Origin: a virus
Taxonomy: Duplodnaviria; Heunggongvirae; Uroviricota; Caudoviricetes
Strand: one strand, 5' to 3'
Length of the DNA stretch: 64,000 bases
Virus record (IMG/VR): IMGVR_UViG_3300008267_000017
Span: 1 to 64,000 of that record
The position numbers and the translations under genes are program-made. Within the stretch, counting starts at the first letter, position 1. Each line of letters begins with the position of its first letter. The notes below the pieces were generated by a model. It was not told the origin of the DNA. It saw only the letters and a list, made by a program, of their open reading frames with translations, and did not search any database. This document shows, piece by piece, positions 1-64,000 of the stretch.

Positions 1-102
1 TACACGTTCCTATTTCTAGGCTTCGCTCGGTATTGTCCGTTCTGGAGTTTCACCGAATTAGAGAGATTATTCGACACACCTTTCGGTGTGAAGCCACCAA
101 CA
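1..102 (-). mobile_element. possible 5' portion of a group I intron (or other insertion) interrupting the DNA polymerase gene immediately after the His codon of motif C (HDE)
   Basis: The polymerase ORF stops at 100-102 right after ...LLGQFH, where T7-type polymerases continue HDE. Downstream RNA has a GAAA-tetraloop hairpin (CACACC GAAA GGUGUG) and a second hairpin (CGAAU...AUUCG). The exon ends in U, and CCAU can pair with GUGG to give a P1-like U.G pair. Only about 100 nt are visible. Confidence 0.3.
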
Positions 103-1389
103 TTAATGGAACTGACCAAGCAACTTAAACTCCAACCCACGTTGCTTTGCAAGCTTGTTACAATGCCACAACCACAAATCTAAAATATATGCTCCTGTAC
201 CTTGAATCAATGTACTAAAACGATCTTTGTCAGATCGCAAAGAGTACCAGAACTTATTGATAGGATTTAGCTGCCAATCCCCAAAAGATGTTTTCTTTAC
301 AGTCATCATCTTAGAAATCTTCTCAATACTCCAATTCAGTTTGTGATAACCTTCATGAAGCTTCTTAGCCACCTTCTCAGATACCTTAGCTGTCCTTGCA
401 ATTGTCTTCACACCAGCTCCGTACTGGCAAGCGTAATTTGTAGACTTCCCTGCAGCACGAATGTCATCAAGTCGTCTGAACTCTGCATCACCTTCATCTG
501 TGTGCTGATCTTTGGGAAGCTTCTTATACATCTTATACCAAGCAATCTCTTCCTCTGTAATCAATCCTCCCATACCTGCAACCATTAGATGTGGGTCAAA
601 GCCATCTTCCATTTGACTCTTGACATACTCAGGGTCAATCTTCCATTGAAAGTGGTGTTTGAGGCGGTCTTCCAGAGAGGATAAATCTGATCCTAATAGA
701 GAACAGCCATCCCTAGCAACTAACAGCCCTCGAATCTGTTCACCATAAGCAACTCGCAAACTAGGAAGATTTACAAGAGTAGAGTGCTGCAGCCTCAACG
801 TATTAGTAAATCCTTGACAGCCAGCTTCCAGATATCCATCAACATGATCTCGTAAGAATCCCTTCACCATACTATTACGATGATTGAGAATACCCAAACC
901 TGCAATATGTTCAATACCTGCACACTTTGGAATCAAGTCTTTTACAGATTGACAAACTTCACCACCCTTTAAGTTTACTTGAGGAATCTGTCTTGTTGTT
1001 CCATCATCTTCACGAACAAACTTAAAGGTCTCGGCGACCCAACCTAAACTGTCCAACCATGCTTTTATTTGGGTGTGACTTGCTGGATTTCCATCTTCAT
1101 ATTCTTTGACTACTTTAATATCTTCTTTGTGCTCAAAGGGAAGTCCTAAAGATTCTGTAAGTTCCTTCCAACGCAGCCCTGTTGCAGACAGTTCACCACT
1201 TTTTGTATAGGGCTTTGCAGGACGTGAGCGAACAACATACTTAGGATTCTTAGGCATTGCAAGTCGTAGGGCATCTGTCTTTTTCTCTACTTCTACCTGC
1301 AACTCTCCTTGTAACTTCTCAGCACCCTCAACGTCAAGTTTCCACTTATTACGCTGCTGCATTACTTGCTCGTCCATCTTCCACATCAA
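103..1389 (-). CDS. family A (T7-like) DNA polymerase, polymerase-domain segment, frameshifted from the upstream exonuclease segment and truncated before motif C
   Basis: Motif A-like GSDLSSLEDRL (T7 GIDASGLELRC) and motif B-like KSTNYACQYGAG (T7 KTFIYGFLYGAG). The ORF opens with a TTG codon and has no RBS. It ends LLGQFH then stop, where HDE is expected. Confidence 0.8.
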   Translation of the reverse strand: MMWKMDEQVMQQRNKWKLDVEGAEKLQGELQVEVEKKTDALRLAMPKNPKYVVRSRPAKPYTKSGELSATGLRWKELTESLGLPFEHKEDIKVVKEYEDGNPASHTQIKAWLDSLGWVAETFKFVREDDGTTRQIPQVNLKGGEVCQSVKDLIPKCAGIEHIAGLGILNHRNSMVKGFLRDHVDGYLEAGCQGFTNTLRLQHSTLVNLPSLRVAYGEQIRGLLVARDGCSLLGSDLSSLEDRLKHHFQWKIDPEYVKSQMEDGFDPHLMVAGMGGLITEEEIAWYKMYKKLPKDQHTDEGDAEFRRLDDIRAAGKSTNYACQYGAGVKTIARTAKVSEKVAKKLHEGYHKLNWSIEKISKMMTVKKTSFGDWQLNPINKFWYSLRSDKDRFSTLIQGTGAYILDLWLWHCNKLAKQRGLEFKLLGQFH

Positions 1390-1394
1390 GAAGT

Positions 1395-1904
1395 CTACAA
1401 TGCGTTTATAGCTACCTGTTTATAGCTACCTTCTTCTTTACCGTACAACTCTTGTAGTCTTGTAACTTGACGTAGCCACAAGCGTTTCTGAATCTTACAG
1501 TCTTCAATAACACGATGGTTGTAGTCCTCTTGAGTTAAGTTTTCCCAATCAGTGATGGGTGGTTTTGGTACACCAAACTCCTCACCATATTTTTCTAAGC
1601 CATGAATAATGCGCGAAGGCTCTAAATACCATGACAGAGCGACGCTATCAATTAACTTGGAGTTGCTTGTATCAAATCCTAGGAATTGCAATGCTTCAAA
1701 GTCAAACAGCTTACCATAGTGCATCACAAGTGTGTGACCTTCATCTAAGAAATCTTGGATTCCTTGTGGATTTGTGTGTTCAAATAAAACAATCTCATCA
1801 CCTTCAATAGGTATTGCGCAGAAGTTATGAAGCCTTGGATTGGCTTGCTTCTTCATTTGGTGCAATAACCCTGTGGTTTCAATATCTGCTGCATAAATAC
1901 CCAT
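1395..1904 (-). CDS. DNA polymerase N-terminal 3'-5' exonuclease domain (segment of the family A polymerase ending at the duplication-induced stop)
   Basis: Exo I motif DIETTGL close to the N-terminus, as in T7 gp5 (DIEANAL). RBS GGGAGGT lies 6 nt before the ATG at 1904. The ORF track begins at a GTG at 1910. Confidence 0.8.
   Translation of the reverse strand: MGIYAADIETTGLLHQMKKQANPRLHNFCAIPIEGDEIVLFEHTNPQGIQDFLDEGHTLVMHYGKLFDFEALQFLGFDTSNSKLIDSVALSWYLEPSRIIHGLEKYGEEFGVPKPPITDWENLTQEDYNHRVIEDCKIQKRLWLRQVTRLQELYGKEEGSYKQVAINAL
1404..1431. repeat. perfect 14-bp tandem duplication (gtttatagctacct x2) inside the DNA polymerase gene, causing a frameshift
   Basis: Copies lie at 1404-1417 and 1418-1431. 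Deleting one copy joins ORF 1395-1910 to ORF 103-1389 in frame (...EEGSYK-RIVDFLMWKMDEQ...). Confidence 0.9.
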
Positions 1905-1916
1905 CTTCACACCTCC

Positions 1917-2150
1917 CTATTCATCATCCAAATTCCCAAGCAAAAGCTCTACCAAAGGCTCCAACAACGTCTCAGCAGCTTCTTCCCAAGCTTCGTATAA
2001 AGAACTTTCATTACCATAAGTGTAGAATACCTTTTGTCGAAATTCAAAAGCATATCTAGCAGAGTGACGACCTAATCCAAAGTTAGTAGGTGCTTCGCTG
2101 ATAAACTTAAGTCCAAATGCTTGTGCAATATCAACTTTAGTTAGTTTCAT
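1917..2150 (-). CDS. hypothetical protein
   Basis: ORF co-oriented with and abutting the polymerase start. Confidence 0.4.
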   Translation of the reverse strand: MKLTKVDIAQAFGLKFISEAPTNFGLGRHSARYAFEFRQKVFYTYGNESSLYEAWEEAAETLLEPLVELLLGNLDDE

Positions 2151-2289
2151 TTGTTATCCTTAGAAGCAATAATTTCCATGTACAAAGCGCCTACAAAGAA
2201 ATAAGTAGCTTTGCTATAGTTGTCTGTGAATGCATGATATGTTGTAAGCAGCAAGCAGAGGATGTTTAGGATTCTGTGTAAGTGGTACA

Positions 2290-2595
2290 TCATTGTTTGT
2301 CCTCCATATGAAAATATTCTTTATATCCTTCTCTCCATTCAAATACTTCTAAGCGACTCTTGAGTACATTCATTACAGCATCTTCAAACTCTCGTTGTGA
2401 AGAGAATGTTATAGCTTCTAGCAAATCATATGGTTCTTCAAAGTTCTCTTCAGGAACCCATCGTTCCATTTTGTAGTCGTCTGCAATTAAATACGAACGA
2501 GTATTTCCACAAACGGTAATAATCTTATAGCTAGCACCGTTTGTCATACAACCTTTGTAACAATCATTACATACACACTTCGCATATTTAGCCAT
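2290..2595 (-). CDS. hypothetical Cys-rich protein
   Basis: ORF in a co-oriented tight array. N-terminal CVCNDCYKGC. Confidence 0.45.
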   Translation of the reverse strand: MAKYAKCVCNDCYKGCMTNGASYKIITVCGNTRSYLIADDYKMERWVPEENFEEPYDLLEAITFSSQREFEDAVMNVLKSRLEVFEWREGYKEYFHMEDKQ

Positions 2596-2872
2596 TTTGT
2601 TTAGTCTCCTTAATTAACATTTCCAAGTGAGCTGCCATGTCTTCGTATGCATAATATTTTCCCTCAGCATACTCATTGCAATTGTGTCCATCTTCATTAC
2701 CTTTGGAATCTTCCATACCATGATTAGCAAACTCCAAAGCCTTCTTCAACATTTCCTCTGCTGAGGGCTTGACATGCTCTACATGAGAATATTTATCTCC
2801 AAACAATCCTGTAGTTCTACCCACAGAAACTACTTCATCGTTAGCTCCTTTAAATTTATGTATAGTTTTCAT
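2588..2872 (-). CDS. hypothetical protein
   Basis: Stop and start overlap with its neighbours. Confidence 0.45.
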   Translation of the reverse strand: MKTIHKFKGANDEVVSVGRTTGLFGDKYSHVEHVKPSAEEMLKKALEFANHGMEDSKGNEDGHNCNEYAEGKYYAYEDMAAHLEMLIKETKQNG

Positions 2873-3165
2873 TTAATCTCCAATAGTCTAGAATTGTTAC
2901 GATAGTATTCTGCTGTCCACTCTTTAGGAATCTCCTCACCAGCTTCCATATAACGTGTCACAGCTTCTTGTATTTCTTTCTGACGATGTTCTAGCACGAT
3001 AAACTCAGGTCGAAGTCCGATAGTGGGCTTTGCAGTTGCTGAAAGTGCAATCTTCCAAACTGGCAAATCTGTTGAAGAGAAATCTTTTCCGTTAAACCAA
3101 TGATTCTTATCCCGCACTCGCATATCAATCCTCCTTAAATAAATTAATACCGACCACACTATCAT
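2869..3165 (-). CDS. hypothetical protein
   Basis: ATGA overlap with the upstream ORF. Confidence 0.45.
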   Translation of the reverse strand: MIVWSVLIYLRRIDMRVRDKNHWFNGKDFSSTDLPVWKIALSATAKPTIGLRPEFIVLEHRQKEIQEAVTRYMEAGEEIPKEWTAEYYRNNSRLLEIK

Positions 3166-3427
3166 TAAACTTAATCTCCTCTTTAATAGCCTTCTGAATT
3201 TCTGCTAATTGCTTGAGGGATTTGGAGTTCTTTTGAATGTATTTCAAGATTCTGCTCTTTTCAGCACGACAAGCTTTTAAGTACATAGAATTTTCTGTGA
3301 GACATAAATCAGAAATCTCCATATTAGTCAATCTTAAAGAGTCTTTAAGTACACCTTGATTATATGTTAACTCGTTAATGACCTCTTTATTCCTTGCAAG
3401 CATTGATTGTAAGATGCTAGTTTTCAT
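3125..3427 (-). CDS. hypothetical protein (start refined to the internal Met carrying an AAGGAG RBS)
   Basis: AAGGAG sits 6 nt upstream of MKTSILQ. A promoter lies just upstream. Confidence 0.45.
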   Translation of the reverse strand: MKTSILQSMLARNKEVINELTYNQGVLKDSLRLTNMEISDLCLTENSMYLKACRAEKSRILKYIQKNSKSLKQLAEIQKAIKEEIKFNDSVVGINLFKED

Positions 3428-3457
3428 TTGTTCTCCTTTGTGTTGTTGACAGCTCAC

Positions 3458-3486
3458 ATAGTATAGAAAGTTTTATGAGCTGTCAA
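3458..3486 (-). promoter_or_regulatory. sigma70-like promoter (TTGACA-17-TACTAT) inside an 11-bp inverted repeat TTGACAGCTCA/TGAGCTGTCAA
   Basis: The -35 is the reverse complement of 3481-3486, the -10 of 3458-3463, with a 17-nt spacer. The palindrome spans 3446-3456 and 3476-3486. Confidence 0.4.
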
Positions 3487-3498
3487 GTGTGTTTTAGC

Positions 3499-4065
3499 TT
3501 AATCTGTAATTTCTACAGTGTAGTTCATTAATGCCTCGTAAGCTCTAGGGTCAATTTTATCTCTCCATTTTTCTGCAAGCTCTTTAGCATAAGCTTCTTT
3601 TTCCTTCTTGTAGGCGTAGAAAGCTTCTTCCTCAGTAACAAAATACCCAAGCGACTCCCTTCCGTTACCTCTGGTTATCTGCGCTTGAAACTTCTTAATC
3701 CTTTTGTGAAAACTAACACCAACAGGATATTTACCCCTCAAAGAATTAGTCAAACTTAGAAATGAATTTATGCAAGTTGGAATAAGACAACAAGTATATC
3801 CAGAGTACAATTTGTTACCCTTCACAAGTAAGTCTTTATCTAATTCATAATTACCACATGAAATTTGTGAGTAATACCAACTAGCAAAATTCTGAAAATA
3901 CAGCCACTCATCAACAACTGTACAATTTTCATAAGTTTTTCTCCTAGATAGTGACACCTTTGAGTAGCACCTACGCAGCATACTATACCAGACCATATAG
4001 GATTCACAGTTAAAATCGTACTCTCCAGTGTCCTTAACTCCAACACCCCATATCAACTTTTTCAA
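3499..4065 (-). CDS. homing-endonuclease-like protein, paralog A: degenerate HNH-like N-domain plus AP2-type DNA-binding C-domain (ends ...VEITD)
   Basis: LDKDLLVKGNKLYS resembles the HNH HIDGNKxNN block with its His residues lost. The C-terminus RGKYPVGVSF...RESLGYFVTEEEAFYAYKK is AP2-like. Paralogous to 25201-25812 and 38758-39732. Sits beside the primase-helicase. Confidence 0.6.
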   Translation of the reverse strand: MKKLIWGVGVKDTGEYDFNCESYMVWYSMLRRCYSKVSLSRRKTYENCTVVDEWLYFQNFASWYYSQISCGNYELDKDLLVKGNKLYSGYTCCLIPTCINSFLSLTNSLRGKYPVGVSFHKRIKKFQAQITRGNGRESLGYFVTEEEAFYAYKKEKEAYAKELAEKWRDKIDPRAYEALMNYTVEITD

Positions 4066-5720
4066 AAGGAAACCTCTTCATCTTCATCAGAAACAACAGC
4101 CCAAGTATCTGCATCAAGTTTGAAAGCATCAGCTACACCCAAATATGACCATGTACGATTTTTAAGCGTAACAATTCGGCAACGTCCTCGTGTACGGTCT
4201 GGCATAATCTCTGGCTCTAATGCCAAGATATTCCAACTCAAAGCCTCTAAGCTGCTGCTACCTCTCAAAGACTCTTTAGTTACTCGCACCCAAAACGGTT
4301 GATCTTCCTTACCTTTAGGTGGCTTAAAAGCATCAGCATTAGTACGATTAATATGACTAATCACGATAATACAAATATCATTAGCTGCGCAGAAAGCAGC
4401 AAGAGTGGTCATCGTCATATCTAGTTCAGCACGTTCATTAGCTACGTCTGGAGAAGTTAGAATAGAAATATGGTCTACCACAATGTAGCGACAGCCTTCT
4501 ACAAAATACATGTGCTTGATCTTGCTCATAAACTCGGACAAAGGGAGTGACCCAAAGTGATCTAACATCACAACTTTATTATCTCCAATGATATTGTCGT
4601 ACACTTTTCTAATATCTTCAAGTGAAGCAACAGAAGTTGGTTTGTTCTTAAACTCTAAGTAATTAACTTTCAGTTGTGAAGCAATCATACGTTGAAGTGT
4701 TTCTTCTGGACGTTCTTCTAAGTAAATCATCCCCACACGCTCCCCTGCAGACATAAAAGCATTCGCAAAGATAGCAGAAATTGTACTCTTGCCAACATTT
4801 GTAGGAGCACATAGTAGAGTCAGTTCACGAGTTCTAAAACCTTTGATTTGATTCATAAGCTTAGGAAACTCTGGAACCATAATACCAACAGGACGTTCTG
4901 CAATCAATTGCTCAAAACTAATATCTTCGGCTTTCAGAATCTTCTCAGCAACATATGGTTTAATTCCAAACGCAGCTAACTTAGCTAATTCCTTACTCTT
5001 ACCTTGTTGAAGATAATCAGAACAATCTTTCATTTCTACGTTATGTGGTAAGTAGAACAAAGGAGCACCCATCAGAGCATTACCTAATGCGTCTCGTGCT
5101 TCACGTCCCTTCATCATACCTTTTAACTTCTCTGCTGCTGTAGCTTCATCGTTGTCCATAGCTAAAACAATAGCATCTTTAAAAGACATCACGAAGTCTT
5201 TATTCTGAAGGACATGTTCTGTCGCAGAAGCTGTTCCAAAACCAATACTTACAACAAAGGGCTTTAAATCAGAGTAAGACGTTCCTTTTACATCGTCAAT
5301 CAACGACTGGTACAAACTGGCTGCACAGAACTCACCTTCAACAATAAACAATTTAGAATGCTTACGCTGATTTTGGTTAGCTAAAGGTTGTCCATACAAT
5401 TGCACATCCTTTTTCAAATTTCCAACTGTTGTGAAATGATACTTCTCATCTTTTGGGATGGTCATATCACGTTTCTTGAAAGCTACAAGCTCTCCCTTCT
5501 GATTGTAGTAAGGGAAATAATATGCAATATGTGTCTTCCCATCGCTAGGACTTAATGCAGTTCTAATGCCAAATAACTCACATGTTTCTTTTGTTAAACC
5601 TCGTTCTGGAATATCCATAAACGGGTACGTTAATACATCCTTCAAACTTTCCTTTGGCTCATATTTTTCTCCATTACTACTCATCTCATCTCCTTTGTTT
5701 TGTTTCCAATAACCCATCAC
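4062..5720 (-). CDS. T7 gp4-like DNA primase-helicase (TOPRIM primase domain plus DnaB-family helicase, no zinc-binding domain seen)
   Basis: TOPRIM motifs IVEGEFCAASL and LAMDNDEAT. Walker A LLCAPTNVGKST, Walker B-like IVVDHIS, and a helicase arginine-finger region. Confidence 0.85.
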   Translation of the reverse strand: MMGYWKQNKGDEMSSNGEKYEPKESLKDVLTYPFMDIPERGLTKETCELFGIRTALSPSDGKTHIAYYFPYYNQKGELVAFKKRDMTIPKDEKYHFTTVGNLKKDVQLYGQPLANQNQRKHSKLFIVEGEFCAASLYQSLIDDVKGTSYSDLKPFVVSIGFGTASATEHVLQNKDFVMSFKDAIVLAMDNDEATAAEKLKGMMKGREARDALGNALMGAPLFYLPHNVEMKDCSDYLQQGKSKELAKLAAFGIKPYVAEKILKAEDISFEQLIAERPVGIMVPEFPKLMNQIKGFRTRELTLLCAPTNVGKSTISAIFANAFMSAGERVGMIYLEERPEETLQRMIASQLKVNYLEFKNKPTSVASLEDIRKVYDNIIGDNKVVMLDHFGSLPLSEFMSKIKHMYFVEGCRYIVVDHISILTSPDVANERAELDMTMTTLAAFCAANDICIIVISHINRTNADAFKPPKGKEDQPFWVRVTKESLRGSSSLEALSWNILALEPEIMPDRTRGRCRIVTLKNRTWSYLGVADAFKLDADTWAVVSDEDEEVSF

Positions 5721-5726
5721 ATCTCC

Positions 5727-5909
5727 TTAGCAAAGATACCAATATCCAATCCCAACATCCTCAAGAATGTGTTCATCACTGAATAAGAAATCTTCAGATT
5801 CATCTCCAATGTCGTTCACAGACCTTACTTCTATGAAGCTTGTTCTATAAGTATCTAAAGGACTTCTAGAAGATAATACTTCATATACATAATATTTCTT
5901 AAAGCCCAT
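5727..5909 (-). CDS. hypothetical protein
   Basis: Small ORF between the helicase and the next gene. Confidence 0.35.
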   Translation of the reverse strand: MGFKKYYVYEVLSSRSPLDTYRTSFIEVRSVNDIGDESEDFLFSDEHILEDVGIGYWYLC

Positions 5910-6214
5910 TATAATAAGCCATCCATAGTTACTTTGTGCAGATGTGTAATTTCCTCATCCATTCTTACAATAGAATCGCAGAGCTTAATCACTTGTACAC
6001 GAGCTGACTTGAGTTCTTTCTTTAGATGCTTCAACTCTCGCTCATCTAAAATCAACTGCCTGAGAAGCTGCTTGTCTTGCTTTTGCTCAACAATAAACCG
6101 CTTATACTGAGCCTTCATAGCCCTCGTTGTAGCAAACTCACCCATTCGAGTTATTAGATATGAACGCCTTGATATCCTACTCTGCAACACACTCATCAAC
6201 TTTTGTTTGTTCAT
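5909..6214 (-). CDS. hypothetical basic, coiled-coil-like protein
   Basis: ORF in the co-oriented array. Confidence 0.4.
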   Translation of the reverse strand: MNKQKLMSVLQSRISRRSYLITRMGEFATTRAMKAQYKRFIVEQKQDKQLLRQLILDERELKHLKKELKSARVQVIKLCDSIVRMDEEITHLHKVTMDGLL

Positions 6215-6356
6215 ACATTCTCCTCATAAAACCTATCATACTCATCAGTGCCAAACTCAAGTACATAATAGTCATCACTCTTCCAGATACTGTCATACCA
6301 ATCTTCTCGGCACATCCAACCACCGTCTGCCCATACGAATATGTCTTCTAGGCTTG

Positions 6357-6878
6357 TCATGTAACACCTCCATTCTTAGCACAGTGTAATTGGTAAACAC
6401 AACGAGCATAACTGTCAGCTTCTGTCTTGTCAAGACGCTCTTCGACAAAAACTGGTAGAAACAGAGAAGCAATCTTATTATCTCGCTTAGAAATAATGTC
6501 ATTAGCTTTCACTGTAACATAAATACTATAGTCTTGTATAGTCTCTGGAGAATACATTTCCCACCAAGCTTTACGTTGATCATCCGAGAATCCTGTACCT
6601 ACGTCTGATACGAGCAACCTATCTCTAGAAGCCACTGTCAAGCTACCCATCATACCTTTATATTTGTTCGTACCTTCTGTTATACCAATCACTTCCAAAT
6701 CTACTTCAAACTCGATTTTAAGTTTTAAACAGTCTTTTGATGTCCCTGAAGACCACTTAAAATCCTTAGTTTTAATTACACACCCCTCAGAACCGTTGGA
6801 AGTATATTCTGAATAGATTGAATAAGCTTCTTCTAGTGACTCTACTTTGTATGTCTTTACCATTTTAATATTTTTCAT
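6357..6878 (-). CDS. ATP-dependent DNA ligase, C-terminal segment (motifs IV and V, OB domain), translated as a separate ORF with its own RBS
   Basis: EGCVIK (motif IV) and LKLK (motif V). GGAG RBS 8 nt upstream of its ATG, lying inside the 3' end of the HNH gene. Confidence 0.8.
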   Translation of the reverse strand: MKNIKMVKTYKVESLEEAYSIYSEYTSNGSEGCVIKTKDFKWSSGTSKDCLKLKIEFEVDLEVIGITEGTNKYKGMMGSLTVASRDRLLVSDVGTGFSDDQRKAWWEMYSPETIQDYSIYVTVKANDIISKRDNKIASLFLPVFVEERLDKTEADSYARCVYQLHCAKNGGVT

Positions 6879-6881
6879 ATT

Positions 6882-7439
6882 TTATTCTCCGTGTGTCTCA
6901 GTATACCCATAACCTAATAAATTTAACTTTTTAATTTGATTCTGCCTACACTCAATAGCAAGCCGCATTGCTTCATCTTTTCCGTATTTTATAACAGAAA
7001 ATGATTTTTGTCTCATTCTCTTATCCGTGTCATACCAAAAAGCAATATAAGCAGGAAATCTTGAATTTCTAAAATAAACCCCTGTAGTCCCTGTTGAATT
7101 ATTTGGATGCTTACTCCTGTTTCTAGCATTGTTTTCAGCCTTAACAGCTCTTATATTCTCTATTTTATTATCAGTCTTATCCCTGTTAATATGGTCTATT
7201 ACATAACCTTCCCACATGTCTTTGTTGAACATTTCATAAATTATTCTGTGTACTAGATATGTTTTACTTTTTAATTTGACATTATAGTATCCGTGAGAAC
7301 TTTGAGAAACCACTGGGTCTCCTTTATTCACTAAAACTCTTTTATAATATTCACCTGTAAATACACTGACTTGCCACCTCAAACAGCTAGGACTTGTCTC
7401 ATCATAATAAAACCAATCGTGCCAGTTAATTTCACTCAT
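6882..7439 (-). CDS. HNH homing endonuclease with AP2 DNA-binding domain, inserted between the two halves of the DNA ligase gene
   Basis: HNH core VIDHINRDKTDNKIENIRAVKAENNARN. AP2 domain GVYFRNSRFPAYIAFWYDTDKRMRQKSFSVIKYGKDEAMRLA. Its ATG lies 2 nt after the ligase-N stop, and its stop lies 3 nt before the ligase-C ATG. Confidence 0.85.
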   Translation of the reverse strand: MSEINWHDWFYYDETSPSCLRWQVSVFTGEYYKRVLVNKGDPVVSQSSHGYYNVKLKSKTYLVHRIIYEMFNKDMWEGYVIDHINRDKTDNKIENIRAVKAENNARNRSKHPNNSTGTTGVYFRNSRFPAYIAFWYDTDKRMRQKSFSVIKYGKDEAMRLAIECRQNQIKKLNLLGYGYTETHGE

Positions 7440-8280
7440 CTTTTAAAATCCTTTTCAGTGTCTCCAATCTCTCTGTATAAGGCACACTTGATTTACCAGC
7501 TTTAAATTCTGCCACTGTCAAACAATCCCAAGCTGTCAACTCAAATGCGAGATTATCCCCTACTTCCCCACCCTTAAGAACACTATTCAAAATACCATTT
7601 CCTGTCTTTCGGTCTAAAGGAACACCTAATGTAGCAGCTTCTCCATACACTAATAATTCTCCCACCACTACAAACCCTTCAGGAAGTCCTACAGCAAGCT
7701 TTTCAGCGAATTCTGGAGGATACTTGCTACCAGCTCGTGTAATCGCTTCAGGAGCCTTTCCCGCCTCTTTAACAAGGTAGCAGAAACTACCATCAAGCTT
7801 CTCTTGTACGAAGAATGACTTGAGCTTACTAAAACGCTCTTTTACTTTAACATCCATTAGTGAGCATCTTTGGTAAGGTGGAATAAAATACAAATCAGGA
7901 AACACTTTCAAAATCATTGTGTCACCTACACCAGCTCCGATAGAGCGTTTGATGAGAAGTTCTAGAAGCTCTTGACCTTGTTTGTTTAAGTGCTTATACT
8001 GATAAGTCAACCAAGTCTCTGCTTCTTTTCCAGTTACTTTACGATCTGCTAAATACCACACAACATTAGACAATATTTTAAAGTTTATATCGTGCTCTGT
8101 GTCATATTGATCTGTAACTTTAGTAATTTTTGTTTGATAATAACTAATAGCAGGGTCATACACTGCCTTCAAATAAGCCTTCAACAGCTCATTGTCCTTA
8201 TTAGCTTCCAAAATAGCTGTCTTAGCATTTGAGCCAGAAGCATTCTGCAGTTCTTTAATAATTGTATATAAATTACTCAT
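7432..8280 (-). CDS. ATP-dependent DNA ligase, N-terminal adenylation segment (motifs I, III, IIIa)
   Basis: KLDGSF (motif I KxDG) and VVGELLVYGE (motif III). Start refined to MSNLY, which has AAGAGGAG 7 nt upstream. Confidence 0.8.
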   Translation of the reverse strand: MSNLYTIIKELQNASGSNAKTAILEANKDNELLKAYLKAVYDPAISYYQTKITKVTDQYDTEHDINFKILSNVVWYLADRKVTGKEAETWLTYQYKHLNKQGQELLELLIKRSIGAGVGDTMILKVFPDLYFIPPYQRCSLMDVKVKERFSKLKSFFVQEKLDGSFCYLVKEAGKAPEAITRAGSKYPPEFAEKLAVGLPEGFVVVGELLVYGEAATLGVPLDRKTGNGILNSVLKGGEVGDNLAFELTAWDCLTVAEFKAGKSSVPYTERLETLKRILKDE

Positions 8281-8455
8281 TAACATTCTCCTCTTGATTA
8301 TCACGACCCTCATTATGCAACTGACTAGCAGCAACCTCTCGTAATACATTTAATGAATTATACATCTCTGCAGGAGTGTAGTGTTCTATATCTCTGACAA
8401 TTGCTTCTAGTTTCTTCTTGAAATAGTGAGCATCCAGTCCGTACCTGTTGTTCAT
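8273..8455 (-). CDS. hypothetical protein
   Basis: Small ORF whose stop overlaps the ligase start. Confidence 0.35.
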   Translation of the reverse strand: MNNRYGLDAHYFKKKLEAIVRDIEHYTPAEMYNSLNVLREVAASQLHNEGRDNQEENVNE

Positions 8456-8713
8456 ATTCTCTCCTCAAGTTTCAAAATAACATGTCGAAGCAGACTCCTC
8501 ATCTACCTCTAATGACAGATGTACCGTCACATCATGTGTGTAATAATTATCCATAGATGTTCTCGCAGATAACCGCACCTTTTCACGAATAATATCCATT
8601 ACAGCCTTCTCAAACTGCTCTTGTGTCTCAAATACTATCATATTCTCTCCTTATGTAATAAAAGCCTCAGAACGCTCATAATAAGACATTCCAAGGCTTC
8701 TGTCAAGTATCTT

Positions 8714-8920
8714 TTAAAGAATTACAAACTTACTTTCATATTCCTCAGCTTCTTCTTCGTAAGAAGTCCAATCCTCCCAAAGTGAGTGGCTTAATTCATT
8801 AGTGTATGCTACAGACGGAGTAGAAGTTTTCTCAGGGGATTGTCCGTGGTCGCAATAGGAATATACTTCTAAATCTTGTGGCATTTCTTTCAGTAATTCA
8901 ATTAGTTCAAAAACTTTCAT
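8714..8920 (-). CDS. hypothetical acidic protein
   Basis: ORF, co-oriented. Confidence 0.4.
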   Translation of the reverse strand: MKVFELIELLKEMPQDLEVYSYCDHGQSPEKTSTPSVAYTNELSHSLWEDWTSYEEEAEEYESKFVIL

Positions 8921-8930
8921 GTTGTTTCTC

Positions 8931-9128
8931 CTATTTAAATAATTTAGTTCGCATAATTAGAGCTACTAACAAAACAATAAATCCACCAAAAGAAGATAAG
9001 ATACATTGTACTATGGCTAAATCACTATTGATGAAGTCTGAGAAGCTATCTTGTTTTACATTATGCAGTGATAACAAACCTAGTAATCCTGAAGTCACCC
9101 ACATAATAATAAATAGAAATTCGATCAT
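8931..9128 (-). CDS. small membrane protein (2 predicted TM helices)
   Basis: Hydrophobic segments LFIIMWVTSGLLGLL and GFIVLLVALIM. Immediately downstream of the SPFH gene. Confidence 0.4.
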   Translation of the reverse strand: MIEFLFIIMWVTSGLLGLLSLHNVKQDSFSDFINSDLAIVQCILSSFGGFIVLLVALIMRTKLFK

Positions 9129-9129
9129 A

Positions 9130-9930
9130 TTACTTCCCTCCTACATTAACCATACCTTTGAAATCCATCGGCACAACAATCGTATTCACTTTACCTGCAG
9201 CAATACCCTCAGCAATTTTCATTTGTGCTTGAGCATTCATGTAAGCAATACTTTGTCCACTATTTGCTGCCAATGCTGCCATACGTTCAGATTCTTTCTT
9301 TGCAATCTCAACTTCTGTGGCTTTGATTTTCAATTCATTCTGAGCACGTACATACTCTGTGGCAGATTTGAGAATTTCAGCATTAGGAGCTACATTACGA
9401 ACTTGGATTGCAGAAATAGTGATACTCGTGTCAAGCTTCTCCTCTCGTAAAGACTCATTCAACAATACTAAAATTTCTTGCTCAATCTTAGCGCGACTGT
9501 CTGCTACTTCAAGTGCTTTGTACTGACGGATGGACTTGTAAGTGGCATTATTCACAAGTGTTGTGATGTAATTGTACATCAAATAAATGTCTCCGTCTTC
9601 TGCTGTGGCGTGAAAGCTCTTGGCTTTACTTGCATACAATTCAGATACGCTGCTAGGTGAAATGTTGTATACCACTGTCAAATCAAAGTCAGCTAATGCG
9701 CTATTGTCTGCTGTCAATGGTGTCTTATTTTCAACTGACAACGAAATATCCTTAACAGGAAATGTTAATACATTACCAAACATTGTTTGATTCCAACTAC
9801 CAGAAGGAAGTTCTGTCATCTGGATTTGTTTTGACATATCTTCTCGTACACCTACTTCACCTGTAGAGATGCGAGTACATCCTGTAGCTGCAATAACTAA
9901 TGATAATGCAATAATAATTTTCTTCATGTG
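9130..9930 (-). CDS. SPFH/band-7 (prohibitin-like) domain lipoprotein
   Basis: Signal peptide with lipobox MKKIIIALSLVIAATGC. The C-terminal Ala/Glu-rich coiled coil is typical of SPFH proteins. Start refined to MKK. Confidence 0.65.
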   Translation of the reverse strand, partial: HMKKIIIALSLVIAATGCTRISTGEVGVREDMSKQIQMTELPSGSWNQTMFGNVLTFPVKDISLSVENKTPLTADNSALADFDLTVVYNISPSSVSELYASKAKSFHATAEDGDIYLMYNYITTLVNNATYKSIRQYKALEVADSRAKIEQEILVLLNESLREEKLDTSITISAIQVRNVAPNAEILKSATEYVRAQNELKIKATEVEIAKKESERMAALAANSGQSIAYMNAQAQMKIAEGIAAGKVNTIVVPMDFKGMVNVGGK

Positions 9931-9950
9931 TTTCTCCTTAAAATAAACTA

Positions 9951-10115
9951 ATAAATAACCCTGATAAAACAAGTGCAATTGTAACACAACCCCCTAAGTA
10001 CGCAACAACTTTGACAGCTTTAATCTTTTCTTTTGTATCTGATGTAGTACACCACTTTATTGCTCCGAATACAAACAAAGCAACCAATGCGAAATAAACT
10101 AGCGATAAAAGCATT
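9951..10115 (-). CDS. small hydrophobic membrane protein (about 55 aa, below the ORF-track cutoff), possible partner of the SPFH protein
   Basis: Translates MLLSLVYFALVALFVFGAIKWCTTSDTKEKIKAV... with two hydrophobic stretches. Confidence 0.3.
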
Positions 10116-10125
10116 TAATTCTCCT

Positions 10126-10977
10126 CTATACAGCCATTGGTGCAGAAATTGATGGGTGACAGTAATAATCTCCTAAATGAATATCGTCAGGTTGCAAACT
10201 CTGAATCCAATCATAAGGTGAAATATCACAATCTTCATTCCAGCCCTTCATAATTAGCCAAGGCAAATAGTATTCTTCCCGTGACAACTGCTCTTTTACT
10301 TGTTCTATGTGGTTCTCATAAATATGCACATCACCTAAGAACATCTTCAAATGTCGTGGCTTATATCCTGTAGCCTCCGCAACAATGTGCAGTAGCAATG
10401 CATACGAAGCAATATTAAAAGGAATTCCTAAGAACAAGTCACAAGATCGTTGATTCATCGTCATAGACAACTCACGAGTTTCAACATTTGCGTAAAATTG
10501 AAAATCTGTATGGCATGGAGGTAGTGCCATTTGATCTACTTTTAGTGGATTCCATGCTGTAATACGAATACGTCTACTTGTCGGGTTATTTACAATCTCA
10601 TTTAAGGCATTCTTGATCTGGTTAACACCTTCACCATTATAGTTAATCCACTGTGAGCCGTAGATACATCCAAGGTCATCCTCTCCCTTACGTACGGGAT
10701 TCTTTAACCAAGCTTCATTCTCATTTGCATTCTGGTTCCAGATATTGCAACCAAGCTTCCGAAAGTCTGCAGCATTTGTATAGCCTCGCAAGAAACCTAA
10801 TAATTCTCCCTTAACGGCATTAAAAGCAAGTTTCTTCGTAGTAATAGCTGGAAAGCCATCATTCATATCAAATGACAGCATCTCTCCAACAATAGAATAA
10901 CAAGGGATTCCTGTGCGATTGTTTTGCAAGATTCCTTCGTCCAACACCTTCTGTAATAAATTGTGATACTGTTTCAT
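10126..10977 (-). CDS. thyA: thymidylate synthase (ThyA family; a dUMP/dCMP hydroxymethylase cannot be excluded)
   Basis: RTGIPCYSIVG folate-binding region, catalytic-Cys motif ALPPCH, DLFLGIPFNIASYALL. Confidence 0.85.
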   Translation of the reverse strand: MKQYHNLLQKVLDEGILQNNRTGIPCYSIVGEMLSFDMNDGFPAITTKKLAFNAVKGELLGFLRGYTNAADFRKLGCNIWNQNANENEAWLKNPVRKGEDDLGCIYGSQWINYNGEGVNQIKNALNEIVNNPTSRRIRITAWNPLKVDQMALPPCHTDFQFYANVETRELSMTMNQRSCDLFLGIPFNIASYALLLHIVAEATGYKPRHLKMFLGDVHIYENHIEQVKEQLSREEYYLPWLIMKGWNEDCDISPYDWIQSLQPDDIHLGDYYCHPSISAPMAV

Positions 10978-11243
10978 CGTACAAGTTTTCCTTTCGGCTC
11001 TGCCTCATTTAATTCATAAACACCTATGAACGGTGGATTTGGATATTCACTATAAGTTGTTGTAAGACCCCGTATATGACTCTCAAGTTGAACAACATAT
11101 TCTCGCAAGTCTTGTATTTCTTGATGCTTGAACAAATCTAATTTGTGCGCTATGTCAAGGCAATCTGTAGAAGTAAGTTTTCTATGATAGCAACATTCAT
11201 CCACATGTTCAATATAACTTTTAATGCGTCTAAAAACAATCAT
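10974..11243 (-). CDS. hypothetical protein
   Basis: ATGA overlap with thyA. Confidence 0.4.
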   Translation of the reverse strand: MIVFRRIKSYIEHVDECCYHRKLTSTDCLDIAHKLDLFKHQEIQDLREYVVQLESHIRGLTTTYSEYPNPPFIGVYELNEAEPKGKLVR

Positions 11244-11252
11244 TCTTCTCTC

Positions 11253-11456
11253 CTATCGAATCCCATAATATTTATCAAACACAAACTCTGCCACTCCAAA
11301 TTTGTACCTTTCGTTGTAACTATTAGTACGAATTGAGGGTGTGCTGTTAGCAATCCACCTGTCAGCATCTCCCTTACGTCTATAAAACTGAGACACTTGT
11401 TGCATTGTCACTTCATTTATGACGCAATAGGCTTTTACTTTTTCAATTGTTTTCAT
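11253..11456 (-). CDS. hypothetical protein
   Basis: ORF in the array. Confidence 0.4.
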   Translation of the reverse strand: MKTIEKVKAYCVINEVTMQQVSQFYRRKGDADRWIANSTPSIRTNSYNERYKFGVAEFVFDKYYGIR

Positions 11457-11698
11457 GTGTTCTCCTTATAATCTTTCAAGATAATAGCCTTCTCTCCAGC
11501 ACATTGAAGACGTTTCATCCTGCCTTTGTAGTAGTCTGTACCAGATACTCGCACACAATGCATCTGCTTATCAATAGCGTCAACAATATAGATATTCTGA
11601 ACAGCTCTAGTCTTATTCTCTAACTCAGCATAAGCTAAATAGTCTCCCACTTTTATTTCTTCTCCAAACATGTCTTTGAACATATCATCCTCCAGCAT
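11453..11698 (-). CDS. hypothetical protein
   Basis: Overlapping stop and start. Confidence 0.4.
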   Translation of the reverse strand: MLEDDMFKDMFGEEIKVGDYLAYAELENKTRAVQNIYIVDAIDKQMHCVRVSGTDYYKGRMKRLQCAGEKAIILKDYKENT

Positions 11699-12005
11699 TA
11701 CGATTATTCATCTGTGTAGCCACTTCATCATAAACCATATCTGCAATATAGTCCTTCAACAATACGCCAAGCTGACTCTCAAATGTTGGAATCTGCTCTG
11801 GAATTTCATCTTTTGAGCGAGGGTTTAAAATGCCGAGCTTGACAGCTACATCATAATGAACAAGCTTCTTAATTTCAGTTGTATGTTGATAAGCTCCATA
11901 CCCCGCTGTATTTTCTGGAGTAGATTTCAATGATACGTTCACAAATTCCTTACGATCACCCTGCTTACCACTAATATCACAAATATATGTTGTTACAATT
12001 GCCAT
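11685..12005 (-). CDS. hypothetical protein (start refined to MAIVTT)
   Basis: ORF; the internal Met is preferred. Confidence 0.4.
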   Translation of the reverse strand: MAIVTTYICDISGKQGDRKEFVNVSLKSTPENTAGYGAYQHTTEIKKLVHYDVAVKLGILNPRSKDEIPEQIPTFESQLGVLLKDYIADMVYDEVATQMNNRNAGG

Positions 12006-12015
12006 GTTATTCTCC

Positions 12016-12237
12016 TTATCCAATAAAAATATGTTGCTCTGTGACAGCAACTTCAAATACTTCCAAACGTAAATAGACAGCGTTACCTCTGGCATTCAAT
12101 ACGTCATCATCTCCAAGATGATACATAAGCTTCTGGTAGTTAATCCTGTCTAAATAGAGGTTACTCGCCATAGAATGACAGAGCATTTTCCAACTTAAGT
12201 CACTTTTAATTTTCTTCAATAATTGTTCTGTTGTCAT
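12016..12237 (-). CDS. hypothetical protein
   Basis: ORF. Confidence 0.35.
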   Translation of the reverse strand: MTTEQLLKKIKSDLSWKMLCHSMASNLYLDRINYQKLMYHLGDDDVLNARGNAVYLRLEVFEVAVTEQHIFIG

Positions 12238-12632
12238 TTCCTCTCCTGTGAAAACACTAAATCTCCAATACGTTTATGTTTTGTTGCCCACTTGTGCTTA
12301 CTTCTAAAATGATTGAAGTACAAATACTTCTCATCCAACAGCACTTTAGGCATTCTACGCACTGTTCTATAATGTGTCAACCACTCTTTACTAACTTTCT
12401 TCACACCATGACGCATATAAGGATATTGAGAAGGCTTCATAAGCTCTTTACAAGCTGTTAGACGAGACTTTAGAAGTCTATGGTGAAGGACATCCAACAC
12501 AGCTCTCTGAGCCTCTACAGGCTGATTACGAGCTTCCTTCCACAGCATGTAAGCCTTGGCAGATTCATCATTACAATTAGCCATAACAGAATTAGCAGCA
12601 AGTAATAAGGATATGGCTAATATGTATTTCAT
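12234..12632 (-). CDS. secreted SleB/CwlJ-family cell wall hydrolase-like protein (candidate endolysin)
   Basis: Signal peptide MKYILAISLLLAANSVMA. EARNQPVEAQRAVLDVLHHR resembles the SleB motif EARGE..G..AVA.VI.NR. Confidence 0.5.
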   Translation of the reverse strand: MKYILAISLLLAANSVMANCNDESAKAYMLWKEARNQPVEAQRAVLDVLHHRLLKSRLTACKELMKPSQYPYMRHGVKKVSKEWLTHYRTVRRMPKVLLDEKYLYFNHFRSKHKWATKHKRIGDLVFSQERK

Positions 12633-12826
12633 TCAAGTTCCTTTTCATCATAAATAAGTTCTACAATATTCCAGATGAAACTTCCTAAAATATAGCACAT
12701 ATACACAGCTAGAATGATTAGTACTGAGTAAAATACATACCACCCGAAGCTTACAACAACTACAAATAAAAGTAAAACAACCATTGCAATAGAAAATCCT
12801 AGTATAAATTTTAGTATGTGTTTCAT
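12629..12826 (-). CDS. holin-like small membrane protein (2 TM), immediately upstream of the SleB-like hydrolase
   Basis: MKHILKFILGFSIAMVVLLLFVVVVSFGWYVFYSVLIILAVYMCYILG with a charged C-terminus. AGGAAGG RBS. ATGA overlap with the hydrolase. Confidence 0.45.
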   Translation of the reverse strand: MKHILKFILGFSIAMVVLLLFVVVVSFGWYVFYSVLIILAVYMCYILGSFIWNIVELIYDEKELE

Positions 12827-13194
12827 AACTCTACCTTCCTTTGATGAACCTTCCAATTCTCCCATTGCTCCTCTGTCATTTCATCTGGACAATACTCGAT
12901 CATTAAGCTGTCTATTAGGTATTGCTGGTGTGCAATCTTACGCTTATACTCATCAAATAATGGCAGTCGATCACTTGGCAAGTCTGTGCGATGCGTGGCT
13001 ACGTGCAAACGTTCTTTCAAATCTGCGTGGTTTGCTTTCCAGTGCTTCACTTCTTTTTGCAGTTTCATCACTTCGTTCTGACTTGCTTCTAGTGCTGTGC
13101 GTAGTTCGTCAATTTCAATTGTTTTTGCAAATGTTAAGTATGGGAACTTGTTTTTTGCGCTCGCTTCAAAAGCTTCTCTCATCTGTTCTTTCAT
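12823..13194 (-). CDS. hypothetical coiled-coil protein
   Basis: ORF. Confidence 0.4.
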   Translation of the reverse strand: MKEQMREAFEASAKNKFPYLTFAKTIEIDELRTALEASQNEVMKLQKEVKHWKANHADLKERLHVATHRTDLPSDRLPLFDEYKRKIAHQQYLIDSLMIEYCPDEMTEEQWENWKVHQRKVEL

Positions 13195-13379
13195 TGCTGG
13201 TTCTCCTTTTTCTTATACTGCGATACGTGGGCATGTTTACAGTTCATACAGAAATCAATACTTGCTGTTCCGCATTGCCACGCTTTGTAATCTTCATATC
13301 TTGCACATTCAGTCTTTTTGCATTCATCACCTTTTCTTGGCTTAGGGTGAAATTGCGCATAGAAATCTTTCATTCTCAT
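13191..13379 (-). CDS. Cys-rich zinc-finger-like small protein
   Basis: CKKTEC...C...C..CKHAH. Confidence 0.4.
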   Translation of the reverse strand: MRMKDFYAQFHPKPRKGDECKKTECARYEDYKAWQCGTASIDFCMNCKHAHVSQYKKKENQQ

Positions 13380-13591
13380 TATTCCTTAGATGCTATAGCT
13401 GCGTCATCAAAATCTTCATCAAGCCCGAAAGCTGCAAGCTTTTCGTTAAGTTGCATAACTTGATTCCAATACATTGCAGATTCTTTCTTTGCCTCTGCTA
13501 ACTCTGTCTCTAGCTCTTTGATGCGATTCTCTTGTAGTAGAATCACTTCTCCCATATCAGCTAGCACTGAATAATCTTTTTCTTCGCTCAT
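13379..13591 (-). CDS. hypothetical coiled-coil protein
   Basis: ORF. Confidence 0.4.
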   Translation of the reverse strand: MSEEKDYSVLADMGEVILLQENRIKELETELAEAKKESAMYWNQVMQLNEKLAAFGLDEDFDDAAIASKE

Positions 13592-13606
13592 ATCTTCTCC
13601 TTGTTG

Positions 13607-13927
13607 TTAGTGAATACTTTTTCCAATGTCTTCGTTCGAAGCTTTACGATATGGGTGACACCAAGGCAGTCCTTTTCGTTCTGGTCTTCCGTATCCGACG
13701 TTATACTTTTCAAATTTTCCGACCTGTCTAAATTTTCCCGATTTTGTTTGAATTACCTTAGCCCACCAGTCCTGCCGAGCATACCTATGACCACAGATAT
13801 TCCAACGCTCCATATACACATATAACTCAATAGTTCCATCTGAAAATTCATAGGCATATAGTTGTTTTTCTGTTACGTCTCGCTTAATCCAGTTAATGAA
13901 TTTCTTTAGCATTCGAAAAACTTTCAT
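13607..13927 (-). CDS. hypothetical protein
   Basis: ORF. Confidence 0.4.
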   Translation of the reverse strand: MKVFRMLKKFINWIKRDVTEKQLYAYEFSDGTIELYVYMERWNICGHRYARQDWWAKVIQTKSGKFRQVGKFEKYNVGYGRPERKGLPWCHPYRKASNEDIGKSIH

Positions 13928-14154
13928 TTTGCAAAATCCTTTCTCTGGCTAACATACTCTTGCAATCGATCAATCGTCCAACCATTACTTATGCAAACAG
14001 AAAATGGCAATCTCTGAACAGCAGCTAAAGGAAGTTTATTTAAGAAATCGTCACCCCATTTTTTGAAACCGTACTCTGCATGTGCGTAATGTCTAACTGA
14101 GTATTTAAACAAATTACCGCTTCCATACTGAGTGCATAGTCTACAAATATTCAT
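13924..14154 (-). CDS. hypothetical Cys-containing protein
   Basis: ORF. Confidence 0.4.
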   Translation of the reverse strand: MNICRLCTQYGSGNLFKYSVRHYAHAEYGFKKWGDDFLNKLPLAAVQRLPFSVCISNGWTIDRLQEYVSQRKDFAK

Positions 14155-14263
14155 ATCTTCTCCTTCAGAAATGTGTAAGCTGTCTGCACAGCCACAAATA
14201 CAATAAAACTAATTGCTGTAACAAAGTAGCACTTTAACAGCCACAGGAGAAATAATAATGCAT

Positions 14264-14488
14264 CTATAAACATATGTCAAGCCCTTTCTTATAAATTCTT
14301 TTAAACTCCTCTGGAGCATAATAATTCCACAATGTGAAATGTTCATCATAAAGCTTCTGCATACGTTGTAGCTGTGCTAGTTCTTCACGTCCTTTACGAT
14401 ATACTCTGAAATCATCTGAGAACTCAAAGAAGAAATCGTGAGCTGCTAGACATTTCTCGTAGAGAGCTATTGACATGACTGTTCCCAT
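14264..14488 (-). CDS. hypothetical protein
   Basis: ORF. Confidence 0.4.
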   Translation of the reverse strand: MGTVMSIALYEKCLAAHDFFFEFSDDFRVYRKGREELAQLQRMQKLYDEHFTLWNYYAPEEFKRIYKKGLDICL

Positions 14489-14760
14489 TCTTCAAGCTTA
14501 CTCAAAACATTCTGCCAAGAAGCTCTGTCCCAATCATGTCCTAAAGCATATTGGTACTGATTGTGACTCATCTCCCGTTGTTCAGAATCTTCTTTGAAAG
14601 CGAACTTGAGTTCTCTAAGCATAAGCTTCTTAGTTTTGTCAGGTATTTCATCGAAGTTGGTTAGGAAAGCTTCTTCAAATTCTGAGACAATATAGCTCAC
14701 TCTCCCAAGGGTGTAGCGGAAAGCACAAAACCATATTGTGTCTAAATGTGTTTGTTTCAT
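14467..14760 (-). CDS. hypothetical protein
   Basis: ORF. Confidence 0.4.
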   Translation of the reverse strand: MKQTHLDTIWFCAFRYTLGRVSYIVSEFEEAFLTNFDEIPDKTKKLMLRELKFAFKEDSEQREMSHNQYQYALGHDWDRASWQNVLSKLEEWEQSCQ

Positions 14761-15029
14761 ACATTCTCCAGATAGAGATGTTTCACAACATCCTTACGCT
14801 TAACAGAATGCACAGGATGCAGAATGTGCTTCTCTCCTAAATATTGCTTTGCAGCCTCTAATTTATCCTGCATCTTTTCTGCATTGTTTTCTGCATGTAT
14901 TCCTGCAGAATAAAGACAGTCTAATGTGTGAGCTTGGTCGTCTGACACCATACACTTTTGTTTAAACATATTGAATAATTTCATATTAGTCCTTTGCTTG
15001 GTTATCAAAATAAATTTGTTTAGCTGCAT
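14757..15029 (-). CDS. hypothetical protein
   Basis: ORF. Confidence 0.4.
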   Translation of the reverse strand: MQLNKFILITKQRTNMKLFNMFKQKCMVSDDQAHTLDCLYSAGIHAENNAEKMQDKLEAAKQYLGEKHILHPVHSVKRKDVVKHLYLENV

Positions 15030-15186
15030 AAAAGGCGTTGTGAAGTCCTACCCATTGATGTTCAGCTTCATAGAATAAATGGTCTCTCTGAGTACCAAAG
15101 TATTGCCTAGCAAACTCATTACGTTTATGCCTAGCCTTATAAACTCTCCAAGCTAAGTTTGCTAGGATTTTACGTTCTGTGGTCAT
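14986..15186 (-). CDS. hypothetical protein
   Basis: ORF. Confidence 0.35.
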   Translation of the reverse strand: MTTERKILANLAWRVYKARHKRNEFARQYFGTQRDHLFYEAEHQWVGLHNAFYAAKQIYFDNQAKD

Positions 15187-15334
15187 ACGTTCTCCTCAAT
15201 AATTCTGAATGATAATTCTGGCTCAAACTTCAATCCATCTTTCCCATCGTAGAACACACTGCCAACACTGTCAACAACATAATGATTTTGCCAGTTGATA
15301 GCTTCACCTGTAGCTTTATTGTAAAATTCCAGTT

Positions 15335-15538
15335 TCATATTAAATCCTCCTCTTTAACTAAATAAGCATACTTATATCCTTTTGAAGTAATTTTATTATT
15401 TCTAGAGTTAAAATCTTCAACAAAAGATTCAGCTTCAGGTATTGTACTAAAATACAAAGTGTCGGCAATGGAAGGTATATACCCATTCTCTATTTCAATA
15501 TTTACTTTTACTGTTCTATTCATATCAAATCCTTCCAA
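15335..15538 (-). CDS. hypothetical protein
   Basis: ORF. Confidence 0.35.
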   Translation of the reverse strand: MEGFDMNRTVKVNIEIENGYIPSIADTLYFSTIPEAESFVEDFNSRNNKITSKGYKYAYLVKEEDLI

Positions 15539-15727
15539 TTAGGTTCATAAGTAATTTGCTAGGCTCAATTCTAGGCATATTATCAGAGTATGTCAAGAAG
15601 TTTGCATCTGATTCTTTATAATTATTGAAAAGTATCATTTCCATAGCATAAGACTTTCCGTAATGAGTGCCTCCTCCGACAATTAGAACTCTCTTATCAT
15701 CTTTTACGTAGAGTTCTTCCTTCATAC
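15525..15727 (-). CDS. hypothetical protein (start refined to MKEEL, ATGA-coupled to the recombinase stop)
   Basis: GGGTHYGKS is P-loop-like but short. Confidence 0.35.
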
Positions 15728-16372
15728 ACTCCCTTTCATAGAAATTTGCTTCTGCAACTGGTTCCATTTCGCTTCTAATTGCTTGAAAGCCTCTGCACAA
15801 GAATATTGCTTCTTGTACGTGCTTACACTTTTCTCAGATACACCATGTCGGTGAGCCACATTCATACGAGAAACACCAGCTTGCAAGTCTGCTAGGATAG
15901 CTTTGATTTTGTCTGGGGAGTTTGTTTGTCTTTTGCCAAGTATCACCCCTTCAGCTTTGCGTCTAGCTAATCCCGATATTACACGCTTCTTGATACTTTT
16001 GAGTTCATTAGCTGCCAACACAGCATGAATGTCAAACTCAATTTTATCATCCTCTCCTTGCAGAACTTTACCAATTTGAAGGATGTTAATCTTCACTCCA
16101 CGTTTGAGAAGTGTTTCAGCAATCGAGATAGTATTACCAGAGCCACGACCCCAACGGTCTACACGAGTGCTGTAAATGGTTGTGTCAGAGTCTACTTCCT
16201 CAATCATACGAGAGAACCCTGCACGTTCATACACACTCTTTGCACCACTAATTCCGTGGTCGATGTAGTAGGCATCGAATTTACCACCGATAAATTCTTC
16301 AAGCTCAAAAATTTGATTTTCTGGGCATTGATCTGTGCGCGAAACACGAGCATAAAGTACACGTTTTGACAT
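15722..16372 (-). CDS. small serine recombinase (resolvase/invertase family) with C-terminal HTH
   Basis: RVLYARVSRTDQ holds the catalytic Ser. VDRWGRGSGNTISIAETLLKRGVKINIL resembles the resolvase DRLGRS block. C-terminal HTH VSRMNVAHRHGVSEKSVSTYKK. Confidence 0.85.
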   Translation of the reverse strand: MSKRVLYARVSRTDQCPENQIFELEEFIGGKFDAYYIDHGISGAKSVYERAGFSRMIEEVDSDTTIYSTRVDRWGRGSGNTISIAETLLKRGVKINILQIGKVLQGEDDKIEFDIHAVLAANELKSIKKRVISGLARRKAEGVILGKRQTNSPDKIKAILADLQAGVSRMNVAHRHGVSEKSVSTYKKQYSCAEAFKQLEAKWNQLQKQISMKGSV

Positions 16373-16403
16373 TTGAATTTCTCCAACAAGTTAATATGTG
16401 CTC

Positions 16404-16432
16404 ATTGTGGCAGAACTATTTTGAGCTGTCAA
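16404..16432 (-). promoter_or_regulatory. sigma70-like promoter TTGACAGCTC-17-CACAAT followed by a conserved GAGCACATATTAAC element
   Basis: Reverse complement of 16427-16432 (-35) and 16404-16409 (-10). Near-identical architecture to the promoter at 17856-17884. Confidence 0.4.
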
Positions 16433-16619
16433 GGATTATTTCAACATTAGCGAAAGGTTGTTCAGGAAGATGCTGTTCAATCATCTCTTTGTACCAATCT
16501 TCCCACTCTTGACGTTGAGCACAACCATATCCGTGAGGCTGCTCAACAGGCTTTCTCTTCTCAACAGTAGCCCACCCACCACAATAACAATAATTTTTAA
16601 ATGTTTTCATCAGCATCAA
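16416..16619 (-). CDS. hypothetical Cys/Trp-rich protein
   Basis: ORF. Confidence 0.4.
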   Translation of the reverse strand: MMLMKTFKNYCYCGGWATVEKRKPVEQPHGYGCAQRQEWEDWYKEMIEQHLPEQPFANVEIILDSSK

Positions 16620-16839
16620 ACTCTCGTAATAGCGCTTTAAATTTCTCTAGGAATTCATCTTTTCGTGTCATGTTATTCTCCATCATAGTAAATTCTAACC
16701 CCAGATTTAACAGTAATTTCTTCTCTGCCATCGAAATAGTTCTTAGTTTCAACAAACCAACACTGACCTGTAGGATCCATTACATCCCTCCAAGAAATTG
16801 TGTAATCTGGCATGTTTATGTGGATTGTTTCTTCTGTTG

Positions 16840-17034
16840 TCATTCTATTCCTTTCAAATAATCTTCATACTCCTCTTTAGAAATAATCTCCACTTCTTCT
16901 CCTGCGAATAAGTGTACTACACTATCTCCGAGTTTACAGAAGGAGTACATACCATCTACGTGATCGAAGAAGAAACATTCTCCATCAGGCACCCTGCGTA
17001 TATAACTTTGTCTTGGTACGTTGTATAGCTTCAT
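16840..17034 (-). CDS. hypothetical protein
   Basis: ORF. Confidence 0.4.
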   Translation of the reverse strand: MKLYNVPRQSYIRRVPDGECFFFDHVDGMYSFCKLGDSVVHLFAGEEVEIISKEEYEDYLKGIE

Positions 17035-17199
17035 CTCATTTCTCCTTCAATTTACCAACAAACCACATAGCTCCTATCATAGCTAAAGCTCCTCGGAAGA
17101 ATCCGTTGAAGTGCTCTGATACACCATGTACTAAGACTATCATAATAGAAGCTAACACAATAGCCACACATAATTCAATAATAAACCACATGAATTCTT

Positions 17200-17604
17200 T
17201 CATTTAACCTCCTCCAGTTTCTTTTCAACTACCTTAACACCCTTGTCAATTCCCTCTGACAACTGCTCTTCAAGCTTCTTGTCAACAATCTTATACACTT
17301 TATCTAATGTAGCTGCTGTCTTAGGACTGTTAGCAATATCTTGAGCTATAGAGGCTCCTGTCATAATATACATGGTACGCTCTGAAGGAATTAGGACAGC
17401 CAACAGAATTGCAATTACAACACTAGTAATCCACTTCTTGATATGCTTGAAAGGATTCTCAGGCTTCTTAGTTTCATCTGCATGAATAATCTTTGCAAAC
17501 TTTACAACGCCAATCAAGATTATGCTGAATATAGCATACAACGAAATCACGACAGTTAATGAATGAACTACGCTTGCCAAATACACTAATAATACAATAC
17601 TCAT
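17200..17604 (-). CDS. membrane protein (3 predicted TM helices)
   Basis: Long hydrophobic N-terminal half and a charged C-terminus. Confidence 0.5.
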   Translation of the reverse strand: MSIVLLVYLASVVHSLTVVISLYAIFSIILIGVVKFAKIIHADETKKPENPFKHIKKWITSVVIAILLAVLIPSERTMYIMTGASIAQDIANSPKTAATLDKVYKIVDKKLEEQLSEGIDKGVKVVEKKLEEVK

Positions 17605-17628
17605 GTTATTCCCCTTTAAAATTAGTAA

Positions 17629-17826
17629 TTAAGCACACATTGCAATAAAATCTGTTTTGTACATCTCTTTAACCTTATCTGCAAATTCCTTGTCACCAAA
17701 CTGATGTGACCATACAGGATGTCCTATACGCTTCTTTACATCCTCGTGGAAATCTCCGAATTTGCAAGCCATAATACCTGTGTAGCCTGAAATGATGATA
17801 GCTTGATCTTTTATGAATTTTTGCAT
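17629..17826 (-). CDS. hypothetical protein (first gene of the minus-strand early arm)
   Basis: AAAGGAGAACACA RBS. A promoter lies just upstream. Confidence 0.45.
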   Translation of the reverse strand: MQKFIKDQAIIISGYTGIMACKFGDFHEDVKKRIGHPVWSHQFGDKEFADKVKEMYKTDFIAMCA

Positions 17827-17855
17827 TGTGTTCTCCTTTTGGTTAATGTGTAGTC

Positions 17856-17884
17856 ATTGTGAAGCATTTCAAATCCGCTGTCAA
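17856..17884 (-). promoter_or_regulatory. sigma70-like promoter TTGACAGCG-17-CACAAT followed by GACTACACATTAAC
   Basis: Same layout as 16404-16432. Points leftward into the early arm. Confidence 0.4.
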
Positions 17885-17983
17885 GTATTTTGTTGAGTTA
17901 TTTCTCTAGGAATTTCAGTTATGTGAAATAAACATATCTCTAATACGTGTTATCAATTGTGGTGATATCTCTTGAGCTGCCTA

Positions 17984-18012
17984 TTGCAATTTCACCATCT
18001 TGTTGCTATAAT
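17984..18012 (+). promoter_or_regulatory. sigma70-like promoter TTGCAA-17-TATAAT
   Basis: -35 at 17984-17989, -10 at 18007-18012. No ORF follows for about 480 nt. Confidence 0.45.
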
Positions 18013-18019
18013 GCACGTT

Positions 18020-18504
18020 ACAAGAGTCGTTGGCTATATACTTTGGGGTTCTTGTGTAGTAATTATAGATGATTACCAAAGGATGTGCAAGTCATCAGCG
18101 TGGAAGAACTTCAACATAACACATGCGAAATAACGTGTCAATTATGTTTTAGGGATAGGGACGCTTCACACAACACATACATTTAGTGTTGAATACTATA
18201 CTCCAGCTTGTCTGGTAGCCCTAGAAATGAGCAGTATGTATAACATGCTCTGTCTGTTGAAGATGTAAGGTTGAGACAACTCATGCTTATCTTCGTAGTG
18301 CTATCAATTGAAGAATAGATAGCTTACAGATGAATCTCCTTTAACTCTGCTTATACAGCAGGGCTAGGGGAAGTTTTGTCTGTAAGTGCAAATCATTGAA
18401 GATTTATACTGTTAAGTATTACTAATAAGAGTAGATGCATACAATTAGAATAAATAAGAATACAGAGAGCTACAGCCTTAATCGGTTTGTAGCTCTTTTC
18501 GTTT
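18020..18504 (+). ncRNA. candidate noncoding transcript (about 480 nt) between the promoter at 17984 and the terminator at 18466-18504
   Basis: No ORF longer than 16 codons. Bounded by a near-consensus promoter and a strong intrinsic terminator. Contains several local hairpins. Confidence 0.3.
18466..18504 (+). terminator. rho-independent terminator (AGAGCUACA, 13-nt loop, UGUAGCUCU, then UUUCGUUU)
   Basis: 9-bp perfect stem followed by a T-tract on the plus strand only. Confidence 0.6.
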
Positions 18505-18520
18505 ATGAAGAAGAAATATG

Positions 18521-18549
18521 TTGACATACAAAATTAGATGAGATATTAT
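18521..18549 (+). promoter_or_regulatory. sigma70-like promoter TTGACA-17-TATTAT for the plus-strand gene block starting at 18584
   Basis: -35 at 18521-18526, -10 at 18544-18549. The downstream gene has an AAGGAGA RBS. Confidence 0.5.
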
Positions 18550-18583
18550 TCTTCCATTCGCTAACAAACACAAGGAGAATTAA

Positions 18584-18829
18584 ATGAAATCTAATGAATT
18601 ATTAAGTGCTTGCAATACACTGGCTTTGAGTTTATTATTTGATAAGAACACAAGCACCACCTTGCAGGAGAAGATGGTTGAACTTAATATTGAGTTCCGT
18701 AAGAATAAGACAGTAGAGGATGTCATTAAAGCTGTTCGTAAGGGTATTAAGCAAGGCATGGGTAGAGTGGAACATGAAATCTCTATGTCTGAATTATATT
18801 TAGCGGGAGTATTTAAAATTAAGAAATAA
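18584..18829 (+). CDS. hypothetical protein
   Basis: AAGGAGAATTAA RBS. Confidence 0.5.
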   Translation: MKSNELLSACNTLALSLLFDKNTSTTLQEKMVELNIEFRKNKTVEDVIKAVRKGIKQGMGRVEHEISMSELYLAGVFKIKK

Positions 18830-18839
18830 GGAGAAAAAT

Positions 18840-19109
18840 ATGAAAATCGTTATTAATAGTTGTTATGGTGGTTTTAGTTTATCAGATGCTGCTTATAAAT
18901 GGCTTAAAGAAAATGGTAGTAATGGAGACTACAGCTACTATAACAAGAATCGCACAGACCCTATGTTAGTGAAGTGTGTTGAAACTCTCGGCAGCGATAC
19001 TGCTAGTGGCTCTTGGGCTGAGTTGGAAATCAAAGAGCTTGACATTAGCTGGGAAGTAGATAGCTATGATGGTATGGAATCTGTAACAGGCTCTGTGAGT
19101 TGTTATTAA
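18840..19109 (+). CDS. hypothetical protein
   Basis: AAGGAGAAAAAT RBS. Confidence 0.5.
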   Translation: MKIVINSCYGGFSLSDAAYKWLKENGSNGDYSYYNKNRTDPMLVKCVETLGSDTASGSWAELEIKELDISWEVDSYDGMESVTGSVSCY

Positions 19110-19119
19110 GGAGAACACA

Positions 19120-19785
19120 ATGAAACTACTATACACCCTACTCTTAGCCCTGTTCCTCTCAGCTTGCGGAGGAGGCAATCCTATAGAACAAATTTCTACA
19201 GGAAATCGTGATATTATTCAGAAGACTTCTACACCTGTTCCTCCAATTAAAATTGTGACAATAGGCGACTCTGAGACAGCAGGAGCTGTAAGCACTCCAA
19301 CAGGCTTTGTAAACATTCCAGAGGCTTCCTATCCAGCTAGGTTACAGGGATTGCTAGGTAGCAAGGCTGTTGTAACCAACTTAGGAGTGAACAGTACAAA
19401 CCTCTTGGAAGTTTATACAGACCAATTCAATATTGCTCGTACAATGTCTCCAGACATTCTTATTGTTTCTACAACATTAAATGATGCTGGTGATAATTTT
19501 GACAAGGATTTGTTATATTTAATTTGGAGTTTGTTTAAACGTGACTTGCCTAACACACGTATTATTCTGTTGACTCCGTTGAAGGCTCATGTTAGTATCT
19601 CTCCTACGGTGTTGCAGGATTACACTACAAATTTATATAGAGCAAATGCCCTAGGAATTGAGATTTACGATGTAGGAGCACATGACACACCAGATTGGTA
19701 TTGTGGACATGAGGATTTTCATCCTTGTGAGTATGGGTATAGAGAGATGGCACGTTACGTAGCACAATATTTAAACATTAATTAA
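19120..19785 (+). CDS. SGNH/GDSL-family hydrolase lipoprotein
   Basis: Lipoprotein signal MKLLYTLLLALFLSAC. Block I VTIGDSETAG, block III LNDAGDNF (GxND), block V EDFHP (DxxH). Confidence 0.7.
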   Translation: MKLLYTLLLALFLSACGGGNPIEQISTGNRDIIQKTSTPVPPIKIVTIGDSETAGAVSTPTGFVNIPEASYPARLQGLLGSKAVVTNLGVNSTNLLEVYTDQFNIARTMSPDILIVSTTLNDAGDNFDKDLLYLIWSLFKRDLPNTRIILLTPLKAHVSISPTVLQDYTTNLYRANALGIEIYDVGAHDTPDWYCGHEDFHPCEYGYREMARYVAQYLNIN

Positions 19786-19795
19786 GGAGAACAGA

Positions 19796-20323
19796 ATGAC
19801 AAGTAAATTTAAAGCAGGTGATAAAGTGGTTCGTACAGAACATTACTCTTGGGCTTCTGATAATAATTTTATGCAACAAGGCAAGGAATACATTGTTAAT
19901 AATGTTTATGTTGGCGGGAACTTGGATTTGATAGGGAGTGATGCAACATATGTAGCCAGTAAATTTAAACTTGTAGAAGAGAAGCCAAAATTCAAGAACA
20001 TGAAATTCCGTGTCAGCTCTCCAGAGCAGTCTAAAGAGATTCAGGAAGTTTTGCTTTCTATGGGGTATGATTGGGCGGGTAAAGACCAGCAAGTGATGTA
20101 TCTAGATTCAAAGTGGCTAACTTCTTGGGATGATGGGAGTTTAGGTACCGAGGAACATGCATTCAATCTTAACAAAGGTGAAGAATACACAATCAAAACT
20201 ACAAAATCCTATGAACTCATTCCTGTGGAAATTCCGAAGGAAGAATTAGTAGAATTAATGGGGCAGAAATATTCTAAGAAGGAATTGGAAGACGCCTTGC
20301 GTTCTCTGAAGCCTGTGGAATAG
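19796..20323 (+). CDS. hypothetical protein
   Basis: AAGGAGAACAGA RBS. Confidence 0.5.
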   Translation: MTSKFKAGDKVVRTEHYSWASDNNFMQQGKEYIVNNVYVGGNLDLIGSDATYVASKFKLVEEKPKFKNMKFRVSSPEQSKEIQEVLLSMGYDWAGKDQQVMYLDSKWLTSWDDGSLGTEEHAFNLNKGEEYTIKTTKSYELIPVEIPKEELVELMGQKYSKKELEDALRSLKPVE

Positions 20324-20509
20324 GAATTTTCGATTATTAGGATTTCGATAGGGGATTCTGTAGGAAATTAGCTCAGGATTTTAGGATTTCATTGAACAGG
20401 AAAATACACTTTTAATAACATAAATGTGTATCATATAGCTAGTTATGCACTTTATTGCGCTTAATTAGGGATATACTATACATTTATCTGCACGAACATA
20501 GGAGGGAAT

Positions 20510-20713
20510 ATGGAGAAGGAAGTAAAACTTTATTACAGAGGAAAAGAAGTTATCCGAGAAATCAATGATTGCTATTCTTTATGCGGTGATTGTGTAGCTA
20601 ACAAAGCAGATGGTAGTTGTGGTATGACTATGTATCCTGCTGGACATGAAGATTACTATTGTACAGATAGTGAAAATGAATATGTATTTAAATATAAGGA
20701 GGAAGCAGAATGA
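20510..20713 (+). CDS. Cys-rich small protein
   Basis: CYSLCGDCVANKADGSCGMTMY. Confidence 0.45.
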   Translation: MEKEVKLYYRGKEVIREINDCYSLCGDCVANKADGSCGMTMYPAGHEDYYCTDSENEYVFKYKEEAE

Positions 20714-20952
20714 AAGTAGTTCAACAAGTAAATGAGAAACCTAAATATATTCCTATTACAATTACGCTGGAGACAGCCGAGGAGTATTTTGAGTTGTTAG
20801 GGGCATTGACTGTAGCAAGTAAGCGTGATGTAAATAATACTTTGAGGCTTATTTCTCCCAACGTAGTTATACCAGAACATGTACAACCTAATTTTGTTTT
20901 CCTATACAACTCATTGTATAAAATGCTTGATAAAGTAAAGGAGACATTATGA
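20710..20952 (+). CDS. hypothetical protein
   Basis: ATGA coupling. Confidence 0.45.
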   Translation: MKVVQQVNEKPKYIPITITLETAEEYFELLGALTVASKRDVNNTLRLISPNVVIPEHVQPNFVFLYNSLYKMLDKVKETL

Positions 20953-21173
20953 GTATTACAGTGAATCAACTCTTTGCTCCTTGGCAACCTGTAATCCTGC
21001 AGATTGGTGCAGAGAATGAATGTGCAATTTTATCTAAGTTATTTAAGATTGCTTCTGAGTTTACAGAAGAGGAAATGCAAGATTTAGTAGAATTATTGGA
21101 TGACAAGCACTATGGGGACATGCAGACAATGTTTGTTAGGCTGTCCAACAGTTTAAATAATTATGTGACGTAA
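20949..21173 (+). CDS. hypothetical acidic protein
   Basis: ATGA coupling. A terminator follows. Confidence 0.45.
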   Translation: MSITVNQLFAPWQPVILQIGAENECAILSKLFKIASEFTEEEMQDLVELLDDKHYGDMQTMFVRLSNSLNNYVT

Positions 21174-21180
21174 TAACTAT

Positions 21181-21214
21181 AGCCCTGCCATTCCTTAAAT
21201 GGAAGCAGGGCTTT
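21181..21214 (+). terminator. rho-independent terminator (AGCCCUGC...GCAGGGCU then UUUCU)
   Basis: 8-bp GC-rich stem with an inner 4-bp stem and a weak T-tract. Confidence 0.5.
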
Positions 21215-21812
21215 CTACATCTAGCTTGAAATTACTTGCAGGAATATTCTAGAAAATATTTTTATAAAAAATTTAAAAATAAAATTTAACCTTCGGAGTT
21301 ATGTAATCATTTCCCCTCCCCATGAATTCCTCGTTTTCAGCCAGCTTTGTCAAGGAAACTTTACATCGGCATATAAGCATATACAAATATAACTATTTAC
21401 GCATGTACGCAAATAAGCAATTACGTATAAGCATGTAAAGCAAGCTTGACTTTTCTTAGAATTGCGCTAGGAGGTGTTGGACAGCTCAAAACATGCGAGT
21501 AAATGCCGTTTATACGTGGATAAAACGCGCTAGAAACGATTTAAATAGCTTGATTGGATACTCACTAGCCAAGATATAGAAAACAGCTCAAATAGGCTTA
21601 AAACACGTATTAGAAACTATTGGGCAGGAATCAATTAATAGCGCAATTCTCGAAAGGAGGCGAAACGAGGCATATAGTAGCTTCACGGCAATAAATTGCT
21701 TGGATAATAACTATATGTTTGTCATCAATAGGGCGGATGACGGTAGGGAACAACTGGTAATGCTATAACGGACTAAAGAAAGAAAACTTTAGCCCGTATT
21801 TGAAATTATCTT

Positions 21813-21986
21813 ATAGAAAGTAAATCCATGATTTCATGTTGTAAGCTTGTGACAATATTATGTGCTATTACGGCTGATTCAAAATTTTCATTAGTTTGAA
21901 ACATATCGTATGTAGTACGCCAGAATTCTAAATCTACTTTAGCTCTAGATAATTCTTTATTTAATCGGTCTAATTCTGTCATAATT
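21813..21986 (-). CDS. small coiled-coil protein (57 aa, below the ORF-track cutoff)
   Basis: Translates MTELDRLNKELSRAKVDLEFWRTTYDMFQTNENFESAVIAHNIVTSLQHEIMDLLSI. Weak RBS. Confidence 0.3.
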
Positions 21987-22100
21987 TCGCCTTGTTTGTT
22001 ATTTGTGCAAATCGCACAATTGAGAATATATACTAGCTAAAATCAGAATGCAAGCTATTCCAACAAAGAAAATTATTTCACATTTATTTTAAGAAATAAC

Positions 22101-22129
22101 TTGACAGATTCTTTTTGTTTCGCTATAGT
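22101..22129 (+). promoter_or_regulatory. sigma70-like promoter TTGACAG-17-TATAGT followed by TCAGTCATC
   Basis: -35 at 22101-22106, -10 at 22124-22129. Near-identical to the promoter at 23929. Confidence 0.5.
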
Positions 22130-22407
22130 TCAGTCATCGCAGCAGAACAACGCAGCGAGTTAGCACTAAACAAGGTTTTACGAAACTTTGGACAGAGTAA
22201 TAGAATAAATGCAGCATGTGGGGAACTGGTAAAAACACGTTAAAATCCCATTTATTTTATTATGATGTTATGTGTTAGAATGTAATACCTTGTTTTATCT
22301 TAGAAAGTGTATATGAAAAACCATTTTTCAACACGGCAAGCTGTCATTATTTTGTTTGTCGTTTTCTTTGTTGTTTTGCCTTTAATTAACTATTTGGAAT
22401 TTTATTT

Positions 22408-22794
22408 ATGAAAACCCCAAAATTATCTACATCACAAATTTGTTCTCAGATTGACTATATTTATTCTAGCGCAAAGCTTTGCAAGTATAACGCGAACTGG
22501 ATTATTTCAGAATTTAAAAAGTTGCTTAATGAATTAAATAGCCGTTCTAATTGTGGTAGTCGACGTTATCCTGTTTTCATGGCACAATACGCTAAAGGTT
22601 ATGATGTGGCATTGCATAACCAATTGTGGCGCAATGAATTAGAATTCTGTTATGTTTATCAGGGTGAACTGTATTCAACGCATAAAATCACGTCACAAAA
22701 AGACTGCGAGTTAATTATACATAAAGGCATTGAGTTTATGGATAGCTTAGAACGTGGGCACTATTGGAAAAATTCAAGCGTCAAATTTGCGTAA
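22408..22794 (+). CDS. hypothetical protein
   Basis: ORF downstream of the promoter. Confidence 0.45.
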   Translation: MKTPKLSTSQICSQIDYIYSSAKLCKYNANWIISEFKKLLNELNSRSNCGSRRYPVFMAQYAKGYDVALHNQLWRNELEFCYVYQGELYSTHKITSQKDCELIIHKGIEFMDSLERGHYWKNSSVKFA

Positions 22795-22828
22795 TACATT
22801 ATTTAATCTAAACGAAAGAAAACCTATC

Positions 22829-23176
22829 ATGAAAACCACAGTATCTAAACAACATTTTATTGATGCTTTTTTGACATCAAATTCCTATAGCGATAATTTC
22901 AGCTATGACGGTCTAGAAATTCTCTTCGATTACTTGGAAGAAATGGAAAACGGCTGTGAGACGGAATTGGAATTTGATCTAGTTGCAATCGCTTGTGACT
23001 ACTCAGAATCTCGTGCAGCAGATATCGCTTCAGATTATCGTATAGATATCGATGACAACATGACAGATGACGAAATAGTTGAAACAGTGCGAGATTACTT
23101 GCAAGATAATACGCAAGTTTGCGGTGAATACGAAGAGGATGGCATAACTTATTTTGTGTTTTGTTCTTCGTTTTAA
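22829..23176 (+). CDS. hypothetical acidic protein (start refined to MKTTVSK)
   Basis: ORF; very acidic. Confidence 0.45.
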   Translation: MKTTVSKQHFIDAFLTSNSYSDNFSYDGLEILFDYLEEMENGCETELEFDLVAIACDYSESRAADIASDYRIDIDDNMTDDEIVETVRDYLQDNTQVCGEYEEDGITYFVFCSSF

Positions 23177-23186
23177 GGCTAAGATA

Positions 23187-23342
23187 ATGATACAATTCAC
23201 AATTCAATATAGTCCTAGTAGTTTAGCTAAGTGGCAAGCTGTAGACAGCTCAGGCAAAGTGTGGAAAAGTCACATTTATAAGCGTGCTATTCAGGAATGG
23301 ATACGGGCACAATGTGGCACAAGTCCAACGAAACAAAACTAA
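23187..23342 (+). CDS. hypothetical small protein
   Basis: ORF with an internal Met start. Confidence 0.3.
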   Translation: MIQFTIQYSPSSLAKWQAVDSSGKVWKSHIYKRAIQEWIRAQCGTSPTKQN

Positions 23343-23372
23343 GCAATATTAATTAATTTACAAGGGGATAAA

Positions 23373-23609
23373 ATGCTATTTAAAAACTATATAGAAGTAG
23401 ATTGTGAAACATGGGTAGAATTCTTAACAGAGTTTAGAACATACCAAACTGAAGTTATAAACGATGTTTATACAGACATGCAAAGCAAAATTATGCATAA
23501 TGAAAACCCACGTAATAACGGCTTAGTCGTGGCTTATGTTCGTTATCATAAGGACGGTACAAAACAGTATTTTATTACAGCAGCTTTTACAGCAGAGGGG
23601 AATGTATAA
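23373..23609 (+). CDS. hypothetical protein
   Basis: AGGGGATAAA RBS. Confidence 0.45.
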   Translation: MLFKNYIEVDCETWVEFLTEFRTYQTEVINDVYTDMQSKIMHNENPRNNGLVVAYVRYHKDGTKQYFITAAFTAEGNV

Positions 23610-23764
23610 TGCAAACGAACTTTTCAACAATCAAAATTATTCGTACTAGTACGAATAAGCCCAAGCAAGAAGCAAGCGAGAAGCACGTCAAAACGGCTTA
23701 CAAGGGCAAGAAATGGGTACGTGGCACAGATAAGCGTTCTATGAATTTTGACAGCTTAAAGGGG
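23609..23764 (+). CDS. small basic protein (51 aa)
   Basis: ATG overlaps the previous stop (TAATG). Confidence 0.3.
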
Positions 23765-23772
23765 GGTTTAAA

Positions 23773-23925
23773 ATGACTTTATACGATATTGATTGTGAGA
23801 TTGAACGGTTAGAAAATGAGATAGATAATATATGCTTCTCTGAGCATGAGGATTTTCTTTCATACACTGATAAAATGCTTCAGTTGATACAGTTAAAAGA
23901 AGAAAGAAACAACAAAGTGAAGTAA
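23773..23925 (+). CDS. small acidic protein (50 aa)
   Basis: GGGGGG RBS upstream. Confidence 0.3.
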   Translation: MTLYDIDCEIERLENEIDNICFSEHEDFLSYTDKMLQLIQLKEERNNKVK

Positions 23926-23928
23926 CGC

Positions 23929-23958
23929 TTGACAGCATAAAATAGATTCTGTTATAGT
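23929..23958 (+). promoter_or_regulatory. sigma70-like promoter TTGACAG-17/18-TATAGT followed by GCAGTCAT
   Basis: Shares the TTGACAG...TATAGTNCAGTCAT architecture with 22101-22129. Confidence 0.45.
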
Positions 23959-24274
23959 GCAGTCATTCTCTTATTTAAAGCTACTAACTTAACAGGGTTT
24001 ATTATGTCATACGCTATACCATATAAGGGCATTACAAGGTTTTTCGACAGTGAAGAGCAAGCAATAATTTTCTGTAAGCTTGCTATGCTTTCTCAATCAG
24101 TTATTATTAAGGCGCAATTGCGATAAGGGGCTATTATGTTTGAGCGTGATATGTTGGACAATATGGAAGCTATTAGTAAGGCGAAAAGACAGTGGGCAGC
24201 ACATTGCAAGCATGTTGCCATGTGTCAGCGTATGGATAGCATGTAAGAACATCTTTAGGCAGTAGTAGTCTTAT

Positions 24275-24300
24275 AAGCCCCTTGACGGGGCTTTTCTTTA
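24275..24300 (+). terminator. rho-independent terminator (AAGCCCC UUGAC GGGGCUU UUCUUU)
   Basis: 7-bp GC stem followed by a T-tract. Ends the plus-strand block. Confidence 0.65.
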
Positions 24301-24346
24301 TGTGACGTGGCATAGTTGCGAGTAGGCTATAGTGCCATTAGTATAC

Positions 24347-24388
24347 TTATCCACAGATTATCATTAGTTATCCACAGAGTTATCCACA
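24347..24388 (+). promoter_or_regulatory. cluster of three perfect consensus DnaA boxes (TTATCCACA) in direct orientation
   Basis: Boxes at 24347-24355, 24368-24376 and 24380-24388. Located in a 900-bp ORF-free region between convergent transcription units, with AT-rich stretches and palindromes nearby. Confidence 0.6.
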
Positions 24389-25200
24389 GGCTGAGGGGTT
24401 TATTGCAACTTTGACAGTATAGCAACAGAGAACTAGACCAAACGGTCTACAACATACATACAGCCATGTATGTATAACGCATTAACAACTACACAACACA
24501 TGCACCATTCGAGTGCATAACATAGCGAAATGCTATCTATTACCAGTCGTCATACCTGTTCCCTTTCTATACCCTAACCAAGCTAACTATCTTAGCACGT
24601 CACACAATACCGATTGCAAGCCAATAGAAGCACTCACAAGGCACGTTCTATAACTGTCCTATGTCTTACTGTGCTCAATGATTTAAACGTCTCTAATCGC
24701 TTCTATTGCGACACCTAAACAGGTATTTGCTTCACTTACAGGGCGATTCGGTACATATTTCAGGGAAGCAAGGACTGTGCCAGCTCACACCTTCACCCCT
24801 GTTAAACAACGATTGCGCCTCCCACCATTTTCTAGTATCACTTGATAAAACTCACAAAATATATTTCCAAAAACTGAGAAATACTCTCCTAACAAATAGG
24901 TCACTTCTGAAAAATTTTTGGATGAAATTTGACGTTCAAAACACTTTTTGCAGATATTTTCCTGTATAAAATTACAACAAGTGTGTCTTAAAACAACATA
25001 TAAAATTAAATTTTTAAATTTTAGCGTTTAAGGAACTTTATCAGGGAATATGAATATAGATATTGCAGCCTTTTAATATCGAATAAGGAAGCAACAAATG
25101 ATGGGATTTAGCCGTGGAAAAGCTCTCGAAACAATAAACTGATAGTTGAGTACCAGAATACTATTTGAGAGCTTTTTAGGTGCGATTTTATAACGAGAAG

Positions 25201-25812
25201 TTAGTCTGTAATTTCAACTGTGAAGTTATTTAAAGCTTCGATTACTTTAGGATGTATCATTCCTTCATACTTTATTGCGAGTTCTTTAGCAAGAGCTTCC
25301 TTGTAAACTTTGTAAGCTTGGAAGGCTTCTTCTGGAGTGTCGTAGAATCCTAGATGTTTACTGCAGCTTCTGCCATCACTTGCAGTTGCTCTGTACATCC
25401 CCTTCAATTTGTAGAAGTCTACACCTATTGGATGGCTGCCTCTGTCTCCTTTCCTTTTTGTCAAGAAAGTATTAACTTGCCTTGGAATAAAGAAGCTTGT
25501 ATCCTCTGAGTAAAGTTTATTTCCTTTGAGCACAACGTCCTTGTCCAATTGATAATCTTTTAACTTAAATCCTATCTGAGACTGACACCACTCTGCGAAA
25601 TATTGAAAGTTCTTAAAATTATCAGAAGCTTCGCAACCTATATAACTAGGATACCTTACATGGAGTTTCGCAGAGTAACACCTCTCCAGCATATTTTGCC
25701 ATAAGATGTATTCTTTCGTACGTTTTCTACCGATACTTCTAAGATGTTTCCCTTTTTCAGAAACTCCGACTCCTTGCACTAACCTCTTACCCATTCTTAT
25801 TCCTCTCCTCAA
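25201..25812 (-). CDS. homing-endonuclease-like protein, paralog B (degenerate HNH-like plus AP2-like, ends ...VEITD)
   Basis: QLDKDVVLKGNKLYS and C-terminal RGSHPIGVDF...GFYDTPEEAFQAYKVYKEALAKELA. Paralog of 3499-4065 and 38758-39732. Confidence 0.6.
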   Translation of the reverse strand: MRRGIRMGKRLVQGVGVSEKGKHLRSIGRKRTKEYILWQNMLERCYSAKLHVRYPSYIGCEASDNFKNFQYFAEWCQSQIGFKLKDYQLDKDVVLKGNKLYSEDTSFFIPRQVNTFLTKRKGDRGSHPIGVDFYKLKGMYRATASDGRSCSKHLGFYDTPEEAFQAYKVYKEALAKELAIKYEGMIHPKVIEALNNFTVEITD

Positions 25813-26338
25813 TAATTTGTTTCAACTTCTCCCACACAATAGGGGTATAGTCAATATTTTCCATAGATACACAATAATACCTGTCATCCACTTCTCGACT
25901 GCCTTGCATAACATCATTGTATACTCCCACTTCTTTGCTATGTAAGTGACCATGTATGTTCATTTTATACCTAGGAATAACACTAGCAGGATGCAAAGGG
26001 ATATGACTCATAACGTAGTCATCAAATACTTTCACTCCATGCAACTTCTTGAAGTACACTAAGTATTCCTCAGCTCTCATTGTGTCGTGATTGCCCATTA
26101 CCAATTCTTTTGTGCCATTCAGTCTAGCAGCTAGTGGCAAAGCACTACGATTGATAACGAAGTCTCCTAGCACAATTACAGTGTCTTTAGGCCGTACAAC
26201 ACTGTTCCAATTAGCTATTAAAGCTTCGTTCATTTCTTCTACATCTGTCCAAGGACGTTCTTTCTCTCCATTAGGACGAAGGAAGTTTACAATCCCTCTG
26301 TGTCCTAAGTGCATATCAGCACAAACGAATGTGGTCAT
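25787..26338 (-). CDS. calcineurin-like metallophosphoesterase
   Basis: Motifs CADMHLGH (DxH), VLGDF (GD), MGNHD (GNHD), and IHGHLH. Confidence 0.8.
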   Translation of the reverse strand: MTTFVCADMHLGHRGIVNFLRPNGEKERPWTDVEEMNEALIANWNSVVRPKDTVIVLGDFVINRSALPLAARLNGTKELVMGNHDTMRAEEYLVYFKKLHGVKVFDDYVMSHIPLHPASVIPRYKMNIHGHLHSKEVGVYNDVMQGSREVDDRYYCVSMENIDYTPIVWEKLKQIIEERNKNG

Positions 26339-26566
26339 CTATTTCTCCTTTGTTTCATATTTATCATGCACTGCAACCGTCTTATCTGCCCATTCATGAG
26401 CCTCAATACATCGTTTCTCCATGTGCTCTGGAGTTTGCTTATTTCTAAATTGGTCTAGAAGCCCACTATTGAAGAACTTCAATGCTGTTCTGCGCCCATC
26501 TTCACAGTACACCTCAGCTATAATCATACCTGTGCTTGTGATTTCTACTTTCTTGTAGTGTTTCAT
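26339..26566 (-). CDS. hypothetical protein
   Basis: ORF that abuts its neighbours. Confidence 0.4.
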   Translation of the reverse strand: MKHYKKVEITSTGMIIAEVYCEDGRRTALKFFNSGLLDQFRNKQTPEHMEKRCIEAHEWADKTVAVHDKYETKEK

Positions 26567-26904
26567 AACTCTCCTTTAATAATCTGTAATACCATCTTCT
26601 TGCACAACTCACTATCACTAATAAATATCTCACTACTATGGCTACAGAATGATACACTAGTGTTTTCAGTTGTCCTCCCATCTAGCCAGAACATACGTGT
26701 AATTGTAAACACACAAACCAGATTAACACTACTATTGTACAGCTTCCACACAGTGTCTGCAAGTAATTCTTCTACAACCCAATTGGAAGGATTAGATAGT
26801 TCCTTTACAGCATCAATATTTACACTGAAGTCGAACTCTAGTTGTGTTGATTTCTCTCTGACTGTCTCTGTTTGTGGGATGAACCTTGGGTAATGTATAC
26901 TCAT
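26563..26904 (-). CDS. hypothetical protein (start refined to MSIHYPRF)
   Basis: ORF. Confidence 0.35.
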   Translation of the reverse strand: MSIHYPRFIPQTETVREKSTQLEFDFSVNIDAVKELSNPSNWVVEELLADTVWKLYNSSVNLVCVFTITRMFWLDGRTTENTSVSFCSHSSEIFISDSELCKKMVLQIIKGEL

Positions 26905-26905
26905 A

Positions 26906-27196
26906 CTAATTCCTCTTAAATTTACTGAAAAGCTTCTTAGCCTTATACAACAACGTCTCCTTGTTACGCTCTGGTGTGATTGTCTCATACAGCCACTTCC
27001 CATTTACTTTACGTGTAGCTACTTGTAAAATCATGTTCTCTGTCTTGGACGTGAACACAGCCTTGCGAGCTGTTGTATGGAACATGAAGAGTCCCCCGTC
27101 TTTCTTTATGTTGGTCATAAATGGTGTAGCAGAGGAGATTTCAGCTCCTGTGTCACGATCTATGAATCGGTAACGTACATTGTATCTAGTCATCAC
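26906..27196 (-). CDS. hypothetical protein, paralog of 33947-34174
   Basis: YRFIDRDTGAEISS and ATRKVNGKWLYE match YRVVNSLTGEVVSS and ATHKHNGEWVF. Confidence 0.45.
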   Translation of the reverse strand: MMTRYNVRYRFIDRDTGAEISSATPFMTNIKKDGGLFMFHTTARKAVFTSKTENMILQVATRKVNGKWLYETITPERNKETLLYKAKKLFSKFKRN

Positions 27197-27434
27197 TTTC
27201 CCCTTCTACTACCACTGTAACATAAATCCACAACGATAGCCCAAATAAATTAAGAATTGGGCAAAATACCCAAAACATTCCCCATAAGAATAATCCTACT
27301 GGAACATCTAATCCACATCGTAAGTCTTTCTTGAACACATTTAATTGAATGAATAACACTGTGATTGTTGTAACTACATACCAAGCTATAGCCCAAGGAT
27401 TGTTAAATAATTCTAGCATATCAATCCTCCTCAA
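27186..27434 (-). CDS. small membrane protein (2 TM)
   Basis: Hydrophobic helices. Confidence 0.4.
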   Translation of the reverse strand: MRRIDMLELFNNPWAIAWYVVTTITVLFIQLNVFKKDLRCGLDVPVGLFLWGMFWVFCPILNLFGLSLWIYVTVVVEGESDD

Positions 27435-27738
27435 TTTCCAAAGCTAACGGAGCTAAAATTGTCTCAGCCCATTCTTTACGAGTCATTCCTTGTTCGTAGA
27501 ATGTTGTGCTAATGTAAGTATGCTCCTCTGCCTTGTCAGAACCATCTGAGAGGTTACTCATGATATTTCGCTTAATAGCCTCTGTTAGTACAATGTAATC
27601 ATCTTCATTGTACTTTGTATTGCGTAATAATGGGTAGTAATACCACCCTGTAATGTATCCGATACGGTTACACAAGTATTTATACTCTTCATTTACGTTT
27701 ACAGCTTCCATCAATAAATCTACGTGTTTCTGTGTCAT
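27421..27738 (-). CDS. hypothetical protein
   Basis: ORF. A promoter lies just upstream. Confidence 0.45.
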   Translation of the reverse strand: MTQKHVDLLMEAVNVNEEYKYLCNRIGYITGWYYYPLLRNTKYNEDDYIVLTEAIKRNIMSNLSDGSDKAEEHTYISTTFYEQGMTRKEWAETILAPLALEIEED

Positions 27739-27761
27739 TTGTTTTCTCCTTTAATTTGTTA

Positions 27762-27790
27762 AGACAAGCGTATGTTATGATAGATTGGAA
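27762..27790 (-). promoter_or_regulatory. sigma70-like promoter TTGACAGCTC-17-TAACAT
   Basis: Reverse complement of 27785-27790 (-35) and 27762-27767 (-10). Confidence 0.4.
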
Positions 27791-27800
27791 GAGCTGTCAA

Positions 27801-27832
27801 GCTTTTTACCATAAAAGAAAGGAGGCTTTCGC
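27801..27832 (-). terminator. rho-independent terminator (GGAGGC GAAA GCCUCC UUUCUUUUAU)
   Basis: 6-bp GC stem with a GNRA loop and a U-tract on the minus strand, directly after the stop of 27843-28235. Confidence 0.7.
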
Positions 27833-27842
27833 CTCCCTCCTG

Positions 27843-28235
27843 TTACAAACTATTAGCTAAGGCTTGCAACTCTTCCAACGAAGCCTCAGACAACTTCTCA
27901 TCTTGCTTTTCAGCAATTAATGAAAGAATCTTCTGTTTCTTAGCAGCATTTTCAGCCAACAACTTAGCAGCATCACGTTCTGACACTTTAACATCAATAA
28001 TGTGCTTCACAATATCAAACTTCTGTTGTGATACAGTGTTGTCATTCACAGATGGTGTTACGAAAGAGATAGTCTCTTCTTTCAGTTGGGAATGCAACTC
28101 CTTAGCAATAGCATCCAAGCTTGCAGAACGAGCTGATGTGAGTGGAAGGTTCCACAAGTCTTCTACAGACAATGCACCTACTTGAGAGTTGAAACGATAT
28201 TGCTTACGTGTTGCCAGTTCAAATAAATTAGACAT
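27843..28235 (-). CDS. hypothetical coiled-coil protein
   Basis: ORF followed by a terminator. Confidence 0.45.
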   Translation of the reverse strand: MSNLFELATRKQYRFNSQVGALSVEDLWNLPLTSARSASLDAIAKELHSQLKEETISFVTPSVNDNTVSQQKFDIVKHIIDVKVSERDAAKLLAENAAKKQKILSLIAEKQDEKLSEASLEELQALANSL

Positions 28236-28249
28236 ATAATTCTCCTTAA

Positions 28250-30316
28250 TTAAAATACAATTTTCAATACACGAGTGAAAGAGCCATTAACACGGCACAC
28301 AACACTATTCTTTTGGGTACTACTAAATCCTACACCAGATAGTTGAGCTTCAGCTATACCTGTCTTAAGCTTACTACCGACCATCTCCAACACTTTACGA
28401 TGCTTATCAAGCTCTGGAGACAAGAACTCGTTATAGAAGCCACGAGCTACATCTTCATTATTACATCCTTCTAGCATAAAGAAGTAATGTTTGTTCCCAA
28501 CTTCTTGCTCATCCCAGAAGTTAGGAGACAACATAATGGATTTTACAGGAACAAACTTGTTTGTGTCAACATCCCAGATTGTTTTAGAAGCACTTTCTGG
28601 TTTCAAATGATGTTCAATAGTGAAAACACCATTCTTCAAAATAACTTCAGCAACTGTAACCCATTCTTTATCTTTTAATGGTTTATCGTATTCATATTCG
28701 TACACAACACCACCAAATTCAATCTCAGCTTTAAAACCTCCTTGCGTTGGGGAGCGGAAACGCCAATTATGAATTTTACAAATATACTTACCTTCAGGCA
28801 TACGGCTGATATCTGGGAAAGTGATATTCTCTACAGGGACATATCCAGCAGGGGCTTCACTAGTGAAGTCAACATCTTGGACACCTCCAGAACTAGTGTG
28901 CTGACGTTTATTCCAACCTACACGTTCATTATTACCATAGTTATCATGAATACCATTCTCAGGAGTATTCTTATTAGCTGGCATAAACACATGTAAATCC
29001 ATTAATGAGCAATTACGCTTGTCGTAGTTCCAAGTATGGGAGAAACGGAATGCTCCAGAGACACTACCTCCACGAGCCACAACTTGCTTACGTAAATCAG
29101 AGTCTGCAAAGTCCCCTGTATAGCTCCACGAGAATTTATTATTCCATTTAAACATATTTGGAGCTGTCACATCAACAGGAGCAATTAAGCTGACAAAGTT
29201 ATTCTTGTGGGAGTTCTCTAACATCAATTCTACTGACGTTGCAGTAGGAAGTACGTCCTTTAAAAACTTCTCAATGGAGATTTCTTCTACACCAGACATT
29301 TCCTTCTGTTTTGTCTTAGCTGTAGGCTTCAAGTCATCCAGAATAGAACCTGTTAATTGTTTCTTCACAGCACGATTGGCAAACAATACATTACTGATAG
29401 AAATATCATCTAATGTAGCATATCGACGTTCTAAAGCAGATGTGTATCCAAGAGCTTCAATTGTTTCTTTAGCATTATCAATCATCTTCTGTGTTACAAG
29501 AGCTGTAGGGCGTTTGTAGTTAGCTGGAGCTACTTTCTGTTCAAATGATTTAACAGCTTTTTCTAAATCTTCCCCATCAGAGAGGTCTGTAAGCAAGCTA
29601 CCAATCACTGTGTTACGAATACGACCTGCATGAGCACTACCATCAATATATTGCCATACGAACAGCTCTTTATTCTCAGCTTTATCAAATTCAGCTTTAA
29701 GCTTCTTGAATGACACAACATTAGCCTTGTGTTCTTCTCCCCGATATAAGCTATTCTGTGCAATCAGTTCTAACACAGTGTCAATCGCATCAACAGTGAT
29801 TTCTTTCAAGCCTCGTAGTGTGACATCATAAGCAGCTTTAGCTTCACCTTGCAATGTACCAATTCTATCTTTGTTGAATACAAATTTAGTAGGAAGATTT
29901 ACATAGAAATGCTCCCATGTTGTAGCGCCAGATACTGTGGCTTCAAAGTTCTTGTCTGTTCCAACATGGTTTTCATAATGCATAAACTTATTGCTGACAG
30001 CCTTAGACTTTACAAGAGCTGACAAAGCATCTGCAACAACTTGGTAAGCTGGCTCACTAGGGATAGAGATGTCCCAGATAGAGACAAGCTTGTTATCTAC
30101 AATGGTGACAACATTCCCCATGTTACGGATGAATTGTTTGCAGCAAGAGCAATCATGCTCTGTACGCTCACGGAATATAGGGTTACTACCTTGTGGGAAT
30201 GCTTGCAAGTAGGTTTCATTCAGGTCAACACCCTCTACGTTGACAGTGAACAAGCCTGTAGCTTGCATAGCTTGGAATTGTTTTTGTACAGCTTGTTTAA
30301 AAGTAATAAAGTTCAT
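28250..30316 (-). CDS. large hypothetical protein (688 aa), function not recognised
   Basis: Long ORF with an AAGGAGAGAATATG RBS and an upstream promoter. N-terminal HDCSCCKQF cluster. No confident motif match. Confidence 0.6.
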   Translation of the reverse strand: MNFITFKQAVQKQFQAMQATGLFTVNVEGVDLNETYLQAFPQGSNPIFRERTEHDCSCCKQFIRNMGNVVTIVDNKLVSIWDISIPSEPAYQVVADALSALVKSKAVSNKFMHYENHVGTDKNFEATVSGATTWEHFYVNLPTKFVFNKDRIGTLQGEAKAAYDVTLRGLKEITVDAIDTVLELIAQNSLYRGEEHKANVVSFKKLKAEFDKAENKELFVWQYIDGSAHAGRIRNTVIGSLLTDLSDGEDLEKAVKSFEQKVAPANYKRPTALVTQKMIDNAKETIEALGYTSALERRYATLDDISISNVLFANRAVKKQLTGSILDDLKPTAKTKQKEMSGVEEISIEKFLKDVLPTATSVELMLENSHKNNFVSLIAPVDVTAPNMFKWNNKFSWSYTGDFADSDLRKQVVARGGSVSGAFRFSHTWNYDKRNCSLMDLHVFMPANKNTPENGIHDNYGNNERVGWNKRQHTSSGGVQDVDFTSEAPAGYVPVENITFPDISRMPEGKYICKIHNWRFRSPTQGGFKAEIEFGGVVYEYEYDKPLKDKEWVTVAEVILKNGVFTIEHHLKPESASKTIWDVDTNKFVPVKSIMLSPNFWDEQEVGNKHYFFMLEGCNNEDVARGFYNEFLSPELDKHRKVLEMVGSKLKTGIAEAQLSGVGFSSTQKNSVVCRVNGSFTRVLKIVF

Positions 30317-30366
30317 ATTCTCTCCTTGTGTTGTTTAGAAAATGCGTTTGTGAAGCGCATGTACGA

Positions 30367-30395
30367 ATATTAAATGAAGTTTTATTGTGTGTCAA
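30367..30395 (-). promoter_or_regulatory. sigma70-like promoter TTGACA-17-TAATAT
   Basis: Reverse complement of 30390-30395 (-35) and 30367-30372 (-10). Confidence 0.4.
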
Positions 30396-30402
30396 GCTTT
30401 AT

Positions 30403-31668
30403 TTAAGCTAATTCCTTATAATCTTTCCCATCAATTGTAACAGTAACAGGAACCATTCCTTCTGTCCTCAGATACTTCCTGTACATATTCCCCATAATCT
30501 CTTGTAGCCAATTCTTATGTGTTGTTTGCACAATAAAGCTATCATGGATGGGGAGCACCACAACATCATCCTCCACTCCAGCAGATATTATCTCTAAAGC
30601 TATCTCACTGTCAAGGTTTTGCAGCTTATATGCTAAAGGCTTACTCTGCCACAATATCACTTGTAATGGAAGGAATGAATAGGCTTCCTCAATCTTAGAT
30701 AGTAACACACTACCACTTCTGATTGTACACTCTCTGTTTTTTAGGTTCAAGTATTGCTGTATTGCTGAACAAGCTATATGTCTCTTAGAATTATTAAGGA
30801 GAATATTGAAAGCTCTCTTCACAGCTTCCCTGTTAGCATCTATCATTTGTTCTTCCTGTGTTAGAGGGAGGAGATAGGCATCAACCCCATAAGGCACTTT
30901 ATCTGTGCATAAGTACATATCAATAAGCATTCTTAAATGCAATGCACTATAATCAATCTCTACAGCAGACACACCATTTATCATGATAGACTGTCTATAG
31001 CAACTCTTAATATTCTGTATCTCAGAGCGATAGAGCCTTCCTGTAAAACCTATTTCTTGATTAAAGATACGAGTAAGGCAGCAATTAGCTTCATGCACTA
31101 TATTGTCCTTGTCAGAGTAGGTTATGTGTTGATCTGCTATGTATTGGTTGTATGTTGTCAAACTATCTCTAGTATATCTTGTAACATCACATTCCTTGTA
31201 GTCTACCATATTCTTATCCTTGTCTTTTAAAACAACTCTTTGTGTATCAACAACAATTGTCTTCTTACTATCTATAGCATTACTACCTGTAGAGAACATA
31301 TTCATTAGGAGGTCTGTAGCAACAAAAGAGCTAGAGATAGCTTCATGGTCGTAATAGCCATAATCCCTAGGAGAGATGTTGTTTACTATGTACCCTTCTT
31401 TCTCTAGAAATTCTAATGCTTTAATTATTCCATATACACTCAATTGTTTAGGATTATATTTCTTAGGCAGTACACTCTGACTCTTGCTTCTGGAATAAAA
31501 TATATTCTTTCCTTTGTTAGCTAGGACATTAACAACAATAACCCCTATCTCTTTCTTCCACTTACAATTCATCCATCTTACTTTACCCACTATAGCTCTA
31601 GGTACTTTAACACTAAGAGAGATGAATACACCACTCCTATCTATAATACTATCATCTTCCATAAACAC
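30403..31668 (-). CDS. compact family-A polymerase-like protein: palm motifs A (EIDYSALHLRM), B-like (REAVKRAFNILL) and C (LPIHDSF), with a novel 175-aa N-domain and no exonuclease domain
   Basis: DYSALHLRM matches Pol I motif A DYSQIELR. Motif C is HDS, as in T7 RNAP (HDSFG), not the HDE of DNA polymerases. A to C spacing is 137 aa. Confidence 0.5.
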   Translation of the reverse strand: MFMEDDSIIDRSGVFISLSVKVPRAIVGKVRWMNCKWKKEIGVIVVNVLANKGKNIFYSRSKSQSVLPKKYNPKQLSVYGIIKALEFLEKEGYIVNNISPRDYGYYDHEAISSSFVATDLLMNMFSTGSNAIDSKKTIVVDTQRVVLKDKDKNMVDYKECDVTRYTRDSLTTYNQYIADQHITYSDKDNIVHEANCCLTRIFNQEIGFTGRLYRSEIQNIKSCYRQSIMINGVSAVEIDYSALHLRMLIDMYLCTDKVPYGVDAYLLPLTQEEQMIDANREAVKRAFNILLNNSKRHIACSAIQQYLNLKNRECTIRSGSVLLSKIEEAYSFLPLQVILWQSKPLAYKLQNLDSEIALEIISAGVEDDVVVLPIHDSFIVQTTHKNWLQEIMGNMYRKYLRTEGMVPVTVTIDGKDYKELA

Positions 31669-31765
31669 TCCTCCATACTACTTACTTATTGATACCCCTA
31701 TAAAGGGAAAGAATAATGCTGAAACCCAATACCAGCTTAGGTTTCAAGCCATTTTAGTTAAGTAA

Positions 31766-31981
31766 TTAGCTCTCGCTCCACTCCAGCTTCAACAAATACT
31801 TATTCCCTTCAGCCTTCTTATACGAAACCCAAATATCTTCACTTATCAAATAACTAACAACATCATCTAACGTGTATGGTTGTTCACAAGTTATCGTTCT
31901 GATAAGTGAACTGTGGAATAAGTTACGGGCACAAGCCACTTCATACAAGAGGTTTGCTACGATTGTTTCTGATTCTGTCAT
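31766..31981 (-). CDS. hypothetical protein
   Basis: ORF. Confidence 0.4.
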   Translation of the reverse strand: MTESETIVANLLYEVACARNLFHSSLIRTITCEQPYTLDDVVSYLISEDIWVSYKKAEGNKYLLKLEWSES

Positions 31982-31990
31982 ACGTTCTCC

Positions 31991-32176
31991 TTACGGTTGA
32001 ATATCAACAAACTTATTACCAGTTGCCGCACCTGTAAACTCTGTGTATGCGATATTACCATCATCTTTAAGAGTTACACTGTACTCATCGTTCAAGCCAA
32101 GTTCAGCGTCTCCGAGTCCATCTGCAATGAGTTTATCACATAGTCGCTTTAAGTCATTTATTGTTGCATAATTCAT
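31991..32176 (-). CDS. hypothetical acidic protein
   Basis: ORF. Confidence 0.4.
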   Translation of the reverse strand: MNYATINDLKRLCDKLIADGLGDAELGLNDEYSVTLKDDGNIAYTEFTGAATGNKFVDIQP

Positions 32177-32334
32177 TTCACACTCCCTTCCACAACAGCA
32201 AGCACACGGTTTGTATTGACAGCCTTCTTAATACGATTAATCTCCATATCAATATCATCAACAGCCTCTGGAGAGTCATCTAGTAATTTACCTAATGTGC
32301 CATCTAGTTTTCGATAGTAGTAATGTACGTTCAT
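32176..32334 (-). CDS. small protein (52 aa)
   Basis: ATGA overlap on both sides. Confidence 0.3.
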
Positions 32335-33146
32335 TTAGTTCCCTTTCCTACATTTTGGTTGCGAGCACTCACTTTACTCTTTGATAGGGTAAACGGGGTT
32401 TCAATAATATTCTTTAAGAACATTCCATCAATATCATCTACACAGTGATTTAATACAACACTGCGTTTGAAATGTGTATCACCTTTGTGAAATTTAAGAA
32501 GCTCTTCTGGAATCTTGCTTACAACTTCATTCTTGAAGCTGAATGTACCGTATTTAAAGAACTCTGGCAAATCTTCCCAAGAATTACCAGCTTCATGTAG
32601 CATTTGTATCTTTTGTTCACTATTTTTGTGCATGATAGCTTTATGTCCAAATACAGTGTGAGCTGCCATAGAGATAGAGTTCTTTTTAGCGTCAAGCCAG
32701 CGCCATTTGAGAACATTCTCTACGTCTTCCAAATCTGGTACATTGAATACACGACAATCGAAGAAAGCTAATATATCTGACTTCTCTGTGATAGTTGTAC
32801 TAAGTTCTTTGTTAAATTTAGCTGTTGCCATACTTGCAAGTACAGATGAAAGCTTCTGAACCCTGCCTCCGAACAATGTTTGTTGATGTGGTGCAGTGAT
32901 GTAATAAATCAATGTAATCTCATCACTCTGGGTGTACCCGATCTTGGCATCAGTTTTCTCCACTAAATAATTCATGGTGTCAATCATTACATCTGAAAGA
33001 CGTTTATCAAATGGACGTGCCAACCCTTTGCAAAACGTGTGAAAAGCCTTGCCATCAAGTCGAACACATATTGGATTCTTTTCATCTAAGTGTTGCTCAG
33101 AGTCTTTTTCATAAGCTTTGATAACATCCCCTAATTTGTCGTTCAT
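32331..33146 (-). CDS. Thg1-like protein (tRNA-His guanylyltransferase family 3'-5' nucleotidyltransferase)
   Basis: ICVRLDGKAFHTF matches Thg1 VVRLDGRNFHRF. IGYTQSDEITLIY matches IAYGQSDEYSFVF, which carries the catalytic carboxylates. Confidence 0.8.
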   Translation of the reverse strand: MNDKLGDVIKAYEKDSEQHLDEKNPICVRLDGKAFHTFCKGLARPFDKRLSDVMIDTMNYLVEKTDAKIGYTQSDEITLIYYITAPHQQTLFGGRVQKLSSVLASMATAKFNKELSTTITEKSDILAFFDCRVFNVPDLEDVENVLKWRWLDAKKNSISMAAHTVFGHKAIMHKNSEQKIQMLHEAGNSWEDLPEFFKYGTFSFKNEVVSKIPEELLKFHKGDTHFKRSVVLNHCVDDIDGMFLKNIIETPFTLSKSKVSARNQNVGKGTK

Positions 33147-33285
33147 TGTTTCCTCCTAAGTTGTTTGTCACATCGACAGGCAACACTCTACACAACAAAA
33201 TTATCCTTGTCAAGATAATTCTCCATAAAATAAAAGCCCTCGCACATTTCTGTGAAAGGGCTTCAACTTCGTTAGAAGTTATTTC

Positions 33286-33840
33286 TTATTGTTTACAAAT
33301 AGTGGCAGACAAGCTATCTCTGGTATAACGAGTAATATCACATTCTTTATACCCTACAGTATTCTTACTGTCATCCTTTAACACAACCCTCTGTGTATCA
33401 ACCACTACTGTCTGTTTACTGTTGATAACATTTCTACCTATAGAGAATAAGTCAATTAGTTTATCTGTTGCTATAAAGCTACTTGACATAGCTTCATGGT
33501 CATACCAACCAAAGTCTCTAGGTGCTATGTTATTGATGACATATCCTTCAGCTTCTAAATACTCTAGAGCTTTGATTATCCCCCTGTTTGTTATTCCTTT
33601 AGGATTATATTGCTTTGGTAACATAGCTTCTGCTGTATCTCTATTGTAGAATATATTCTTTCCTTTATGAGCTAGTACATTAACGACAATAACACCTATC
33701 TCTTGCTTATATCTACAATTCATATACCTTACTTTGCTACTAACTCCTCTAGGTACTTTAACACTGAGAGAGATGAATACACCACTCATGTCTATTACAT
33801 CTATATCCATATCTAATCTCCTTATCCTATTCAATGACAC
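33286..33840 (-). CDS. truncated paralog (N-domain only, 184 aa) of the polymerase-like gene at 30403-31668
   Basis: More than 60 % amino-acid identity over about 170 aa (SGVFISLSVKVPR...GVIVVNVL..KGKNIFY...TVVVDTQRVVLKD). The DNA is about 70 % identical, including the flanking upstream sequence. Confidence 0.5.
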   Translation of the reverse strand: MSLNRIRRLDMDIDVIDMSGVFISLSVKVPRGVSSKVRYMNCRYKQEIGVIVVNVLAHKGKNIFYNRDTAEAMLPKQYNPKGITNRGIIKALEYLEAEGYVINNIAPRDFGWYDHEAMSSSFIATDKLIDLFSIGRNVINSKQTVVVDTQRVVLKDDSKNTVGYKECDITRYTRDSLSATICKQ

Positions 33841-33946
33841 CCCTTATAGTTCCTTATTAGATACTACCCCTATAATAAGCAGAAATTGCAGTGCAAATGC
33901 CTTGAAAGCCTTTACCAGTATAGCTTTCAGCGATATTCTACATAAT

Positions 33947-34174
33947 TTATTTCCAGTGTTTAGGCCGAAACACCCACTCTCCATTGTGCTTGTGAGTTGC
34001 CAGTTCAACATGCAGTCCATTAAACTTAGTTCCAAATGTCATTTTACGACCTCTGACACTCCACACAACAATTTCACCCTTCTTAGAAACCAGTGTCATG
34101 TGATCGTCTGAGCTACTTACCACTTCCCCTGTGAGTGAGTTCACAACTCTGTATTTGAATCCTGCATTAGTCAT
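33947..34174 (-). CDS. hypothetical protein, paralog of 26906-27196
   Basis: See 26906-27196. Confidence 0.45.
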   Translation of the reverse strand: MTNAGFKYRVVNSLTGEVVSSSDDHMTLVSKKGEIVVWSVRGRKMTFGTKFNGLHVELATHKHNGEWVFRPKHWK

Positions 34175-34270
34175 ATACGCTCCATAAATGTGTTTGTCGA
34201 ATCGACAGAACGAATATTAAAGGAATCGAAGATAAATGTCAACACAACCCTCTAAGATATTTGAAATCTA

Positions 34271-34299
34271 TTGACAAAACCTCAATAATATGTTATAAT
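34271..34299 (+). promoter_or_regulatory. consensus sigma70 promoter TTGACA-17-TATAAT
   Basis: -35 at 34271-34276, -10 at 34294-34299, both perfect hexamers. Drives the only plus-strand gene in this arm. Confidence 0.55.
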
Positions 34300-34325
34300 A
34301 GACATCTTTAAAAAGGAAAAATAAA

Positions 34326-34991
34326 ATGGACTTGCAGACACAATCAGTTTGGGGCTTAAACAACCAAGAAGAAATTGTAGTAAAGTTGGGCACTGGTGGA
34401 GACTCTGTTGTTGGAGTCCTTCCTACTAATCAGATACCTGTTGATGCAGATGGTAAACTCGTGCTAAGAATACCAGAACTGGACTCAATAGGTTCTAGCC
34501 CTCTCAGTACAGGGTTCTTCGACTATAACGACAGTGCTACAGCCATAACACCTATTAGTGTGTTGGCGAATACATGGACTAAACTAACTAACAATGGTTT
34601 GGGAGCATTTACTAACAAGACGTATAAACCCGCTGGTGTGGCTGAAGTATGGAATACTACAACGAATAGGTTCGAGTGGGGAGACTTGGTACTTGGTGAC
34701 ACGTTAGATATTAGGGCTGATATTGATATAATTACATCTGTTCCAAACCAAATAGTTAATTTGGCGGTATTCAATGCAGTGGGAACTGCAGGAGAGTATG
34801 AAATTGACCTAATGCCTGAGACAACCTATAAAACTGTGGGTATTAAGAAGATCATTACATATATTGGTATCTATATGGGTGATACCAATACGTTGAACAA
34901 CCCTTCAGAGATACGGATTAGGAGTGACGCAGCTTGCTCAGTTAAAGTCAATGGGTGGTATGTGAGGTTGTTATTAGTGGGACAGCACTAA
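34326..34991 (+). CDS. plus-strand gene inside a minus-strand arm, with its own consensus promoter and terminator; Thr/Asn/Gly-rich protein of unknown function
   Basis: AAAAGGAAAAATAAAATG RBS. Flanked by the perfect promoter and a bidirectional terminator. Confidence 0.55.
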   Translation: MDLQTQSVWGLNNQEEIVVKLGTGGDSVVGVLPTNQIPVDADGKLVLRIPELDSIGSSPLSTGFFDYNDSATAITPISVLANTWTKLTNNGLGAFTNKTYKPAGVAEVWNTTTNRFEWGDLVLGDTLDIRADIDIITSVPNQIVNLAVFNAVGTAGEYEIDLMPETTYKTVGIKKIITYIGIYMGDTNTLNNPSEIRIRSDAACSVKVNGWYVRLLLVGQH

Positions 34992-34996
34992 AAGAA

Positions 34997-35030
34997 AAGC
35001 CCCTTCCTTGCGGTTGGGGCTTTGTTGTTT
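34997..35030. terminator. bidirectional rho-independent terminator (AAGCCCC, 12-nt loop, GGGGCUU, U-tracts on both strands)
   Basis: 7-bp GC stem. UUGUUGUUU on the plus strand and UUCUUUU on the minus strand. Confidence 0.6.
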
Positions 35031-35053
35031 ACACTTCAGGTGGTGATAAGTAA

Positions 35054-35803
35054 TCAATCATAAGCTGTTTCTAAGTCTTTAAAAGCCCTAGTAGCAGGGT
35101 CGTACTGCGGTGTAAGTACTTCCCCATCAACTTTCTTCTTACGTGGCTTAGATGGCTTTTTAAGCGCCTTCTGAGCGGCTTTCTCGAGCTTTTCTACTTG
35201 CTCCTTATACCAAGCATTGCGTTGCTCAGAACGTTCCATCCAGCCTTGAGCATCCAACCAGATATTCTTTCCTAGCATCATTTCATCAAACTCTTGATCT
35301 GACAAGAATCCTGAATAGATTTCCTTGTAATATTCGTACAAGAACTTCTTGTCAAAATCACTCTTAGCATGGTACTCATTTAAGTTACCAAAACTACCAC
35401 TAGAACCGTTATGGATCAAGCTGTTAAAGTTACGAGACAGTTCAAAACTATCTGCTTGTAATAATATGTGTGTTCCTGCTGAATGCACTCCTCCAGAGGC
35501 TACGATGTGTATTGGACAAGCACATTTCTCCATAGCGTGAATGAACCCACCTGACACATCAACATTTCCACCGCAACTTTGTAAACTGATAACTACTTGA
35601 TCGCCCTCTTCAGCAGCTTCAAGGGCTTCAATACCCATTGTCACTTGCTCCATGCTAATAACAGGAGCGTGGAAGTTGATCTTGAACACACCTGTTTTAT
35701 TTGGGGTGTAGGAGACAGTGATTCGATTGTTGTCTTGGTATTCTTCTGAGAAGTTATTGCGAGCTTGTAGCTTGTTGATATTTTCTTTATAATTTGGTTT
35801 CAT
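35054..35803 (-). CDS. ClpP/S14-S49-family serine peptidase-like protein, a second copy outside the structural module
   Basis: SCGGNVDVSGGFIHAM and IVASGGVHSAGTHILL match the ClpP fold GG...S..G. Lys-rich C-terminal tail. Confidence 0.55.
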   Translation of the reverse strand: MKPNYKENINKLQARNNFSEEYQDNNRITVSYTPNKTGVFKINFHAPVISMEQVTMGIEALEAAEEGDQVVISLQSCGGNVDVSGGFIHAMEKCACPIHIVASGGVHSAGTHILLQADSFELSRNFNSLIHNGSSGSFGNLNEYHAKSDFDKKFLYEYYKEIYSGFLSDQEFDEMMLGKNIWLDAQGWMERSEQRNAWYKEQVEKLEKAAQKALKKPSKPRKKKVDGEVLTPQYDPATRAFKDLETAYD

Positions 35804-35812
35804 GTGTTCTCC

Positions 35813-36553
35813 TTAGTACCCTGATTTATCAAACGCAATAATCAAATCTTTACAAGTCTTGCTACGCACAATATGTTCATAGGAATCAAAATCAATACGT
35901 GCAACAGATTCTTTTAACCGAGGGTTTTTATCAATGATTTGTGAGAAAATAGCAAGACCGCTCTCTTTATTTAGTGCAGATTGTGCAACGTCCCCGCAAA
36001 GAATCATTTTACAGCCTCCTCCACGAGTGATGATAGATTTAATCTCAGAAATTTTACAGTCTTGGACTTCGTCCGCTATAACCCATGTACCTCTTCCATA
36101 ACTCATCCCTTTGATTGTCTCTAAAGGCTGTAGTTGAATATTACCATCTGCAATTGCTTCATCAACTACATCTTTACCCATGCGTTGATACAACACAGAT
36201 AACATTGGCATAATCCAGTTCTTCACTTTCATGTCCTTATCACCACCAAAGTAACCAAGACTCTTAGAGTCTGACACAGAGGGTCTAGTAAGTACAATCT
36301 TATTACAAACCCCTGTTCGCCATGCGTCTGCAGCCATACAAGTTGCAATAAATGTCTTCGAGGAACCTGCGAAACCTGTTGCGACAATCAAATCATAGTC
36401 TTTGATAGCTTTGAAGTATTCGGCTTGCCGTTCGTTCATCGGAACAATTGGTTTACTTTCAATTTCAAGTTTACGCTGCTCCAAGAATTTCTCTTTGATT
36501 ACAGGTGCAGTTTCAGGGGATTTTTTAGTTTTTTTGCTAATTACGCGAGCCAT
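35813..36553 (-). CDS. phoH: PhoH-family ATPase
   Basis: Walker A GFAGSSKT (PhoH GPAGTGKT), Walker B VIADEVQD, and C-terminal GDVAQ. Confidence 0.8.
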   Translation of the reverse strand: MARVISKKTKKSPETAPVIKEKFLEQRKLEIESKPIVPMNERQAEYFKAIKDYDLIVATGFAGSSKTFIATCMAADAWRTGVCNKIVLTRPSVSDSKSLGYFGGDKDMKVKNWIMPMLSVLYQRMGKDVVDEAIADGNIQLQPLETIKGMSYGRGTWVIADEVQDCKISEIKSIITRGGGCKMILCGDVAQSALNKESGLAIFSQIIDKNPRLKESVARIDFDSYEHIVRSKTCKDLIIAFDKSGY

Positions 36554-36617
36554 GTAGATACCTCCACATTAAAGTTAAACTGCCAAGCACTTGATACATA
36601 CTTGGCTATGCTACAAA

Positions 36618-36935
36618 TTATTTGTTAAAATTACTAAGAACTTGTTTCTCTAACAACTTCTCTAAAGTTGTTCCAGATTCAATTGCCAATTCTGTAAATG
36701 CTTTATACACATCTTTAGGAATTCGCACAGTTACTGGAAACAGTGTTTCAGGTTGTTTATATTCCACTCCACTACCAATTAAGTCAAAGTTTTCTGCAAA
36801 CACTGTGTAGTTGTCTGCCTTTGTCCGAATACTATCTCCTGTGACATCATTAAAATCGCTTCTACTTTTACCAAAATTTCCATTAGTCGTTGTCACTCCA
36901 CATACCTCCTTCTCTGTTAACTTTGTTGTTTTCAA
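36618..36935 (-). CDS. hypothetical protein
   Basis: ORF. Confidence 0.4.
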   Translation of the reverse strand: MKTTKLTEKEVCGVTTTNGNFGKSRSDFNDVTGDSIRTKADNYTVFAENFDLIGSGVEYKQPETLFPVTVRIPKDVYKAFTELAIESGTTLEKLLEKQVLSNFNK

Positions 36936-37068
36936 TCTTCAGAATAAGATTCCCATCTTCATCTGTCCATTCTACCAAGATACCACCTTGTTTGCATGAC
37001 TCTATTACATCATATAAGTCAGCTTCTAGTAATTGTTTATTTTTCTTGCCCATTTGGTTTACGTCCAC
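36883..37068 (-). CDS. hypothetical small protein
   Basis: ORF overlapping its neighbours. Confidence 0.3.
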   Translation of the reverse strand: MDVNQMGKKNKQLLEADLYDVIESCKQGGILVEWTDEDGNLILKIENNKVNREGGMWSDND

Positions 37069-37261
37069 GAGGTTTTGGAGCTTCTGTTAGCTCTTCTTGT
37101 TGTTCTTGTACAGCTCCACGAATTAATACAGCGTTATATTGCTGGTCAATCCAAGGGTATTCAGAAGCTTCCTCTGAGATGACAAAGCCTTCTTTAAATT
37201 TAGCTTGCAGCTCTAGTGCAAATTGTCCAACTGAGCTTTCACGGATTGTGATTTTTTCCAT
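37037..37261 (-). CDS. hypothetical protein (first gene of the leftward unit)
   Basis: ORF. A promoter lies upstream. Confidence 0.4.
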   Translation of the reverse strand: MEKITIRESSVGQFALELQAKFKEGFVISEEASEYPWIDQQYNAVLIRGAVQEQQEELTEAPKPRGRKPNGQEK

Positions 37262-37391
37262 TGTGTTTCCTTTATGTTATGTTAGTCTTCTAAATCTTCT
37301 TCAAGCATGTGCTCTATGAAGTCGTTTACATCTAAGTATTCCAGTTCTGTGTATTCTTCCAATTTATTCTCCTTAGTTATCCAGAAATTAA

Positions 37392-37420
37392 ACTATAGCA
37401 TTCAATCAGCCAAATTGCAA
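37392..37420 (-). promoter_or_regulatory. sigma70-like promoter TTGCAA-17-TATAGT, leftward
   Basis: Reverse complement of 37415-37420 (-35) and 37392-37397 (-10). Confidence 0.45.
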
Positions 37421-37475
37421 GAGTTTCTTTCAGGTAACTATTAGTTGTCATTAACAACTATTTACAGCGAGGGAC

Positions 37476-37504
37476 TTGACAAACTGACAGTTATGGTTTA
37501 TACT
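37476..37504 (+). promoter_or_regulatory. sigma70-like promoter TTGACA-17-TATACT, rightward into the structural module
   Basis: -35 at 37476-37481, -10 at 37499-37504. Confidence 0.45.
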
Positions 37505-37534
37505 TCACATTATAAGTAAATCAGCAGGAGATAT

Positions 37535-37909
37535 ATGAGTGACGTAGATAACAGTGTAGGAGAGATAGTAAGGACAGGAGTTCAGAGTAAGAAGAACTCT
37601 ATCACTATTCAAAAGCGATTGCTAAATAAGGAAAATAAACCTTCCATGGCTTACTTGGTATCAGTGAGAGATGACCCTACAGCAAGCAGAAAAGATAGGA
37701 TGGAAGCAGCGAAGTTTCTCATGACTATGCACATGGAGTCTATTAAAGTTGAGTCTGCTGAGAAAGCTCGGAATAAGGAGTTTGCTGCGAAGCATCATGA
37801 ATTGCTTTTAAGTATTCAACGTAATGGTGGTATTATTGTTGATGATAGTGATGAAGATGATGAAAGTCAACCACTCTTAGATTTTGAGAATATTGCAGAA
37901 GTTGACTGA
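37535..37909 (+). CDS. hypothetical protein, possible terminase small subunit
   Basis: First gene of the packaging module. 124 aa with an acidic C-terminus. No motif support. Confidence 0.3.
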   Translation: MSDVDNSVGEIVRTGVQSKKNSITIQKRLLNKENKPSMAYLVSVRDDPTASRKDRMEAAKFLMTMHMESIKVESAEKARNKEFAAKHHELLLSIQRNGGIIVDDSDEDDESQPLLDFENIAEVD

Positions 37910-38101
37910 TTGTAAAGAATATAGCTTACTTGTAAGAAGGAAAGTGTACTTAATCGGGTTAGACCAGTTTTACTCCTCCCGAAGAACGGACTTCTCGGCA
38001 ACACCTCCGTCTTTGTATAGTGCTATTTAATATGGTGTGCAGCCACCGTGTATGTCAGATTGAGAAGCAACTCTGACAATAAAGATAAACTTCTCGCCAA
38101 T

Positions 38102-38176
38102 GCATCCTTAGCTCAATGGTGGAGCGAGTGCCTTCCAAGCACAAGGTCGAGAGATCGGTACTCTCAGGATGCTCCA
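38102..38176 (+). tRNA. tRNA-Gly (anticodon UCC) with a non-canonical T-loop
   Basis: 7-bp acceptor stem with G1:C72 and C2:G71, discriminator U and encoded CCA. D-arm GCUC/GAGC. Anticodon loop CUUCCAA is identical to E. coli tRNA-Gly(UCC). T-stem GAGAG/CUCUC with loop AUCGGUA instead of UUCGAAU. Confidence 0.55.
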
Positions 38177-38351
38177 TTAGAATATTAAAACGACAATCCT
38201 CCACTGAGTCTCCTCCGTGTCCTCCTCCTTCACGGTTCTCCTATCAGTGTTGTAGGGTTGTCCTTTTAGTGTTTTAACAGTAGTGGTGAGAGGAGAAGAT
38301 ATGTTCTCCCGAGATAGCAGCAAGGTTAGTGTGGTGTGCTATCATTATGTG

Positions 38352-38380
38352 TTGACAGGGCTGTGTTATTACGTTACAAT
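38352..38380 (+). promoter_or_regulatory. sigma70-like promoter TTGACAGGG-17-TACAAT
   Basis: -35 at 38352-38357, -10 at 38375-38380. Confidence 0.45.
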
Positions 38381-38422
38381 TCTGTTTCACTATATTTTAG
38401 TAACAACCAAAAGGAGAAAATA

Positions 38423-38608
38423 ATGGAATTTGTAAACTTTCCAACATGTGTAGGTGATGGATGCATACATTGTAAAGGTGTGACTGACAACTTCATTCGT
38501 CAGGCTAGAGAGGTTCACGGAGATAAGTATGACTATAGCTTGACTAAGATTAGTTGTGCAGATGTTCAGATTCCTAAGCATGTTTTAGAAGTTATGCTTG
38601 CACAGTAA
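38423..38608 (+). CDS. Cys-rich small protein (start refined to MEFVNF)
   Basis: AAAAGGAGAAAATAATG RBS. CVGDGCIHCKG. Confidence 0.45.
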   Translation: MEFVNFPTCVGDGCIHCKGVTDNFIRQAREVHGDKYDYSLTKISCADVQIPKHVLEVMLAQ

Positions 38609-38757
38609 TTAGATTTAACAGGGAGGACAATATGAGTTCTCCCTTAGTTGTACGTTGTGAGTTTTATTATGTCAGGGCATTAGAGAGGAAACCCTCACAA
38701 GAATCTTTAGTGCTTCTGACATAATAGAGTTTATTAACAGCTTGTGAGGAGCAAAAT

Positions 38758-39732
38758 ATGGAAAAGAAAAGAGTACATTCAAATAAGCCGCAAATTAGTG
38801 TTGGAGATGTTTTCAAGACGAATTGTTATGGAGATGTGGAAGTAATTGAATACCTTAACGCGAATAAAATCAAGGTGAAGTTCATAGTTGACGGATACCA
38901 GAGATACACAACATCTGGTAATTTGCAAAAGGGTAAAGTGAAGAATCCCACTATACCAACTATTGAACATGCAGGAAGAGCATCGAAGAATGTTTGTATT
39001 GGTGGAATCTATAAGAACACAAATGGATTGCAATTCAAAGTAGTTGAATACACAGATGCAAAGAATGTTAAAGTGGAGTTTGAGTCTGGTTATATTACAA
39101 ACTGTTCTCTTCAACGAGTTCGTGACGGAGGAATATCTGATAACTTCTCTCCATCCAGATTTCAAGGGTATTTAGGTACTTTAGTAGGTGTTGAAGTTAA
39201 AAACGTGGCAAAGACTAAGGAGCATATTCACTGGTCAAGTATGTTAGCAAGATGTTTCTGTGAGGAATACCAAGATAAGTATCCGACTTATAAAGGTACA
39301 ACTATCTGTGAAGAGTGGTTAAATTTTACAGTTTTTGCTAAATGGTGTAGAGAACAGCCTGAGTTTTTGTTGGGACATAGAGTTTTTCTGGATAAGGATA
39401 TTCTAAATAAAGGAAACAAGCACTATAGTCCAAATACATGTACTTTTGTCCCTCACGCTGTTAATACTTTGTTTACTAAAGCGGATGCAAGCAGAGGTAA
39501 GTATCCTATAGGGGTGTCTTATTGCACAACTCGAAATACAATAACTGCCTGTGTCCGCATTGATAAGCGAACTAAATACTTGGGCAGGTTTGCAAATGCC
39601 ACTGATGCATTCTACGCATACAAGAAAGCAAAAGAGGTTTATATTAAAGAACTTGCTGAGAAATTTAAAACAGTTATTTCAAACGAGTGTTACTTAGCAA
39701 TGTACAGGTATGAGGTTGAAATAACAGATTAG
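38758..39732 (+). CDS. homing-endonuclease-like protein, paralog C (N-terminal extension, degenerate HNH-like, AP2-like, ends ...VEITD), immediately upstream of the terminase gene
   Basis: FLDKDILNKGNKHYS and C-terminal RGKYPIGVSY...LGRFANATDAFYAYKKAKEVYIKELA. GAGGAGCAAAATATG RBS. Confidence 0.6.
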   Translation: MEKKRVHSNKPQISVGDVFKTNCYGDVEVIEYLNANKIKVKFIVDGYQRYTTSGNLQKGKVKNPTIPTIEHAGRASKNVCIGGIYKNTNGLQFKVVEYTDAKNVKVEFESGYITNCSLQRVRDGGISDNFSPSRFQGYLGTLVGVEVKNVAKTKEHIHWSSMLARCFCEEYQDKYPTYKGTTICEEWLNFTVFAKWCREQPEFLLGHRVFLDKDILNKGNKHYSPNTCTFVPHAVNTLFTKADASRGKYPIGVSYCTTRNTITACVRIDKRTKYLGRFANATDAFYAYKKAKEVYIKELAEKFKTVISNECYLAMYRYEVEITD

Positions 39733-39739
39733 AGGTAAA

Positions 39740-40120
39740 ATGGTTAAAAAAGAAAGAGTAAAGTTCCAGCCGTGTAGTGAAAAACAACGGCTGATTCTCA
39801 TGGATAACACTACAGATGTCATCCTCATAGGAGGCGGAGCTGGGGGAGGCAAGTCTCGGATTTGTTTAACAAAGAACTTAGATGGCATTAAAGATTCAAA
39901 GTTCAGGTGTGTAATCCTTCGGCGCTTTGAGCCAGAGCTTAAAAAACAAGGTGGATTGATTGATGAGTCCAAAAACGTCTATCCGCACTTTACAAAAATA
40001 CCTTATAAAAGTCAACAAAAATTATGGGAATTTCCATCTGGAGCAACCATAGGATTTTCTGCAATTTCTTGCGATGACGACCTTGGAAGTTGGCAAGGTA
40101 GTCAATTAACGCGTAAATAA
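39740..40120 (+). CDS. terminase large subunit, exon 1 (ATPase N-terminus with Walker A)
   Basis: Walker A ILIGGGAGGGKS preceded by a Q-motif-like region. The ORF ends about 90 aa after Walker A, where Walker B is expected. Confidence 0.8.
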   Translation: MVKKERVKFQPCSEKQRLILMDNTTDVILIGGGAGGGKSRICLTKNLDGIKDSKFRCVILRRFEPELKKQGGLIDESKNVYPHFTKIPYKSQQKLWEFPSGATIGFSAISCDDDLGSWQGSQLTRK

Positions 40121-40377
40121 TGCGCCTTTATTTAGAAATAGGTAAAGCAAACTCATTGAATTCAGGGGAAGCGTAGAACACGTTATCCTGATCTAAGCCT
40201 AAATACAACTCAGAAATAAAGTATGAGAAGAAAGTGTTAGGAAAGAGCAACGACTATCCTGAAAGGGAGTACACTCAAGTGAGTGGAAGCGGTGAGAATC
40301 CTCTATAGAGGATTATGATATAGTCTGATCTGTATAGGGATATACAGCGGCTTGAATAAAGCGGAGTAAGAGTAACG
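40115..40377 (+). mobile_element. ORF-less group I intron (about 263 nt) in the terminase large subunit gene, inserted just before the Walker B codons
   Basis: R element CAACGACUAU at 40248-40257 and S element GAUAUAGUCUG at 40317-40327 form P7 (GACUAU/AUAGUC). P8 hairpin AAUCCUCUA/UAGAGGAUU. Candidate P1 with the U40114.G40122 wobble at the 5' splice site. Omega-G at 40377 gives an in-frame join ...GSQLTR-NLFEHLILIDEA. Exact junctions are tentative. Confidence 0.65.
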
Positions 40378-41541
40378 AACTTATTTGAACACTTGATTTT
40401 AATTGACGAAGCTGCAGATAAGTGGACTGAGAAACAAGCCTTGTTTTTGCAGTCTCGATTGCGTACAGTTGGCTCTGATATCCACCCACAACTGGTTATG
40501 TCCTGCAACCCAGACCCTAATAGTTTCTTATTTGAATGGGTTAAGTTCTGTCTTGATGAAGACACAGGAGTTCCAAAAGAAGGTACTGAGCATCTTATTA
40601 GATGGTTCTGTGTAGAGGATAACAAAGCTAAATGGGCTGGTAGTCCAGAAGAGTGCTATGAATTATATGGTGCTCCTAAGAATCTAATTTATGCTCATGG
40701 AATGACAGAAGAACAAATGAATACCTTCTCTAAAGAAGAGAAGATGAGGTTATTCATGCCTAAGTCATTTAGGTTTATCCCAACTGGTGTTTTTGACAAC
40801 CCTTATCTACTTCCCCCGAAGAATACAAGTTACCTAGCTTCCTTATTATCTCAACCTCATGTGAATCAGTTAAAATTTCTTCACGGAAGTTGGACTGCAA
40901 GAGAAGAAGGTAGTATGTACTTCGACAGAAAATGGGTGGAGATTGTTGACTTCCCTCCTGTCAATGCTACAGCTAGGGTTAGAGCTTGGGACTTTGCTTC
41001 AGAAGAGAAGACAAAAACTAACAATCCCGATTGGACAGCAGGTGTAAAAATGTCTAGGGATAGAAATGGTATTTACTATATCGAAGATGTTGTCCGTATC
41101 CAAGCTCGTACTGATAAAGTATTAAAAACTGTTATTGAAACAGCTAAATCTGACGGACTGAACGAATGTGATGTGTGTATTCCAGTTGACCCTGCAGCAG
41201 CAGGTAAAACAGCAGCGCACTTCTATCTTAAAGTGTTGGCAGAGAATGGAGTGGCAGCAAAGAAAGCACAATCTTCTGGACACAGTAGCAAACTTACACG
41301 TTTCAAACCATTCTGTTCTTTAGCAGAAAGTGGCAGCGTGAAAGTAGTTAGAGGTGAATGGAATGATGCATTCTTTGCAGAACTTGAAGCCTTCTCTGGT
41401 GAAAAAGCAATCGAGAGAACTCAAAAGAATGACCAAGTGGATGCTACCTCAGATAGTTTTAACCTTCTAGCAAGACAGTTACAACTGCCTACATTTAGTA
41501 TTCCTAGCCTCACTAAAGCTTCTCCAGTACCAACAATATAA
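40378..41541 (+). CDS. terminase large subunit, exon 2 (Walker B LILIDEA and C-terminal nuclease domain)
   Basis: Walker B hhhhDE LILIDEAADKW. The frame is open from 40360. The C-terminal region is consistent with an RNaseH-like terminase nuclease. Confidence 0.8.
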   Translation, partial: NLFEHLILIDEAADKWTEKQALFLQSRLRTVGSDIHPQLVMSCNPDPNSFLFEWVKFCLDEDTGVPKEGTEHLIRWFCVEDNKAKWAGSPEECYELYGAPKNLIYAHGMTEEQMNTFSKEEKMRLFMPKSFRFIPTGVFDNPYLLPPKNTSYLASLLSQPHVNQLKFLHGSWTAREEGSMYFDRKWVEIVDFPPVNATARVRAWDFASEEKTKTNNPDWTAGVKMSRDRNGIYYIEDVVRIQARTDKVLKTVIETAKSDGLNECDVCIPVDPAAAGKTAAHFYLKVLAENGVAAKKAQSSGHSSKLTRFKPFCSLAESGSVKVVRGEWNDAFFAELEAFSGEKAIERTQKNDQVDATSDSFNLLARQLQLPTFSIPSLTKASPVPTI

Positions 41542-41650
41542 GCGGAATTATATCATAGTGTCGCATCTTGTCAAAAACTACTTGACTTTGACATAAGACT
41601 ATGTTATAATTATACGAAATTAATAATAAGCATTACAAGGAGCAATAAAT

Positions 41651-43165
41651 ATGCCAGAAGCGACCTCGCCTGATGGCGTTGCAATAGCTCTACAGCCTGA
41701 CAGTGGGACAACAGTTCCGAGAATTAAGCTTGGCTCGACAGGGTACTCTGTATTAAAAACCTCTAACGGACGCATCTACGAAGAAGCTAATGCCGCCTTT
41801 AGAATGCCAGCACGTATTAAAGTTGTAGACGAAATGAGGCTCAGTCCTCCTGTTGCAATAGGAATGAATGCTATCAAGATGCTCATGAATCGTGCAGAAA
41901 TGTATGTAGAGCCTTTCGATGACACTCCTAAGCACAGAGAACGTGCAAAGTTCTTACATTCTTGTTTGCATGATATGGAAGAAACATTCCAACAAACAAT
42001 GCAAAACACTTTTCCTGTTCTTGAGTATGGCTTCCACGTATCTGAAAAAGTATATCGTAGACGTTTAAAATCCAATGGGAGTAAATACAATGACGGACTC
42101 GTAGGATTAAAATGTCTTGCAACTCGCCCTCAAGCTTCCATTGAAAAGTGGAACTTCTCAGAAGACGGTAGAGAGCTTGTCAGTGTATCACAGTCTATTG
42201 CAAACCTCGAAAATAGTTACAGATTCCAAAACCTCACAGATGAAAATGGTTTAATTGTCATTCCTCGTGAAAAGTTTGTTCTCTTCAATGTTGACCCTAC
42301 AAACGGTAATCCAGAGGGTAACAGTGTCCTAAAAGCAGCGTATTTAGCTTACAAGCAATTAACACTGCTTACAGATAACATGATGACTGGCGTTGCCAAA
42401 GATACACAGGGACTTCCTGTTATTGGTATCCCCCCTCAGTATATGTCTGCAGACGCTAGTGACGATCAAAAAGCGGTCTATCAGATGTTCATGAAGATTG
42501 TTGACGATTTAGCGAGTGGTACTCAGCGTGGTATTGTTATGCCAAAGTCTTACGACATGGACTCTAAAGGTGAAATGTTCACTGTGGAATTGTTAGAGTC
42601 TAAAGGTGGCAAGGCTTACAACGTGTTAGAGATTATAAAGACACTTCAAGCTAACATTCTTTCAGTGCTCTCGTGTGATGCTGTCAAGATGGGTAGTGAT
42701 ACTTCTGGTTCACTTTCTCTTGAGGATGGGGATACAAATCTTTTAGCGATGGCTGTTAGTTATCGTTTGATGGAGATTGCAAATGCTTTGAACAAAGATT
42801 TAGTTACTCAACTATGGAGCTTGAATGGTTGGGAAACTGCTGAAATGCCAGAGATTAAGTTCAAAGACGTATCAAATGTCTCACAAGAAACTTTCAGTAA
42901 GTTTATACAACGTGTGGCTTCAACAGGTTTGCTAGAACTTGATCGTGGTGTCATGAACCGTGTACGAGAAGTCGGTGGATTTGATTTACTTCCACATGAC
43001 CTTCCAATTCAAGAAGATATGTTGTCAACAACTATGGCTGGAAAAGCTTCTAGCGCATCCGAGGGTATGGAAGTTGGGGTTGGCAACACTATTGAGGGTG
43101 GAACATCTAAAGGTGGCGGTAAGAAGACTGACAATTCTGCGAAAAATAACGATAACAAGGGGTGA
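41651..43165 (+). CDS. portal protein (by position and size)
   Basis: 504 aa immediately after the terminase. AGGAGCAATAAATATG RBS. No motif confirmation. Confidence 0.55.
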   Translation: MPEATSPDGVAIALQPDSGTTVPRIKLGSTGYSVLKTSNGRIYEEANAAFRMPARIKVVDEMRLSPPVAIGMNAIKMLMNRAEMYVEPFDDTPKHRERAKFLHSCLHDMEETFQQTMQNTFPVLEYGFHVSEKVYRRRLKSNGSKYNDGLVGLKCLATRPQASIEKWNFSEDGRELVSVSQSIANLENSYRFQNLTDENGLIVIPREKFVLFNVDPTNGNPEGNSVLKAAYLAYKQLTLLTDNMMTGVAKDTQGLPVIGIPPQYMSADASDDQKAVYQMFMKIVDDLASGTQRGIVMPKSYDMDSKGEMFTVELLESKGGKAYNVLEIIKTLQANILSVLSCDAVKMGSDTSGSLSLEDGDTNLLAMAVSYRLMEIANALNKDLVTQLWSLNGWETAEMPEIKFKDVSNVSQETFSKFIQRVASTGLLELDRGVMNRVREVGGFDLLPHDLPIQEDMLSTTMAGKASSASEGMEVGVGNTIEGGTSKGGGKKTDNSAKNNDNKG

Positions 43166-43168
43166 TGA

Positions 43169-43975
43169 ATGGCATTTGTTTACTGGATTCATTTACCAGA
43201 ACATACTGACGTTACAAAAGACGGATATGTGGGCTTCACTAGTAAGACTGTTGAATCAAGATTTAAGCAACACAGAGATGACTCTATCAGAGAGAAGTAC
43301 AAGAATCTACCGATATACAATGCTATGAATAAGTATGGAAATTTGTTAGTAGTGGAGACTCTGGTAGAGGGGTCTAATGAGTATTGTCTCATGATTGAAA
43401 ACAAGTTACGTCCTGAAGTCAAGATTGGTTGGAATATAAAAATCGGTGGTGATTTTGGTTCACTAGGGGTAAAAGCAAGTGAAGAGACTAAGTTGAAGAT
43501 GTCTGAAACTCGCAGAGGAGAGTCTAACGGCTTTTACGGCAAAGAACACTCTGAGGAAACAAAGCAAAAACTACGAGAAATTAATTTAGGTAAGAAGGCT
43601 TCTGAAGAAACCAAAAATAAATTGTCTGCAATGAGGAAGGGTAAGAAAAGGAATTTAAGCCCTGAGCAGCGAAAGAAGATGAGTGACAGGTCTAAGGCTC
43701 AAGTTATGTCAGAATCTGCAAAACTCAAGATGTCTATTAGTAAGACAGGTATTTATGTAGCTTGGAGGAGTTGTGCAGCTACAGATATATGGCTGTGTGC
43801 AAAAGATGTTTATGAGTATTTAGAAGAGAACCCTTCTAACGGTAGACATAAGACAGCACATCATTTCAAAGTAACTCCTAATCAAATTAAAACTATACAC
43901 AAGAAAATACGATCAGGTTGGAACCCAAACGAAGATCAAGAATACCTTTCTTGGTTAGAAGAAAAGAAAGGATAA
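43169..43975 (+). CDS. GIY-YIG homing endonuclease with NUMOD3 repeats, inserted between portal and prohead protease
   Basis: GIY-YIG core FVYWIHLPEH...DGYVGFTSKTVESRFKQH. Three NUMOD3-like repeats: SEETKLKMSETRRG, SEETKQKLREINLGKK and SEETKNKLSAMRKGKK. Confidence 0.8.
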   Translation: MAFVYWIHLPEHTDVTKDGYVGFTSKTVESRFKQHRDDSIREKYKNLPIYNAMNKYGNLLVVETLVEGSNEYCLMIENKLRPEVKIGWNIKIGGDFGSLGVKASEETKLKMSETRRGESNGFYGKEHSEETKQKLREINLGKKASEETKNKLSAMRKGKKRNLSPEQRKKMSDRSKAQVMSESAKLKMSISKTGIYVAWRSCAATDIWLCAKDVYEYLEENPSNGRHKTAHHFKVTPNQIKTIHKKIRSGWNPNEDQEYLSWLEEKKG

Positions 43976-43976
43976 T

Positions 43977-44819
43977 ATGGCACATTCACTTATGCGTCTC
44001 ACTGGAGAACTCTACGGAACTCCTCATTTAATTAGTTTAGAAGGTTTTAAGACAATTACAAATTACTTAGACATTCGCAATACAAACCTAGCTTCATTTC
44101 CACAAGAGATGACACAACCAAAGCAAGAGAAACATTTTGACGTATCTGCTGGTATCGCTGTTATTCCTATTTACGGAACTACGACTTATCGAGAAACAGC
44201 TATCACAGCAATGTGTGGATTAGCTTCTTACGAAGGTATCCTCAACAAAGCCTCTGAAGCAATCGAAGCTGGTGTTAAAACCATTGTGTTAGACTTGGAT
44301 TCAGGTGGTGGTTCCGCACAAGGGTGTTTCTCTTCTGCTAACGAACTCCGTAAGATGTGCGATGATAACGGTGTTTCTCTGATTGGTTTTGTTGACGGTA
44401 GCTGTTGTTCAGCAGCGTATGCTCTTGGTTGTGTGTGTGATGAATTAGTGGCAGACCCTCACGCTTCTGTCGGTTCCATTGGTGTTTTGATCGGACTCAC
44501 TGACTCCTCTGAGAAAGATAAGATGGAAGGTGTGTCTACCATCTATATTACAGATGGTAAAAACAAGGTTCCTTTTGATAAAAATGGAAAATTCAAATCT
44601 GAGTTCATTGACGACTTACAGAAGAAAGTTTCTTACTTAGGTGATGAATTTAGGAAGCATGTGAATTTTCACACCTCCATTCCAGTAGAAAACTTAAAGA
44701 ACACTCAAGCTAAAGTATTCATGGCTAATGAGGCACTAGAGCTTGGTTTAATTACAAGCATCATGCCTAAATCAGATTTCATATCCTACGTTGTAAAAGG
44801 AAAGACAAATGCTAAATAA
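43977..44819 (+). CDS. prohead serine protease (S49/ClpP-like)
   Basis: DSGGGSAQG, and GSCCSAAYALG resembles the S49 nucleophile region. Located between portal and scaffold. Confidence 0.65.
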   Translation: MAHSLMRLTGELYGTPHLISLEGFKTITNYLDIRNTNLASFPQEMTQPKQEKHFDVSAGIAVIPIYGTTTYRETAITAMCGLASYEGILNKASEAIEAGVKTIVLDLDSGGGSAQGCFSSANELRKMCDDNGVSLIGFVDGSCCSAAYALGCVCDELVADPHASVGSIGVLIGLTDSSEKDKMEGVSTIYITDGKNKVPFDKNGKFKSEFIDDLQKKVSYLGDEFRKHVNFHTSIPVENLKNTQAKVFMANEALELGLITSIMPKSDFISYVVKGKTNAK

Positions 44820-45336
44820 ATTTAAACAGTTTCTATCAGGTAACACTGATATCACCACTGCGCAAGCAGACATTGAAAAGGAAGTCGTTAATATGACTAC
44901 AGCAACAGAGCAGCCAATGGCGGCTGAAAACAACTCCGCAGATTTGGCAGCACAGCTTGCTTCCTCTTTATCTGCTTTAACCGAATTGCAAGCTTCTTTT
45001 GCAGAACTCTCCAGCAAGTTTGAAGCAGCGCAAGCAGCTTTGACAGTTGTAGAAAATGAAAAGAAAGAGATGGTTACTAAAGCTGCAGAAGCACGTTTAG
45101 TATCTCGTAAAGAATCCTTGGAAGCAACAGTAGGTACTATTAAAGCGGCTGAACTGTTGACTACATTGGAAGTGTTGGATGACACAGCGTTTGCTGCTGT
45201 TGTATCAACTATGAAGGTCAATCTCGATGCAGAAGCAAAGAGTGAAGCTTTCACTGAAGCAGGTGTAGCAGCAGAGGCAAATACAGATGTACAAGTAGCA
45301 CACTTCAAAGATTATATTAATAAAGGAAACAAGTAA
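44809..45336 (+). CDS. scaffolding protein
   Basis: Ala/Glu-rich coiled coil immediately upstream of the capsid genes. Confidence 0.55.
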   Translation: MLNKFKQFLSGNTDITTAQADIEKEVVNMTTATEQPMAAENNSADLAAQLASSLSALTELQASFAELSSKFEAAQAALTVVENEKKEMVTKAAEARLVSRKESLEATVGTIKAAELLTTLEVLDDTAFAAVVSTMKVNLDAEAKSEAFTEAGVAAEANTDVQVAHFKDYINKGNK

Positions 45337-45725
45337 TGACTAAATTAGCGACTCAAGGTAAAAAACTCTCAGGTGTATTGGCATTTGAAGATATGCCAGA
45401 ACACGGTTTTTGCCGTAAGACAGTAACAGTGACTATTCAAGCTAACATGGACATCGGTGCAGTATTGCATTTGTCTGGCGGTAAGTATGTCTGGATGCAA
45501 CAGTCCACTCACGCTGCAGCCACTGACGTATGTGTGTTGATTGACCACATGAAAGACATTCCAAGTTTGGCAGCAGGCGACCACTCTTTAGCAGTGTTGT
45601 ATCGTGGTAGTGCTGGTGTAGTAGATACTGGTTTGTTGTACAAGGATGCTTTGTCAGGTGCTGAGAAATTGGTAGTGCAAGGTAAGTTGGAAACAAAAGG
45701 TATTGTAACACGTACCGCTGTTTAA
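45336..45725 (+). CDS. head protein (possible decoration/auxiliary capsid protein)
   Basis: Positional only. ATGA coupling to the scaffold gene. Confidence 0.35.
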   Translation: MTKLATQGKKLSGVLAFEDMPEHGFCRKTVTVTIQANMDIGAVLHLSGGKYVWMQQSTHAAATDVCVLIDHMKDIPSLAAGDHSLAVLYRGSAGVVDTGLLYKDALSGAEKLVVQGKLETKGIVTRTAV

Positions 45726-45751
45726 TAATTAAAAGAATAAGGAATAAATAA

Positions 45752-46792
45752 ATGAACATTCGTGATTACTTCAATAACTTTAAGAATGCCGACTTCGTAG
45801 ACGGTATCACCAACACACCTTTACAATACGGCTATATCAATAGCCAAAACATGTTCAATGTTAAAGGTACTAACCAAACAGCTATCATCTTTGATAAAGA
45901 TGCTACTACTACAACTTTGTTGCCACAAGTAAATCGTGGTGATAAGTCTGCTACAGAGAACAAAGAGCGCACTGCTGAAACATTCGCTTTGAAATTGGCA
46001 TACTTCAAACACGCTGACCGTTTGACAGGTGAAGACATTCAATCTTGGCGTAAAGTTGGCTCTACAGATAGCCAAACATTAGCTGCTGCTACTGCTGACA
46101 AGTTGACAGATATGCGTCGTACTTGGGATCAAACCAACGAATACTTGAAATTGCAAGCAATCAAAGGTATTGCTAAGACTCCAGACGGTGCTGTATTGGC
46201 AAACATGTTTACAGAGTTTGGTATCACTCAAACTTCTGTAGACTTCTTGTTGGGAACTTCCACTACTAACGTAGACCAAAAGATTCGTCAATTGAAGACA
46301 GCAATCTCTAAGAACTTGCAAAACGGTGGTGCTATCTCTGGTATTGATGTCTTGGTTGACCCATTGTTCTTCGACAAGTTGATTTCTCATGCAAACATGA
46401 AGACAGCTTATCAATCTTATGTAAACTCTGGTAAACAATTGTTGCGTGATGATTTGTCCAGCTACATGAAGTGGGGCATCATGGATAGTTTCAACTTCCG
46501 TGGTGTGAACTTCATCTCTTACGATGCAACATTCAACTTACCAAACAGCACTACTGAAGACGCTTTCGCAGCTTCATCTGGTACAGCATACGCAACAGGC
46601 TCAAAAGATTTGTTCCGTGGCTATAATGGTCCTTCTAACAAGCTTTCTGCAGCTAACGAAGTTGGTCAAGAAGTTTATATGAATACATATGTTGACAGCC
46701 GAGACGAATTTGTAGAATTTGAAATGGAAGCAGCTCCGTTGTACTTCTGTACACGTCCTGCAAGCTTGATTGCTGTTACTTCAAGCAACTAA
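45752..46792 (+). CDS. major capsid protein (by position and size)
   Basis: 346 aa following protease and scaffold. AAGGAATAAATAAATG RBS. A terminator-like hairpin follows. Confidence 0.6.
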   Translation: MNIRDYFNNFKNADFVDGITNTPLQYGYINSQNMFNVKGTNQTAIIFDKDATTTTLLPQVNRGDKSATENKERTAETFALKLAYFKHADRLTGEDIQSWRKVGSTDSQTLAAATADKLTDMRRTWDQTNEYLKLQAIKGIAKTPDGAVLANMFTEFGITQTSVDFLLGTSTTNVDQKIRQLKTAISKNLQNGGAISGIDVLVDPLFFDKLISHANMKTAYQSYVNSGKQLLRDDLSSYMKWGIMDSFNFRGVNFISYDATFNLPNSTTEDAFAASSGTAYATGSKDLFRGYNGPSNKLSAANEVGQEVYMNTYVDSRDEFVEFEMEAAPLYFCTRPASLIAVTSSN

Positions 46793-46825
46793 TTAACATA
46801 GTCTGTTAATAAAATACCTTCTCAG

Positions 46826-46858
46826 AAATGGGAGGGTATTTCAGTTAGTAGATTTCTT
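46826..46858 (+). terminator. putative terminator hairpin after the capsid gene
   Basis: AUACCUUCUC...GGGAGGGUAU stem with two G.U pairs and a weak U-tract. Confidence 0.35.
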
Positions 46859-46871
46859 TAAAGGATATAGA

Positions 46872-47297
46872 ATGGCAATTATCGACCCAACCACAACTGT
46901 AGGAAAACTTAGATTGCGAGTTGGCGACACATCAGACCTGCCAATTCTTTCTGATTCAGTCTATGAGCAAACTTATATAGACAGTGGCAACAGCTTAAAT
47001 AGAGCATCTGCAACGTGCGCGCAATATATTCTAGCCTTACTTTCGCAGAACACGCACTCCAAGCTGGTACAAATTGAGGTGTGGGGAGGGGAAGCTTTTA
47101 CTAACTATTTAGCTTTCTTGACCAAGGTAGTTCTAAACCCTCAGCTATCACAAACTTGTCCTATCCCGTACTCTGCAAGTAATGATAACGTGCATCCATT
47201 AATAGAGTTCACAGATGATTGGTATGGTAATTTCCATGCTGGTACGCAGAGTGAAGAGCTTGCTCAAGATAGTGTTAACGGTGGATATAAAGTATGA
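46872..47297 (+). CDS. head-tail connector/completion protein (positional)
   Basis: ORF in a tightly coupled array. Confidence 0.4.
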   Translation: MAIIDPTTTVGKLRLRVGDTSDLPILSDSVYEQTYIDSGNSLNRASATCAQYILALLSQNTHSKLVQIEVWGGEAFTNYLAFLTKVVLNPQLSQTCPIPYSASNDNVHPLIEFTDDWYGNFHAGTQSEELAQDSVNGGYKV

Positions 47298-47695
47298 GAA
47301 TAAACCTAAATCAATTTCACAATGTTGTGCGAGACATGTTAGGAGCATTTCAAGGCGTGGGAACTCTTAATGTGTTCTCAGATGGAGCATACGTAGATGG
47401 TGAGGTTGTTAGCACAAAAACTACATATACAGTTGAGCAAGGAATGTTTGAGTTCCCTCAAAGTAATAGTGGTGACAAAAGTAAATTTGGTACACTGATA
47501 TTAGCTGGTGACAAATATTGTCTCATGCGCCCTGTAAACCAAACTGACCCTGACGCTACACCTCCTGTAATTAAAGCTAACAGGGACACAATAACAATAG
47601 ATAATGTAGAGTGGAAAATCTTTGCATTAAAGACAGTCAATCCTAGTGGTGTAAATGGGAATGATTTTTTATTTGAATTTCATCTTAGGAAATAG
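47294..47695 (+). CDS. head-tail connector/completion protein (positional)
   Basis: ATGA coupling. Confidence 0.4.
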   Translation: MRINLNQFHNVVRDMLGAFQGVGTLNVFSDGAYVDGEVVSTKTTYTVEQGMFEFPQSNSGDKSKFGTLILAGDKYCLMRPVNQTDPDATPPVIKANRDTITIDNVEWKIFALKTVNPSGVNGNDFLFEFHLRK

Positions 47696-47697
47696 AC

Positions 47698-48096
47698 ATG
47701 GCTTTACAATATTCAGTTACAGTAAACAATGCGCGTCTTGACGCAATTGAAGCAACAATTGGAACATCTCCAAAATTACGTGGTTACACTGGCTCTATGC
47801 CAGCTAATTGTGCAGCAGCAGCCACAGGAACATTACTCTTTGAAATGGCGCTCCCTTCCGATTGGATGGCAGCAGCTTCAGCAGGTGTGAAAGCTAAATC
47901 TGGTACGTGGACGGACACAGCAGACGCTACTGGAGTCGTAGGATATTGTCGCATTGTTGACACAGCGGGAACTGTCACAGGGTTACAAGGTGATGCTGGT
48001 ATGGGTAGCGGTACTTTCAATTTTGACAATACATCAGTTGCCACAGGACAATCAGTGACCATAAATACATTCCAGCTCACAGCTGCTAATACTTAA
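47698..48096 (+). CDS. structural protein (positional)
   Basis: ORF, coupled. Confidence 0.4.
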   Translation: MALQYSVTVNNARLDAIEATIGTSPKLRGYTGSMPANCAAAATGTLLFEMALPSDWMAAASAGVKAKSGTWTDTADATGVVGYCRIVDTAGTVTGLQGDAGMGSGTFNFDNTSVATGQSVTINTFQLTAANT

Positions 48097-48098
48097 TC

Positions 48099-48377
48099 AT
48101 GTCAGCTAAAGGCACTATAGAGATAGATTTCTCAACAGGCTCCAACGAAGCTTCAGTAGCTGTCACAGGTCAAACTGCGATTACATCTTCCAACGCAGCA
48201 GAAGCTTGGATTATGCGGGAAGCCTCTACAGAACATACAGCAAACGATCATGCATATGCAGCCTTGTTCATGGCGCTTACATGCAACACTCCTACAGATG
48301 GTGTAGGTTTTACAATATATGCTACAACCACTGAGAAGCTTTCTGGAAAGTTTTCTCTTCGGTGGGTGTGGGCTTAA
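48099..48377 (+). CDS. structural protein (positional)
   Basis: ORF, coupled. Confidence 0.4.
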   Translation: MSAKGTIEIDFSTGSNEASVAVTGQTAITSSNAAEAWIMREASTEHTANDHAYAALFMALTCNTPTDGVGFTIYATTTEKLSGKFSLRWVWA

Positions 48378-48389
48378 TAAGGAAACAGC

Positions 48390-49862
48390 ATGAGCTTAGA
48401 TAGTAAAATTTATGGTAGTACAAGTAATAATGGAGTAGAAGCAGACGCAGGGGGTCATCTAAAAACTACTACGTCGCTTGACCCTCAATATATGGGTGGT
48501 GCAAGACAGTTTAATGAAAATGACACTGGAAGTATCACAGGAAATCCTTGGCTCTACTCATCTGAAGTAGACACTGATTTCAGGCTGCGTGTGTCTCAAG
48601 ATATTATTTTAGATGAAGAAGTATTTAACTACACAGCTCAGAACACTGGTAAACACTCTCACGCAGTTACTACAATGGCAAGCACATGGACTGCGGGACA
48701 GTTCACCACAAACTCTGCCAATATTACCACAACAACTACAGGTGTGCAGTTACTGACGTATGCCACATTTCCTAATACGGGGACGCAGACGCTAAGTGCT
48801 GACATGATTGTTGGATTTAGTGCTCAACCTAATGCAAACACATTCGTAGAGTTTGGATTCATGCAATCCTCATCTGCCACAACAGCACCTACGGATGGTT
48901 GTTTCTTTAGGCTGAATTCAGCAGGTTTGCAAGGTGTCTTATCCAATAGTGGTACAGAGACTTCTACAGGGGTGTTCCCCTTATCTGGTGGCTCTGGTAC
49001 ATGGGCTTACACAAATAACAAGAAGTATCAGTTCATCTGCTACCTTGGAGGTGTTGCGGCTTATTTTTGGGTGAATGATGGTGTTTCTACTCAATTACTA
49101 GGGAGTATACCATTACCTACAGGACAGCATAGACTTGTTATGGCTACGGGTGTGCAAGTAGGATTCAAACACCGCATTACAGGTGGTGCTGCAGGTGGTG
49201 TATTTCAGGCACAATTAGGCTCTTACAATGTCCGTCTTGGTGGTTCCAATGTATCTACTGTCCCAAGTACACAAGGTAATCGTATTTACGGAAGTTACCA
49301 AGGACAATCTGGCGGGACAATGGGTTCTTTGGCAAACTACGCCAATAGTACCAACCCTACAGCAGCAGTCCCAACTAATACCACAGCAGCATTAGGTAGT
49401 GGTTTAGGGGGACAATTTTGGGAAACAGTTTCTCTAGCTGCTAACACTGATGGTATTATTTGTTCATACCAAGTCCCTGCTGTATCTCTGAACGGTACAT
49501 CACGTAGGTTAGTTGTCCGTGGGTTGTACTTGAATAGCTATGTACAGACAGTGGTTGTGGGTGCTCCTTATGTTGCTCAATACTCATTAGCTTGGGGGCA
49601 TACAGCCGTGTCTCTTGCGACAGCAGAATCAGCTACAGCAAAAGCTCCAAGACGTATATCTTTACCGTTTACACAACTTGTAACAGCAAACCAAGCAGTG
49701 AGCACGTTAGTACAGCAACCATCAACATTTTGTGATTTAGGAGATGCCCCTATTTTCGTTAACGCTGGTGAATTTATCCAATTAGTGACAAAACACGTAG
49801 GGACTGCTGGTACGACTGGAACGATTGCCCACAATGTAACATTCGTCTACGGATGGGAGTAA
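48390..49862 (+). CDS. Ser/Thr/Gly-rich structural protein (490 aa), possible head fibre or neck appendage
   Basis: Composition and position only. No recognised motif. Confidence 0.4.
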   Translation: MSLDSKIYGSTSNNGVEADAGGHLKTTTSLDPQYMGGARQFNENDTGSITGNPWLYSSEVDTDFRLRVSQDIILDEEVFNYTAQNTGKHSHAVTTMASTWTAGQFTTNSANITTTTTGVQLLTYATFPNTGTQTLSADMIVGFSAQPNANTFVEFGFMQSSSATTAPTDGCFFRLNSAGLQGVLSNSGTETSTGVFPLSGGSGTWAYTNNKKYQFICYLGGVAAYFWVNDGVSTQLLGSIPLPTGQHRLVMATGVQVGFKHRITGGAAGGVFQAQLGSYNVRLGGSNVSTVPSTQGNRIYGSYQGQSGGTMGSLANYANSTNPTAAVPTNTTAALGSGLGGQFWETVSLAANTDGIICSYQVPAVSLNGTSRRLVVRGLYLNSYVQTVVVGAPYVAQYSLAWGHTAVSLATAESATAKAPRRISLPFTQLVTANQAVSTLVQQPSTFCDLGDAPIFVNAGEFIQLVTKHVGTAGTTGTIAHNVTFVYGWE

Positions 49863-49879
49863 TTTCTTAGGAGCTTTAG

Positions 49880-51127
49880 ATGTCATTACTGTTAGCTCTC
49901 CTAGAAAGTGGTAGTACAGGAATAAATGGGTCTGTATCGGTTGTAGAATCGTCAGACTCATTATCCAGTGATGTGTTAGTAGCTGTTTCAGCAAATACAA
50001 CTACATCAGAACAATCTGACACCATTAGCTCACAAGCAACTTCAACTCTGTCTAGTGTCGTTGTTGTAATAGAACAGTCTGATAACTTAATATCCCTAGT
50101 TGGTATTGGTGTTACAGGGAGCAGTGCAACCACAGAACAATCTGACAGTTGCGTATCCACTTGTGGTGTTGCTATAGTTGGTAGCTCTGTGCATACAGAA
50201 AGTGCTGACACCCTATCAAGTGGCTCAAGCATCACTGTATCGTGTAACACTGTAGAAACAGAGATTGCAGATACTTTAGATTCATACGCTTCTGTGGGTG
50301 TGCTCGGTGTAACAGCCAATCTTTCTTACACAGAATTAGCAGATACATCTACATCTTTAAGCAGTGTCAGTGTCGTGTCAAACGCTGTTGTAACGGAGCT
50401 TTCAGACAATATTAGTTCTAGTGTTGGTGTGCAGATTAGGTCAAATACTTCGTACAGTGAAGCTGCTGACAGTCTTGCCTCAACAGGTGTTGTACATGTA
50501 AGACCAAGTGTTAGTGTCACTGAATCTCAGGATGTTCTGGCAAGTGCTTCAAGCGTCAGTATCTCGGCATTTTCTACATCTAATGAGGTTGGTGACAGCT
50601 TAGTTTCCTCTATAGGCAACTTAATTACATGTACATCAGCTAACACAGAACAATCAGACTCACTGACAGCAACTGCAGGTCACACTCCTATTTCTTGCTC
50701 TCTGTCAGTAGTTGAACAAGCAGATGTCTCGTTAATAGTAGGAACAGTCAAAGTAGTTGCTGTATTCTCATCTACTGAACAAAGTGATAATCTAGCCTCA
50801 CTCGCAGCATTAGTGGTAGCTTCAAACTCTGACATCTACGAAGTTGCAGATAGCGGTGAAGCTACAGTTGTAACAGGGATTCAATGTAATGTCACAGCTA
50901 CAGAATTTGATGACATATTGATTAGTAGTGTGGAAGTTGCCACTCCTATTTCTTATTTATTAGATGCTCTAAGAAAACAAGTTGTCAAACGTGAACACCG
51001 ATTCTACTTAGTCGAAGAGCAGGACAGATGTTTTGTTAATAAGAAACGTCTCAAAACGATTGATATAGAAGATGAAGATAGGTTTAGAATTATAGCTTAT
51101 AAAAATAGAAAAGTGAAGGTAGGATGA
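49880..51127 (+). CDS. tandem-repeat Ser-rich structural protein (about 15 copies of a 21-aa unit with core TEQSDxLSS)
   Basis: Protein periodicity is visible by eye (..SANTTTSEQSDTISS.., ..SSATTEQSDSCVS.., ..FSSTEQSDNLASL..). The underlying DNA repeat is about 63 bp, containing ACAGAACAATCTGACA. Confidence 0.5.
   Translation: MSLLLALLESGSTGINGSVSVVESSDSLSSDVLVAVSANTTTSEQSDTISSQATSTLSSVVVVIEQSDNLISLVGIGVTGSSATTEQSDSCVSTCGVAIVGSSVHTESADTLSSGSSITVSCNTVETEIADTLDSYASVGVLGVTANLSYTELADTSTSLSSVSVVSNAVVTELSDNISSSVGVQIRSNTSYSEAADSLASTGVVHVRPSVSVTESQDVLASASSVSISAFSTSNEVGDSLVSSIGNLITCTSANTEQSDSLTATAGHTPISCSLSVVEQADVSLIVGTVKVVAVFSSTEQSDNLASLAALVVASNSDIYEVADSGEATVVTGIQCNVTATEFDDILISSVEVATPISYLLDALRKQVVKREHRFYLVEEQDRCFVNKKRLKTIDIEDEDRFRIIAYKNRKVKVG
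49960..50900 (+). repeat. degenerate 63-bp in-frame coding tandem repeats
   Basis: Recurrence of ACAGAACAATCTGACA-like units at about 49999, 50128, 50645 and 50770. Not a CRISPR array: there are no unique spacers and the repeats are coding. Confidence 0.5.
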
Positions 51128-51411
51128 TGGCTAGTAAAGTAGAGAAAGAATTTGAACATGCACCCCTTGCCAAGCTTGACTATGGCTTTGATTGGACGTT
51201 GTGGCTTGATAGCGCGGAAACCATAACTTCAAGCAGTTGGGAAGCTCCTGTAGACCTCATAAAAAGTAATGAGCAGAATCTAGCAGGAGTGACCTCATTG
51301 TTTGTAGAAGGAGGTGTTGTCAATACAAGGTACGAGATTATCAATTCAATTACAACCTCTAGTGGACGTAAAGATTCTCGGACAATCACACTATTTTGCA
51401 AGCAGCGGTAG
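51124..51411 (+). CDS. hypothetical structural protein
   Basis: ATGA coupling. Confidence 0.4.
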   Translation: MMASKVEKEFEHAPLAKLDYGFDWTLWLDSAETITSSSWEAPVDLIKSNEQNLAGVTSLFVEGGVVNTRYEIINSITTSSGRKDSRTITLFCKQR

Positions 51412-51461
51412 TCAGCTATTGACTTTTAGCCACTATCATAGTATAATCATAGGACAAACAA

Positions 51462-51875
51462 ATGGGAAGCTTTGCAGACAGCATTAAAGCGAACATCAAA
51501 GAGCTTCAACAAGAAGTTAATGATAGGATTACAAACGAAGCTATTAAAACGTTTAGAAGCGTTGTTTCTTACTCCCCTTCTCAAGACTTCAATGGCTCTG
51601 AATGGGCTACAGGTTGGGTTATCAATCAATGGTATCCTAGTGTCGGTAGTCCTTCTTCTTCATTAACAGATGGTAGAGATCAAGCAGGTATCAACAGTGG
51701 AGATCGAATAGCCCAGTTAATAGGAAGTAAAAACTTCATAGCAAAAGATAATTCCTTGTGGCTTACAAACAATGTACCTTATGTGTATCAAGTTGAGGCT
51801 ACTGGTTGGGTGAAGACAAAACCTTATGCAATGGTTGATAAAGCCTTGACAGATGCTAAGACAAGAATAGGCTAA
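51462..51875 (+). CDS. hypothetical structural protein
   Basis: ORF. Confidence 0.4.
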   Translation: MGSFADSIKANIKELQQEVNDRITNEAIKTFRSVVSYSPSQDFNGSEWATGWVINQWYPSVGSPSSSLTDGRDQAGINSGDRIAQLIGSKNFIAKDNSLWLTNNVPYVYQVEATGWVKTKPYAMVDKALTDAKTRIG

Positions 51876-51877
51876 AC

Positions 51878-52285
51878 ATGACACAAAGAACAATACGCTT
51901 AGAAGTAGAAGCTAAAGTGAAAGCTTGGGCAGCAGCTCAATCTCCCGCAATTCCAATTGCTTATGAGAATGTAGCATTCACAAAACCAGATACAACATTC
52001 ATTGAACTATACATCATTCCAGCTACAACTGTCAATCAAACAGTGAGTGCAGCAAGAAAAACTTTGACAGGATTGATACAGTTTAACATATATACAAAAG
52101 AAGGTGGCGGTACAAAGAAGTCTGAAGAACTTGCACAAGCTCTCATAGACCTCTTCCCTGTGGTTCCTAAAACTGGCACTGGCACTGTCAGTATAGAACA
52201 GACAGGTAGTATTATGAACACACTCTATGAAGCTCAGTGGCTCGTAACACCTGTACGATTTAGATACAGACAAGAAAATTATTAG
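51878..52285 (+). CDS. hypothetical structural protein (possible tail terminator/completion)
   Basis: Positional. Confidence 0.35.
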   Translation: MTQRTIRLEVEAKVKAWAAAQSPAIPIAYENVAFTKPDTTFIELYIIPATTVNQTVSAARKTLTGLIQFNIYTKEGGGTKKSEELAQALIDLFPVVPKTGTGTVSIEQTGSIMNTLYEAQWLVTPVRFRYRQENY

Positions 52286-52348
52286 CAGCAAAATTTGCCC
52301 CTCAAGGGCTTTATCTAGCCGTAAGGCAAATTTAATAAAGGAAATAAA

Positions 52349-52705
52349 ATGGCAGCATTAACAAGCACAGTGTTACAAAGTGCAACAGGTGTGGCAACAG
52401 CTACTGTCAATACGGCATCTGCTTCTGACACTTTAACATACGTTGCAGGTAGTGGTCAACTAGTTGAGATGGATAACACCACAGGTGGTAGCTTGACTTT
52501 GAACATCAAAGGTTCTTTACCTTCTACAACATACCCTGTAAGTGGCACATCCACAACTATCGACTTGTCAGCAGGTTTCAGTGTGACAATCGCAGCAGGT
52601 GCTAAGAAAATTATCAATTTGGATAAGATTAAAGCTTATTTAACAGGTACAGGCGTTGTTACCCTTTCAGGCGCAGCAACATTAAAAATCACAGTATACG
52701 CTTAA
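52349..52705 (+). CDS. hypothetical structural protein
   Basis: ORF upstream of the major tail gene. Confidence 0.4.
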   Translation: MAALTSTVLQSATGVATATVNTASASDTLTYVAGSGQLVEMDNTTGGSLTLNIKGSLPSTTYPVSGTSTTIDLSAGFSVTIAAGAKKIINLDKIKAYLTGTGVVTLSGAATLKITVYA

Positions 52706-52725
52706 TATAATTAAAAGGAAACAAC

Positions 52726-53178
52726 ATGTCTGAAATTCATAGCGCAGCAGGTACGAAGCTCTCTATCGCAACAATCGGTGGTGAGCCAGTAACAATTAAC
52801 CAAGCAGGTTTTGAATCTAAAACCTATGTAGAAGTTGGTGAAATTACAAACATCGGTGACTTTGGTGCAACAGTGAACGTTATCAATCACTCTCCATTAT
52901 CCAATCGTGTTATCAAGAAATTCAAAGGTTCTATTAACAACGGTTCAGGTTCTTATGAGTTTGCTTCTAAAGCTTCCGATGCAGGTCAAATCTTGGTAAA
53001 AGCAGCTTCTGTATCTGACTTGGCATATGCCGTTAAAGTAGAAGAACAAGATGGTGCTATCACTTACTTCATGTGCTTGTTCACATCTTTCGTTAAGAAA
53101 ATCGGTACTATTGATAACGTTGTAGCGGGTAGTGCAAACTATGAGATTACTTCTGCTATCGTAGAAATCCCTGTTTAA
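52726..53178 (+). CDS. major tail (tube) protein
   Basis: 150 aa immediately upstream of the G/GT chaperone pair and tape measure. Strong AAAAGGAAACAACATG RBS. A hairpin follows. Confidence 0.55.
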   Translation: MSEIHSAAGTKLSIATIGGEPVTINQAGFESKTYVEVGEITNIGDFGATVNVINHSPLSNRVIKKFKGSINNGSGSYEFASKASDAGQILVKAASVSDLAYAVKVEEQDGAITYFMCLFTSFVKKIGTIDNVVAGSANYEITSAIVEIPV

Positions 53179-53259
53179 TAATTAGCAACAAGAAGGGGAA
53201 CACAGATTCCCCTCTTAATAACATAAACTAAATTCTCTCAAACTATAAAGGAAATACAA

Positions 53260-53655
53260 ATGAAATTATCTAGCTTAAAAGCAAAAACCTCTGCTGTTCC
53301 TGTTGTCGTCTTGCACCCTTCTATTGGTGAATTAGTAGACAAAGGTAATAAAGTTACCCTGCACATCTTCGGTAAAGCATCTAAGCAATACCGTGATTAC
53401 ACAGAAGCTCAAACAGACAGCTTCATTGCAAAACAACAAGCCAAAGTTAAATCGAAAACAACTGGTAAACAATTGTTGGCAGATCGTGTGAAGTTTATTG
53501 CAGCTATGACATCTAAGATTGAACATCTTGAAGCAGATGATGGTAGTAAGTATGACAACACAGCAGCTCTTGAAGAGTTGTATGCAAATCCAGAATACCA
53601 CTGGTTGTTAGAATTCGCTGAAGCAGCTTTGGAAGATAATGCAAATTTCTTCTAA
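53260..53655 (+). CDS. tail assembly chaperone (gpG-like)
   Basis: Position before the tape measure. Ends with a slippery heptamer. Confidence 0.6.
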   Translation: MKLSSLKAKTSAVPVVVLHPSIGELVDKGNKVTLHIFGKASKQYRDYTEAQTDSFIAKQQAKVKSKTTGKQLLADRVKFIAAMTSKIEHLEADDGSKYDNTAALEELYANPEYHWLLEFAEAALEDNANFF

Positions 53656-54092
53656 CCCTGTCTGAAGAGCTTCTACTTTTTGCAAGACAATTAGGATGGT
53701 ATCACAGCGTACCAGAGAAAGAAAAGAAGACTAGAGCTGCAAAATTATTAGAACAAGAATCAGGACTAGAACTCTCTTTGCCACAATGCACAGCCGAGTT
53801 TCTAGTCCTTTTGTTTTATGAGCTTGGGCTTTGTGGACAGGGTGCAAATGGGGCTACGACAATAACGTGGCAAGAAATACAATCTTGGAACGAAATAGCA
53901 GATAAAAGGCTCACCCCTTGGGAAGCTAACATGTTACATGAAATGAGTGGTGCATATGTGGCAGAAGTTCATGCTGCTACAGAGTTAGGAAGACCAGCTC
54001 CATATTCAGAAACAGATATGACTGTTGAACGTAGGAAATCAGTAGCAAGTAAATTCAGGGCTTCAATTGAAGCTGCAAAACAAAGTAGATAG
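53260..54092 (+). CDS. tail assembly chaperone G-T fusion product made by a -1 frameshift at 53643-53649
   Basis: The -1 frame from the slip site reads KFLLTLSEELLLFARQLGWYHSVPEKEKKTRAAKLLEQESGLELSLPQCTAEF..., continuous with ORF 53778-54092 and ending just before the tape measure start. Confidence 0.5.
53643..53649 (+). promoter_or_regulatory. -1 programmed ribosomal frameshift slippery heptamer A_AAU_UUC
   Basis: Zero-frame codons GCA AAT TTC TTC TAA. Shifting -1 opens a stop-free frame running into ORF 53778-54092. Confidence 0.55.
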
Positions 54093-54101
54093 GAAATATT
54101 T

Positions 54102-57100
54102 ATGGCAATGACAACAAGCCAACTCTCAATAGTAGTTAAGTCTCAAGGTGTAGAGAAAGCAGCAGATGATTTAGTAAAGCTTGCTAAAGCAGCCTCGTCT
54201 GTAGATGCAGAGACGAAGGCTTTTGTTATTGCACAGCAAAAGTTGGATGCAGCTAATACAAAGACTTCTAAATCCTCAGAGCTATTAGAAGTTAGAATCT
54301 CTCGCCAGAAGCAAGCAATGGAGGCAGCTAATATACGTGCAGAACGTCTAGCTGCTGCTTCTGCAAACCTAGCAGCAAAACAAGAAACGGCAGCTAGTAG
54401 TAAGCTTGCTAAAGAGTTAGAAAGACAAGAGCAAGCTTCTATGAGAGCTGCTGCTGCGATGGAAAACCAAGAACGTCAAATGGTTAAGCAGCACATGCAA
54501 GCATTGAAGATGAATGATGCATATGACAAACATGCTAAAGGTTTAGATGAAGTAACTAGACGTGGTAACGTTTATATCAATACCTTACGTTCTATGGCTA
54601 CAGCAGCTTTAGCTTATGTTGGTGTAAACTTCTTCACAGATGTAGTTAAGCAAGCAGATGCTTGGAGTATGATGCAATCTAAACTGTCTCTAGCTGTTGG
54701 GGGAATGGAAGCAGCTAAGAGAGCACAAACCGATTTGTACGAGATATCTCAAAGACTTAGAGTACCTATCGAAGACACTACTAAATTATTTACCCGTATG
54801 TCAGTTCCTTTGCAAAAGATGGGTAAAGGTATTATTGATACAAAAGAAGTAGTAACTTCCTTCAGTACAGCTTTAAAATTAGCGGGTGCAACTGGTCAAG
54901 AAGCTTCTAGTGCTATGTTGCAGTTCTCTCAATCATTAAACGCAGGCAGATTGAATGGCGGTGAATTTAACTCAATCGCAGAGGCATCACCTAACGTGTT
55001 GAGAGCTATCGAGGTTGAACTTGTGAGGGTTGGCAGAGGGGCAGAACTTTCTTCTCGTGGTTTGAAGAAAATGGCTGCTGACGGGAAGCTTAGTACAGAT
55101 GTCTTAGTTGAGGCATTGCAACGTGCAGCTCCTAAATGGAATAAAGAATTTGAAACTCTTCCACTCACTGTTGATGGTGCAATGACAAGAATTAAAAATG
55201 CTTGGCAGAAGGCTATAGGGGAAGTTGGGCAGGATACTAAGTTCAATGAGAAAATGGCAGAGTCTCTTAAGAAATTAGAAGATATGTTGCCAAACATTGC
55301 AAGACTGATTGGGAATACATTTACATTCTTAATAAATAATGGAGATAAGCTTTTAGCTATCTTTACAGGTTTGGGTATTGTCATCACAGGGCTTAAGATA
55401 GGCACAATGGTTACTGCTATGCAAGCAGCAGCTATGGCTATTAATGCCACTACGGGAGCTGCTGCAGGTCTTCGTGGTGCTTTGTTGGCAATCGGCATTA
55501 CTCCAGTAGGATTGGCTGTGACAGCGTTAGGTGTCGCTTTAGGTGCTTTGTATTTAACGATGGGTAAGTTTGCAGAAAGTTCTAGTAATGCTGAGAAAGA
55601 AAGTAAGAAACTGGCAGACGCTTCTGCAAAATTAAGTAAAGAATCAGATAACGAGAACTACTACCTAGCAAAACAAATCTCTTTGTTAGACAGGGCAGCT
55701 CTATCTCAGGAAGAATTAAATAGGTTAAAATTAGAGGGACTTGCTACGGGGAGTCAATCTAGAATTTCAGCAGCAGCAGATATTTTGCAAAAAGCTGAGA
55801 TAGATTTTATGAAAGCGAAGAAATCTTGGGACGAAGTAAAAGGTAACAAGAGTATTGGTGATTCTGGTAAATTCAGAGAGTTTAAAGCTGCTGAAGAAGC
55901 AATGAAAAGTGCTCAAGAAGCTTTTGGCAAATTACAAACTTCCGAAGCCCAAATTACTGAGAAAAAATTGAAGGAGCAGAATTTGCTTCAAAAGAAATCT
56001 CGTGAAGAGTATGAGGCAGAGATTAAACGTGGAGCTTTAACAGAGAGACAACTTCTGGAGGCTAAATATCTAGAAGAAGTTAAATCCACTGAGGAAAAAC
56101 ATTCGAAACTGCAAAACTCTGAATCGTCACACCAATTAGCTTTAGCGACAATTAAACGCAAATATTTAGAAGACTTAGAGAAGTTAGATAAAGCAAGTTC
56201 TCCTGATAAGTACAAAGCGTTAAGAGAGTCTACAATTGCTTATGCTAATACCTTAGAAGAGTTAAGACAGAAGTATGTTGAGTTAGAAAAGTTTGGTGTA
56301 GATGATAAGCGTACTCAATCTGAAAAAGAAAGAACTAAACTACAACTAGAATACGCTCAAGCAACTGACAAGGTAGTTAAAGCTGAAAAAGCAAAGCAAC
56401 TTGCTGTAGCTAGTCAAAAGGTTGTTTTAGAAGATGCAATAATTCTTGAAGCCAAACGTCAGAAAGACTACCAAGATACTCTAGAATCTTTGACAAAAGA
56501 AGCTGAAGCCTTAACGAAATCAGCAGAACAACAAGAGATGCTATCTGAGGCTTATGGTAAATCTGAAGGAGAGCTGTTAAAATTACGTGCAGAGAAAGAA
56601 GAGAACAAACTCACGGACATGGCTCAAAGAGGATTGAATGACGAACTTCTTGCACAACAACAAAAAATTGTAGATGCCTTACAAAGAGAAGCAAAAGCAA
56701 GAGATGAGTTAGGTGTTAAGAAAGACTCTAAAGAGCTTGCGGATAAGTATGAAGCAGACTACCAAGCAGCTAATAAGAAAATTGCAGATGGGTTGTATAA
56801 CGCAATTGGAAAAGGTGGTGAGAGTGCTATTAAGAAGCTGATTCAGGACATCAAATCTTGGTTTGCTAGACTTGTATTAAGCCCTATCATCAATCCTATT
56901 TCACAGTTAGGTGCTAGTATTATTTCTCCTAATGCAGCAAGTGCTCAAGGTGGTGTAACGAACGTAATGGAGCTTGGAAGCACAATCTATAAATCTATTA
57001 CAACTGGATTTAGTGCAATGCAGACATCTCTTGCTACTACAGTAGGGGAGATTGGTGCTTCGATGGGTAGTGAGTTTATGCTGTCTGTATCTAGTATGAT

Positions 57101-59309
57101 GCAAGGCGGTGCGTCAAGTGGAGCTGCAGGTATGGTAGCATCTGCTGCAAATATGATGCCGTATGTAGCAGCAGCCGTAGCAGCCTTTCGAGGTGTAAAA
57201 GCAATTAATGGAGATTATCGCCTAGGTGGATTGTCTGCAGATGCTGGAGCTTTGCTAGGTATTGCACCTCGCTTATTTGGTATGAAAGAGAAAGAGTTTG
57301 CAGCACAAACTGTGACAGGTAATTTGGGTACTAATGACCTCACTCGTAACCAAGCTTGGACACAATCTGGGGGGTTGTTCAGAAGTGACAGAGCAGACAC
57401 TTGGAAATACCGTCTCACTGATAGTACAGCAACAACTGCTGATGGTAAGTCATATCAAGATTCAGCAAGCATGACAACTGACAAGGCTTTATTGACTCAG
57501 CTTAATTCCATGTATGATGCTGTGAAAATTGCTACAACAGGGTATGCCAAAGCTCTTGGAATAAATGCTGATAGTATTAAAGAACGTACTGACGCAATTA
57601 ACTTTACATTCGGTAAGACAGCAGAAGAAACATCTGCCAATATCTCTAAAGCTTTTGAGTCTATCACAAATACGATTGCTGGAGATTTGTTGGGTAACTT
57701 GAAAGAGTTGGCTTTGCAGAACGAAACAGCAGCTCAAACAATGGGAAGACTTGCTACGAACATCTCCGCAACTAATGGAATGTTTAAAGCTCTTGGATAC
57801 AATTTATTTGACTTGAATGTTAATGGAATTAAAGCAGCAGACTCTATAGTAACATTGTTTGGTGGCTTGGATAAATTCCAGAGCATTGCTTCTGATTACT
57901 ACGATAAATTCTACTCTGAAGCTGAGAAGTCTAAAGTGAAGGTTGACGCTGTAACAGCATCTCTGAAAGAGCTTGGAATAGAATTACCTCCTTCAAGAGA
58001 AGCTTTCAGAAACTTAGTAGAAGCAGCACAAAAAGCAGGTAACAATGAATTGTTTGTTTCGTTGATGAAGTTGTCAAATGCTTTTGCTGATATAACAGAG
58101 TCTAGCATTACTGCAGCTAAACAATTACCAGAGAATGTCATGAAGATGTTTGAAGGTTTGTCTACAGACGCACAGAAATGGCTTGGTATCAGAAACAAAG
58201 CAACATCGCTGAAAGACTCAATAAGTACAGCAATGGGTAATCCTCAGAAAGACCCTGCAATCCGTATGCAACAATTATGGGATGCAATGTCTAAAGATAT
58301 TACACCAGAGCAAAAACTTGAGTTAGCAGGTGAATTGAAAGACCTCACTCTTGCTAAATACCAGCTTGAAAAAGACTCAATGACTAAGCTTATTGATTTT
58401 GGTAAGCAGTTAAAAGGGTATGTTGAAGGCTTGAAACTCGGAGCTTTAAGTCCACTGACAGTAGGGCAGAAGTTAGCAGAAGCTCAGGCACAATATCAAT
58501 CAACATTAGCCAAAGCTCAAGCTGGTGACACAAATGCCCAAGGTGCTTTGTCTGGAAAGGCTGATGCTTACTTAAGTATTGCTCAAACAGCATTAGCTTC
58601 TAGTGGTGGCTATATTGATATATTCAACAGTGTCACAGGTAGCTTAGACGCTTTGGGTGTAGAGAGTATGTCTGCTGCGGAGCAAGCCAATAGTATTGCT
58701 AGTGGGCAGCTTTCAGAGTTGCAAAGATTAAGCGATTTTATCTCTGGTATTGAGATGACAGCAGATAGCTATTACAACAGTAGTTTAGTTGCATTGTCTA
58801 CTCAGATTACCCTGATGGATGCTATGTATCAGAAGATGGGAATATTTGACGGAATGCTTGCAAGTATCGCTGGTCTTCCTGCAGAAATCGCAGCTTCTTT
58901 ATCTGGTAGTGCAACGGCTTCTGTATCTAACGATAAGTTCATTAGAGATTTATACCAAAGTGTTGAAGGTAAGGTTGGAAGTCAAGTAGATCAAGCTGGT
59001 TATCAGTATTGGATGAAAGACTTGCAAACTCAGACTAGAGAACAAGTTGGGAATAACTTTGTAATGGCTTCTGCACAAAATGCGCAAGCAGGTGTGGTAC
59101 AAAATAACACAGCAGCATTAGAAACTCAAATCAGTGAACTCTCTTTAGAGATCAAAGGCTTGAGAGAAGATCAAAATAAACAAACAGGTGCTTCAATTGA
59201 CGCAGCATTAATTACCAGTGCTAATAGTACACAAGCAATTGTGGAAGCTATTAGAGAGGTGAATAAGGGTGAAAGTTGGGATTCGCAAGTAAAAGCAGAG
59301 CTTGTTTAA
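54102..59309 (+). CDS. tail tape measure protein
   Basis: 1735 aa, largely coiled-coil and Ala/Lys/Glu-rich, with central hydrophobic segments. Follows G/GT. Confidence 0.85.
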   Translation: MAMTTSQLSIVVKSQGVEKAADDLVKLAKAASSVDAETKAFVIAQQKLDAANTKTSKSSELLEVRISRQKQAMEAANIRAERLAAASANLAAKQETAASSKLAKELERQEQASMRAAAAMENQERQMVKQHMQALKMNDAYDKHAKGLDEVTRRGNVYINTLRSMATAALAYVGVNFFTDVVKQADAWSMMQSKLSLAVGGMEAAKRAQTDLYEISQRLRVPIEDTTKLFTRMSVPLQKMGKGIIDTKEVVTSFSTALKLAGATGQEASSAMLQFSQSLNAGRLNGGEFNSIAEASPNVLRAIEVELVRVGRGAELSSRGLKKMAADGKLSTDVLVEALQRAAPKWNKEFETLPLTVDGAMTRIKNAWQKAIGEVGQDTKFNEKMAESLKKLEDMLPNIARLIGNTFTFLINNGDKLLAIFTGLGIVITGLKIGTMVTAMQAAAMAINATTGAAAGLRGALLAIGITPVGLAVTALGVALGALYLTMGKFAESSSNAEKESKKLADASAKLSKESDNENYYLAKQISLLDRAALSQEELNRLKLEGLATGSQSRISAAADILQKAEIDFMKAKKSWDEVKGNKSIGDSGKFREFKAAEEAMKSAQEAFGKLQTSEAQITEKKLKEQNLLQKKSREEYEAEIKRGALTERQLLEAKYLEEVKSTEEKHSKLQNSESSHQLALATIKRKYLEDLEKLDKASSPDKYKALRESTIAYANTLEELRQKYVELEKFGVDDKRTQSEKERTKLQLEYAQATDKVVKAEKAKQLAVASQKVVLEDAIILEAKRQKDYQDTLESLTKEAEALTKSAEQQEMLSEAYGKSEGELLKLRAEKEENKLTDMAQRGLNDELLAQQQKIVDALQREAKARDELGVKKDSKELADKYEADYQAANKKIADGLYNAIGKGGESAIKKLIQDIKSWFARLVLSPIINPISQLGASIISPNAASAQGGVTNVMELGSTIYKSITTGFSAMQTSLATTVGEIGASMGSEFMLSVSSMMQGGASSGAAGMVASAANMMPYVAAAVAAFRGVKAINGDYRLGGLSADAGALLGIAPRLFGMKEKEFAAQTVTGNLGTNDLTRNQAWTQSGGLFRSDRADTWKYRLTDSTATTADGKSYQDSASMTTDKALLTQLNSMYDAVKIATTGYAKALGINADSIKERTDAINFTFGKTAEETSANISKAFESITNTIAGDLLGNLKELALQNETAAQTMGRLATNISATNGMFKALGYNLFDLNVNGIKAADSIVTLFGGLDKFQSIASDYYDKFYSEAEKSKVKVDAVTASLKELGIELPPSREAFRNLVEAAQKAGNNELFVSLMKLSNAFADITESSITAAKQLPENVMKMFEGLSTDAQKWLGIRNKATSLKDSISTAMGNPQKDPAIRMQQLWDAMSKDITPEQKLELAGELKDLTLAKYQLEKDSMTKLIDFGKQLKGYVEGLKLGALSPLTVGQKLAEAQAQYQSTLAKAQAGDTNAQGALSGKADAYLSIAQTALASSGGYIDIFNSVTGSLDALGVESMSAAEQANSIASGQLSELQRLSDFISGIEMTADSYYNSSLVALSTQITLMDAMYQKMGIFDGMLASIAGLPAEIAASLSGSATASVSNDKFIRDLYQSVEGKVGSQVDQAGYQYWMKDLQTQTREQVGNNFVMASAQNAQAGVVQNNTAALETQISELSLEIKGLREDQNKQTGASIDAALITSANSTQAIVEAIREVNKGESWDSQVKAELV

Positions 59310-59329
59310 TATAACATAAAGGAAATAAA

Positions 59330-60805
59330 ATGGCAATTTCAGACGCAGAATACAACTCATGGCTTTCTTCACCTTCAGCTTTCAGGTGTATTCTGGTCGA
59401 AGCCAGTGTGAATGTTGGCGGGAGTGAAACTACTCGGTATCTCTCTAATCGAGGGTATGTTACAGAAGCAAGTGAATCTCCTGCCAACACGGCGTACAGA
59501 GCATTAATTGTTGGAGGTGTTAAGCTATCAGAAACTCTTTCACTAGAAACTAATGGTGCACTTTCGTATGGTGAGATTGAGCTTGACAATACAGATGCAA
59601 CTCTTGACTCTTGGTTGGAAGATGTATGGGAGAATAGAAGTGTGTCTGTCTACTTTGGTGATAGTAGATGGGAGAGAAGTGATTTTAGACTAGTTTTTAA
59701 AGGCATGTTAGGAGGCATTAGCAGCCAACGTAGAGAACGATTGAATCTGTTTTTACGAGATAGTTTGCAGCGTCTAAACACTCCTATTACAGATAGTAAA
59801 CTTGGAGGTACAACTCCTAATAAAGATAAACTTATCCCCCTAACCTTTGGTGAGTGTCACAATGTAAGCCCGTTATTAACAGACCCTGCCCTACATGAAT
59901 ATCAAGTGCATGGTGCAGCGATTGAAGATATTATTGAAGTTAGGGATAATGGTGCTCCAGTTAGTGTGACAGAGTATTTGTCAACAGGTAAATTTAGATT
60001 GGCAGCAAGTCCTGTGGGAACTATCACAGCTTCTGTTCAAGGCAACAAACCAAGTACGTACAGTAACCAGATTGCGGATAACATAAAGTATCTGGTGAAG
60101 AACTACGGGACTGTTGCAAACAGATTGACAGACTCTGACATTGACAGCACAAACTTTACAGCATTTGCTAGTGCAAACACAGCACCGATTGGATTGTATC
60201 TTTCGGATAGAACTAATCTTCTAGAGGCATGTCAACAACTAGCAGGAAGTGTTGGAGCACAAGTAACAATGTCCAGAGCTGGACTACTGCAGCTCCTACG
60301 CATAGATTTTCCTCCTAGCGGAACTCCAAGGCTGCTCGACAGGAATGATATTGTAGAGCACAAACTTGAAGTAGATAGTAAGCTTGATGTAGCCGCATCT
60401 GTGCAAATTGGCTTCTGTAAAAATTATACAGTGGAAAACAATTTACAAACTGTAATTCCAGAAGAACACAAGACATTGTACGGTGAAGAATGGCTCACAA
60501 ATACACAGACAGATAGCACAGTTGCAACTAAGTATAAATTGCTTACAGAGCCAGTGCGCAAAGATACATTGTTATTACGCTCAACTGATGCCTCTACAGA
60601 AGCAACTCGCAGACTTAATATTGTCAAAGATCAGCGCATTGTCTACAAAATGTCGTGCTTTGTTTCAGCATTCGATTTAGTGTTAGGACAAGCTGTGACA
60701 TTACAATACCCTAGATTCGGATTAGACGTAGGTGTGTTAGGTGTAGTAGTGGGGCTAGAACCTGATTGGATGAATTCTAGAATTAACGTGAAAGTGATGG
60801 TATAA
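59330..60805 (+). CDS. distal tail/baseplate protein (positional)
   Basis: 491 aa immediately after the tape measure. Confidence 0.45.
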   Translation: MAISDAEYNSWLSSPSAFRCILVEASVNVGGSETTRYLSNRGYVTEASESPANTAYRALIVGGVKLSETLSLETNGALSYGEIELDNTDATLDSWLEDVWENRSVSVYFGDSRWERSDFRLVFKGMLGGISSQRRERLNLFLRDSLQRLNTPITDSKLGGTTPNKDKLIPLTFGECHNVSPLLTDPALHEYQVHGAAIEDIIEVRDNGAPVSVTEYLSTGKFRLAASPVGTITASVQGNKPSTYSNQIADNIKYLVKNYGTVANRLTDSDIDSTNFTAFASANTAPIGLYLSDRTNLLEACQQLAGSVGAQVTMSRAGLLQLLRIDFPPSGTPRLLDRNDIVEHKLEVDSKLDVAASVQIGFCKNYTVENNLQTVIPEEHKTLYGEEWLTNTQTDSTVATKYKLLTEPVRKDTLLLRSTDASTEATRRLNIVKDQRIVYKMSCFVSAFDLVLGQAVTLQYPRFGLDVGVLGVVVGLEPDWMNSRINVKVMV

Positions 60806-60806
60806 G

Positions 60807-62444
60807 ATGGCTACAGTAGTAAATGATAGAGATGTATTGCTATTGGCAGCTTCTCCAAGATTGTTATGGACAGGTGTTAGAGGTGTAACTGTTGTTGCAG
60901 ATACAACCTCATTCAAAGTTAATAGTGGTAGCCCTACACCATCTTCAATTAACTTGACAGCTACATTAAACGGGGTTAATGGTAGTGTAACTTGGAGTGT
61001 TCCTTTCGGTACAGCTACTCTAACTCCTTCAGGTTCTACTGCTGTGCTGTCTTACGCCAATATGTCAAGTGATGTAATTACTGTAAGAGCTTCAGTCACT
61101 GACGGGGGTATTGTTTGGCAAGGTAACATTACAATAACAAAAGTGGCTAATGGCGCAAACGGAGCTACAGGGTCAGCAGGAGCTACAGGTGCTGCAGGAG
61201 ATAAGAGTAGAATTGCTTACACACTCATAGACGGATTTAGCTTAAGTAGTAGTCCTTCTACTAGTACAGTGTCCGGAGATTCTATGCCATCCACAGGTAC
61301 GTGGGGAGAGACTAGGGTATGGACTACTTCTCCTTCAGTCGCCAGTGTTGGACAAGCAGTGTTTCAAAGTACAGGTACATATAATCCAACAACAGACCAG
61401 ACAACTTGGGTAGTTCCTTATTTGAGTAACTTGAAAGTAGGTACACTGTCAGCAATTGTCACTAATACAGGTACGCTTGTAGTTGATTCTACAGGATACT
61501 TGAGAGGAGGTCAGACTGATTATGATACAGGGAACGGGTTTTGGCTTGGGTATAAGTCAGGGACGTACAGATTCTCTATAGGAAATACAAATAACAAACT
61601 AAGTTATGACGGAACATCTCTAGAATTTAGAGCCAATACCGGAAGAATTTATTTCGGTATGACAACATCCGATGCTACAATGGCAATCAACAGATTCTCT
61701 GGAGCATACTCATCTAATGCTCTTGCTATCGTAGACGATAGCACAGGTACTGGAGCAGCTTTCCTAGTGCAAAATGCAGGTTTCTTTGCAGGGCAGTCGA
61801 TGTGCTTGTTTCAAGCATCTGTCGGAGAGTCTCTGAGGGCTGTAACATATGATACTGCAAAATATGCAACTGTGCATCAGAATCTTGGAGCCACAACAGC
61901 TATTGCTCTAGCAGGTACAACTTATAGTGGATATGCGGGTAGTGGAGATGGAGTAATGAATATCGCAGATGGTTATTTACCATTTACAGGTATCCACATA
62001 TCTTTATTTGATAGAAACTCTGAGTATGAAATTGGAGACATAGTGTACTCGCATAAAGTTCTTATGAAGCCAGATATTAGTAACACTTTGCTAGAGGTGA
62101 AAGTAACTGATACAGAGAACAAGAAGAGTGTGCTTGGAGTTATCAACAAGGAATGTTTGTACGAAAATTACCTTGACTTTGATATGACAACATGGTATAA
62201 TTATCAAGAACTTTATGTTGGCTTGAACATCAACAGCGTTGGTGAAGGGTGTATCAATGTCTGCGGCATTAACGGTGATATTGAAGCTGGAGACTTAATT
62301 ACGTCTAGTAATATTGCAGGTAAAGGTATGAAACAATCAGATGATATTGTCAGAAGCTACACTGTAGCAAAATCCACAGAAGATGTCAAGTTTGATTTTC
62401 CAGAACAAGTAAAAATGATAGCATGTACATATATGTGCGGATAA
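60807..62444 (+). CDS. tail fibre/tip protein with a short collagen-like GxT repeat
   Basis: ANGANGATGSAGATGAAGDKS collagen-like stretch. Position in the tail tip cluster. Confidence 0.5.
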   Translation: MATVVNDRDVLLLAASPRLLWTGVRGVTVVADTTSFKVNSGSPTPSSINLTATLNGVNGSVTWSVPFGTATLTPSGSTAVLSYANMSSDVITVRASVTDGGIVWQGNITITKVANGANGATGSAGATGAAGDKSRIAYTLIDGFSLSSSPSTSTVSGDSMPSTGTWGETRVWTTSPSVASVGQAVFQSTGTYNPTTDQTTWVVPYLSNLKVGTLSAIVTNTGTLVVDSTGYLRGGQTDYDTGNGFWLGYKSGTYRFSIGNTNNKLSYDGTSLEFRANTGRIYFGMTTSDATMAINRFSGAYSSNALAIVDDSTGTGAAFLVQNAGFFAGQSMCLFQASVGESLRAVTYDTAKYATVHQNLGATTAIALAGTTYSGYAGSGDGVMNIADGYLPFTGIHISLFDRNSEYEIGDIVYSHKVLMKPDISNTLLEVKVTDTENKKSVLGVINKECLYENYLDFDMTTWYNYQELYVGLNINSVGEGCINVCGINGDIEAGDLITSSNIAGKGMKQSDDIVRSYTVAKSTEDVKFDFPEQVKMIACTYMCG

Positions 62445-62450
62445 GGAATT

Positions 62451-63284
62451 ATGAGCAACCGATTGAGAATAGTTTATAACAATGCTGCTGATAGGGCAAC
62501 AATTGCAGCATCCTCTACAGCAGGGGGATTGGTTGCATCTAATTTAAAAAAAGAGCGTAAGAGTGATGTATGGAGAAGCACAGCAACAACTGCTACTCTC
62601 ACTCTTACATACTCCACAGCAGAATTTATTGGTATGATTGCCCTTCCATTCTGTAATCTAACATCTGCCTCAACAATACGTGTCAGAACTTACACTGAAA
62701 CAGCGGATGTGACACCAATAGTTGACACAGGGTACGTCAGTGCAGCAGCAGCAACTCCTTTGGGGCTGTGGGAATGGGGGAATGTCCCATTAGGTGTGAA
62801 TGCTTATTCCTACGGTGGTGCAATCTACGGTAGAGTTTGGTTTGCCACAAACCCTGTAAAGAAGGTAGTAATTGACATTGATGACAGTACAAACACAGTA
62901 GGGTACATAGAAGCTTCTAGACTTGTTGCTGGAGCTTACTTCTCCCCAGAGCGTGACGCTGAATTGAACACAACTTGGGAGATAAGAGAGTCTTCTAAGA
63001 GTGAACGTAACGATGCATCTGATTTGATTACAGATATCGGCACGATCAGTAAGAAGATTGGCTTCAGCTTAGAACACATGTCACCATCTGACAGAAACTC
63101 TGTCACTAACATCTTAAAAGGTAATGGTATGTCTCGTCCAGTATTTGTTAGTTTGCATCCAGAGGATGATGACAGTAGTTTAGAACAATTGTATCAGATT
63201 TATGGAAAACTCCCTCAACAATCTACAGTAGGGATTCCTTACTGGAATACATATAACACAACATTAGAAATTGAGGAGATGTAA
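62451..63284 (+). CDS. tail protein (positional)
   Basis: ORF, coupled. Confidence 0.4.
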   Translation: MSNRLRIVYNNAADRATIAASSTAGGLVASNLKKERKSDVWRSTATTATLTLTYSTAEFIGMIALPFCNLTSASTIRVRTYTETADVTPIVDTGYVSAAAATPLGLWEWGNVPLGVNAYSYGGAIYGRVWFATNPVKKVVIDIDDSTNTVGYIEASRLVAGAYFSPERDAELNTTWEIRESSKSERNDASDLITDIGTISKKIGFSLEHMSPSDRNSVTNILKGNGMSRPVFVSLHPEDDDSSLEQLYQIYGKLPQQSTVGIPYWNTYNTTLEIEEM

Positions 63285-64000
63285 TGCCAACATTTTATGC
63301 AGGACAACCAGACTACATTGCGAAACTGAATGAGCTTGATGGTAAAGCTACAGTATCTTTAACAGGGACTAGTACAGACAGTTTAAGCCTATCAGTAGGA
63401 ACAAAGTCGTTTACCACAGACACACTGCTGCAGCTTCACCCAACTAGTGATATTAAGATTGTTAGAACTTCCGATGTAACAAAGTACATGTACGGTACTG
63501 TGACAACATACAATCAAGATACTGGTGCAATGGTAGCTGATGTACAAGGAGTCAATGGAAGTGGTACATTCTCTGATTGGACTATCACATCATCTGGGCA
63601 AAAAGGTGCTAAAGGACTGAACGCTAAAGGTGCTTGGAATGAAACCACAGCTTATGTAGCAGATGATTGGGTAACTTACTCAGGGAGCAGTTACTATCGC
63701 AAGGTGAGTGGAACAACTGCGACAGCTCCTGACGTAGATACTACTAATTGGGGTATTCTTGCTCAAAAAGGGGATGCCAGTGATATCACAGCAGATACTC
63801 TTGCTGCAAGCTCAGGTGCATCTTTAATAGGGTTTATAGCCAACGGTGTGGGGGCATCTGCAACAACTGTTCAGACGGTATTAAGGGGGGATAATGTACC
63901 CATTCCACCTGAACGAGGATACTGGAACGAAATCGGTGGTGGGGTTAATATCCACAGATTGCGGGATAGAGTATTTATAGGAGATGGGGCAGTAAGTTCT
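63285..64000 (+). CDS. tail fibre/receptor-binding protein, 5' partial (runs off the window end)
   Basis: ATG at 63285 overlapping the previous stop (GATGTAATGCCA). Open to the end of the window. Gly/Thr/Ser-rich. Confidence 0.45.

Follow-up and report, generated by a model that had tools for sequence, protein, structure and literature searches.

A perfect 14-bp tandem duplication splits the DNA polymerase gene of an ~86-kb phage into two ORFs, one carrying the exonuclease domain and the other lying in the polymerase frame. The two-copy allele is private to one assembly, the strain's other assembly being single-copy; the duplication is a very recent one-off event, unconserved and unprogrammed, and the normal gene of the strain has one copy of the unit and encodes a single-chain T7 gp5-like polymerase, the mRNA of which also needs splicing of a group I intron in motif C. 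Our preferred account, to which we assign a probability of roughly 0.55, is that the second copy arose as a very recent sporadic duplication in the DNA behind the one contig that carries it. Throughout, 'the window' denotes the whole 64-kb stretch of DNA analysed, which covers most of the phage genome, ~22 kb of it lying outside.

A T7 gp5-like polymerase gene with an intron in motif C

The gene encodes a T7 gp5-like family A DNA polymerase with an N-terminal DnaQ-type 3'-5' exonuclease domain. Once repaired by removal of one copy of the repeat, its product runs for 595 aa to ...GQFH and has more than 2,000 homologues, of which the full-length ones are nearly all ~645 aa long and carry Pfam DNA_pol_A (PF00476, precomputed); the 428-aa ORF of the window itself matches PF00476 at 41.9 bits, against a cut-off of 34.3. 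At the N terminus lies the DxE exonuclease motif AADIETTG, its D7 and E9 invariant in 36 homologues, with alignment to T7 gp5 residues 3-101. A single-sequence search of the PDB with the polymerase gave no match, a profile being required: that of 36 homologues placed T7 gp5 first among solved relatives (E 2.8e-14), and for an AlphaFold (AF2) model (pLDDT 89.4) the top 27 Foldseek matches were all T7 gp5 (best 6p7e_A, E 4e-19, TM 0.68-0.71). The claim from which we started, that the duplication frameshifts a T7 gp5-like polymerase, is thus upheld by profile and by fold.

Like T7 gene 5, the window gene combines the DxE motif, a DNA_pol_A match and polymerase motifs A and B, and as in T7 its neighbourhood includes a primase/helicase and a ligase, here within a phage replication module that also contains thymidylate synthase. 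Unlike T7 gp5, with which it shares a sequence identity of only ~18-19%, it resides in a genome of ~86 kb rather than 40 kb, has its motif C interrupted by a group I intron and, on this contig, contains a frameshifting duplication. Its closest cultured relatives are Chaseviridae-like phages (~51% identity), in which the protein is matched in one piece. A compensating second DNA polymerase in the window was considered and found unsupported among the large replication-side ORFs.

The downstream ORF, 103-1389, stops at ...LLGQFH, within motif C (HDE), owing to the start of a group I intron and not to the end of the gene; the earlier assignment of this ORF to the polymerase domain was right as to frame and wrong as to extent, since the intron begins at 105 and cuts the domain short. 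Only ...GQFH of the motif lies in the window, the D and E being found in exon 2 of the relatives L007, L006 and P0289; the left edge of the window cuts off the remaining intron and exon 2 (50 codons). Positions 115->1 match the 5' half of the RF00028 model (20.1 bits, E 0.044), as a fragment cut by that edge. The complete arrangement can be read in L007, 98% identical to the window strain in protein and ~91% in DNA over the polymerase region, where exon 1 runs to ...CAT at 1827 and exon 2 (DELINEQ..., 50 codons) begins at 2068, the two being separated by an element of 240 nt without an ORF (1828-2067). The 240-nt element scores 58.7 bits against RF00028 (gathering threshold 50; E 1.3e-14); the Rfam gathering scan had missed it, and a focused scan with E-value thresholds recovered it. 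At its borders, ...CAU/UAAUG...AAACG/GAUGAA..., the exon ends in U and the intron in G, and the joined exons give GQFH-DELINEQ... in the register of the intron-less 645-aa relatives. Exon 2 was located in L006 as well as in L007, and in both an HNH endonuclease gene lies just downstream of it. Among relatives 97.5-99% identical, intron-bearing (595 aa) and intron-less (645 aa) forms are both present; the intron is thus polymorphic, and because of this presence and absence among such close relatives it is probably still mobile.

Other genes of the window are interrupted too. The terminase large subunit contains a complete group I intron (40105-40347, plus strand; RF00028, 83.3 bits) between ORFs 39740-40120 and 40393-41541, which match phrog_979 positions 147-266 and 267-614, the first of these ORFs being directly preceded by a free-standing HNH endonuclease gene of 324 aa (38758-39732). 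The ATP-dependent DNA ligase (6357-8349, minus strand) is made up of two abutting ORFs, 7432-8349 and 6357-6878, which flank an HNH_3+AP2 endonuclease ORF (6882-7439); the relative L006 has a single 450-aa ligase. No Rfam intron signal was found at the window ligase, so that it appears, from sequence, to be truly two polypeptides, split by a homing-endonuclease insertion. Paralogous HNH/AP2-type endonuclease genes occur at 3499-4065, 6882-7439, 25201-25812 and 38758-39732. The otherwise lytic-looking genome also carries a serine recombinase/DNA invertase-like ORF (phrog_125; 15722-16372, minus strand), as well as a tRNA-His guanylyltransferase-like gene (phrog_4717) and a single tRNA-Gly(TCC) gene, at 32331-33146 and 38102-38176.

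The duplication, its reading frames and its single-copy relatives

Direct reading of the sequence finds GTTTATAGCTACCT twice in tandem with perfect identity, 1404-1417 being the same as 1418-1431, so that the plus strand from 1396 to 1440 reads TACAATGC-GTTTATAGCTACCT-GTTTATAGCTACCT-TCTTCTTTA (Table 1). The bases flanking 1404-1431 do not lengthen the repeat, and its borders are therefore without microhomology. This is the sole perfect tandem duplication of at least 13 nt within the 64-kb window and, by Tandem Repeats Finder, the only 100% two-copy repeat of its length there; a perfect 14-nt tandem duplication arose in 0 of 200 first-order Markov simulations of the window. Elsewhere, the only other perfect tandem duplication of at least 10 nt belongs to a 12-nt unit (TTATCCACAGAG-like, ~3.8 copies) at 24347-24389. 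The original prediction had reported the perfect repeat at 1404-1431 and held that removing one copy would fuse the two ORFs in frame; sequence and simulations bear out the first statement, and the second proves equally sound. Deletion of either copy yields a single ORF, ...YGKEEGSYKRIVDFLMWKMDEQVMQQRN..., whose junction, YGKEEGSYK/RIVDFLMWKMDEQ, is that of every relative covering the junction.

Table 1. Features of the polymerase locus, in window coordinates
Feature	Position	Strand	Remarks
Strong Shine-Dalgarno, GGGAGGTG	1910..1917	-	Serves ATG 1904; duplex energy -15.7 kcal/mol
3'-5' exonuclease-domain ORF	1395..1904	-	Residues 1-162 plus out-of-frame tail QVAINAL; 169 aa; stop TAG 1397-1395
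14-nt unit AGGTAGCTATAAAC, upstream copy in gene direction	1418..1431	-	Exonuclease frame reads ...(E)GSYK; no second copy in relatives
14-nt unit, downstream copy	1404..1417	-	Polymerase frame reads GSYK plus first base of R163; exonuclease frame reads ...QVAIN
Polymerase frame, remainder of exon 1	106..1419	-	Opens after TAA 1422-1420; ends at motif C His codon 108-106
Group I intron, first 105 nt	1..105	-	Interrupts motif C (HDE) after ...GQFH; ORF seems to stop at its initial TAA codon

An insertion of 14 nt amounts to 4 codons plus 2 nt. On the minus strand of the window, where the gene lies, the exonuclease frame reads ...GAA GGT AGC TAT AAA CAG GTA GCT ATA AAC GCA TTG TAG (...EGSYKQVAINAL, then stop) and the polymerase frame TAA ACA GGT AGC TAT AAA CGC ATT GTA GAC TTC TTG ATG TGG (stop, then TGSYKRIVDFLMW...). 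Of the exonuclease ORF as first drawn, 1395-1910, the stop end stands; the start moves from GTG 1910 to ATG 1904, whose very strong Shine-Dalgarno (-15.7 kcal/mol) compares with a gene median of -6.2 kcal/mol. For the downstream half, which the database gene call renders as 427 aa from ATG 1386, the candidate restarts are TTG 1389, ATG 1386 and ATG 1377, and none has a usable Shine-Dalgarno: their energies are +0.5, +0.5 and -3.5 kcal/mol, where the gene median is -6.2 and random background gives -1.5. The exonuclease stop lies 5 nt before TTG 1389 and 8 nt before ATG 1386, and a stop-to-start spacing of 5-8 nt is compatible with termination-reinitiation (translational coupling). Of the earlier view that the downstream half starts at a TTG without a ribosome-binding site and is unlikely to be translated, the missing Shine-Dalgarno is thus confirmed, and 'unlikely' becomes less certain given that spacing.

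The single-copy form of the same strain is found on JAVQIO010072641.1 (5,960 bp; NCBI GCA_031546345.1), which matches window positions 6595->1310 over 5,272 nt with 1 mismatch, 5 nt from the contig end, and one 14-nt gap that corresponds to the second copy; its polymerase ORF is uninterrupted (...YGKEEGSYKRIVDFLMWKMDEQVMQQRNKWKLDVEGAEK...). At its other extremity this contig ends inside an HNH/AP2-type endonuclease gene, at about window position 7283. That it stops 94 nt past the duplication site might be read as an assembly-graph signal, a reading we did not adopt, since 94 nt fits no standard k-mer size. Exact products of the two small genes upstream of the polymerase are on two contigs only, this one and the 85,969-bp JGI/IMG contig, and the latter, being the one contig for which the 169-aa and 427-aa split products are recorded, is therefore the source of the window. 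The other listed members of the polymerase 90%-identity cluster have 595 or 645 aa, apart from two shorter, incomplete ones, and all that cover the junction are intact. DNA alignment to six relatives and L007 shows a clean 14-nt gap opposite one copy, the insertion being identical to its neighbour; across residues 150-190, all 46 fetched related loci that cover the site read through in a single frame; and in 272 cultured-phage records a single location accounts for 80% or more of the protein, each of the 30 matches listed being in one piece. Exact DNA patterns allowing one or two copies found no match in IMG/VR or in JGI metagenome contigs, collections from which the source contig is absent.

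Compared with L007, the nearest other strain, both halves are under strong purifying selection (ω ~0.03): at a dS of ~0.45, the exonuclease part gives a dN/dS of 0.036 and the polymerase part one of 0.023. The polymerase half, downstream of the frameshift, shows neither decay nor relaxation of constraint, and the frameshift is therefore far younger than the divergence of the window strain and L007. The single-mismatch match to JAVQIO010072641.1 agrees with a very recent age of the duplication.

The interdomain linker and natural split polymerases

In the AlphaFold model the last exonuclease helix spans residues 125-154, a loop residues 155-161 (GKEEGSY) and the next helix residues 162-181. The break comes after K162, and thus sits in the linker between the exonuclease and polymerase domains.

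The same linker is a point of division in other phages. A search of the exonuclease ORF against 1.8 billion representatives returned many complete proteins of ~150-170 aa whose ends come only a few residues past the conserved motif ...ELY(G). On the T7-like contig L062, a primase/helicase is followed by two ORFs, an exonuclease of 151 aa and a DNA_pol_A protein of 475 aa, that overlap by 26 nt (L062 3475-5332) and align to residues 7-154 and 163-645, respectively. On L058, L059 and L060, which come from three independent samples, the order is a 153-aa exonuclease, a 343-aa ORF without a Pfam match, polymerase residues 163-457, an HNH gene and polymerase residues 444-645; in L058 the pieces lie at 5001-8450 and the exonuclease match ends at residue 154. 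Stand-alone exonuclease homologues also occur on L056 and L057, contigs too short to show a polymerase partner. In clade B T7-like cyanophages, too, the exonuclease domain is described as occupying a separate ORF (PMC12695635). The linker struck by the duplication is, then, a proven viable split point in other lineages.

The likeness to these natural splits is one of position, the window break at 162/163 and those of L062 and L058 at 154/163 falling in a common interdomain linker. The differences are in history and in signals: the natural splits are fixed in their lineages, whereas that of the window is private to one contig and stems from a fresh duplication; and L062 has a Shine-Dalgarno-preceded ATG within its 26-nt overlap and L058 an ATGA stop-start, whereas the downstream ORF of the window has no Shine-Dalgarno.

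Two further features of the family came to light. The homologues P0094 and P0098-P0111 (~460 aa, ...YKWYK...) are recurrently truncated at about residue 457, which is the second split point of L058, and their sequences suggest that this is another common site of intron or endonuclease insertion. Two others, P0025 (985 aa) and P0093 (979 aa), exceed the usual polymerase by ~340 aa, an extra length that may represent an intein or a fused domain.

Origin and meaning of the second copy

On our preferred account, replication slippage or a template switch would have produced the second copy; the insertion falls in the loop that joins the final helix of the exonuclease domain to the initial helix on the polymerase side. 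Ribosomes recruited by the Shine-Dalgarno of ATG 1904 would make the 162 exonuclease residues with their QVAINAL tail and stop at the TAG, and the polymerase part would depend entirely on termination-reinitiation at the TTG or ATG that lies 5-8 nt further on, or on the rare genome that had reverted. The two-copy variant would coexist with the intact allele or have recently arisen from it and, the polymerase part being without a ribosome-binding site of its own, would be hypomorphic at best, if not defective; the phage could be non-viable, dependent on a helper, or weakly viable as a two-subunit mutant. Events of this kind are already known: like slippage duplications (and their assembly look-alikes), this one is a perfect head-to-tail copy, of a length not divisible by 3, in a conserved gene and absent in the closest relatives; unlike slippage duplications, it lacks flanking microhomology and lies exactly at a domain boundary.

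We infer that the duplication was present in real DNA rather than only in a consensus, and likewise the manner in which the two ORFs would be expressed. In favour of the preferred account, the same-strain contig, with its intact frame, differs by one mismatch and exactly the second copy; the split products are confined to one contig while relatives read through the junction; and the dN/dS values of both halves betray no decay of the downstream one. The 28-nt tract is shorter than usual assembly k-mers, so that a short-read de Bruijn assembly would have needed it in the reads. Where the window was compared with relatives, no other frameshifted gene was seen, the other interruptions being introns or HNH genes, and a break in the 155-161 loop (pLDDT 89), a natural split point, fits a variant surviving some selection. 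On the other side of the scale, the allele stands on a single contig and could be a consensus or polishing artefact, it breaks an essential, strongly constrained replicase without a compensating start signal, and it has no microhomology at the repeat borders, where slippage events often have it.

The strongest competing account, which we hold to be a serious prospect though short of an even chance, is that the phage DNA is single-copy and that the second copy was added by assembly, polishing or consensus calling while the 85,969-bp contig was being built; possible routes include a long-read polishing window boundary, gap closing and contig merging. The uniqueness of the allele to this contig, the single copy in an independent same-strain assembly and the choice of an essential gene (ω ~0.03) with no compensating signals all speak for such an error. 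De Bruijn mis-traversal, however, should be unable to create the copy when k > 28, and an artefact has no reason to strike an interdomain linker of ~8 residues. We lean to the real variant because a perfect 14-nt tandem copy, a tract of 28 nt, is atypical of platform error, because the rest of the window is clean, without other frameshifts or spurious duplications, and because the linker, at ~1.5% of the gene, would be hit by chance only at about that rate. Candidate further frameshifts, which would have pointed to a poor assembly, were examined and set aside: the overlapping ORFs 25201-25812 and 25787-26338 turned out to encode an HNH endonuclease and a phosphoesterase, and the split ligase and split terminase are explained by an inserted HNH gene and an intron, respectively.

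A variant of the real-mutation reading differs as to origin only, making the second copy the footprint of a mobile element or homing endonuclease, left when a staggered break was repaired by fill-in or when an element inserted and was later lost. The window offers a setting for it, containing as it does four or more HNH endonuclease genes, a ligase split by an HNH gene and two group I introns, and missing border microhomology fits staggered-cut fill-in better than classical slippage; yet no relative has any insertion at the site, we know of no element or endonuclease that leaves a 14-bp footprint there, and we judge this origin highly improbable.

Least credible of all is programmed recoding, in which full-length polymerase would be made by -1 frameshifting or by a 14-nt ribosomal hop between the identical codons of the two copies. 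As in -1 frameshifting or the bypass of T4 gene 60, the polymerase frame is -1 relative to the exonuclease frame and matched codons flank a short untranslated gap, the take-off and landing codons matching trivially because the copies are identical and 14 nt apart; an 8-bp hairpin can also form between the copies, as a by-product of the palindrome TAGCTA that each contains. Unlike those systems, the window has no X XXY YYZ heptamer in the 30-nt overlap TAT AAA CAG GTA GCT ATA AAC GCA TTG TAG, no stop codon directly after the take-off codon (the first in-frame stop comes 7 codons past the last duplicated codon) and unremarkable local RNA folding (z = -1.8), and neither the two-frame arrangement nor any bypass-stimulating element is conserved, relatives and the same strain having one copy. 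The original prediction had left the choice between a recent slippage mutation, an artefact and a site corrected or bypassed at some frequency: our results favour one of the first two and disfavour the third, for which conservation and a slippery site are missing and the same strain has a single copy.

For annotation, the polymerase is best described as one gene, join 1904..1418, 1403..106, intron, exon 2, with no split or missing replicase to report, and the practical value of the duplication is as a quality flag for the annotation of the contig. The locus also illustrates a dense colonisation of this phage group by group I introns and HNH endonucleases. The biological interest of the duplication is modest but real, the lesion falling exactly at the linker where naturally two-subunit polymerases of family A are divided. 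A two-piece enzyme that retains weak function is possible given the natural splits at the same point and the TTG and ATG 5-8 nt downstream of the stop, and the duplicated GSYK codons give both products a complete linker end. That the two-copy allele is both real and tolerated, and so marks the birth of a split replicase with an exonuclease and a polymerase subunit, the second made by termination-reinitiation, we regard as unlikely, if well short of far-fetched; were it true as the majority allele, linker duplication combined with translational coupling would be a simple, testable route to split phage replicases.

Follow-up and report, generated by a model that had tools for sequence, protein, structure and literature searches.

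Organization of the Ligase Locus

Three open reading frames (ORFs) lie back to back on the minus strand of the window (the whole stretch of 64,000 nt that was analysed), which comes from an uncultured phage with a genome of ~86 kb. These are the N-terminal fragment of a DNA ligase, an ORF encoding an HNH_3 and AP2 endonuclease, and the C-terminal fragment of the ligase (Table 1). The initial annotation had placed the ligase motifs KLDGSF and VVGELLVYGE in the ORF at 7432-8280 and EGCVIK and LKLK in that at 6357-6878, and all of this was confirmed. The N-fragment begins with MSNLYTIIKEL, a start shared by the ligases of its relatives, and comprises a DNA-binding domain at its N-terminus followed by the initial portion of the nucleotidyltransferase domain. 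Motifs I (K161-L-D-G), III (E208) and IIIa (W251-D252) all lie in this fragment. The C-fragment contains the last strands of the nucleotidyltransferase domain and the whole OB domain, with motifs IV (E313-G-C-V-I-K318), V (K334 and K336) and VI (R430, D432 and K433); Pfam recognizes in it DNA_ligase_OB_2 together with the C-terminal end of DNA_ligase_A_M. The ORF located between the two, also proposed initially to encode an HNH endonuclease with an AP2 domain, exceeds the Pfam cut-offs for both the HNH_3 nuclease domain (residues 61-106; E 4.9e-13, 48.9 bits for a cut-off of 24.8) and the AP2 DNA-binding domain (residues 119-168; E 3.1e-09, 37.4 bits for a cut-off of 33.3).

Table 1. Features of the split ligase locus (positions in the window).
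Feature	Position	Strand	Description	Basis
GAGGAG Shine-Dalgarno of N-fragment	8288..8293	-	7 nt upstream of ATG (8280)	Read from sequence
Ligase N-fragment	7432..8280	-	282 aa	ORF, sequence
AAGGA, possible Shine-Dalgarno of HNH ORF	7449..7453	-	9 nt before its ATG, within ligase coding sequence	Inference
Overlap of HNH start and N-fragment stop, ATGAGTGA	7432..7439	-	8 nt shared	
Free-standing homing endonuclease gene	6882..7439	-	185 aa	Pfam
Inserted DNA (inferred)	6879..7437	-	559 nt	DNA alignment with intact ligase genes of L002-L007 and protein alignment
GGAG Shine-Dalgarno of C-fragment	6887..6890	-	8 nt before ATG at 6878	Read from sequence
Ligase C-fragment	6357..6878	-	173 aa; stop TGA at 6357	

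Each piece of the ligase has its own ribosome-binding site, start and stop (GAGGAG, ATG at 8280 and TGA at 7432 for the first; GGAG, ATG at 6878 and TGA at 6357 for the second), and the HNH ORF is read in a frame that differs from both. At the upstream junction, where a 2-nt gap had been reported, the genes in fact overlap: the HNH start codon (7439-7437) precedes the TGA of the N-fragment (7434-7432), an arrangement which would set up translational coupling. The N-fragment takes both its last residue, E282, and its TGA from the 5' end of the HNH insertion, and after one more codon there is another stop (TAA) in the same frame. At the downstream junction, the 3-nt gap of the initial annotation was found as described, between the HNH stop (TAA, 6884-6882) and the ATG of the C-fragment (6878-6876), which the ligase gene already possessed as an internal Met codon. 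The GGAG element (6890-6887) is indeed embedded in the end of the HNH gene, where it is encoded by the conserved last codons (CAC GGA GAA TAA).

The three ORFs are probably carried by one transcript. A search for terminators in 5700-9000 found none, while promoter-like matches (17 vs 10.7 +/- 3.7) showed no clear enrichment. The initiation region of the C-fragment is essentially unstructured (MFE -2.5 kcal/mol), and no hairpin masking any of the three initiation regions was found (z 0.3-1.0).

Identity of the Ligase and Position of the Break

The ligase belongs to the T4 gp30-type of ATP-dependent DNA ligases. While T7/T3-type enzymes had been suggested as comparators, the best match by both sequence and fold is T4 DNA ligase (PDB 6dt1), with an E-value of 5.2e-28 by phmmer and, for a model of the joined fragments, an E-value of 1.3e-37 and a TM of 0.69 as top PDB match of Foldseek. 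This AlphaFold model (mean pLDDT 88.7) has the three-domain fold, composed of an alpha-helical DNA-binding domain, a nucleotidyltransferase domain and an OB domain. Motif I (K161-L-D163-G164) aligns to the KADG of T4 and shows no variation across 76 homologues or the four split ligases examined, while the residues of motifs III, IIIa, IV, V and VI are invariant or nearly so in the same homologues and in the split ligases. What sets this ligase apart from the T4 type is that it is not encoded as a single polypeptide, its two ORFs being separated by a 559-nt insert.

Alignment places the break within the nucleotidyltransferase domain, at about T4 Y314/D315. As proposed initially, it separates motif IIIa from motif IV, so that motifs I-IIIa are carried by one fragment and motifs IV-VI by the other. 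In the model, residues 280-285 form a loop between a helix (268-279) and a strand (286-288), and the break is predicted to fall in a surface loop. Since it lies within the catalytic domain and not between domains, assembly of the two fragments is expected to be demanding.

Origin of the Interruption

The relatives lacking the HNH insertion for which the initial annotation had called do exist. The six closest relatives in IMG/VR (59-80% identity) encode one contiguous ligase of 448-458 aa in the same gene neighbourhood, and the two fragments taken together are colinear with these proteins and with T4 ligase, with no gap across the junction and one additional residue only. Alignment with the intact genes allowed the ancestral site to be reconstructed as ...AAA GAT | ATG AAA AAT..., L004 and L005 reading GAT ATG at this position; since each junction is preceded by AT, the boundaries of the insert can be shifted by 2 nt. 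The insert is an almost bare HNH ORF, with 556-558 of its 559 nt coding and 1-3 nt non-coding. As intact close relatives are available and the insert can be reconstructed, insertion of the HNH gene is identified as the cause of the split, in line with the initial comparison to the gene splits of the mobE/seg type. Outside IMG/VR, megablast of 6000-8600 against INPHARED phages returned no match, and no cultured phage is closely related, with 53-56% identity for the nearest primase-helicase.

A contiguous ligase might nonetheless be restored from the interrupted gene through a group I or group II intron housing the HNH ORF, through trans-splicing by a split intein (a "fractured gene"), or through ribosomal bypassing or frameshifting. 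Phage group I introns often house HNH ORFs, but here the insert leaves only the 1-3 non-coding nucleotides mentioned above, an Rfam scan of 6000-8600 at E<=10 returned no intron family, and the insert RNA shows no unusual degree of structure (fold z-score -1.14). An intron was thus rejected, as it had been in the initial annotation. The same holds for the intein, which had been dismissed on the ground that the HNH ORF is out of frame: a split intein would need ~100 and 35 extra residues in the two fragments, against the single one present, and Pfam finds nothing else in either ligase fragment. Regarding frameshifting, a T TTA AAA heptamer is located just before the stop of the N-fragment (7447-7441), but a -1 slip at this site meets a stop after one codon (AGA TGA) and the HNH ORF lies in the +1 frame, and a fusion by this route was also rejected. 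Bypassing would have to cover 559 nt, more than ten times the 50 nt of the T4 gene 60 case. Restoration of a single chain by any of these routes is hence highly improbable.

Split Ligases in Other Phages

The same layout, with the HNH gene between the two ligase fragments and at the same codon, was found in four further metagenomic phage genomes from different samples (L045, L046, L047/L048 and L106), bringing to five, window included, the number of HNH-bearing split loci verified. The L047-type protein is present on 7 contigs. The TGA-AAT-TAA junction motif recurs in L045, L046, L047 and L106, and the start codon of the C-fragment and its GGAG element are conserved in 5/5 split loci. Among the best 120 ligase homologues, six N-fragment proteins stop at the break codon and ~110 are full-length. 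Contig ends probably truncate four proteins (P0019, P0049, P0086 and P0114), and P0036 (281 aa), considered as a further split ligase, proved to be an intact gene with a frameshift (L107). An IMG/VR scan with the 3' junction pattern GGAGAATRAN{2,4}ATGAAAAATAT gave 56 matches, none of them a split ligase of the T4-type family, this pattern being too generic in AT-rich phages.

Since the window was assembled from a metagenome and its phage is uncultured, an artefact of assembly or sequencing, such as a chimeric contig, had to be considered. The same layout and junction motifs nevertheless occur in independent assemblies (JGI, Logan and ENA samples) whose ligases share 65-80% identity, and the exact proteins of the window are recorded from two sources. 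The source samples include JGI 3300060282, SRR6058015, SRR6747781/2 and ERZ27315213. With these independent occurrences, the artefact is effectively refuted and its probability is negligible.

A Two-Chain Ligase or a Decaying Gene

The initial annotation had allowed for both outcomes, a ligase working as two polypeptides or a dead one. The insertion may have killed the ligase, the two ORFs being decaying remnants in a phage which relies on the NAD-dependent ligase of its host or on another phage enzyme. Partial rescue of T4 ligase mutants by the host ligase is known to occur under some conditions. The position of the break, within the nucleotidyltransferase domain, would fit such a loss of function, and a second ligase could lie elsewhere in the genome, of which 64 kb of ~86 kb are covered; in the window itself, no second copy of the ligase or of the HNH gene was found at E<=1e-3. 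The sequences of the split genes argue against decay. All the catalytic or invariant residues checked (14/14) are kept in the four split ligases compared, a set which does not include L106, in genomes diverged to 66-90% amino acid identity, and none of ten fragments (0/10) has a frameshift or an internal stop, while the genuinely damaged homologue, the frameshifted L107, looks different. Among the split genomes, dN/dS is 0.07-0.29 in both ligase halves (0.072 at a dS of 0.73 for the C-half of the window and L045), although some of this divergence may date from intact genes and have been brought in by recombination, and the values thus fall short of strict proof that the genes are under selection once split. 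Together with the conserved start and Shine-Dalgarno of the C-fragment (5/5 loci) and with persistence in several lineages, purifying selection and the invariant residues favour a functional ligase over a dead one, and we regard the latter as unlikely.

The most probable explanation, in our view, is that an HNH-AP2 homing endonuclease gene has split a T4 gp30-type ligase into a ligase encoded by genes in pieces, likely acting as a two-chain enzyme. A free-standing HNH-AP2 gene would have been copied, with almost no extra DNA, into the ligase gene at a position corresponding to a surface loop. Its first codons would end the upstream part of the ligase with stops (TGA, then TAA), and its last codons would give the downstream part a GGAG ribosome-binding site ahead of the existing Met codon where that part would start; translation may be coupled from the N-fragment to the endonuclease and then to the C-fragment. 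The two ligase fragments would most likely associate non-covalently, thereby restoring the adenylation domain and yielding a working ligase made of two chains.

Probable Homing and Possible Exchange of the Endonuclease Gene

The HNH gene shows a presence/absence polymorphism at one site of the ligase gene among related genomes. Split ligases are scattered among intact ones and, based on the N-terminal 262 residues, the nearest neighbour of every split ligase is an intact ligase. Around the junction, from codon -10 to codon +30, the window is ~90% identical at the nucleotide level to the split genes L045 and L046 and 43-67% to intact genes, whereas farther upstream it is closest to the intact L002. 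This shared flank tract resembles the product of co-conversion and is consistent with it, ordinary recombination being a possible alternative. An uninterrupted ligase with the flanks typical of the endonuclease-bearing alleles (DMKNIK) was not encountered among the ~50 intact homologues inspected at the junction. A flank tract moving with the HNH gene, combined with nearest relatives that are intact, indicates a likely spread by homing, in which the endonuclease would cut the uninterrupted ligase genes of co-infecting relatives, and the cut would be repaired by copying in the endonuclease gene along with ~40 codons of flanking ligase sequence.

Relatives of the HNH gene, 43-62% identical, occupy this ligase site as well as positions between other genes, and all of them conserve the DH...N...N motif; for the L045/L046 pair, dN/dS in the HNH gene is 0.135. 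At the ligase site itself, the HNH genes are 46-62% identical between lineages, which is not expected from a single recent sweep.

A broader reading, to which we give slightly less than an even chance, is that the HNH-AP2 family represents a self-contained cassette competent for gene splitting, that the ligase is a naturally evolved two-chain enzyme which is broken in its adenylation domain and assembles without added tails, and that the interior of the endonuclease has been repeatedly swapped among lineages while its ends and the ligase flanks stayed fixed. The conserved first codons of the cassette (xxT GAA ATT AAy) would put TGA and TAA in the frame of the host gene, and its conserved last codons (CAY GGA G..) would put a Shine-Dalgarno before whatever follows. 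As its ends supply both the stops and a Shine-Dalgarno, such a cassette could insert between genes, as in L042, or in a tolerant loop, with downstream expression being kept.

Relation to Known Split Genes

Insertion of an HNH gene into a coding sequence is a known kind of event, which has not been described for a DNA ligase. Literature phrase searches on a split or interrupted DNA ligase gene retrieved only unrelated biotin-ligase papers, and those on "ligase subunit A/B" succinyl-CoA ligase papers only. The closest precedent is the nrdA gene of Aeromonas phage Aeh1, which is split into "genes-in-pieces" by the free-standing HNH gene mobE (Friedrich et al., 2007, PMC1851037; Crona et al., 2011, PMC3045599; review PMC2988022). 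In both phages, a free-standing HNH gene sits inside an essential gene of DNA metabolism which is contiguous in relatives, the two cistrons have their own translation signals, RNA or protein splicing is not involved, and the break affects a functionally critical region. The split NrdA is a precedent for an active split enzyme (PMC2988022, section 17; PMC3045599). The host gene differs, being an ATP-dependent DNA ligase instead of a ribonucleotide reductase (RNR), and activity has been shown for Aeh1 but is only predicted for the ligase. In addition, the C- and N-terminal tails derived from the insertion are described as essential for activity in Aeh1 (PMC3045599), while in the ligase E282 is the only residue gained, at the end of the N-fragment, and the C-fragment gains none, leaving no insertion-derived tails for assembly. 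A further difference is that five diverged genomes carry the split ligase allele, and that its flanks are mosaic.

A two-piece phage DNA ligase gene has been reported from metagenomic data, as a "fractured gene" with a split intein and an endonuclease gene between the pieces (2009, PMC2677866). There too, the endonuclease gene brings its own control elements, but the ligase described here is of the T4 gp30-type, is devoid of intein fragments and is interrupted by an HNH-AP2 gene rather than a GIY-YIG or Vsr-like one, and its product would have to stay as two chains. Phage T5 also has two adjacent ligase ORFs, ligA (T5.116) and ligB (T5.117), which however encode an enzyme of the NAD-dependent family and lie ~200 nt apart with annotated promoters and no endonuclease gene between them. 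Similarly, T4 gene 39/gene 60 with mobA and, in Aeromonas phage 25, the split DNA polymerase gp43 with a seg-like gene (PMC2988022, section 17) are replication enzymes divided into two polypeptides where a free-standing homing endonuclease gene sits. Neither the host genes nor the endonuclease families are those found here, and for gp43 it is unclear if the endonuclease gave rise to the split.

If active, the split enzyme would mean that a T4-type ligase can tolerate a chain break within the adenylation domain at a specific loop (~T4 Y314/D315) and needs no tails to assist it. It would then be a second, mechanistically distinct case, beside the Aeh1 RNR, of phages neutralising the fragmentation of a gene by selfish DNA, and would reveal a naturally occurring break site that could be used to engineer split or conditionally assembled ligases. 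With five diverged split alleles, mosaic flanks and apparently swapped endonuclease interiors, these loci form a compact natural data set on the spread and replacement of homing endonucleases in uncultured phages.

The endonuclease itself resembles the HNH-AP2 homing endonucleases (Magnani et al., 2004, as cited in PMC10448857) and the "IPA-HNH" genes of ICP1 phages (PMC10448857), which share its N-terminal HNH and C-terminal AP2 domains, are free-standing in phage genomes and are associated with boundaries of genetic exchange. In contrast to the ICP1 proteins, described there as too divergent for the profile, the protein of the window matches the canonical Pfam HNH_3 above threshold.

Organization of the Split Ligase Locus

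Three tightly packed, head-to-tail ORFs of the window encode an N-terminal ligase fragment (N-fragment), an HNH endonuclease and a C-terminal ligase fragment (C-fragment). The initial annotation had read this arrangement as a ligase gene split in two by an HNH-AP2 gene, and re-reading of the ORFs and Pfam domains confirmed its coordinates, its motif assignments and both domains of the middle ORF. The annotation was also right about a 3-nt gap between the HNH stop and the C-fragment and about the GGAG of the latter, embedded in the last HNH codons (CAC GGA GAA TAA). The 2-nt gap placed before the HNH ORF was an error, as the HNH ATG (7439-7437) and the N-fragment end (TGA 7434-7432) share 8 nt, ATGAGTGA.

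Coordinates of the split ligase loci and of other features
Feature	Locus (source)	Position	Strand	Remarks
Ligase N-fragment	Window	8280..7432	minus	282 aa; starts MSNLYTIIKEL; GAGGAG upstream; KLDGSF, VVGELLVYGE
HNH-AP2 ORF	Window	7439..6882	minus	185 aa; Pfam HNH_3 48.9 bits, AP2 37.4 bits, both above curated cut-offs
Ligase C-fragment	Window	6878..6357	minus	173 aa; EGCVIK, LKLK; Pfam DNA_ligase_OB_2 and last 50 positions of DNA_ligase_A_M
HNH gene, split ligase	L045 (JGI 3300060282)	4839-5411
HNH gene, split ligase	L046 (SRR6058015)	4836-5408
HNH gene, split ligase	L047/L048 (SRR6747781/2)	4830-5390 (L047)		Protein on 7 contigs
HNH gene, split ligase	L106 (ERZ27315213)	968-1549
Frameshifted ligase P0036	L107 (ENA sample ERZ27251996)	1096-2065
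Hypervariable ligase segment	Window	7830-8130	minus	Residues about 50-120
T TTA AAA heptamer	Window	7441-7447	minus	Ligase frame
Family A DNA polymerase	Window	103-1389	minus	428 aa
Polymerase ORFs	L042	4307-5689, 5686-6273		460 and 195 aa
AP2-like ORF	Window	25201-25812	minus	203 aa; AP2 24.9 bits (cut-off 33.3)
Serine recombinase	Window	15722-16372	minus	Pfam Resolvase 83 bits; weak HTH_Tnp_1
ThyA-type thymidylate synthase	Window	10126-10977	minus	PF00303, E 1.8e-90
ThyX-type gene	L045	2002-2994		PF02511 (Thy1)
ThyX-type gene	L046	2295-3311		PF02511 (Thy1)
ThyX-type gene	L047	2648-3370		PF02511 (Thy1)
SPFH/Band 7 (prohibitin-like) protein	Window	9130-9927	minus	PF01145, E 7e-18

The two ligase pieces joined (N+C, 455 aa) best match T4 DNA ligase (PDB 6dt1, E 5.2e-28), in an alignment unbroken across the junction. 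By tblastn, both halves match over 1,500 phage entries that carry a gp30-type DNA ligase annotation, where they adjoin within a single gene (e.g., Stenotrophomonas phage DLP_6). Because of these matches, the enzyme is assigned by homology to the three-domain T4 gp30 type and not to the two-domain T7/T3 type initially chosen for comparison. An AlphaFold model of N+C built from 75 homologues (mean pLDDT 88.7) also has 6dt1 as its best PDB fold match (E 1.3e-37, TM 0.69), and residues 280-285 are predicted to form a loop joining helix 268-279 to strand 286-288.

By hand count on the 6dt1 alignment, the break (282|283) falls at about Y314/D315 in T4 ligase, within the nucleotidyltransferase domain and ~30 residues ahead of motif IV. 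Motifs I, III and IIIa therefore stay with the DNA-binding domain on the N-fragment. The C-fragment holds a portion of the nucleotidyltransferase domain (one helix and two to three strands) with motifs IV and V, and the entire OB domain with motif VI. Alignment and model thus agree with a break between motifs IIIa and IV. Within the DNA-binding domain, one segment is hypervariable among otherwise close relatives (35-64% nucleotide identity vs 80-97% in its flanks), with length variation too.

Insertion Into an Intact Gene and Recurrence

Relatives lacking the HNH insertion exist: the six closest in IMG/VR (59-80% identity), which share with the window a neighborhood of ligase, small ORFs and primase-helicase, all (6/6) carry one uninterrupted ligase of 448-458 aa. 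In the protein alignment, N+C has the length of these intact ligases plus one residue. At the DNA level, GAT ATG in two of them (L004 and L005) corresponds in the window to AAA GAT, 559 nt and then ATG AAA, the insert being 7437..6879 with a 2-nt AT ambiguity at its ends. The insert is thus essentially a bare HNH ORF. Accordingly, the C-fragment start codon is a pre-existing internal Met codon, the N-fragment gains just one residue (E282) and a stop codon, and the last HNH codons supply the ribosome-binding site of the C-fragment.

Most matches in a database search with the N-fragment were full-length ligases. Several others, 279-290 aa long, stop at exactly the same alignment column as the N-fragment. 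Their contigs have a common layout, in which an HNH_3(+AP2) ORF (186-193 aa) overlaps the stop of the N-fragment gene and is followed, after 0-3 nt, by a C-fragment gene (167-173 aa) starting with MKNIK. Both the 5' junction motif xxT GAA ATT AA, read TGA-AAT-TAA in the ligase frame, and the 3' motif CAY GGA G.., which places GGAG 7-9 nt ahead of ATG AAA AAT AT, are kept in 5/5 split loci. An assembly artefact is ruled out because this layout and its junction motifs recur in other contigs, at five loci in all. Collectively, intact relatives, precise insert and recurrence support the HNH-AP2 insertion initially proposed.

Routes to a Single Chain and Expression

An Rfam scan of 6000-8600 (E<=10) returned no intron family, the insert RNA fold is not unusually stable (z -1.14) and all but 1-3 nt of the insert is coding, leading us to reject an intron. 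A split intein, the "fractured gene" arrangement known from a Felix O1-like ligase (PMC2677866), is excluded since the broken ends of the window ligase, unlike that enzyme, carry no additional residues. The earlier view that neither element is involved thus holds, the HNH ORF being also out of frame. A frameshift fusion was likewise rejected, the HNH ORF lying in another frame. Two codons ahead of the N-fragment stop, a heptamer fits the -1 slippery-site pattern X XXY YYZ; it is probably coincidental, because a -1 shift there would add a single codon before a stop (AGA TGA).

No terminator-like site was found in 5700-9000 and no significant RNA structure at any of the three initiation regions, that of the C-fragment being nearly open in RNA folding. 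The simplest reading would be a single polycistronic mRNA with coupled translation of the three ORFs.

Conservation of the Split Ligase

All catalytic or family-invariant residues checked (14/14) are kept in 4/4 split ligases compared (L106 left out), and all 10 split-ligase fragments are free of frameshifts and premature stops. For both halves, pairwise comparisons between split genomes give dN/dS values of 0.07-0.29, although recombination with intact genes may have contributed part of the underlying divergence. The window/L045 comparison is the most telling (C-half dS 0.73, dN/dS 0.072); these two have the endonuclease-linked flank in common. Because of these features, and by contrast with the truly damaged, frameshifted homologue of L107, a functional two-chain enzyme is favored, in which both chains would form an active ligase, by analogy with the NrdA-a/NrdA-b enzyme of Aeh1 (PMC2988022 section 17; PMC3045599).

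The L107 ligase shifts frame ~14 codons ahead of the site at which the endonuclease gene is inserted in the split ligases, and then runs on in the +1 frame; the gene is either a genuine pseudogene or the product of a sequencing error.

Probable Spread of the Endonuclease

Over the first 262 residues, the nearest neighbor of every split ligase is an intact one (e.g., homologues P0021 with P0020, 89%; P0030 with P0023, 85%). The window ligase is 80-100% nucleotide-identical to that of its intact relative L002 up to ~15 codons before the junction and then switches: over codons -10 to +30, its identity is ~90% with split L045/L046 and no more than 43-67% with intact genes. This switch suggests that a short flanking ligase tract travels with the endonuclease gene, as expected from, and consistent with, homing and co-conversion, plain recombination being an alternative. 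Among ~50 intact homologues with the junction inspected, none has endonuclease-type flanks (…DMKNIK…).

At the protein level, the window HNH shares only 50% identity with its L045/L046 counterparts and 62% with the L047 one, while its first 15 codons are 90-97% nucleotide-identical to L045/L046 and its last six 83-89% to L045, L046 and L047. This pattern suggests that the gene ends are fixed and the interior exchanged or fast-diverging. Across loci, the ligase-site HNH genes are mosaic, with 5' and 3' ends almost identical in nucleotide sequence and interiors only 30-67% identical; the L106 gene has an N-terminus like L047 and a C-terminal half like L045/L046. For the L045/L046 pair, a dN/dS of 0.135 points to selection on the endonuclease.

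More distant HNH relatives (43-49% identity) are located between unrelated genes. In at least one such locus, L042, packing is similarly tight, the HNH start overlapping the upstream stop and AAGGA preceding the downstream ATG; for this reason, the start/stop/Shine-Dalgarno design seems to be intrinsic to the cassette and not an adaptation to the ligase.

Comparison With Known Systems

Mechanistically, the split ligase groups with the "genes-in-pieces" made by free-standing homing endonuclease genes, which include Aeh1 nrdA/mobE, T4 39/60 with mobA, split gp43 and Felix O1-like nrdD (PMC2988022; PMC4837284). In Aeh1, insertion-derived tails are essential (PMC3045599), whereas the window ligase has no such tails. 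The NAD-dependent ligase of phage T5, annotated ligA/ligB, has no endonuclease gene between its parts, in contrast to the window. In open-access full texts, no description was found of a T4-type ATP-dependent ligase split by this route. From these comparisons, the window ligase can be regarded as a new case of a known phenomenon, with good comparative support, distinguished by a break inside the catalytic domain, no need for helper tails and recurrence in a natural phage population.

Other Features of the Window

The family A DNA polymerase ORF covers Pfam DNA_pol_A only as far as position 334 of the 381 in the model, and at the unrelated L042 locus the polymerase consists of two ORFs with a 4-nt overlap and nothing between. 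In this phage group, the polymerase may likewise be encoded as two pieces. Elsewhere, an ORF with a sub-threshold AP2 match directly follows a 183-aa ORF, with a 26-nt overlap; it is a candidate for a second AP2-type endonuclease gene, either divergent or decayed, with no detectable similarity to the ligase-site HNH gene. A serine recombinase is encoded in a genome whose replication module is otherwise lytic-type by appearance.

The window carries a ThyA-type gene ~1.8 kb upstream of the ligase, and L045, L046 and L047 a ThyX-type gene ~0.6-1 kb upstream of theirs, which looks like non-orthologous replacement within one phage group. Between thymidylate synthase and ligase, the window encodes an SPFH/Band 7 protein.

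Follow-up and report, generated by a model that had tools for sequence, protein, structure and literature searches.

A tandem DnaA-box cassette, very likely a portable host-DnaA-binding module, at the edge of a conserved gene-free zone in a lytic phage distantly related to Felix O1

The window (the whole 64-kb stretch of DNA that we analysed) comes from a tailed phage, a lytic myovirus with a distant relationship to Felix O1. Encoded in it are a portal, a major head protein, a primase-helicase, HNH endonucleases and a phosphoesterase, and also a family-A-type DNA polymerase, a ligase, a thymidylate synthase, a serine recombinase and one tRNA; inspection of these 64 kb showed no gene for a ribonucleotide reductase. 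Among named phages, Pseudomonas phage vB_PsaM_M1 (Ounavirinae) is closest, with a major-capsid identity of 63.7%, followed by Felix O1-like phages of Erwinia and Salmonella at ~31% for the same protein, and megablast of the window DNA against phage genomes gave no match. Genes lie in blocks of alternating strand: minus from 1 to 17.5 kb, plus (small early genes) from 18.5 to 24.25 kb, minus from 25.2 to 36.5 kb, and plus (late genes) from 38.7 kb. The early-gene block, which starts at ~18.5 kb and has strong sigma-70-like promoters at 18521, 22101 and 23929, converges with the minus-strand block that follows, plus-strand genes stopping at 24246 and minus-strand genes at 25201. The features of this junction are as follows.

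24136..24246, plus strand: last small ORF of the early-gene block (36 aa, AAGGGG ahead), read from the sequence and its translation
24275..24299, plus strand: intrinsic terminator of the early-gene block, AAGCCCC-TTGAC-GGGGCTT and a T-run (7-bp GC-rich stem and TTTTCTTT)
24345..24389, plus strand: DnaA-box cassette, three 12-nt A[C/G]TTATCCACAG units in one orientation, from the sequence scan
24396..24426, no strand: edge motif (below, the GCAAC motif), the most conserved of the zone, GGGGTTTATTGCAACTTTGACAGTATAGCAAC (consensus GGTCTAATCGCAACCTTTACAGnATAGCAAC), from alignments of relatives
24449-24434 and 24519-24499, minus strand: two terminator-like hairpins, lineage-specific and not conserved
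24454-24462 and 24467-24475: perfect palindrome with 9-bp arms, lineage-specific and not conserved
24593..24812, no strand: conserved non-coding core, ...TTGCAAGCCAATAGA...CACGTTCTA...CCGTTAAAC..., from alignment with relatives
24824..25063, no strand: AT-rich low-stability stretch, 76-79% A+T, containing a conserved A/T-tract motif at ~24897-24935
25118..25176, no strand: inverted repeat with 13-bp arms at the 3' end of the minus-strand unit, a possible terminator
25201-25812, minus strand: HNH endonuclease, end of the minus-strand unit
25787-26338, minus strand: phosphoesterase, the anchor used to find relatives

When both strands of the 64-kb window were scanned, TTATCCACA was found on the plus strand at 24347-24355, 24368-24376 and 24380-24388, confirming every position of the three perfect tandem DnaA boxes, in one orientation and within 42 bp, that a sequence-only reading of this DNA had reported. 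No perfect copy occurs outside the cluster on either strand of the whole 64-kb window, for which 0.8 copies are expected. That reading had also called such a cluster of perfect nine-mers rare by chance, and the probability of three same-strand boxes in 42 bp is indeed ~2e-8, given the base composition and independent positions. Elsewhere in the window the relaxed consensus TTWTNCACA shows no enrichment (8 found, 10.8 expected), so that the DnaA-box signal consists of the single cluster only. The true repeat unit is 12 nt long, and successive copies start 21 and 12 bp apart; the boxes themselves are thus separated by gaps of 12 and 3 bp, the latter (between boxes 2 and 3) being GAG. Since the unit is longer than the box, the copies may share ancestry through local duplication, which would weaken the independence assumption behind the ~2e-8 and leaves the exact match to the DnaA consensus unaffected. 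A promoter at the cassette was set aside: the sole match of the promoter scan there, a weak 9/12 sigma-70-like match within the boxes on the minus strand (TGGATA-18-GATAAT), and a lone TATAGT at 24328, noticed by eye and without a -35 element, are regarded as by-products.

The nine-mer TTATCCACA belongs to the highest-affinity, R1/R4-type class of boxes (PMC5835720), and boxes facing the same direction support head-to-tail assembly of DnaA (PMC6868365). A phage-encoded DnaA-like binder was ruled out, as no homologue of DnaA domain IV encoded by the phage was matched by tblastn; the binding partner must therefore be the DnaA of the host. Recruitment of host DnaA, which the sequence-only reading had proposed, stands by virtue of the R1/R4-type consensus and of a layout shared with oriC and with unrelated phages, and from the exact consensus and this recurrent layout we infer with high confidence that the cassette is bound by host DnaA.

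The layout recurs widely. Among bacteria, box-N12-box-N3-box in one orientation was found at no fewer than 120 loci; in 71 of the 120 listed, DnaA is encoded within 8 kb. The listed loci have a median of 9-12 perfect boxes, and those 71 a median of 12, so they are dnaA/oriC regions. The same scan was uninformative about the host of the phage, the layout being spread over many phyla. Among viruses, the 22-mer box pair TTATCCACAGAGTTATCCACAG occurs in at least 120 IMG/VR contigs with at least 87 unrelated, independent flank contexts and a GC content from 27 to 73%, and the complete 21+12 triplet recurs with unrelated spacers in further unrelated IMG/VR contigs (L003/L018, L016, L070 and L106). 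Some contigs have the pair adjoining iterons and, among the matches listed, pairs appear in every kind of gene context. In nine contexts among these matches an ORF of 247-354 aa contains the pair, whose complementary strand encodes VDNSVD[N/K], or which itself encodes LSTELST where the coding strand carries it. Domain scans of eight of these nine ORFs gave Phage_rep_O in one, HTH_36 in four and a DnaA_N domain in one; pairs inside these ORFs are origins embedded in initiator genes. Named phages give a similar picture: searching the 50-bp cassette against the collection of named phages returned similar clusters in 564 records, including T5-like phages (left terminal repeat), T7-like phages (positions 60-150), Lactococcus 949-like phages, microviruses and others, and the left end of Berlinvirus A7 (positions 1-150) carries an array of about ten box-like 9-mers. 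Sensitive blastn against the phage collection at E<=1e-5 had one match only, the box cluster of Lactococcus phage PMBT69.

The boxes lie in what had been described as an ORF-free zone between convergent units, and the description is sound: the only ORFs called mechanically in 24250-25200 are two that start with GTG or TTG, and no credible ORF is present. The terminator that was said to stand just ahead of the boxes is present at 24275-24299, ending about 47-48 bp upstream of box 1, and zone alignment places a homologous hairpin at the same position in relatives. Palindromes had been noted near 24449 and 24499; these are real and lie within a few bases of those points (24454-24475 and 24499-24519). 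The AT-rich tract downstream of the boxes was likewise confirmed, as 24824-25063; at a scale of 100-200 bp, just one other stretch of the window is less stable. The zone as a structured RNA was ruled out, Rfam having no match in 23500-25800 and RNAalifold finding essentially no consensus structure on either strand of a seven-sequence alignment; the nested inverted repeats of the window are not conserved. An exact-pattern scan of IMG/VR with the conserved core gave no match, and the literature searched assigns no function to the zone.

With the phosphoesterase as anchor we obtained nine independent metagenomic relatives at 75-91% protein identity; other IMG/VR and JGI metagenome scans with this protein returned distant loci only, without a comparable zone. 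These nine, vB_PsaM_M1 and the true Felix O1-like Erwinia phage Fifi318 make up the 11 relatives considered here, and the near clade comprises 10 independent zones, window included. The gap is syntenic in 11 of the 11 relatives examined and has no called genes in any of them, which further bears out its gene-free character: each metagenomic relative has a gene-free gap of 1.0-1.5 kb at the same place, vB_PsaM_M1 one of 870 bp at the same convergent junction, and Fifi318 one of 1.4 kb at the syntenic junction. Near-clade zones align over their full length, with conservation of the terminator, the GGTCTAATCGCAACCTTTACAGnATAGCAAC motif, the core at 24593-24812 (~85% identical to relatives across 24603-24650) and the A/T-tract motif. 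TGTTAA[G/C]A and CTTCTAA repeats crowd the Fifi318 zone, which served as a positive control for mismatch-tolerant k-mer counting, where it was clearly positive; counts in the window zone did not exceed those of shuffled controls, and a repeat search of that zone found no iteron or other repeat family besides the boxes.

DnaA boxes are present in only three of the 10 near-clade zones, those of the window and of two relatives (L132 and L136). In the other seven no box appears at a tolerance of one mismatch either, apart from two isolated TTATCAACA, and no DnaA box occurs in the zones of vB_PsaM_M1 and Fifi318. In L132 and L136 alike, the slot that separates the terminator from the GCAAC motif again contains three perfect boxes, no more, with the 21+12 spacing unchanged. 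Their cassette is precisely inverted relative to that of the window, between the conserved flanks TAGTA[T/C]AC and TGAGG...TAAT.GCAAC. Its distance from the GCAAC motif is 7-27 bp in all three carriers, and its distance from the terminator ranges from 47 to ~150 bp. The cassette is thus an insert at the margin of the conserved zone that may be present or absent and may be inverted. The serine recombinase of the window (15722-16372) was set aside as the agent of the inversion because a 45-bp segment is far too short for inversion of the Hin/Gin type.

Such patchiness could mean that the boxes have no function here, being a recently acquired or locally duplicated fragment that drifts and decays in a hypervariable slot. 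From the terminator to the GCAAC motif the relatives do differ completely, and one of them (L134) retains an apparent decayed remnant, AGTGGACTATC, at the same place, and the three carriers are not sisters on the phosphoesterase tree, where each groups with boxless phages (a tree of one short gene, indicative only). Drift is nevertheless quite improbable, in that every nine-mer is perfect in three diverged phages whose 11-nt spacers match at 5 of 11 positions only, the 21+12 spacing survives inversion, and the layout recurs in many unrelated phages. Because the nine-mers have stayed perfect beside diverged flanks and spacers, with their spacing kept through inversion and their layout found again in unrelated phages, these features indicate purifying selection on the predicted DnaA binding. 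On such comparative grounds the cassette is very likely a genuine, portable host-DnaA-binding module.

What this module does for the phage is a matter of more graded opinion. Replication initiation had been suggested first, with GC skew as a check. A sign change in GC skew does occur at ~24.5 kb, but gene orientation switches at exactly this point, and the sign changes at ~17.5 and 37.5 kb likewise fall on such switches; the inflection therefore carries no independent information on replication, and the check is confounded. Nor did the boxes bear up as a replication origin in other respects. They have the clustering of an oriC-type origin (three perfect boxes in 42 bp), but no AT-rich unwinding element adjoins them, the flanks of the cassette being ~40-45% GC and the nearest low-stability stretch lying at least 435 bp off. 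DnaA-trios (at least three in-phase [T/A]A[G/A]) are lacking on both strands of 24250-25200, and the zone contains neither GATC sites nor GATC clustering, so that both were ruled out by scan as origin marks. An iteron-type origin was rejected as well, there being no iterons and no cognate initiator gene adjacent: the neighbours encode the HNH endonuclease, the phosphoesterase, a GDSL lipase and small unknown proteins, and no Phage_rep_O or HTH_36 domain was found near the zone. Conservation of the boxes among relatives that share the locus, as would be expected of an oriC-type origin, extends to 3 of the 10 zones, seven being boxless. As the cassette is an optional add-on absent from most close relatives, the boxes are probably not the essential origin of the phage; moreover, with its own polymerase and primase-helicase the phage has no obvious need for DnaA. 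One property expected of accessory boxes at plasmid origins is present, in that the cassette abuts the conserved zone, as boxes bordering a cis-acting region would, in all three carriers.

We weakly favour, as a tentative reading, an auxiliary handle for DnaA that serves the conserved cis-element next to it, which may be an origin. The three same-direction boxes, 21 and 12 bp apart, would load three DnaA protomers head-to-tail, as in oriC, from a slot that is hypervariable, probably escapes transcription and separates the early-unit terminator from the conserved ~1-kb zone. Such a handle would bring DnaA, and with it the membrane or the bending and melting activity of DnaA, to the cis-element, which would plausibly be the start region of phage replication; the cassette would then be analogous to the accessory boxes that border plasmid origins (P1 oriR, RK2 oriV) and are needed in some hosts only. 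Supporting this are the closeness of the cassette to the GCAAC motif in every carrier, the conservation of the zone and the unstable stretch within it. Against it stand the phage's own replisome, the boxless state of most relatives, the lack of iterons, initiator gene, trios and GATC, the distance of at least 435 bp to the AT-rich stretch, and the case of T5, the best-studied lytic phage with paired boxes, whose boxes lie away from its mapped origins (10.1101/866236). That the cassette is coupled to the adjacent zone and has a role in replication we regard as possible, with rather more doubt than conviction.

DnaA titration and DnaA-dependent regulation, both mentioned by the sequence-only reading, are possible roles. 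In the first, the boxes would have no local cis-function and would form a DnaA sink: phage genomes amplified to hundreds of copies would soak up host DnaA, so that initiation at the host chromosome is blocked and nrdAB, guaBA and dnaA are derepressed, yielding more dNTP for the phage. Consensus R1/R4 boxes are the best titrators, a few of them on multicopy plasmids titrate DnaA and delay initiation, and there are ~200 DnaA monomers per origin (PMC5835720); nrdAB is repressed by high DnaA-ATP, and gua by DnaA (PMC8203912). The window shows no ribonucleotide reductase gene of the phage's own, and the patchiness of the cassette, its independence of orientation and its use of one untranscribed, 'safe' slot in a tight genome fit a context-free accessory element. 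These last three features are explained by a sink about as well as by the handle. A sink does not, however, require the steady closeness to the GCAAC motif, it would have to work with three boxes only, where datA-like sinks use more sites plus an essential IHF site to promote DnaA-ATP hydrolysis, and what a fast lytic phage would gain from it is conjectural; our literature search turned up no earlier case of phage DNA acting as a DnaA sink. We consider this reading doubtful.

The position of the cassette, exactly between the plus-strand terminator (24275-24299) and the minus-strand terminator-like hairpins (24434-24519), raises another prospect: DnaA bound between the convergent units could act as a roadblock or insulator that stops read-through RNA polymerase, which would avert both antisense transcripts and head-on collisions, or else shield the adjacent zone from being transcribed. 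DnaA/box complexes are said to be able to terminate transcription in an orientation-dependent manner (reportedly Schaefer and Messer, EMBO J 1989), and at a convergent junction either orientation of the cassette would be useful. PMBT69, an unrelated large lytic phage, carries its similar cluster (3005, 3024, 3036 and four more) at a convergent junction too. Yet intrinsic terminators already stand on both sides, most relatives manage without boxes, and viral box pairs lie at convergent junctions in only 9 of the 87 contexts among the matches listed, all of which makes a roadblock unlikely.

Least probable, in our estimation, is a role in DNA entry or anchoring like that proposed for the injection-stop region of T5 (10.1101/866236), by which membrane-associated DnaA would grab the boxes on entry and pause or anchor the genome after its first segment. 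Boxes 2 and 3 are 3 bp apart, as are the T5 pairs, and likewise lie in an untranslated, palindrome-rich zone (10.1101/866236); similar arrays occur at the ends (1-150) of Berlinvirus A7 and other T7-like phages and in T5-like terminal repeats. That model, however, is only a proposal for T5 too, and Felix O1-like phages have short terminal repeats (PMC11984208, PMC6454146). By analogy with Fifi318 the terminus of the window phage would lie near 38.2-38.7 kb, ~13 kb from the zone. The cassette is also outside large inverted repeats, and it is absent from most relatives.

A broader reading reaches beyond this phage. Tandem boxes at a fixed 21+12 (or 12) bp spacing might be a widespread portable handle, gained, flipped and lost by unrelated lytic phages (candidates being Felix O1-like, T5-like, T7-like Berlinviruses and Lactococcus 949-like phages), that hijacks DnaA by titration or membrane tethering rather than serving as an origin; we think it speculative and somewhat unlikely in this general form. 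If this broader reading is true, the boxes would be a DNA-encoded, protein-free device for host takeover, and if the sink or tether reading is true, a new class of host-takeover element consisting of DNA only. The near relatives constitute a natural experiment, sharing the zone and differing by presence, absence or inversion of the cassette, and this series makes the role of DnaA boxes in lytic phages directly testable.

Clusters of DnaA boxes on phage DNA are already known from lambda-type origins, P1 and the T5 injection-stop region. On plasmids and temperate phages DnaA boxes are textbook parts of origins; for boxes in lytic phages with their own replisome, the T5 proposal is, to our knowledge, the only one made. 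Accessory boxes on plasmids can be moved or turned around, and whether they are needed varies with the host (RK2, P1). With P1 oriR, F oriS, RK2 oriV and lambda-O-type origins the locus shares tandem consensus boxes at the edge of a cis-region that has an AT-rich stretch; it differs in having no iterons and no nearby Rep or initiator gene, and in that an origin role of its zone is conjectural. Bacterial oriC/dnaA regions (Thermus, Meiothermus, Deinococcus, Competibacteraceae) present the exact box-N12-box-N3-box layout in one orientation, but with a median of 9-12 boxes and an unwinding element, whereas the phage has three boxes and no adjacent element or DnaA-trio.

The T5-like iss (Davison 2020, bioRxiv 10.1101/866236) resembles the window in belonging to lytic phages with their own replisome, in its TTATCCACA pairs 3 bp apart and in its large untranslated, palindrome-rich region downstream of an early-gene block. 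T5, however, has eight boxes, as four inverted-repeat arms (IRC/IRD), in a long terminal repeat and in 25 of 25 phages (10.1101/866236), in contrast to the three same-direction boxes of the window, which form no inverted repeats, are probably not in a terminal repeat and occur in 3 of 10 near relatives. DARS1 and DARS2 of E. coli (DnaA-reactivating sequences) and the ColE1 DARS, the last of these on a mobile element, likewise have three boxes in ~70 bp (PMC5835720), but DARS boxes I and II are opposed and 5 bp apart (PMC6868365). In the window all boxes are on the plus strand, and this orientation (same direction, with gaps of 12 and 3 bp) ruled out the cassette as a DARS. The Lactococcus 949-like phages (PMBT69, phiL47, AM4) are unrelated and infect a Gram-positive host, and their seven boxes extend over ~800 bp with tiny ORFs annotated across them; they are nonetheless large lytic phages that, like the window phage, carry a box triplet (19+12 bp, plus more boxes) at a convergent junction.

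At the convergent junction, where in the window the end of the + strand early-gene block (24246) faces that of a - strand unit (25201), phages related to Felix O1 share a syntenic non-coding zone 0.9-1.5 kb long. Its positions in the window and in the loci of other genomes or contigs used for comparison (L-numbers; L140 is Erwinia phage Fifi318) are:

window 24250-25200, non-coding zone
L122 16473-17340, non-coding zone
L128 15290-16371, non-coding zone
L129 12742-13700, non-coding zone
L134 9782-10967, non-coding zone
L138 3199-4406, non-coding zone
L261 5002-6209, non-coding zone
L266 7404-8919, non-coding zone
L268 2466-3757, non-coding zone
L140 15767-17175, non-coding zone

The zone contains conserved sequence blocks in the window's clade, and may outrank the DnaA boxes in importance. 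Within this clade's zone, neither an RNA fold nor iterons were found when looked for, and a literature search on it found no published function. GATC does not occur in window 24250-25200 as against 51 times across the whole window, a difference that is not significant at such length (about 0.8 expected).

The syntenic zone of the Felix O1-like phage Fifi318 (L140 15767-17175, that is, record 75766-77174) is dense in short repeats, namely TGTTAA[G/C]A (some 24-32 copies) and CTTCTAA (some 9-13), which mostly keep to separate halves, one each. This zone looks like a phage-protein binding array.

In several relatives (L129, L134 and L136) an HNH endonuclease gene adjoins the right edge of the zone:

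window 25201-25812, - strand, HNH endonuclease gene
L129 11702-12742, HNH endonuclease gene
L134 8733-9782, HNH endonuclease gene
L136 9908-10945, HNH endonuclease gene

The product is about 346 aa in the relatives vs. 203 aa for the window's copy, which is possibly truncated. The distribution of this gene does not follow that of the DnaA cassette (three perfect same-strand boxes).

Elsewhere in the window, the DNA ligase occupies two ORFs (7432-8349 and 6357-6878) with another HNH endonuclease gene (6882-7439) between them, and the DNA polymerase two neighbouring ORFs (1395-1910 and 103-1389); these arrangements (6357-8349; 103-1910) look like homing-endonuclease or intron-type interruptions. 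This lytic Felix O1-like phage also has a serine recombinase/DNA invertase homologue (phrog_125; 15722-16372, - strand). A second ORF-poor stretch, of about 2.2 kb (36553-38758), lies at a divergent junction ahead of the late genes and includes a tRNA-Gly gene (38102-38176); by analogy with Fifi318, whose start was derived by PhageTerm, this stretch probably holds the physical ends of the genome (short direct terminal repeats).

Nine IMG/VR loci (L005, L037, L039, L043, L070, L071, L080, L089 and L121) carry a tandem box pair within initiator-like ORFs of about 250-350 aa, with a Phage_rep_O or HTH_36 domain in some, and DnaA_N in one. Because the complementary strand of the pair encodes VDNSVD[N/K] within these ORFs, the same bases appear to double as DnaA boxes and protein linker.

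DnaA-box clusters were also seen in other phages. At the left genome end of the Shigella phage VB_Ship_A7 (Berlinvirus; L270 1-150), some ten 9-mers that resemble DnaA boxes, including TTATCCACA, TTACCCACA and TTATCCATA, form an array, mostly in pairs with 2-3 bp between, and other T7-like phages have similar matches at positions 60-150. In the 128-kb lytic Lactococcus phage PMBT69, a convergent junction (L001 2440-3225; record about 12.1-12.9 kb) carries seven DnaA boxes, all perfect and three of them spaced as a 19+12 triplet; the boxes are overlain by annotated tiny 'hypothetical protein' CDSs that are probably spurious.

Follow-up and report, generated by a model that had tools for sequence, protein, structure and literature searches.

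A winged-helix-fused minimal family-A polymerase of the TV-Pol type in a tailed phage genome

The TV-Pols are polymerases of mobile elements that were described in 2008 (Iyer, Abhiman & Aravind 2008, Biol Direct 3:39; PMC2579912). They are characterised by a small N-terminal thumb formed around an antiparallel helix pair, a beta-hairpin bearing an absolutely conserved Arg, two palm Asp residues, and fingers of the HTH type that carry an RxxxK motif and a conserved acidic residue (PMC2579912). A subset of them has an extra N-terminal globular domain, sometimes encoded by a separate adjacent ORF, and the genes of this subset adjoin resolvases, lambda-type integrases, or transposases (PMC2579912). 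The authors proposed TV-Pols as part of replicative transposons, argued that they displace prim-pols, and already noted that they coexist with the normal replication enzymes of the genome; the Microcystis phage Ma-LMM01 was named as the carrier of a TV-Pol element, the gene itself not being named in the text (PMC2579912). It has been proposed that TV-Pols stand near the minimal form from which both Pol I-type DNA polymerases and T7-type RNA polymerases descend. The family is missing from Pfam, NCBIfam, and PADLOC and is unnamed in PHROG, so that its genes are labelled "hypothetical" almost everywhere.

The sole biochemical precedent for a TV-Pol is CcPol, an atypical member of the group (PMC7581432). 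CcPol is the A-family polymerase of SCCmec and forms the CcPol-MP primase-polymerase (Bebel et al. 2020, PMC7581432; Rice 2023, PMC10061031). It is template-dependent, prefers dNTPs, needs two Asp residues, and extends both DNA and RNA primers, with some reverse-transcriptase and terminal-transferase side activity; only in complex with MP, a small ssDNA-binding partner with an OB fold, does CcPol prime de novo (PMC7581432).

Here we describe a 419-aa protein encoded on a 64,000-nucleotide stretch of viral DNA, the whole of which is referred to as the window. The protein is a true minimal relative of DNA polymerase I and T7 RNA polymerase joined to a winged helix. Judged by its sequence, it belongs to the TV-Pol group and does not represent a new class; what is new is the phage-resident, winged-helix-fused clade within that family.

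A single long ORF occupies positions 30403-31668 on the minus strand, and the plus-strand translation of the same region is riddled with stops. A preliminary description of this DNA had read the ORF as a 421-aa protein, the length obtained when the GTG at 31668 is used as the start. Direct reading of the sequence located a Shine-Dalgarno motif, GGAGGA (31669-31674, minus strand), which would abut that GTG but lies 6 nt before an ATG at 31662. Because this spacing favours the ATG and the identical database protein (P0001) is 419 residues long, the complete gene was assigned to 30403-31662 (minus strand), ending with a TAA stop at 30403-30405. The ORF of the preliminary description therefore stands while its length does not; likewise, the catalytic Asp pair it had numbered D239 and D376 is confirmed as a pair but becomes D237 and D374 when counted from the ATG at 31662. 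Between the upstream 71-aa ORF and the polymerase gene, a consensus scan marked a putative terminator-like hairpin (31719-31747, minus strand).

The AF2 model of the 419-aa protein (pLDDT 92.7) was divided into two regions. The N-terminal region (residues 1-175; 31138-31662, minus strand) had been taken for an unrecognised domain; it is indeed separate, but it can be recognised, since residues ~22-115 match MarR-type winged helices structurally and are followed by a linker or thumb-like segment with helices at 117-123, 128-139, and 159-176. The C-terminal polymerase core (residues 176-419; 30406-31137, minus strand), of about 245 residues, has the palm and fingers of the PolA/single-subunit RNAP fold, which were matched over ~260 residues in structure comparison, with equal similarity to the mitochondrial and T7 RNAPs and with a thumb that is vestigial at most. 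Structural prediction, which had been suggested as a check, thus yielded a polymerase palm fold. The lack of an exonuclease domain, also claimed earlier, was borne out by the composition of the core and by a Pfam scan, which returned nothing at E<=1, PF00476 included. The whole two-domain architecture is common to 11 BFVD proteins of 400-450 aa (TM 0.55-0.86); Sputnik V13 was absent from the best 50 viral structural matches.

Conservation was examined in an alignment of 63 homologs whose identity to the query reached down to 20%. Ten residues (G208, R209, R223, E235, D237, Y263, N290, H373, D374, and S375) are invariant in all 63 sequences, and R278 and K282 are found in 62 of them. The beta-hairpin segment LTRIFNQEIGFTGRLYR (31027-31077, minus strand) carries the invariant G208-R209, of which R209 is aligned with R429 of T7 DNAP in the hhalign register and would be the Arg that contacts the template/primer. 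Motif A, AVEIDYSALHLRM (30928-30966, minus strand), includes EIDYSALHLRM (residues 235-245) with the invariant E235 and the catalytic D237; its steric-gate position, H242, is His in 51/63 homologs and is taken by us to correspond to Klenow E710 and T7 DNAP E480. Motif B, the O-helix REAVKRAFNILLN (30793-30831, minus strand), has REAVKRAFNILL as its core (residues 278-289) and was placed by the alignment and by the hhalign register with the TV-Pol clade; it contains R278, K282, N286 (K+4), and the invariant N290 (K+8), the two Asn residues presumably standing where PolA has Phe/Tyr and T7 RNAP has Tyr639. The segment LQNLDSE (30604-30624, minus strand) contributes Q348 (58/63) and D351 (Asp in 59 homologs, Glu in the other four), the latter probably being the conserved acidic residue of the fingers in the TV-Pol feature list (PMC2579912). 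Motif C, LPIHDSFI (30532-30555, minus strand), of which LPIHDSF spans residues 370-376, holds the invariant H373-D374-S375 with D374 as the second catalytic Asp.

Since the catalytic residues are invariant or nearly so across 63 homologs down to 20% identity, the motif set is not a product of chance. The family-A palm motifs A, B, and C were found in the order first described and are conserved throughout the alignment, and the RNAP-like HDS of motif C, which had been remarked on beside a DNAP-like motif A, occurs in every homolog. The same conservation weighs against the idea that the polymerase fold is catalytically dead and that the protein acts only as a DNA-binding regulator through its winged helix. 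A truncated second copy, described below, does keep an ORF and an RBS for the winged helix alone, so the domain may work by itself; with the two-metal and triphosphate-binding residues of the full-length proteins retained at this depth, however, we regard a dead fold as very improbable.

The phage protein carries all four sequence hallmarks of TV-Pols in conserved form, as in the TV-Pol subset with an N-terminal domain: a minimal PolA-like core without a fused nuclease (~260 residues matched in structure and no Pfam domain), the hairpin Arg (G208-R209, which pairs with the GRxYE hairpin in the Ma-LMM01 clade and also with the T7 DNAP Arg), the two metal-binding palm Asp residues (D237 and D374), and the RxxxK of the fingers (R278/K282) together with an acidic residue (D351 or its Glu replacement). 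The N-terminal domain of TV-Pols was predicted to be all-helical (PMC2579912), whereas the phage protein has an alpha/beta winged helix there, which may or may not correspond to the TV-Pol domain.

The relationship was also examined through Ma-LMM01. A search of this entire genome with the family HMM, filters off, gave no match, and MAP_134, annotated there as a "putative DNA primase", proved to be an ordinary DnaG/TOPRIM primase. MAP_030 (506 aa) adjoins an IS605-type transposase pair and has the pattern matches NYDVVKCH / VKTAVLAVINGA / LLQRIEVDS / QHDGALI; we infer that it is the TV-Pol meant for Ma-LMM01 in the 2008 paper. The family profile aligned to the single MAP_030 sequence with an E of 0.014 and to a 7-sequence MAP_030 profile with an E of 0.0015. 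An exhaustive HMMER search seeded on the MAP_030 clade provided 96 representatives, from which a 48-sequence profile was built. Against this profile, hhalign returned a probability of 93.9% and an E of 1.5e-7 over 78 columns that cover the hairpin Arg, motif A, and motif B in register and stop short of motif C, the TV-Pol side being represented by the MAP_030 clade. The family HMM in turn recognised MAP_030-clade representatives, namely P0195 (27.8 bits, E ~6e-9), P0238 (20.6 bits, E ~1e-6), and P0197 (14.3 bits, E ~8e-5), in a search space of 99 sequences, and bridging sequences were picked up by both profiles. Both clades depart from PolA in the same two places, with His at motif A Asp +5 and Asn at motif B Lys +8.

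With a small canonical PolA profile, the family profile gave an E of 0.17 in the right register (T7 DNAP R429-R209, D475-D237, and E480-H242). Its alignments with the single T7 DNAP and T7 RNAP sequences were spurious, and the MAP_030-clade profile found no PolA match among PDB sequences. Profile searches recovered the motif resemblance for the TV-Pol clade, only weakly for canonical PolA, and not in Pfam. Among the other libraries, NCBIfam and PADLOC scans of the protein gave no match, and the only PHROG matched was the unnamed phrog_4756. In PDB sequences, phmmer with the protein found nothing, and the profile of homologs reached Taq alone, below significance (E ~0.7). A second large homology search, made with the profile, added in-family members only among the matches listed, with no helicase fusions and no organism named in the 2008 TV-Pol paper. 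The deposited phage homologs are labelled "hypothetical protein" with the single exception of one "DNA polymerase", and a literature search found no paper describing or assaying the winged-helix-fused phage clade.

Compared with canonical family-A enzymes (Klenow, Taq, and T7 gp5; PF00476), the phage protein has no PF00476 match and no exonuclease, and its core of ~245 residues contrasts with their ~400 or more. The steric-gate Glu is replaced by His, the K+4 Phe/Tyr and the K+8 Tyr by Asn, and the Glu of motif C by Ser, so that neither the RxxxKxxxFxxxYG form of motif B nor the HDE form of motif C is found, and the DNA_pol_A profile is not matched.

The single-subunit RNAPs required a separate comparison. 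We take N290 to occupy the position of T7 RNAP Y639 and H242 that of G542. The rNTP-selecting Tyr and the steric-gate Gly of T7-like enzymes, including the small N4 RNAPII, are missing from the phage protein, in which Asn290 is invariant and His242 is shared by 51/63 homologs. T7 RNAP has 883 aa against 419, and the phage protein is without its large N-terminal promoter-opening domain and its specificity loop. A minimal single-subunit RNA polymerase, either an RNA primase or a small transcriptase whose winged helix reads a promoter, would agree with the HDS motif C and with the equal structural similarity to RNAPs. We consider it unlikely, given the invariant Asn in place of the rNTP-selecting Tyr, the bulky His where Gly leaves room for the 2'-OH, and the preference for dNTPs of the sole characterised TV-Pol. 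In addition, sigma-70-like promoter matches were frequent around the polymerase gene in a consensus scan, which suggests use of the host RNAP, and the bacterial homologs reside in integrative elements and not in transcription contexts. The steric-gate His and the Asn that replaces Tyr also make it decidedly improbable that the ~245-residue core is the smallest known T7-type RNA-synthesising polymerase, guided by its winged helix and serving as a site-specific primase, as a mini-transcriptase, or in acting on RNA together with Thg1-type repair genes, although the HDS, the equal similarity to the mitochondrial and T7 RNAPs, and the absence of a phage RNAP from the window would fit such an enzyme. 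Because a bulky His stands at the steric gate, an invariant Asn takes the place of the rNTP-selecting Tyr, and CcPol prefers dNTPs, the phage enzyme is predicted, with fairly good confidence, to prefer dNTPs as well.

CcPol, too, is a mobile-element polymerase of the A family in much reduced form, and two Asp residues are essential to it. It differs in having a partial 3'-5' exonuclease fold and in being without the TV-Pol N-terminal domain, where the phage protein carries a winged helix instead; moreover, the CcPol operon encodes a separate MP partner and a helicase, whereas the phage gene is accompanied by neither. No conserved MP-like small partner was found across the phage relatives, no helicase adjoins the polymerase gene in the window or in related phages, and helicases are not enriched near the bacterial homologs. 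Unlike TV-Pols, the homologs showed no D5-type helicase fusion or neighbour.

We consider the best explanation, with a probability of roughly 60%, to be that the protein is a two-domain, DNA-targeted primase-polymerase of the TV-Pol branch that acts as an accessory starter beside a T7-like replisome. The core of the earlier reading, that of a compact PolA-fold enzyme apart from the main replicase, is supported by the fold, the motifs, and the TV-Pol match. Residues 176-419 would carry out template-directed nucleotidyl transfer by a two-metal mechanism, with D237 and D374 binding the metals, R209 of the beta-hairpin touching the template/primer, and R278/K282 of the O-helix binding the incoming triphosphate. 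Short products of low fidelity and low processivity would be expected, as the enzyme lacks a proofreading exonuclease and its thumb is vestigial at most. The MarR-like winged helix would most likely tether the enzyme to DNA, possibly at specific sites. Since CcPol needs MP, no MP-like partner was found here, and a DNA-binding fold is fused to the core, we propose that the winged helix supplies, in place of MP, the template or site binding that enables initiation. In bacteria, the homologs would be replication starters of small integrase- or resolvase-bearing mobile elements; in the phage, the enzyme would have been kept to start or restart DNA synthesis as an accessory to the T7-like replisome.

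Fusion of a winged helix to a primase is known from initiator-primases of plasmids and phages, for example, AEP-type prim-pols and priming initiators of the ColE2 Rep type. The proposed logic would be the same, a site-binding domain bringing the primer-making site to the replication start, but these enzymes have the AEP fold and the phage protein has a PolA-type palm with HTH fingers. A search for an origin or binding sites around the polymerase gene found no iterons or origin-like repeats, the repeats detected being the paralog repeat described below and short two-copy matches.

The phage clade represents a compact, confidently modelled, single-chain version of the family, with the DNA-binding module fused and not supplied by a partner, and is an experimental handle on an understudied group. 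It is suited to asking if a PolA-fold core of ~245 residues primes de novo, what sets sugar selectivity when His and Asn stand in for Glu and Tyr, and why a lytic phage with a T7-like replisome retains a second polymerase. A very small engineered polymerase is a possible use.

That the enzyme is a second polymerase, distinct from a T7-like replicase, had been stated in the preliminary description and agrees with the gene content of the window, which includes a separate PF00476 polymerase and a gp4-like primase-helicase (4062-5720). The main family-A DNA polymerase is contained in at least two adjacent minus-strand ORFs (PF00476/phrog_17), of which 1395-1910 matches the exonuclease region and 103-1389 the polymerase domain, PF00476 being matched up to model position 334 of 381; the gene may be split or interrupted, perhaps continuing past the window edge. 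A ligase, a thymidylate synthase, and structural genes of a long-tailed phage are also encoded. TV-Pols of phages that retain their own replicase offer a parallel to this arrangement.

The genome is unusually rich in selfish endonucleases. The gene for the ATP-dependent DNA ligase (6357-8349, minus strand) is split by an inserted HNH endonuclease ORF (6882-7439), which separates its N-terminal part (7432-8349) from its C-terminal part (6357-6878). Three HNH homing endonucleases of phrog_953 and another homing endonuclease, which lies between the portal and head-protease genes, account for the ORFs at 3499-4065 (minus), 25201-25812 (minus), 38758-39732 (plus), and 43169-43975 (plus). The large terminase ORF (40393-41541) matches the C-terminal part of the profile only, which suggests that this gene is interrupted too. 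A serine recombinase/DNA invertase (15722-16372, minus strand) is encoded ~14 kb from the polymerase gene in this otherwise lytic-looking phage.

Directly downstream of the polymerase gene lies the gene for a 688-aa DUF8224/phrog_1735 protein (28250-30316, minus strand). This protein is found widely among large phages that are unrelated (Kuttervirus, Bacillus, and Alteromonas phages), where it has been labelled once as a "putative DNA-directed RNA polymerase" and once as a "galactose-binding domain protein"; its gene is not a conserved neighbour of the polymerase gene in related phages.

A scan of species-representative genomes for L[PS][IV]HDSFI[VT] located ~295 loci, mostly in Alphaproteobacteria and also in Beta- and Gammaproteobacteria, Bacteroidota, and others. 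When the ORFs within four genes were clustered, a P4-type tyrosine integrase was present in 30/80 loci, mostly upstream and on the same strand; 22/80 had a serine recombinase. The Pfam tally of the 150 nearest ORFs was led by Phage_integrase (17), Resolvase (10), DUF6538 integrase N-domains (9), and large serine Recombinase (6), and some bacterial homologs adjoin restriction-modification genes or islands and integrases. The integrase and resolvase neighbourhoods of the bacterial homologs are of the type described for TV-Pols with an N-terminal domain; the window gene itself has no adjacent recombinase or helicase.

Among phages, 34 deposited genomes carry homologs. The position of the gene in the operon downstream of PhoH and a ClpP-like protease is kept in relatives whose proteins are 77%, 53%, and 44% identical, and another phage of 88 kb carries a homolog alongside a full PolA and a primase-helicase. 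In view of this synteny and coexistence, the gene is an accessory one that has been retained for a long time, not a sporadic insert. Unlike the TV-Pol elements, the phage lineage presents it as a stable, syntenic gene of lytic tailed phages and not as an obvious inserted element. The best match labelled as a bacterial genome, a 6.9-kb contig of a Sphingobacterium MAG (L014), carries PhoH beside the homolog, an arrangement shared with the phage lineage, and is probably a phage fragment binned into the MAG and not a chromosomal element.

A truncated second allele was found ~2.1 kb upstream of the full gene. It is an intact 174-aa ORF (33286-33810, minus strand) with its own AAGGAG RBS; it encodes the N-terminal winged-helix region only and stops at the domain boundary, beyond which come a GC-rich hairpin and a T run. 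Its identity is 69% with the full gene and 89% with P0003, which is the full-length allele found at exactly the same position in the relative L004. Together, the two copies constitute a diverged direct repeat of ~485 nt (31159-31644 and 33310-33795, 2151 nt apart) that brackets a Thg1-like gene and three small ORFs. The small ORFs upstream of the truncated copy are L004-like, one being 97% identical, and those upstream of the full gene resemble another relative, L095. Because the flanks of each copy match different relatives and the copies form a diverged direct repeat, the locus looks like two allelic cassettes joined by recombination. The truncated copy would be a scar of recombination or else encode a DNA-binding protein that functions on its own, and it parallels the TV-Pol N-terminal domain encoded as a stand-alone ORF beside the polymerase gene.

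This arrangement could also be understood if the gene were a selfish mobile-element gene that copies or spreads its own cassette and does nothing for phage replication. The two tandem alleles, one truncated exactly at the domain boundary, and the flanks that follow different relatives (L004-type by the truncated copy and L095-type by the full copy) would fit, as would the many homing endonucleases by which the ligase, terminase, and PolA genes are split, the wider family's presence in integrative elements, and the proposal that TV-Pols are parts of replicative transposons (PMC2579912). Such a role is doubtful, however, as synteny extends to relatives with 44% identity with all catalytic residues intact, and no recombinase, transposase, or terminal repeats bound the phage gene, the nearest serine recombinase being ~14 kb off.

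Between the two copies, the Thg1-like gene (32331-33146, minus strand; PF04446, E 2.6e-32; phrog_4717) encodes a tRNA-His guanylyltransferase/3'-5' polymerase, itself a palm-domain polymerase; a literature search for a specific link between Thg1 and TV-Pols found none. In the relatives, genes for NADAR, Macro, and T4-type RNA ligase 1 are found in the same operon (L004:6876-7319, 9103-9576, and 10658-11746, and L095:6236-6664), along with PhoH, a ClpP-like gene, and a metallophosphoesterase. This set calls to mind counter-defence functions of the RNA-repair and ADP-ribosylation-reversal kinds.

A specialised polymerase for repair, tailing, or counter-defence, engaged in gap filling, translesion synthesis, terminal-transferase-like tailing, or the making of an anti-defence DNA product, would suit the Thg1 gene here and the NADAR, Macro, and RNA ligase 1 genes in L004, the terminal-transferase and reverse-transcriptase side activities of CcPol (PMC7581432), the restriction-modification islands beside some bacterial homologs, and a homolog fused to the antiviral Drt4. 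We judge it improbable: early and middle phage operons are functionally mixed, which makes guilt by association weak, and the dominant conserved neighbours are recombinases and not defence genes. A defence-system role of the window protein was set aside on the same grounds, together with the silence of PADLOC, whose models the protein does not match.

The Drt4-fused homolog, P0063 (L097:5426-8175, MAG GCA_964311055.1), carries the polymerase domain at the C-terminus of this antiviral reverse transcriptase, and its residues 1-304 match Drt4 model positions 192-501 (E 7e-103). An overlapping 208-aa ORF upstream contains the N-terminal part of the reverse transcriptase in another frame, so that either a frameshift or a mis-assembly affects the gene. 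Were the fusion true, a reverse transcriptase would be paired with a second polymerase or primase.
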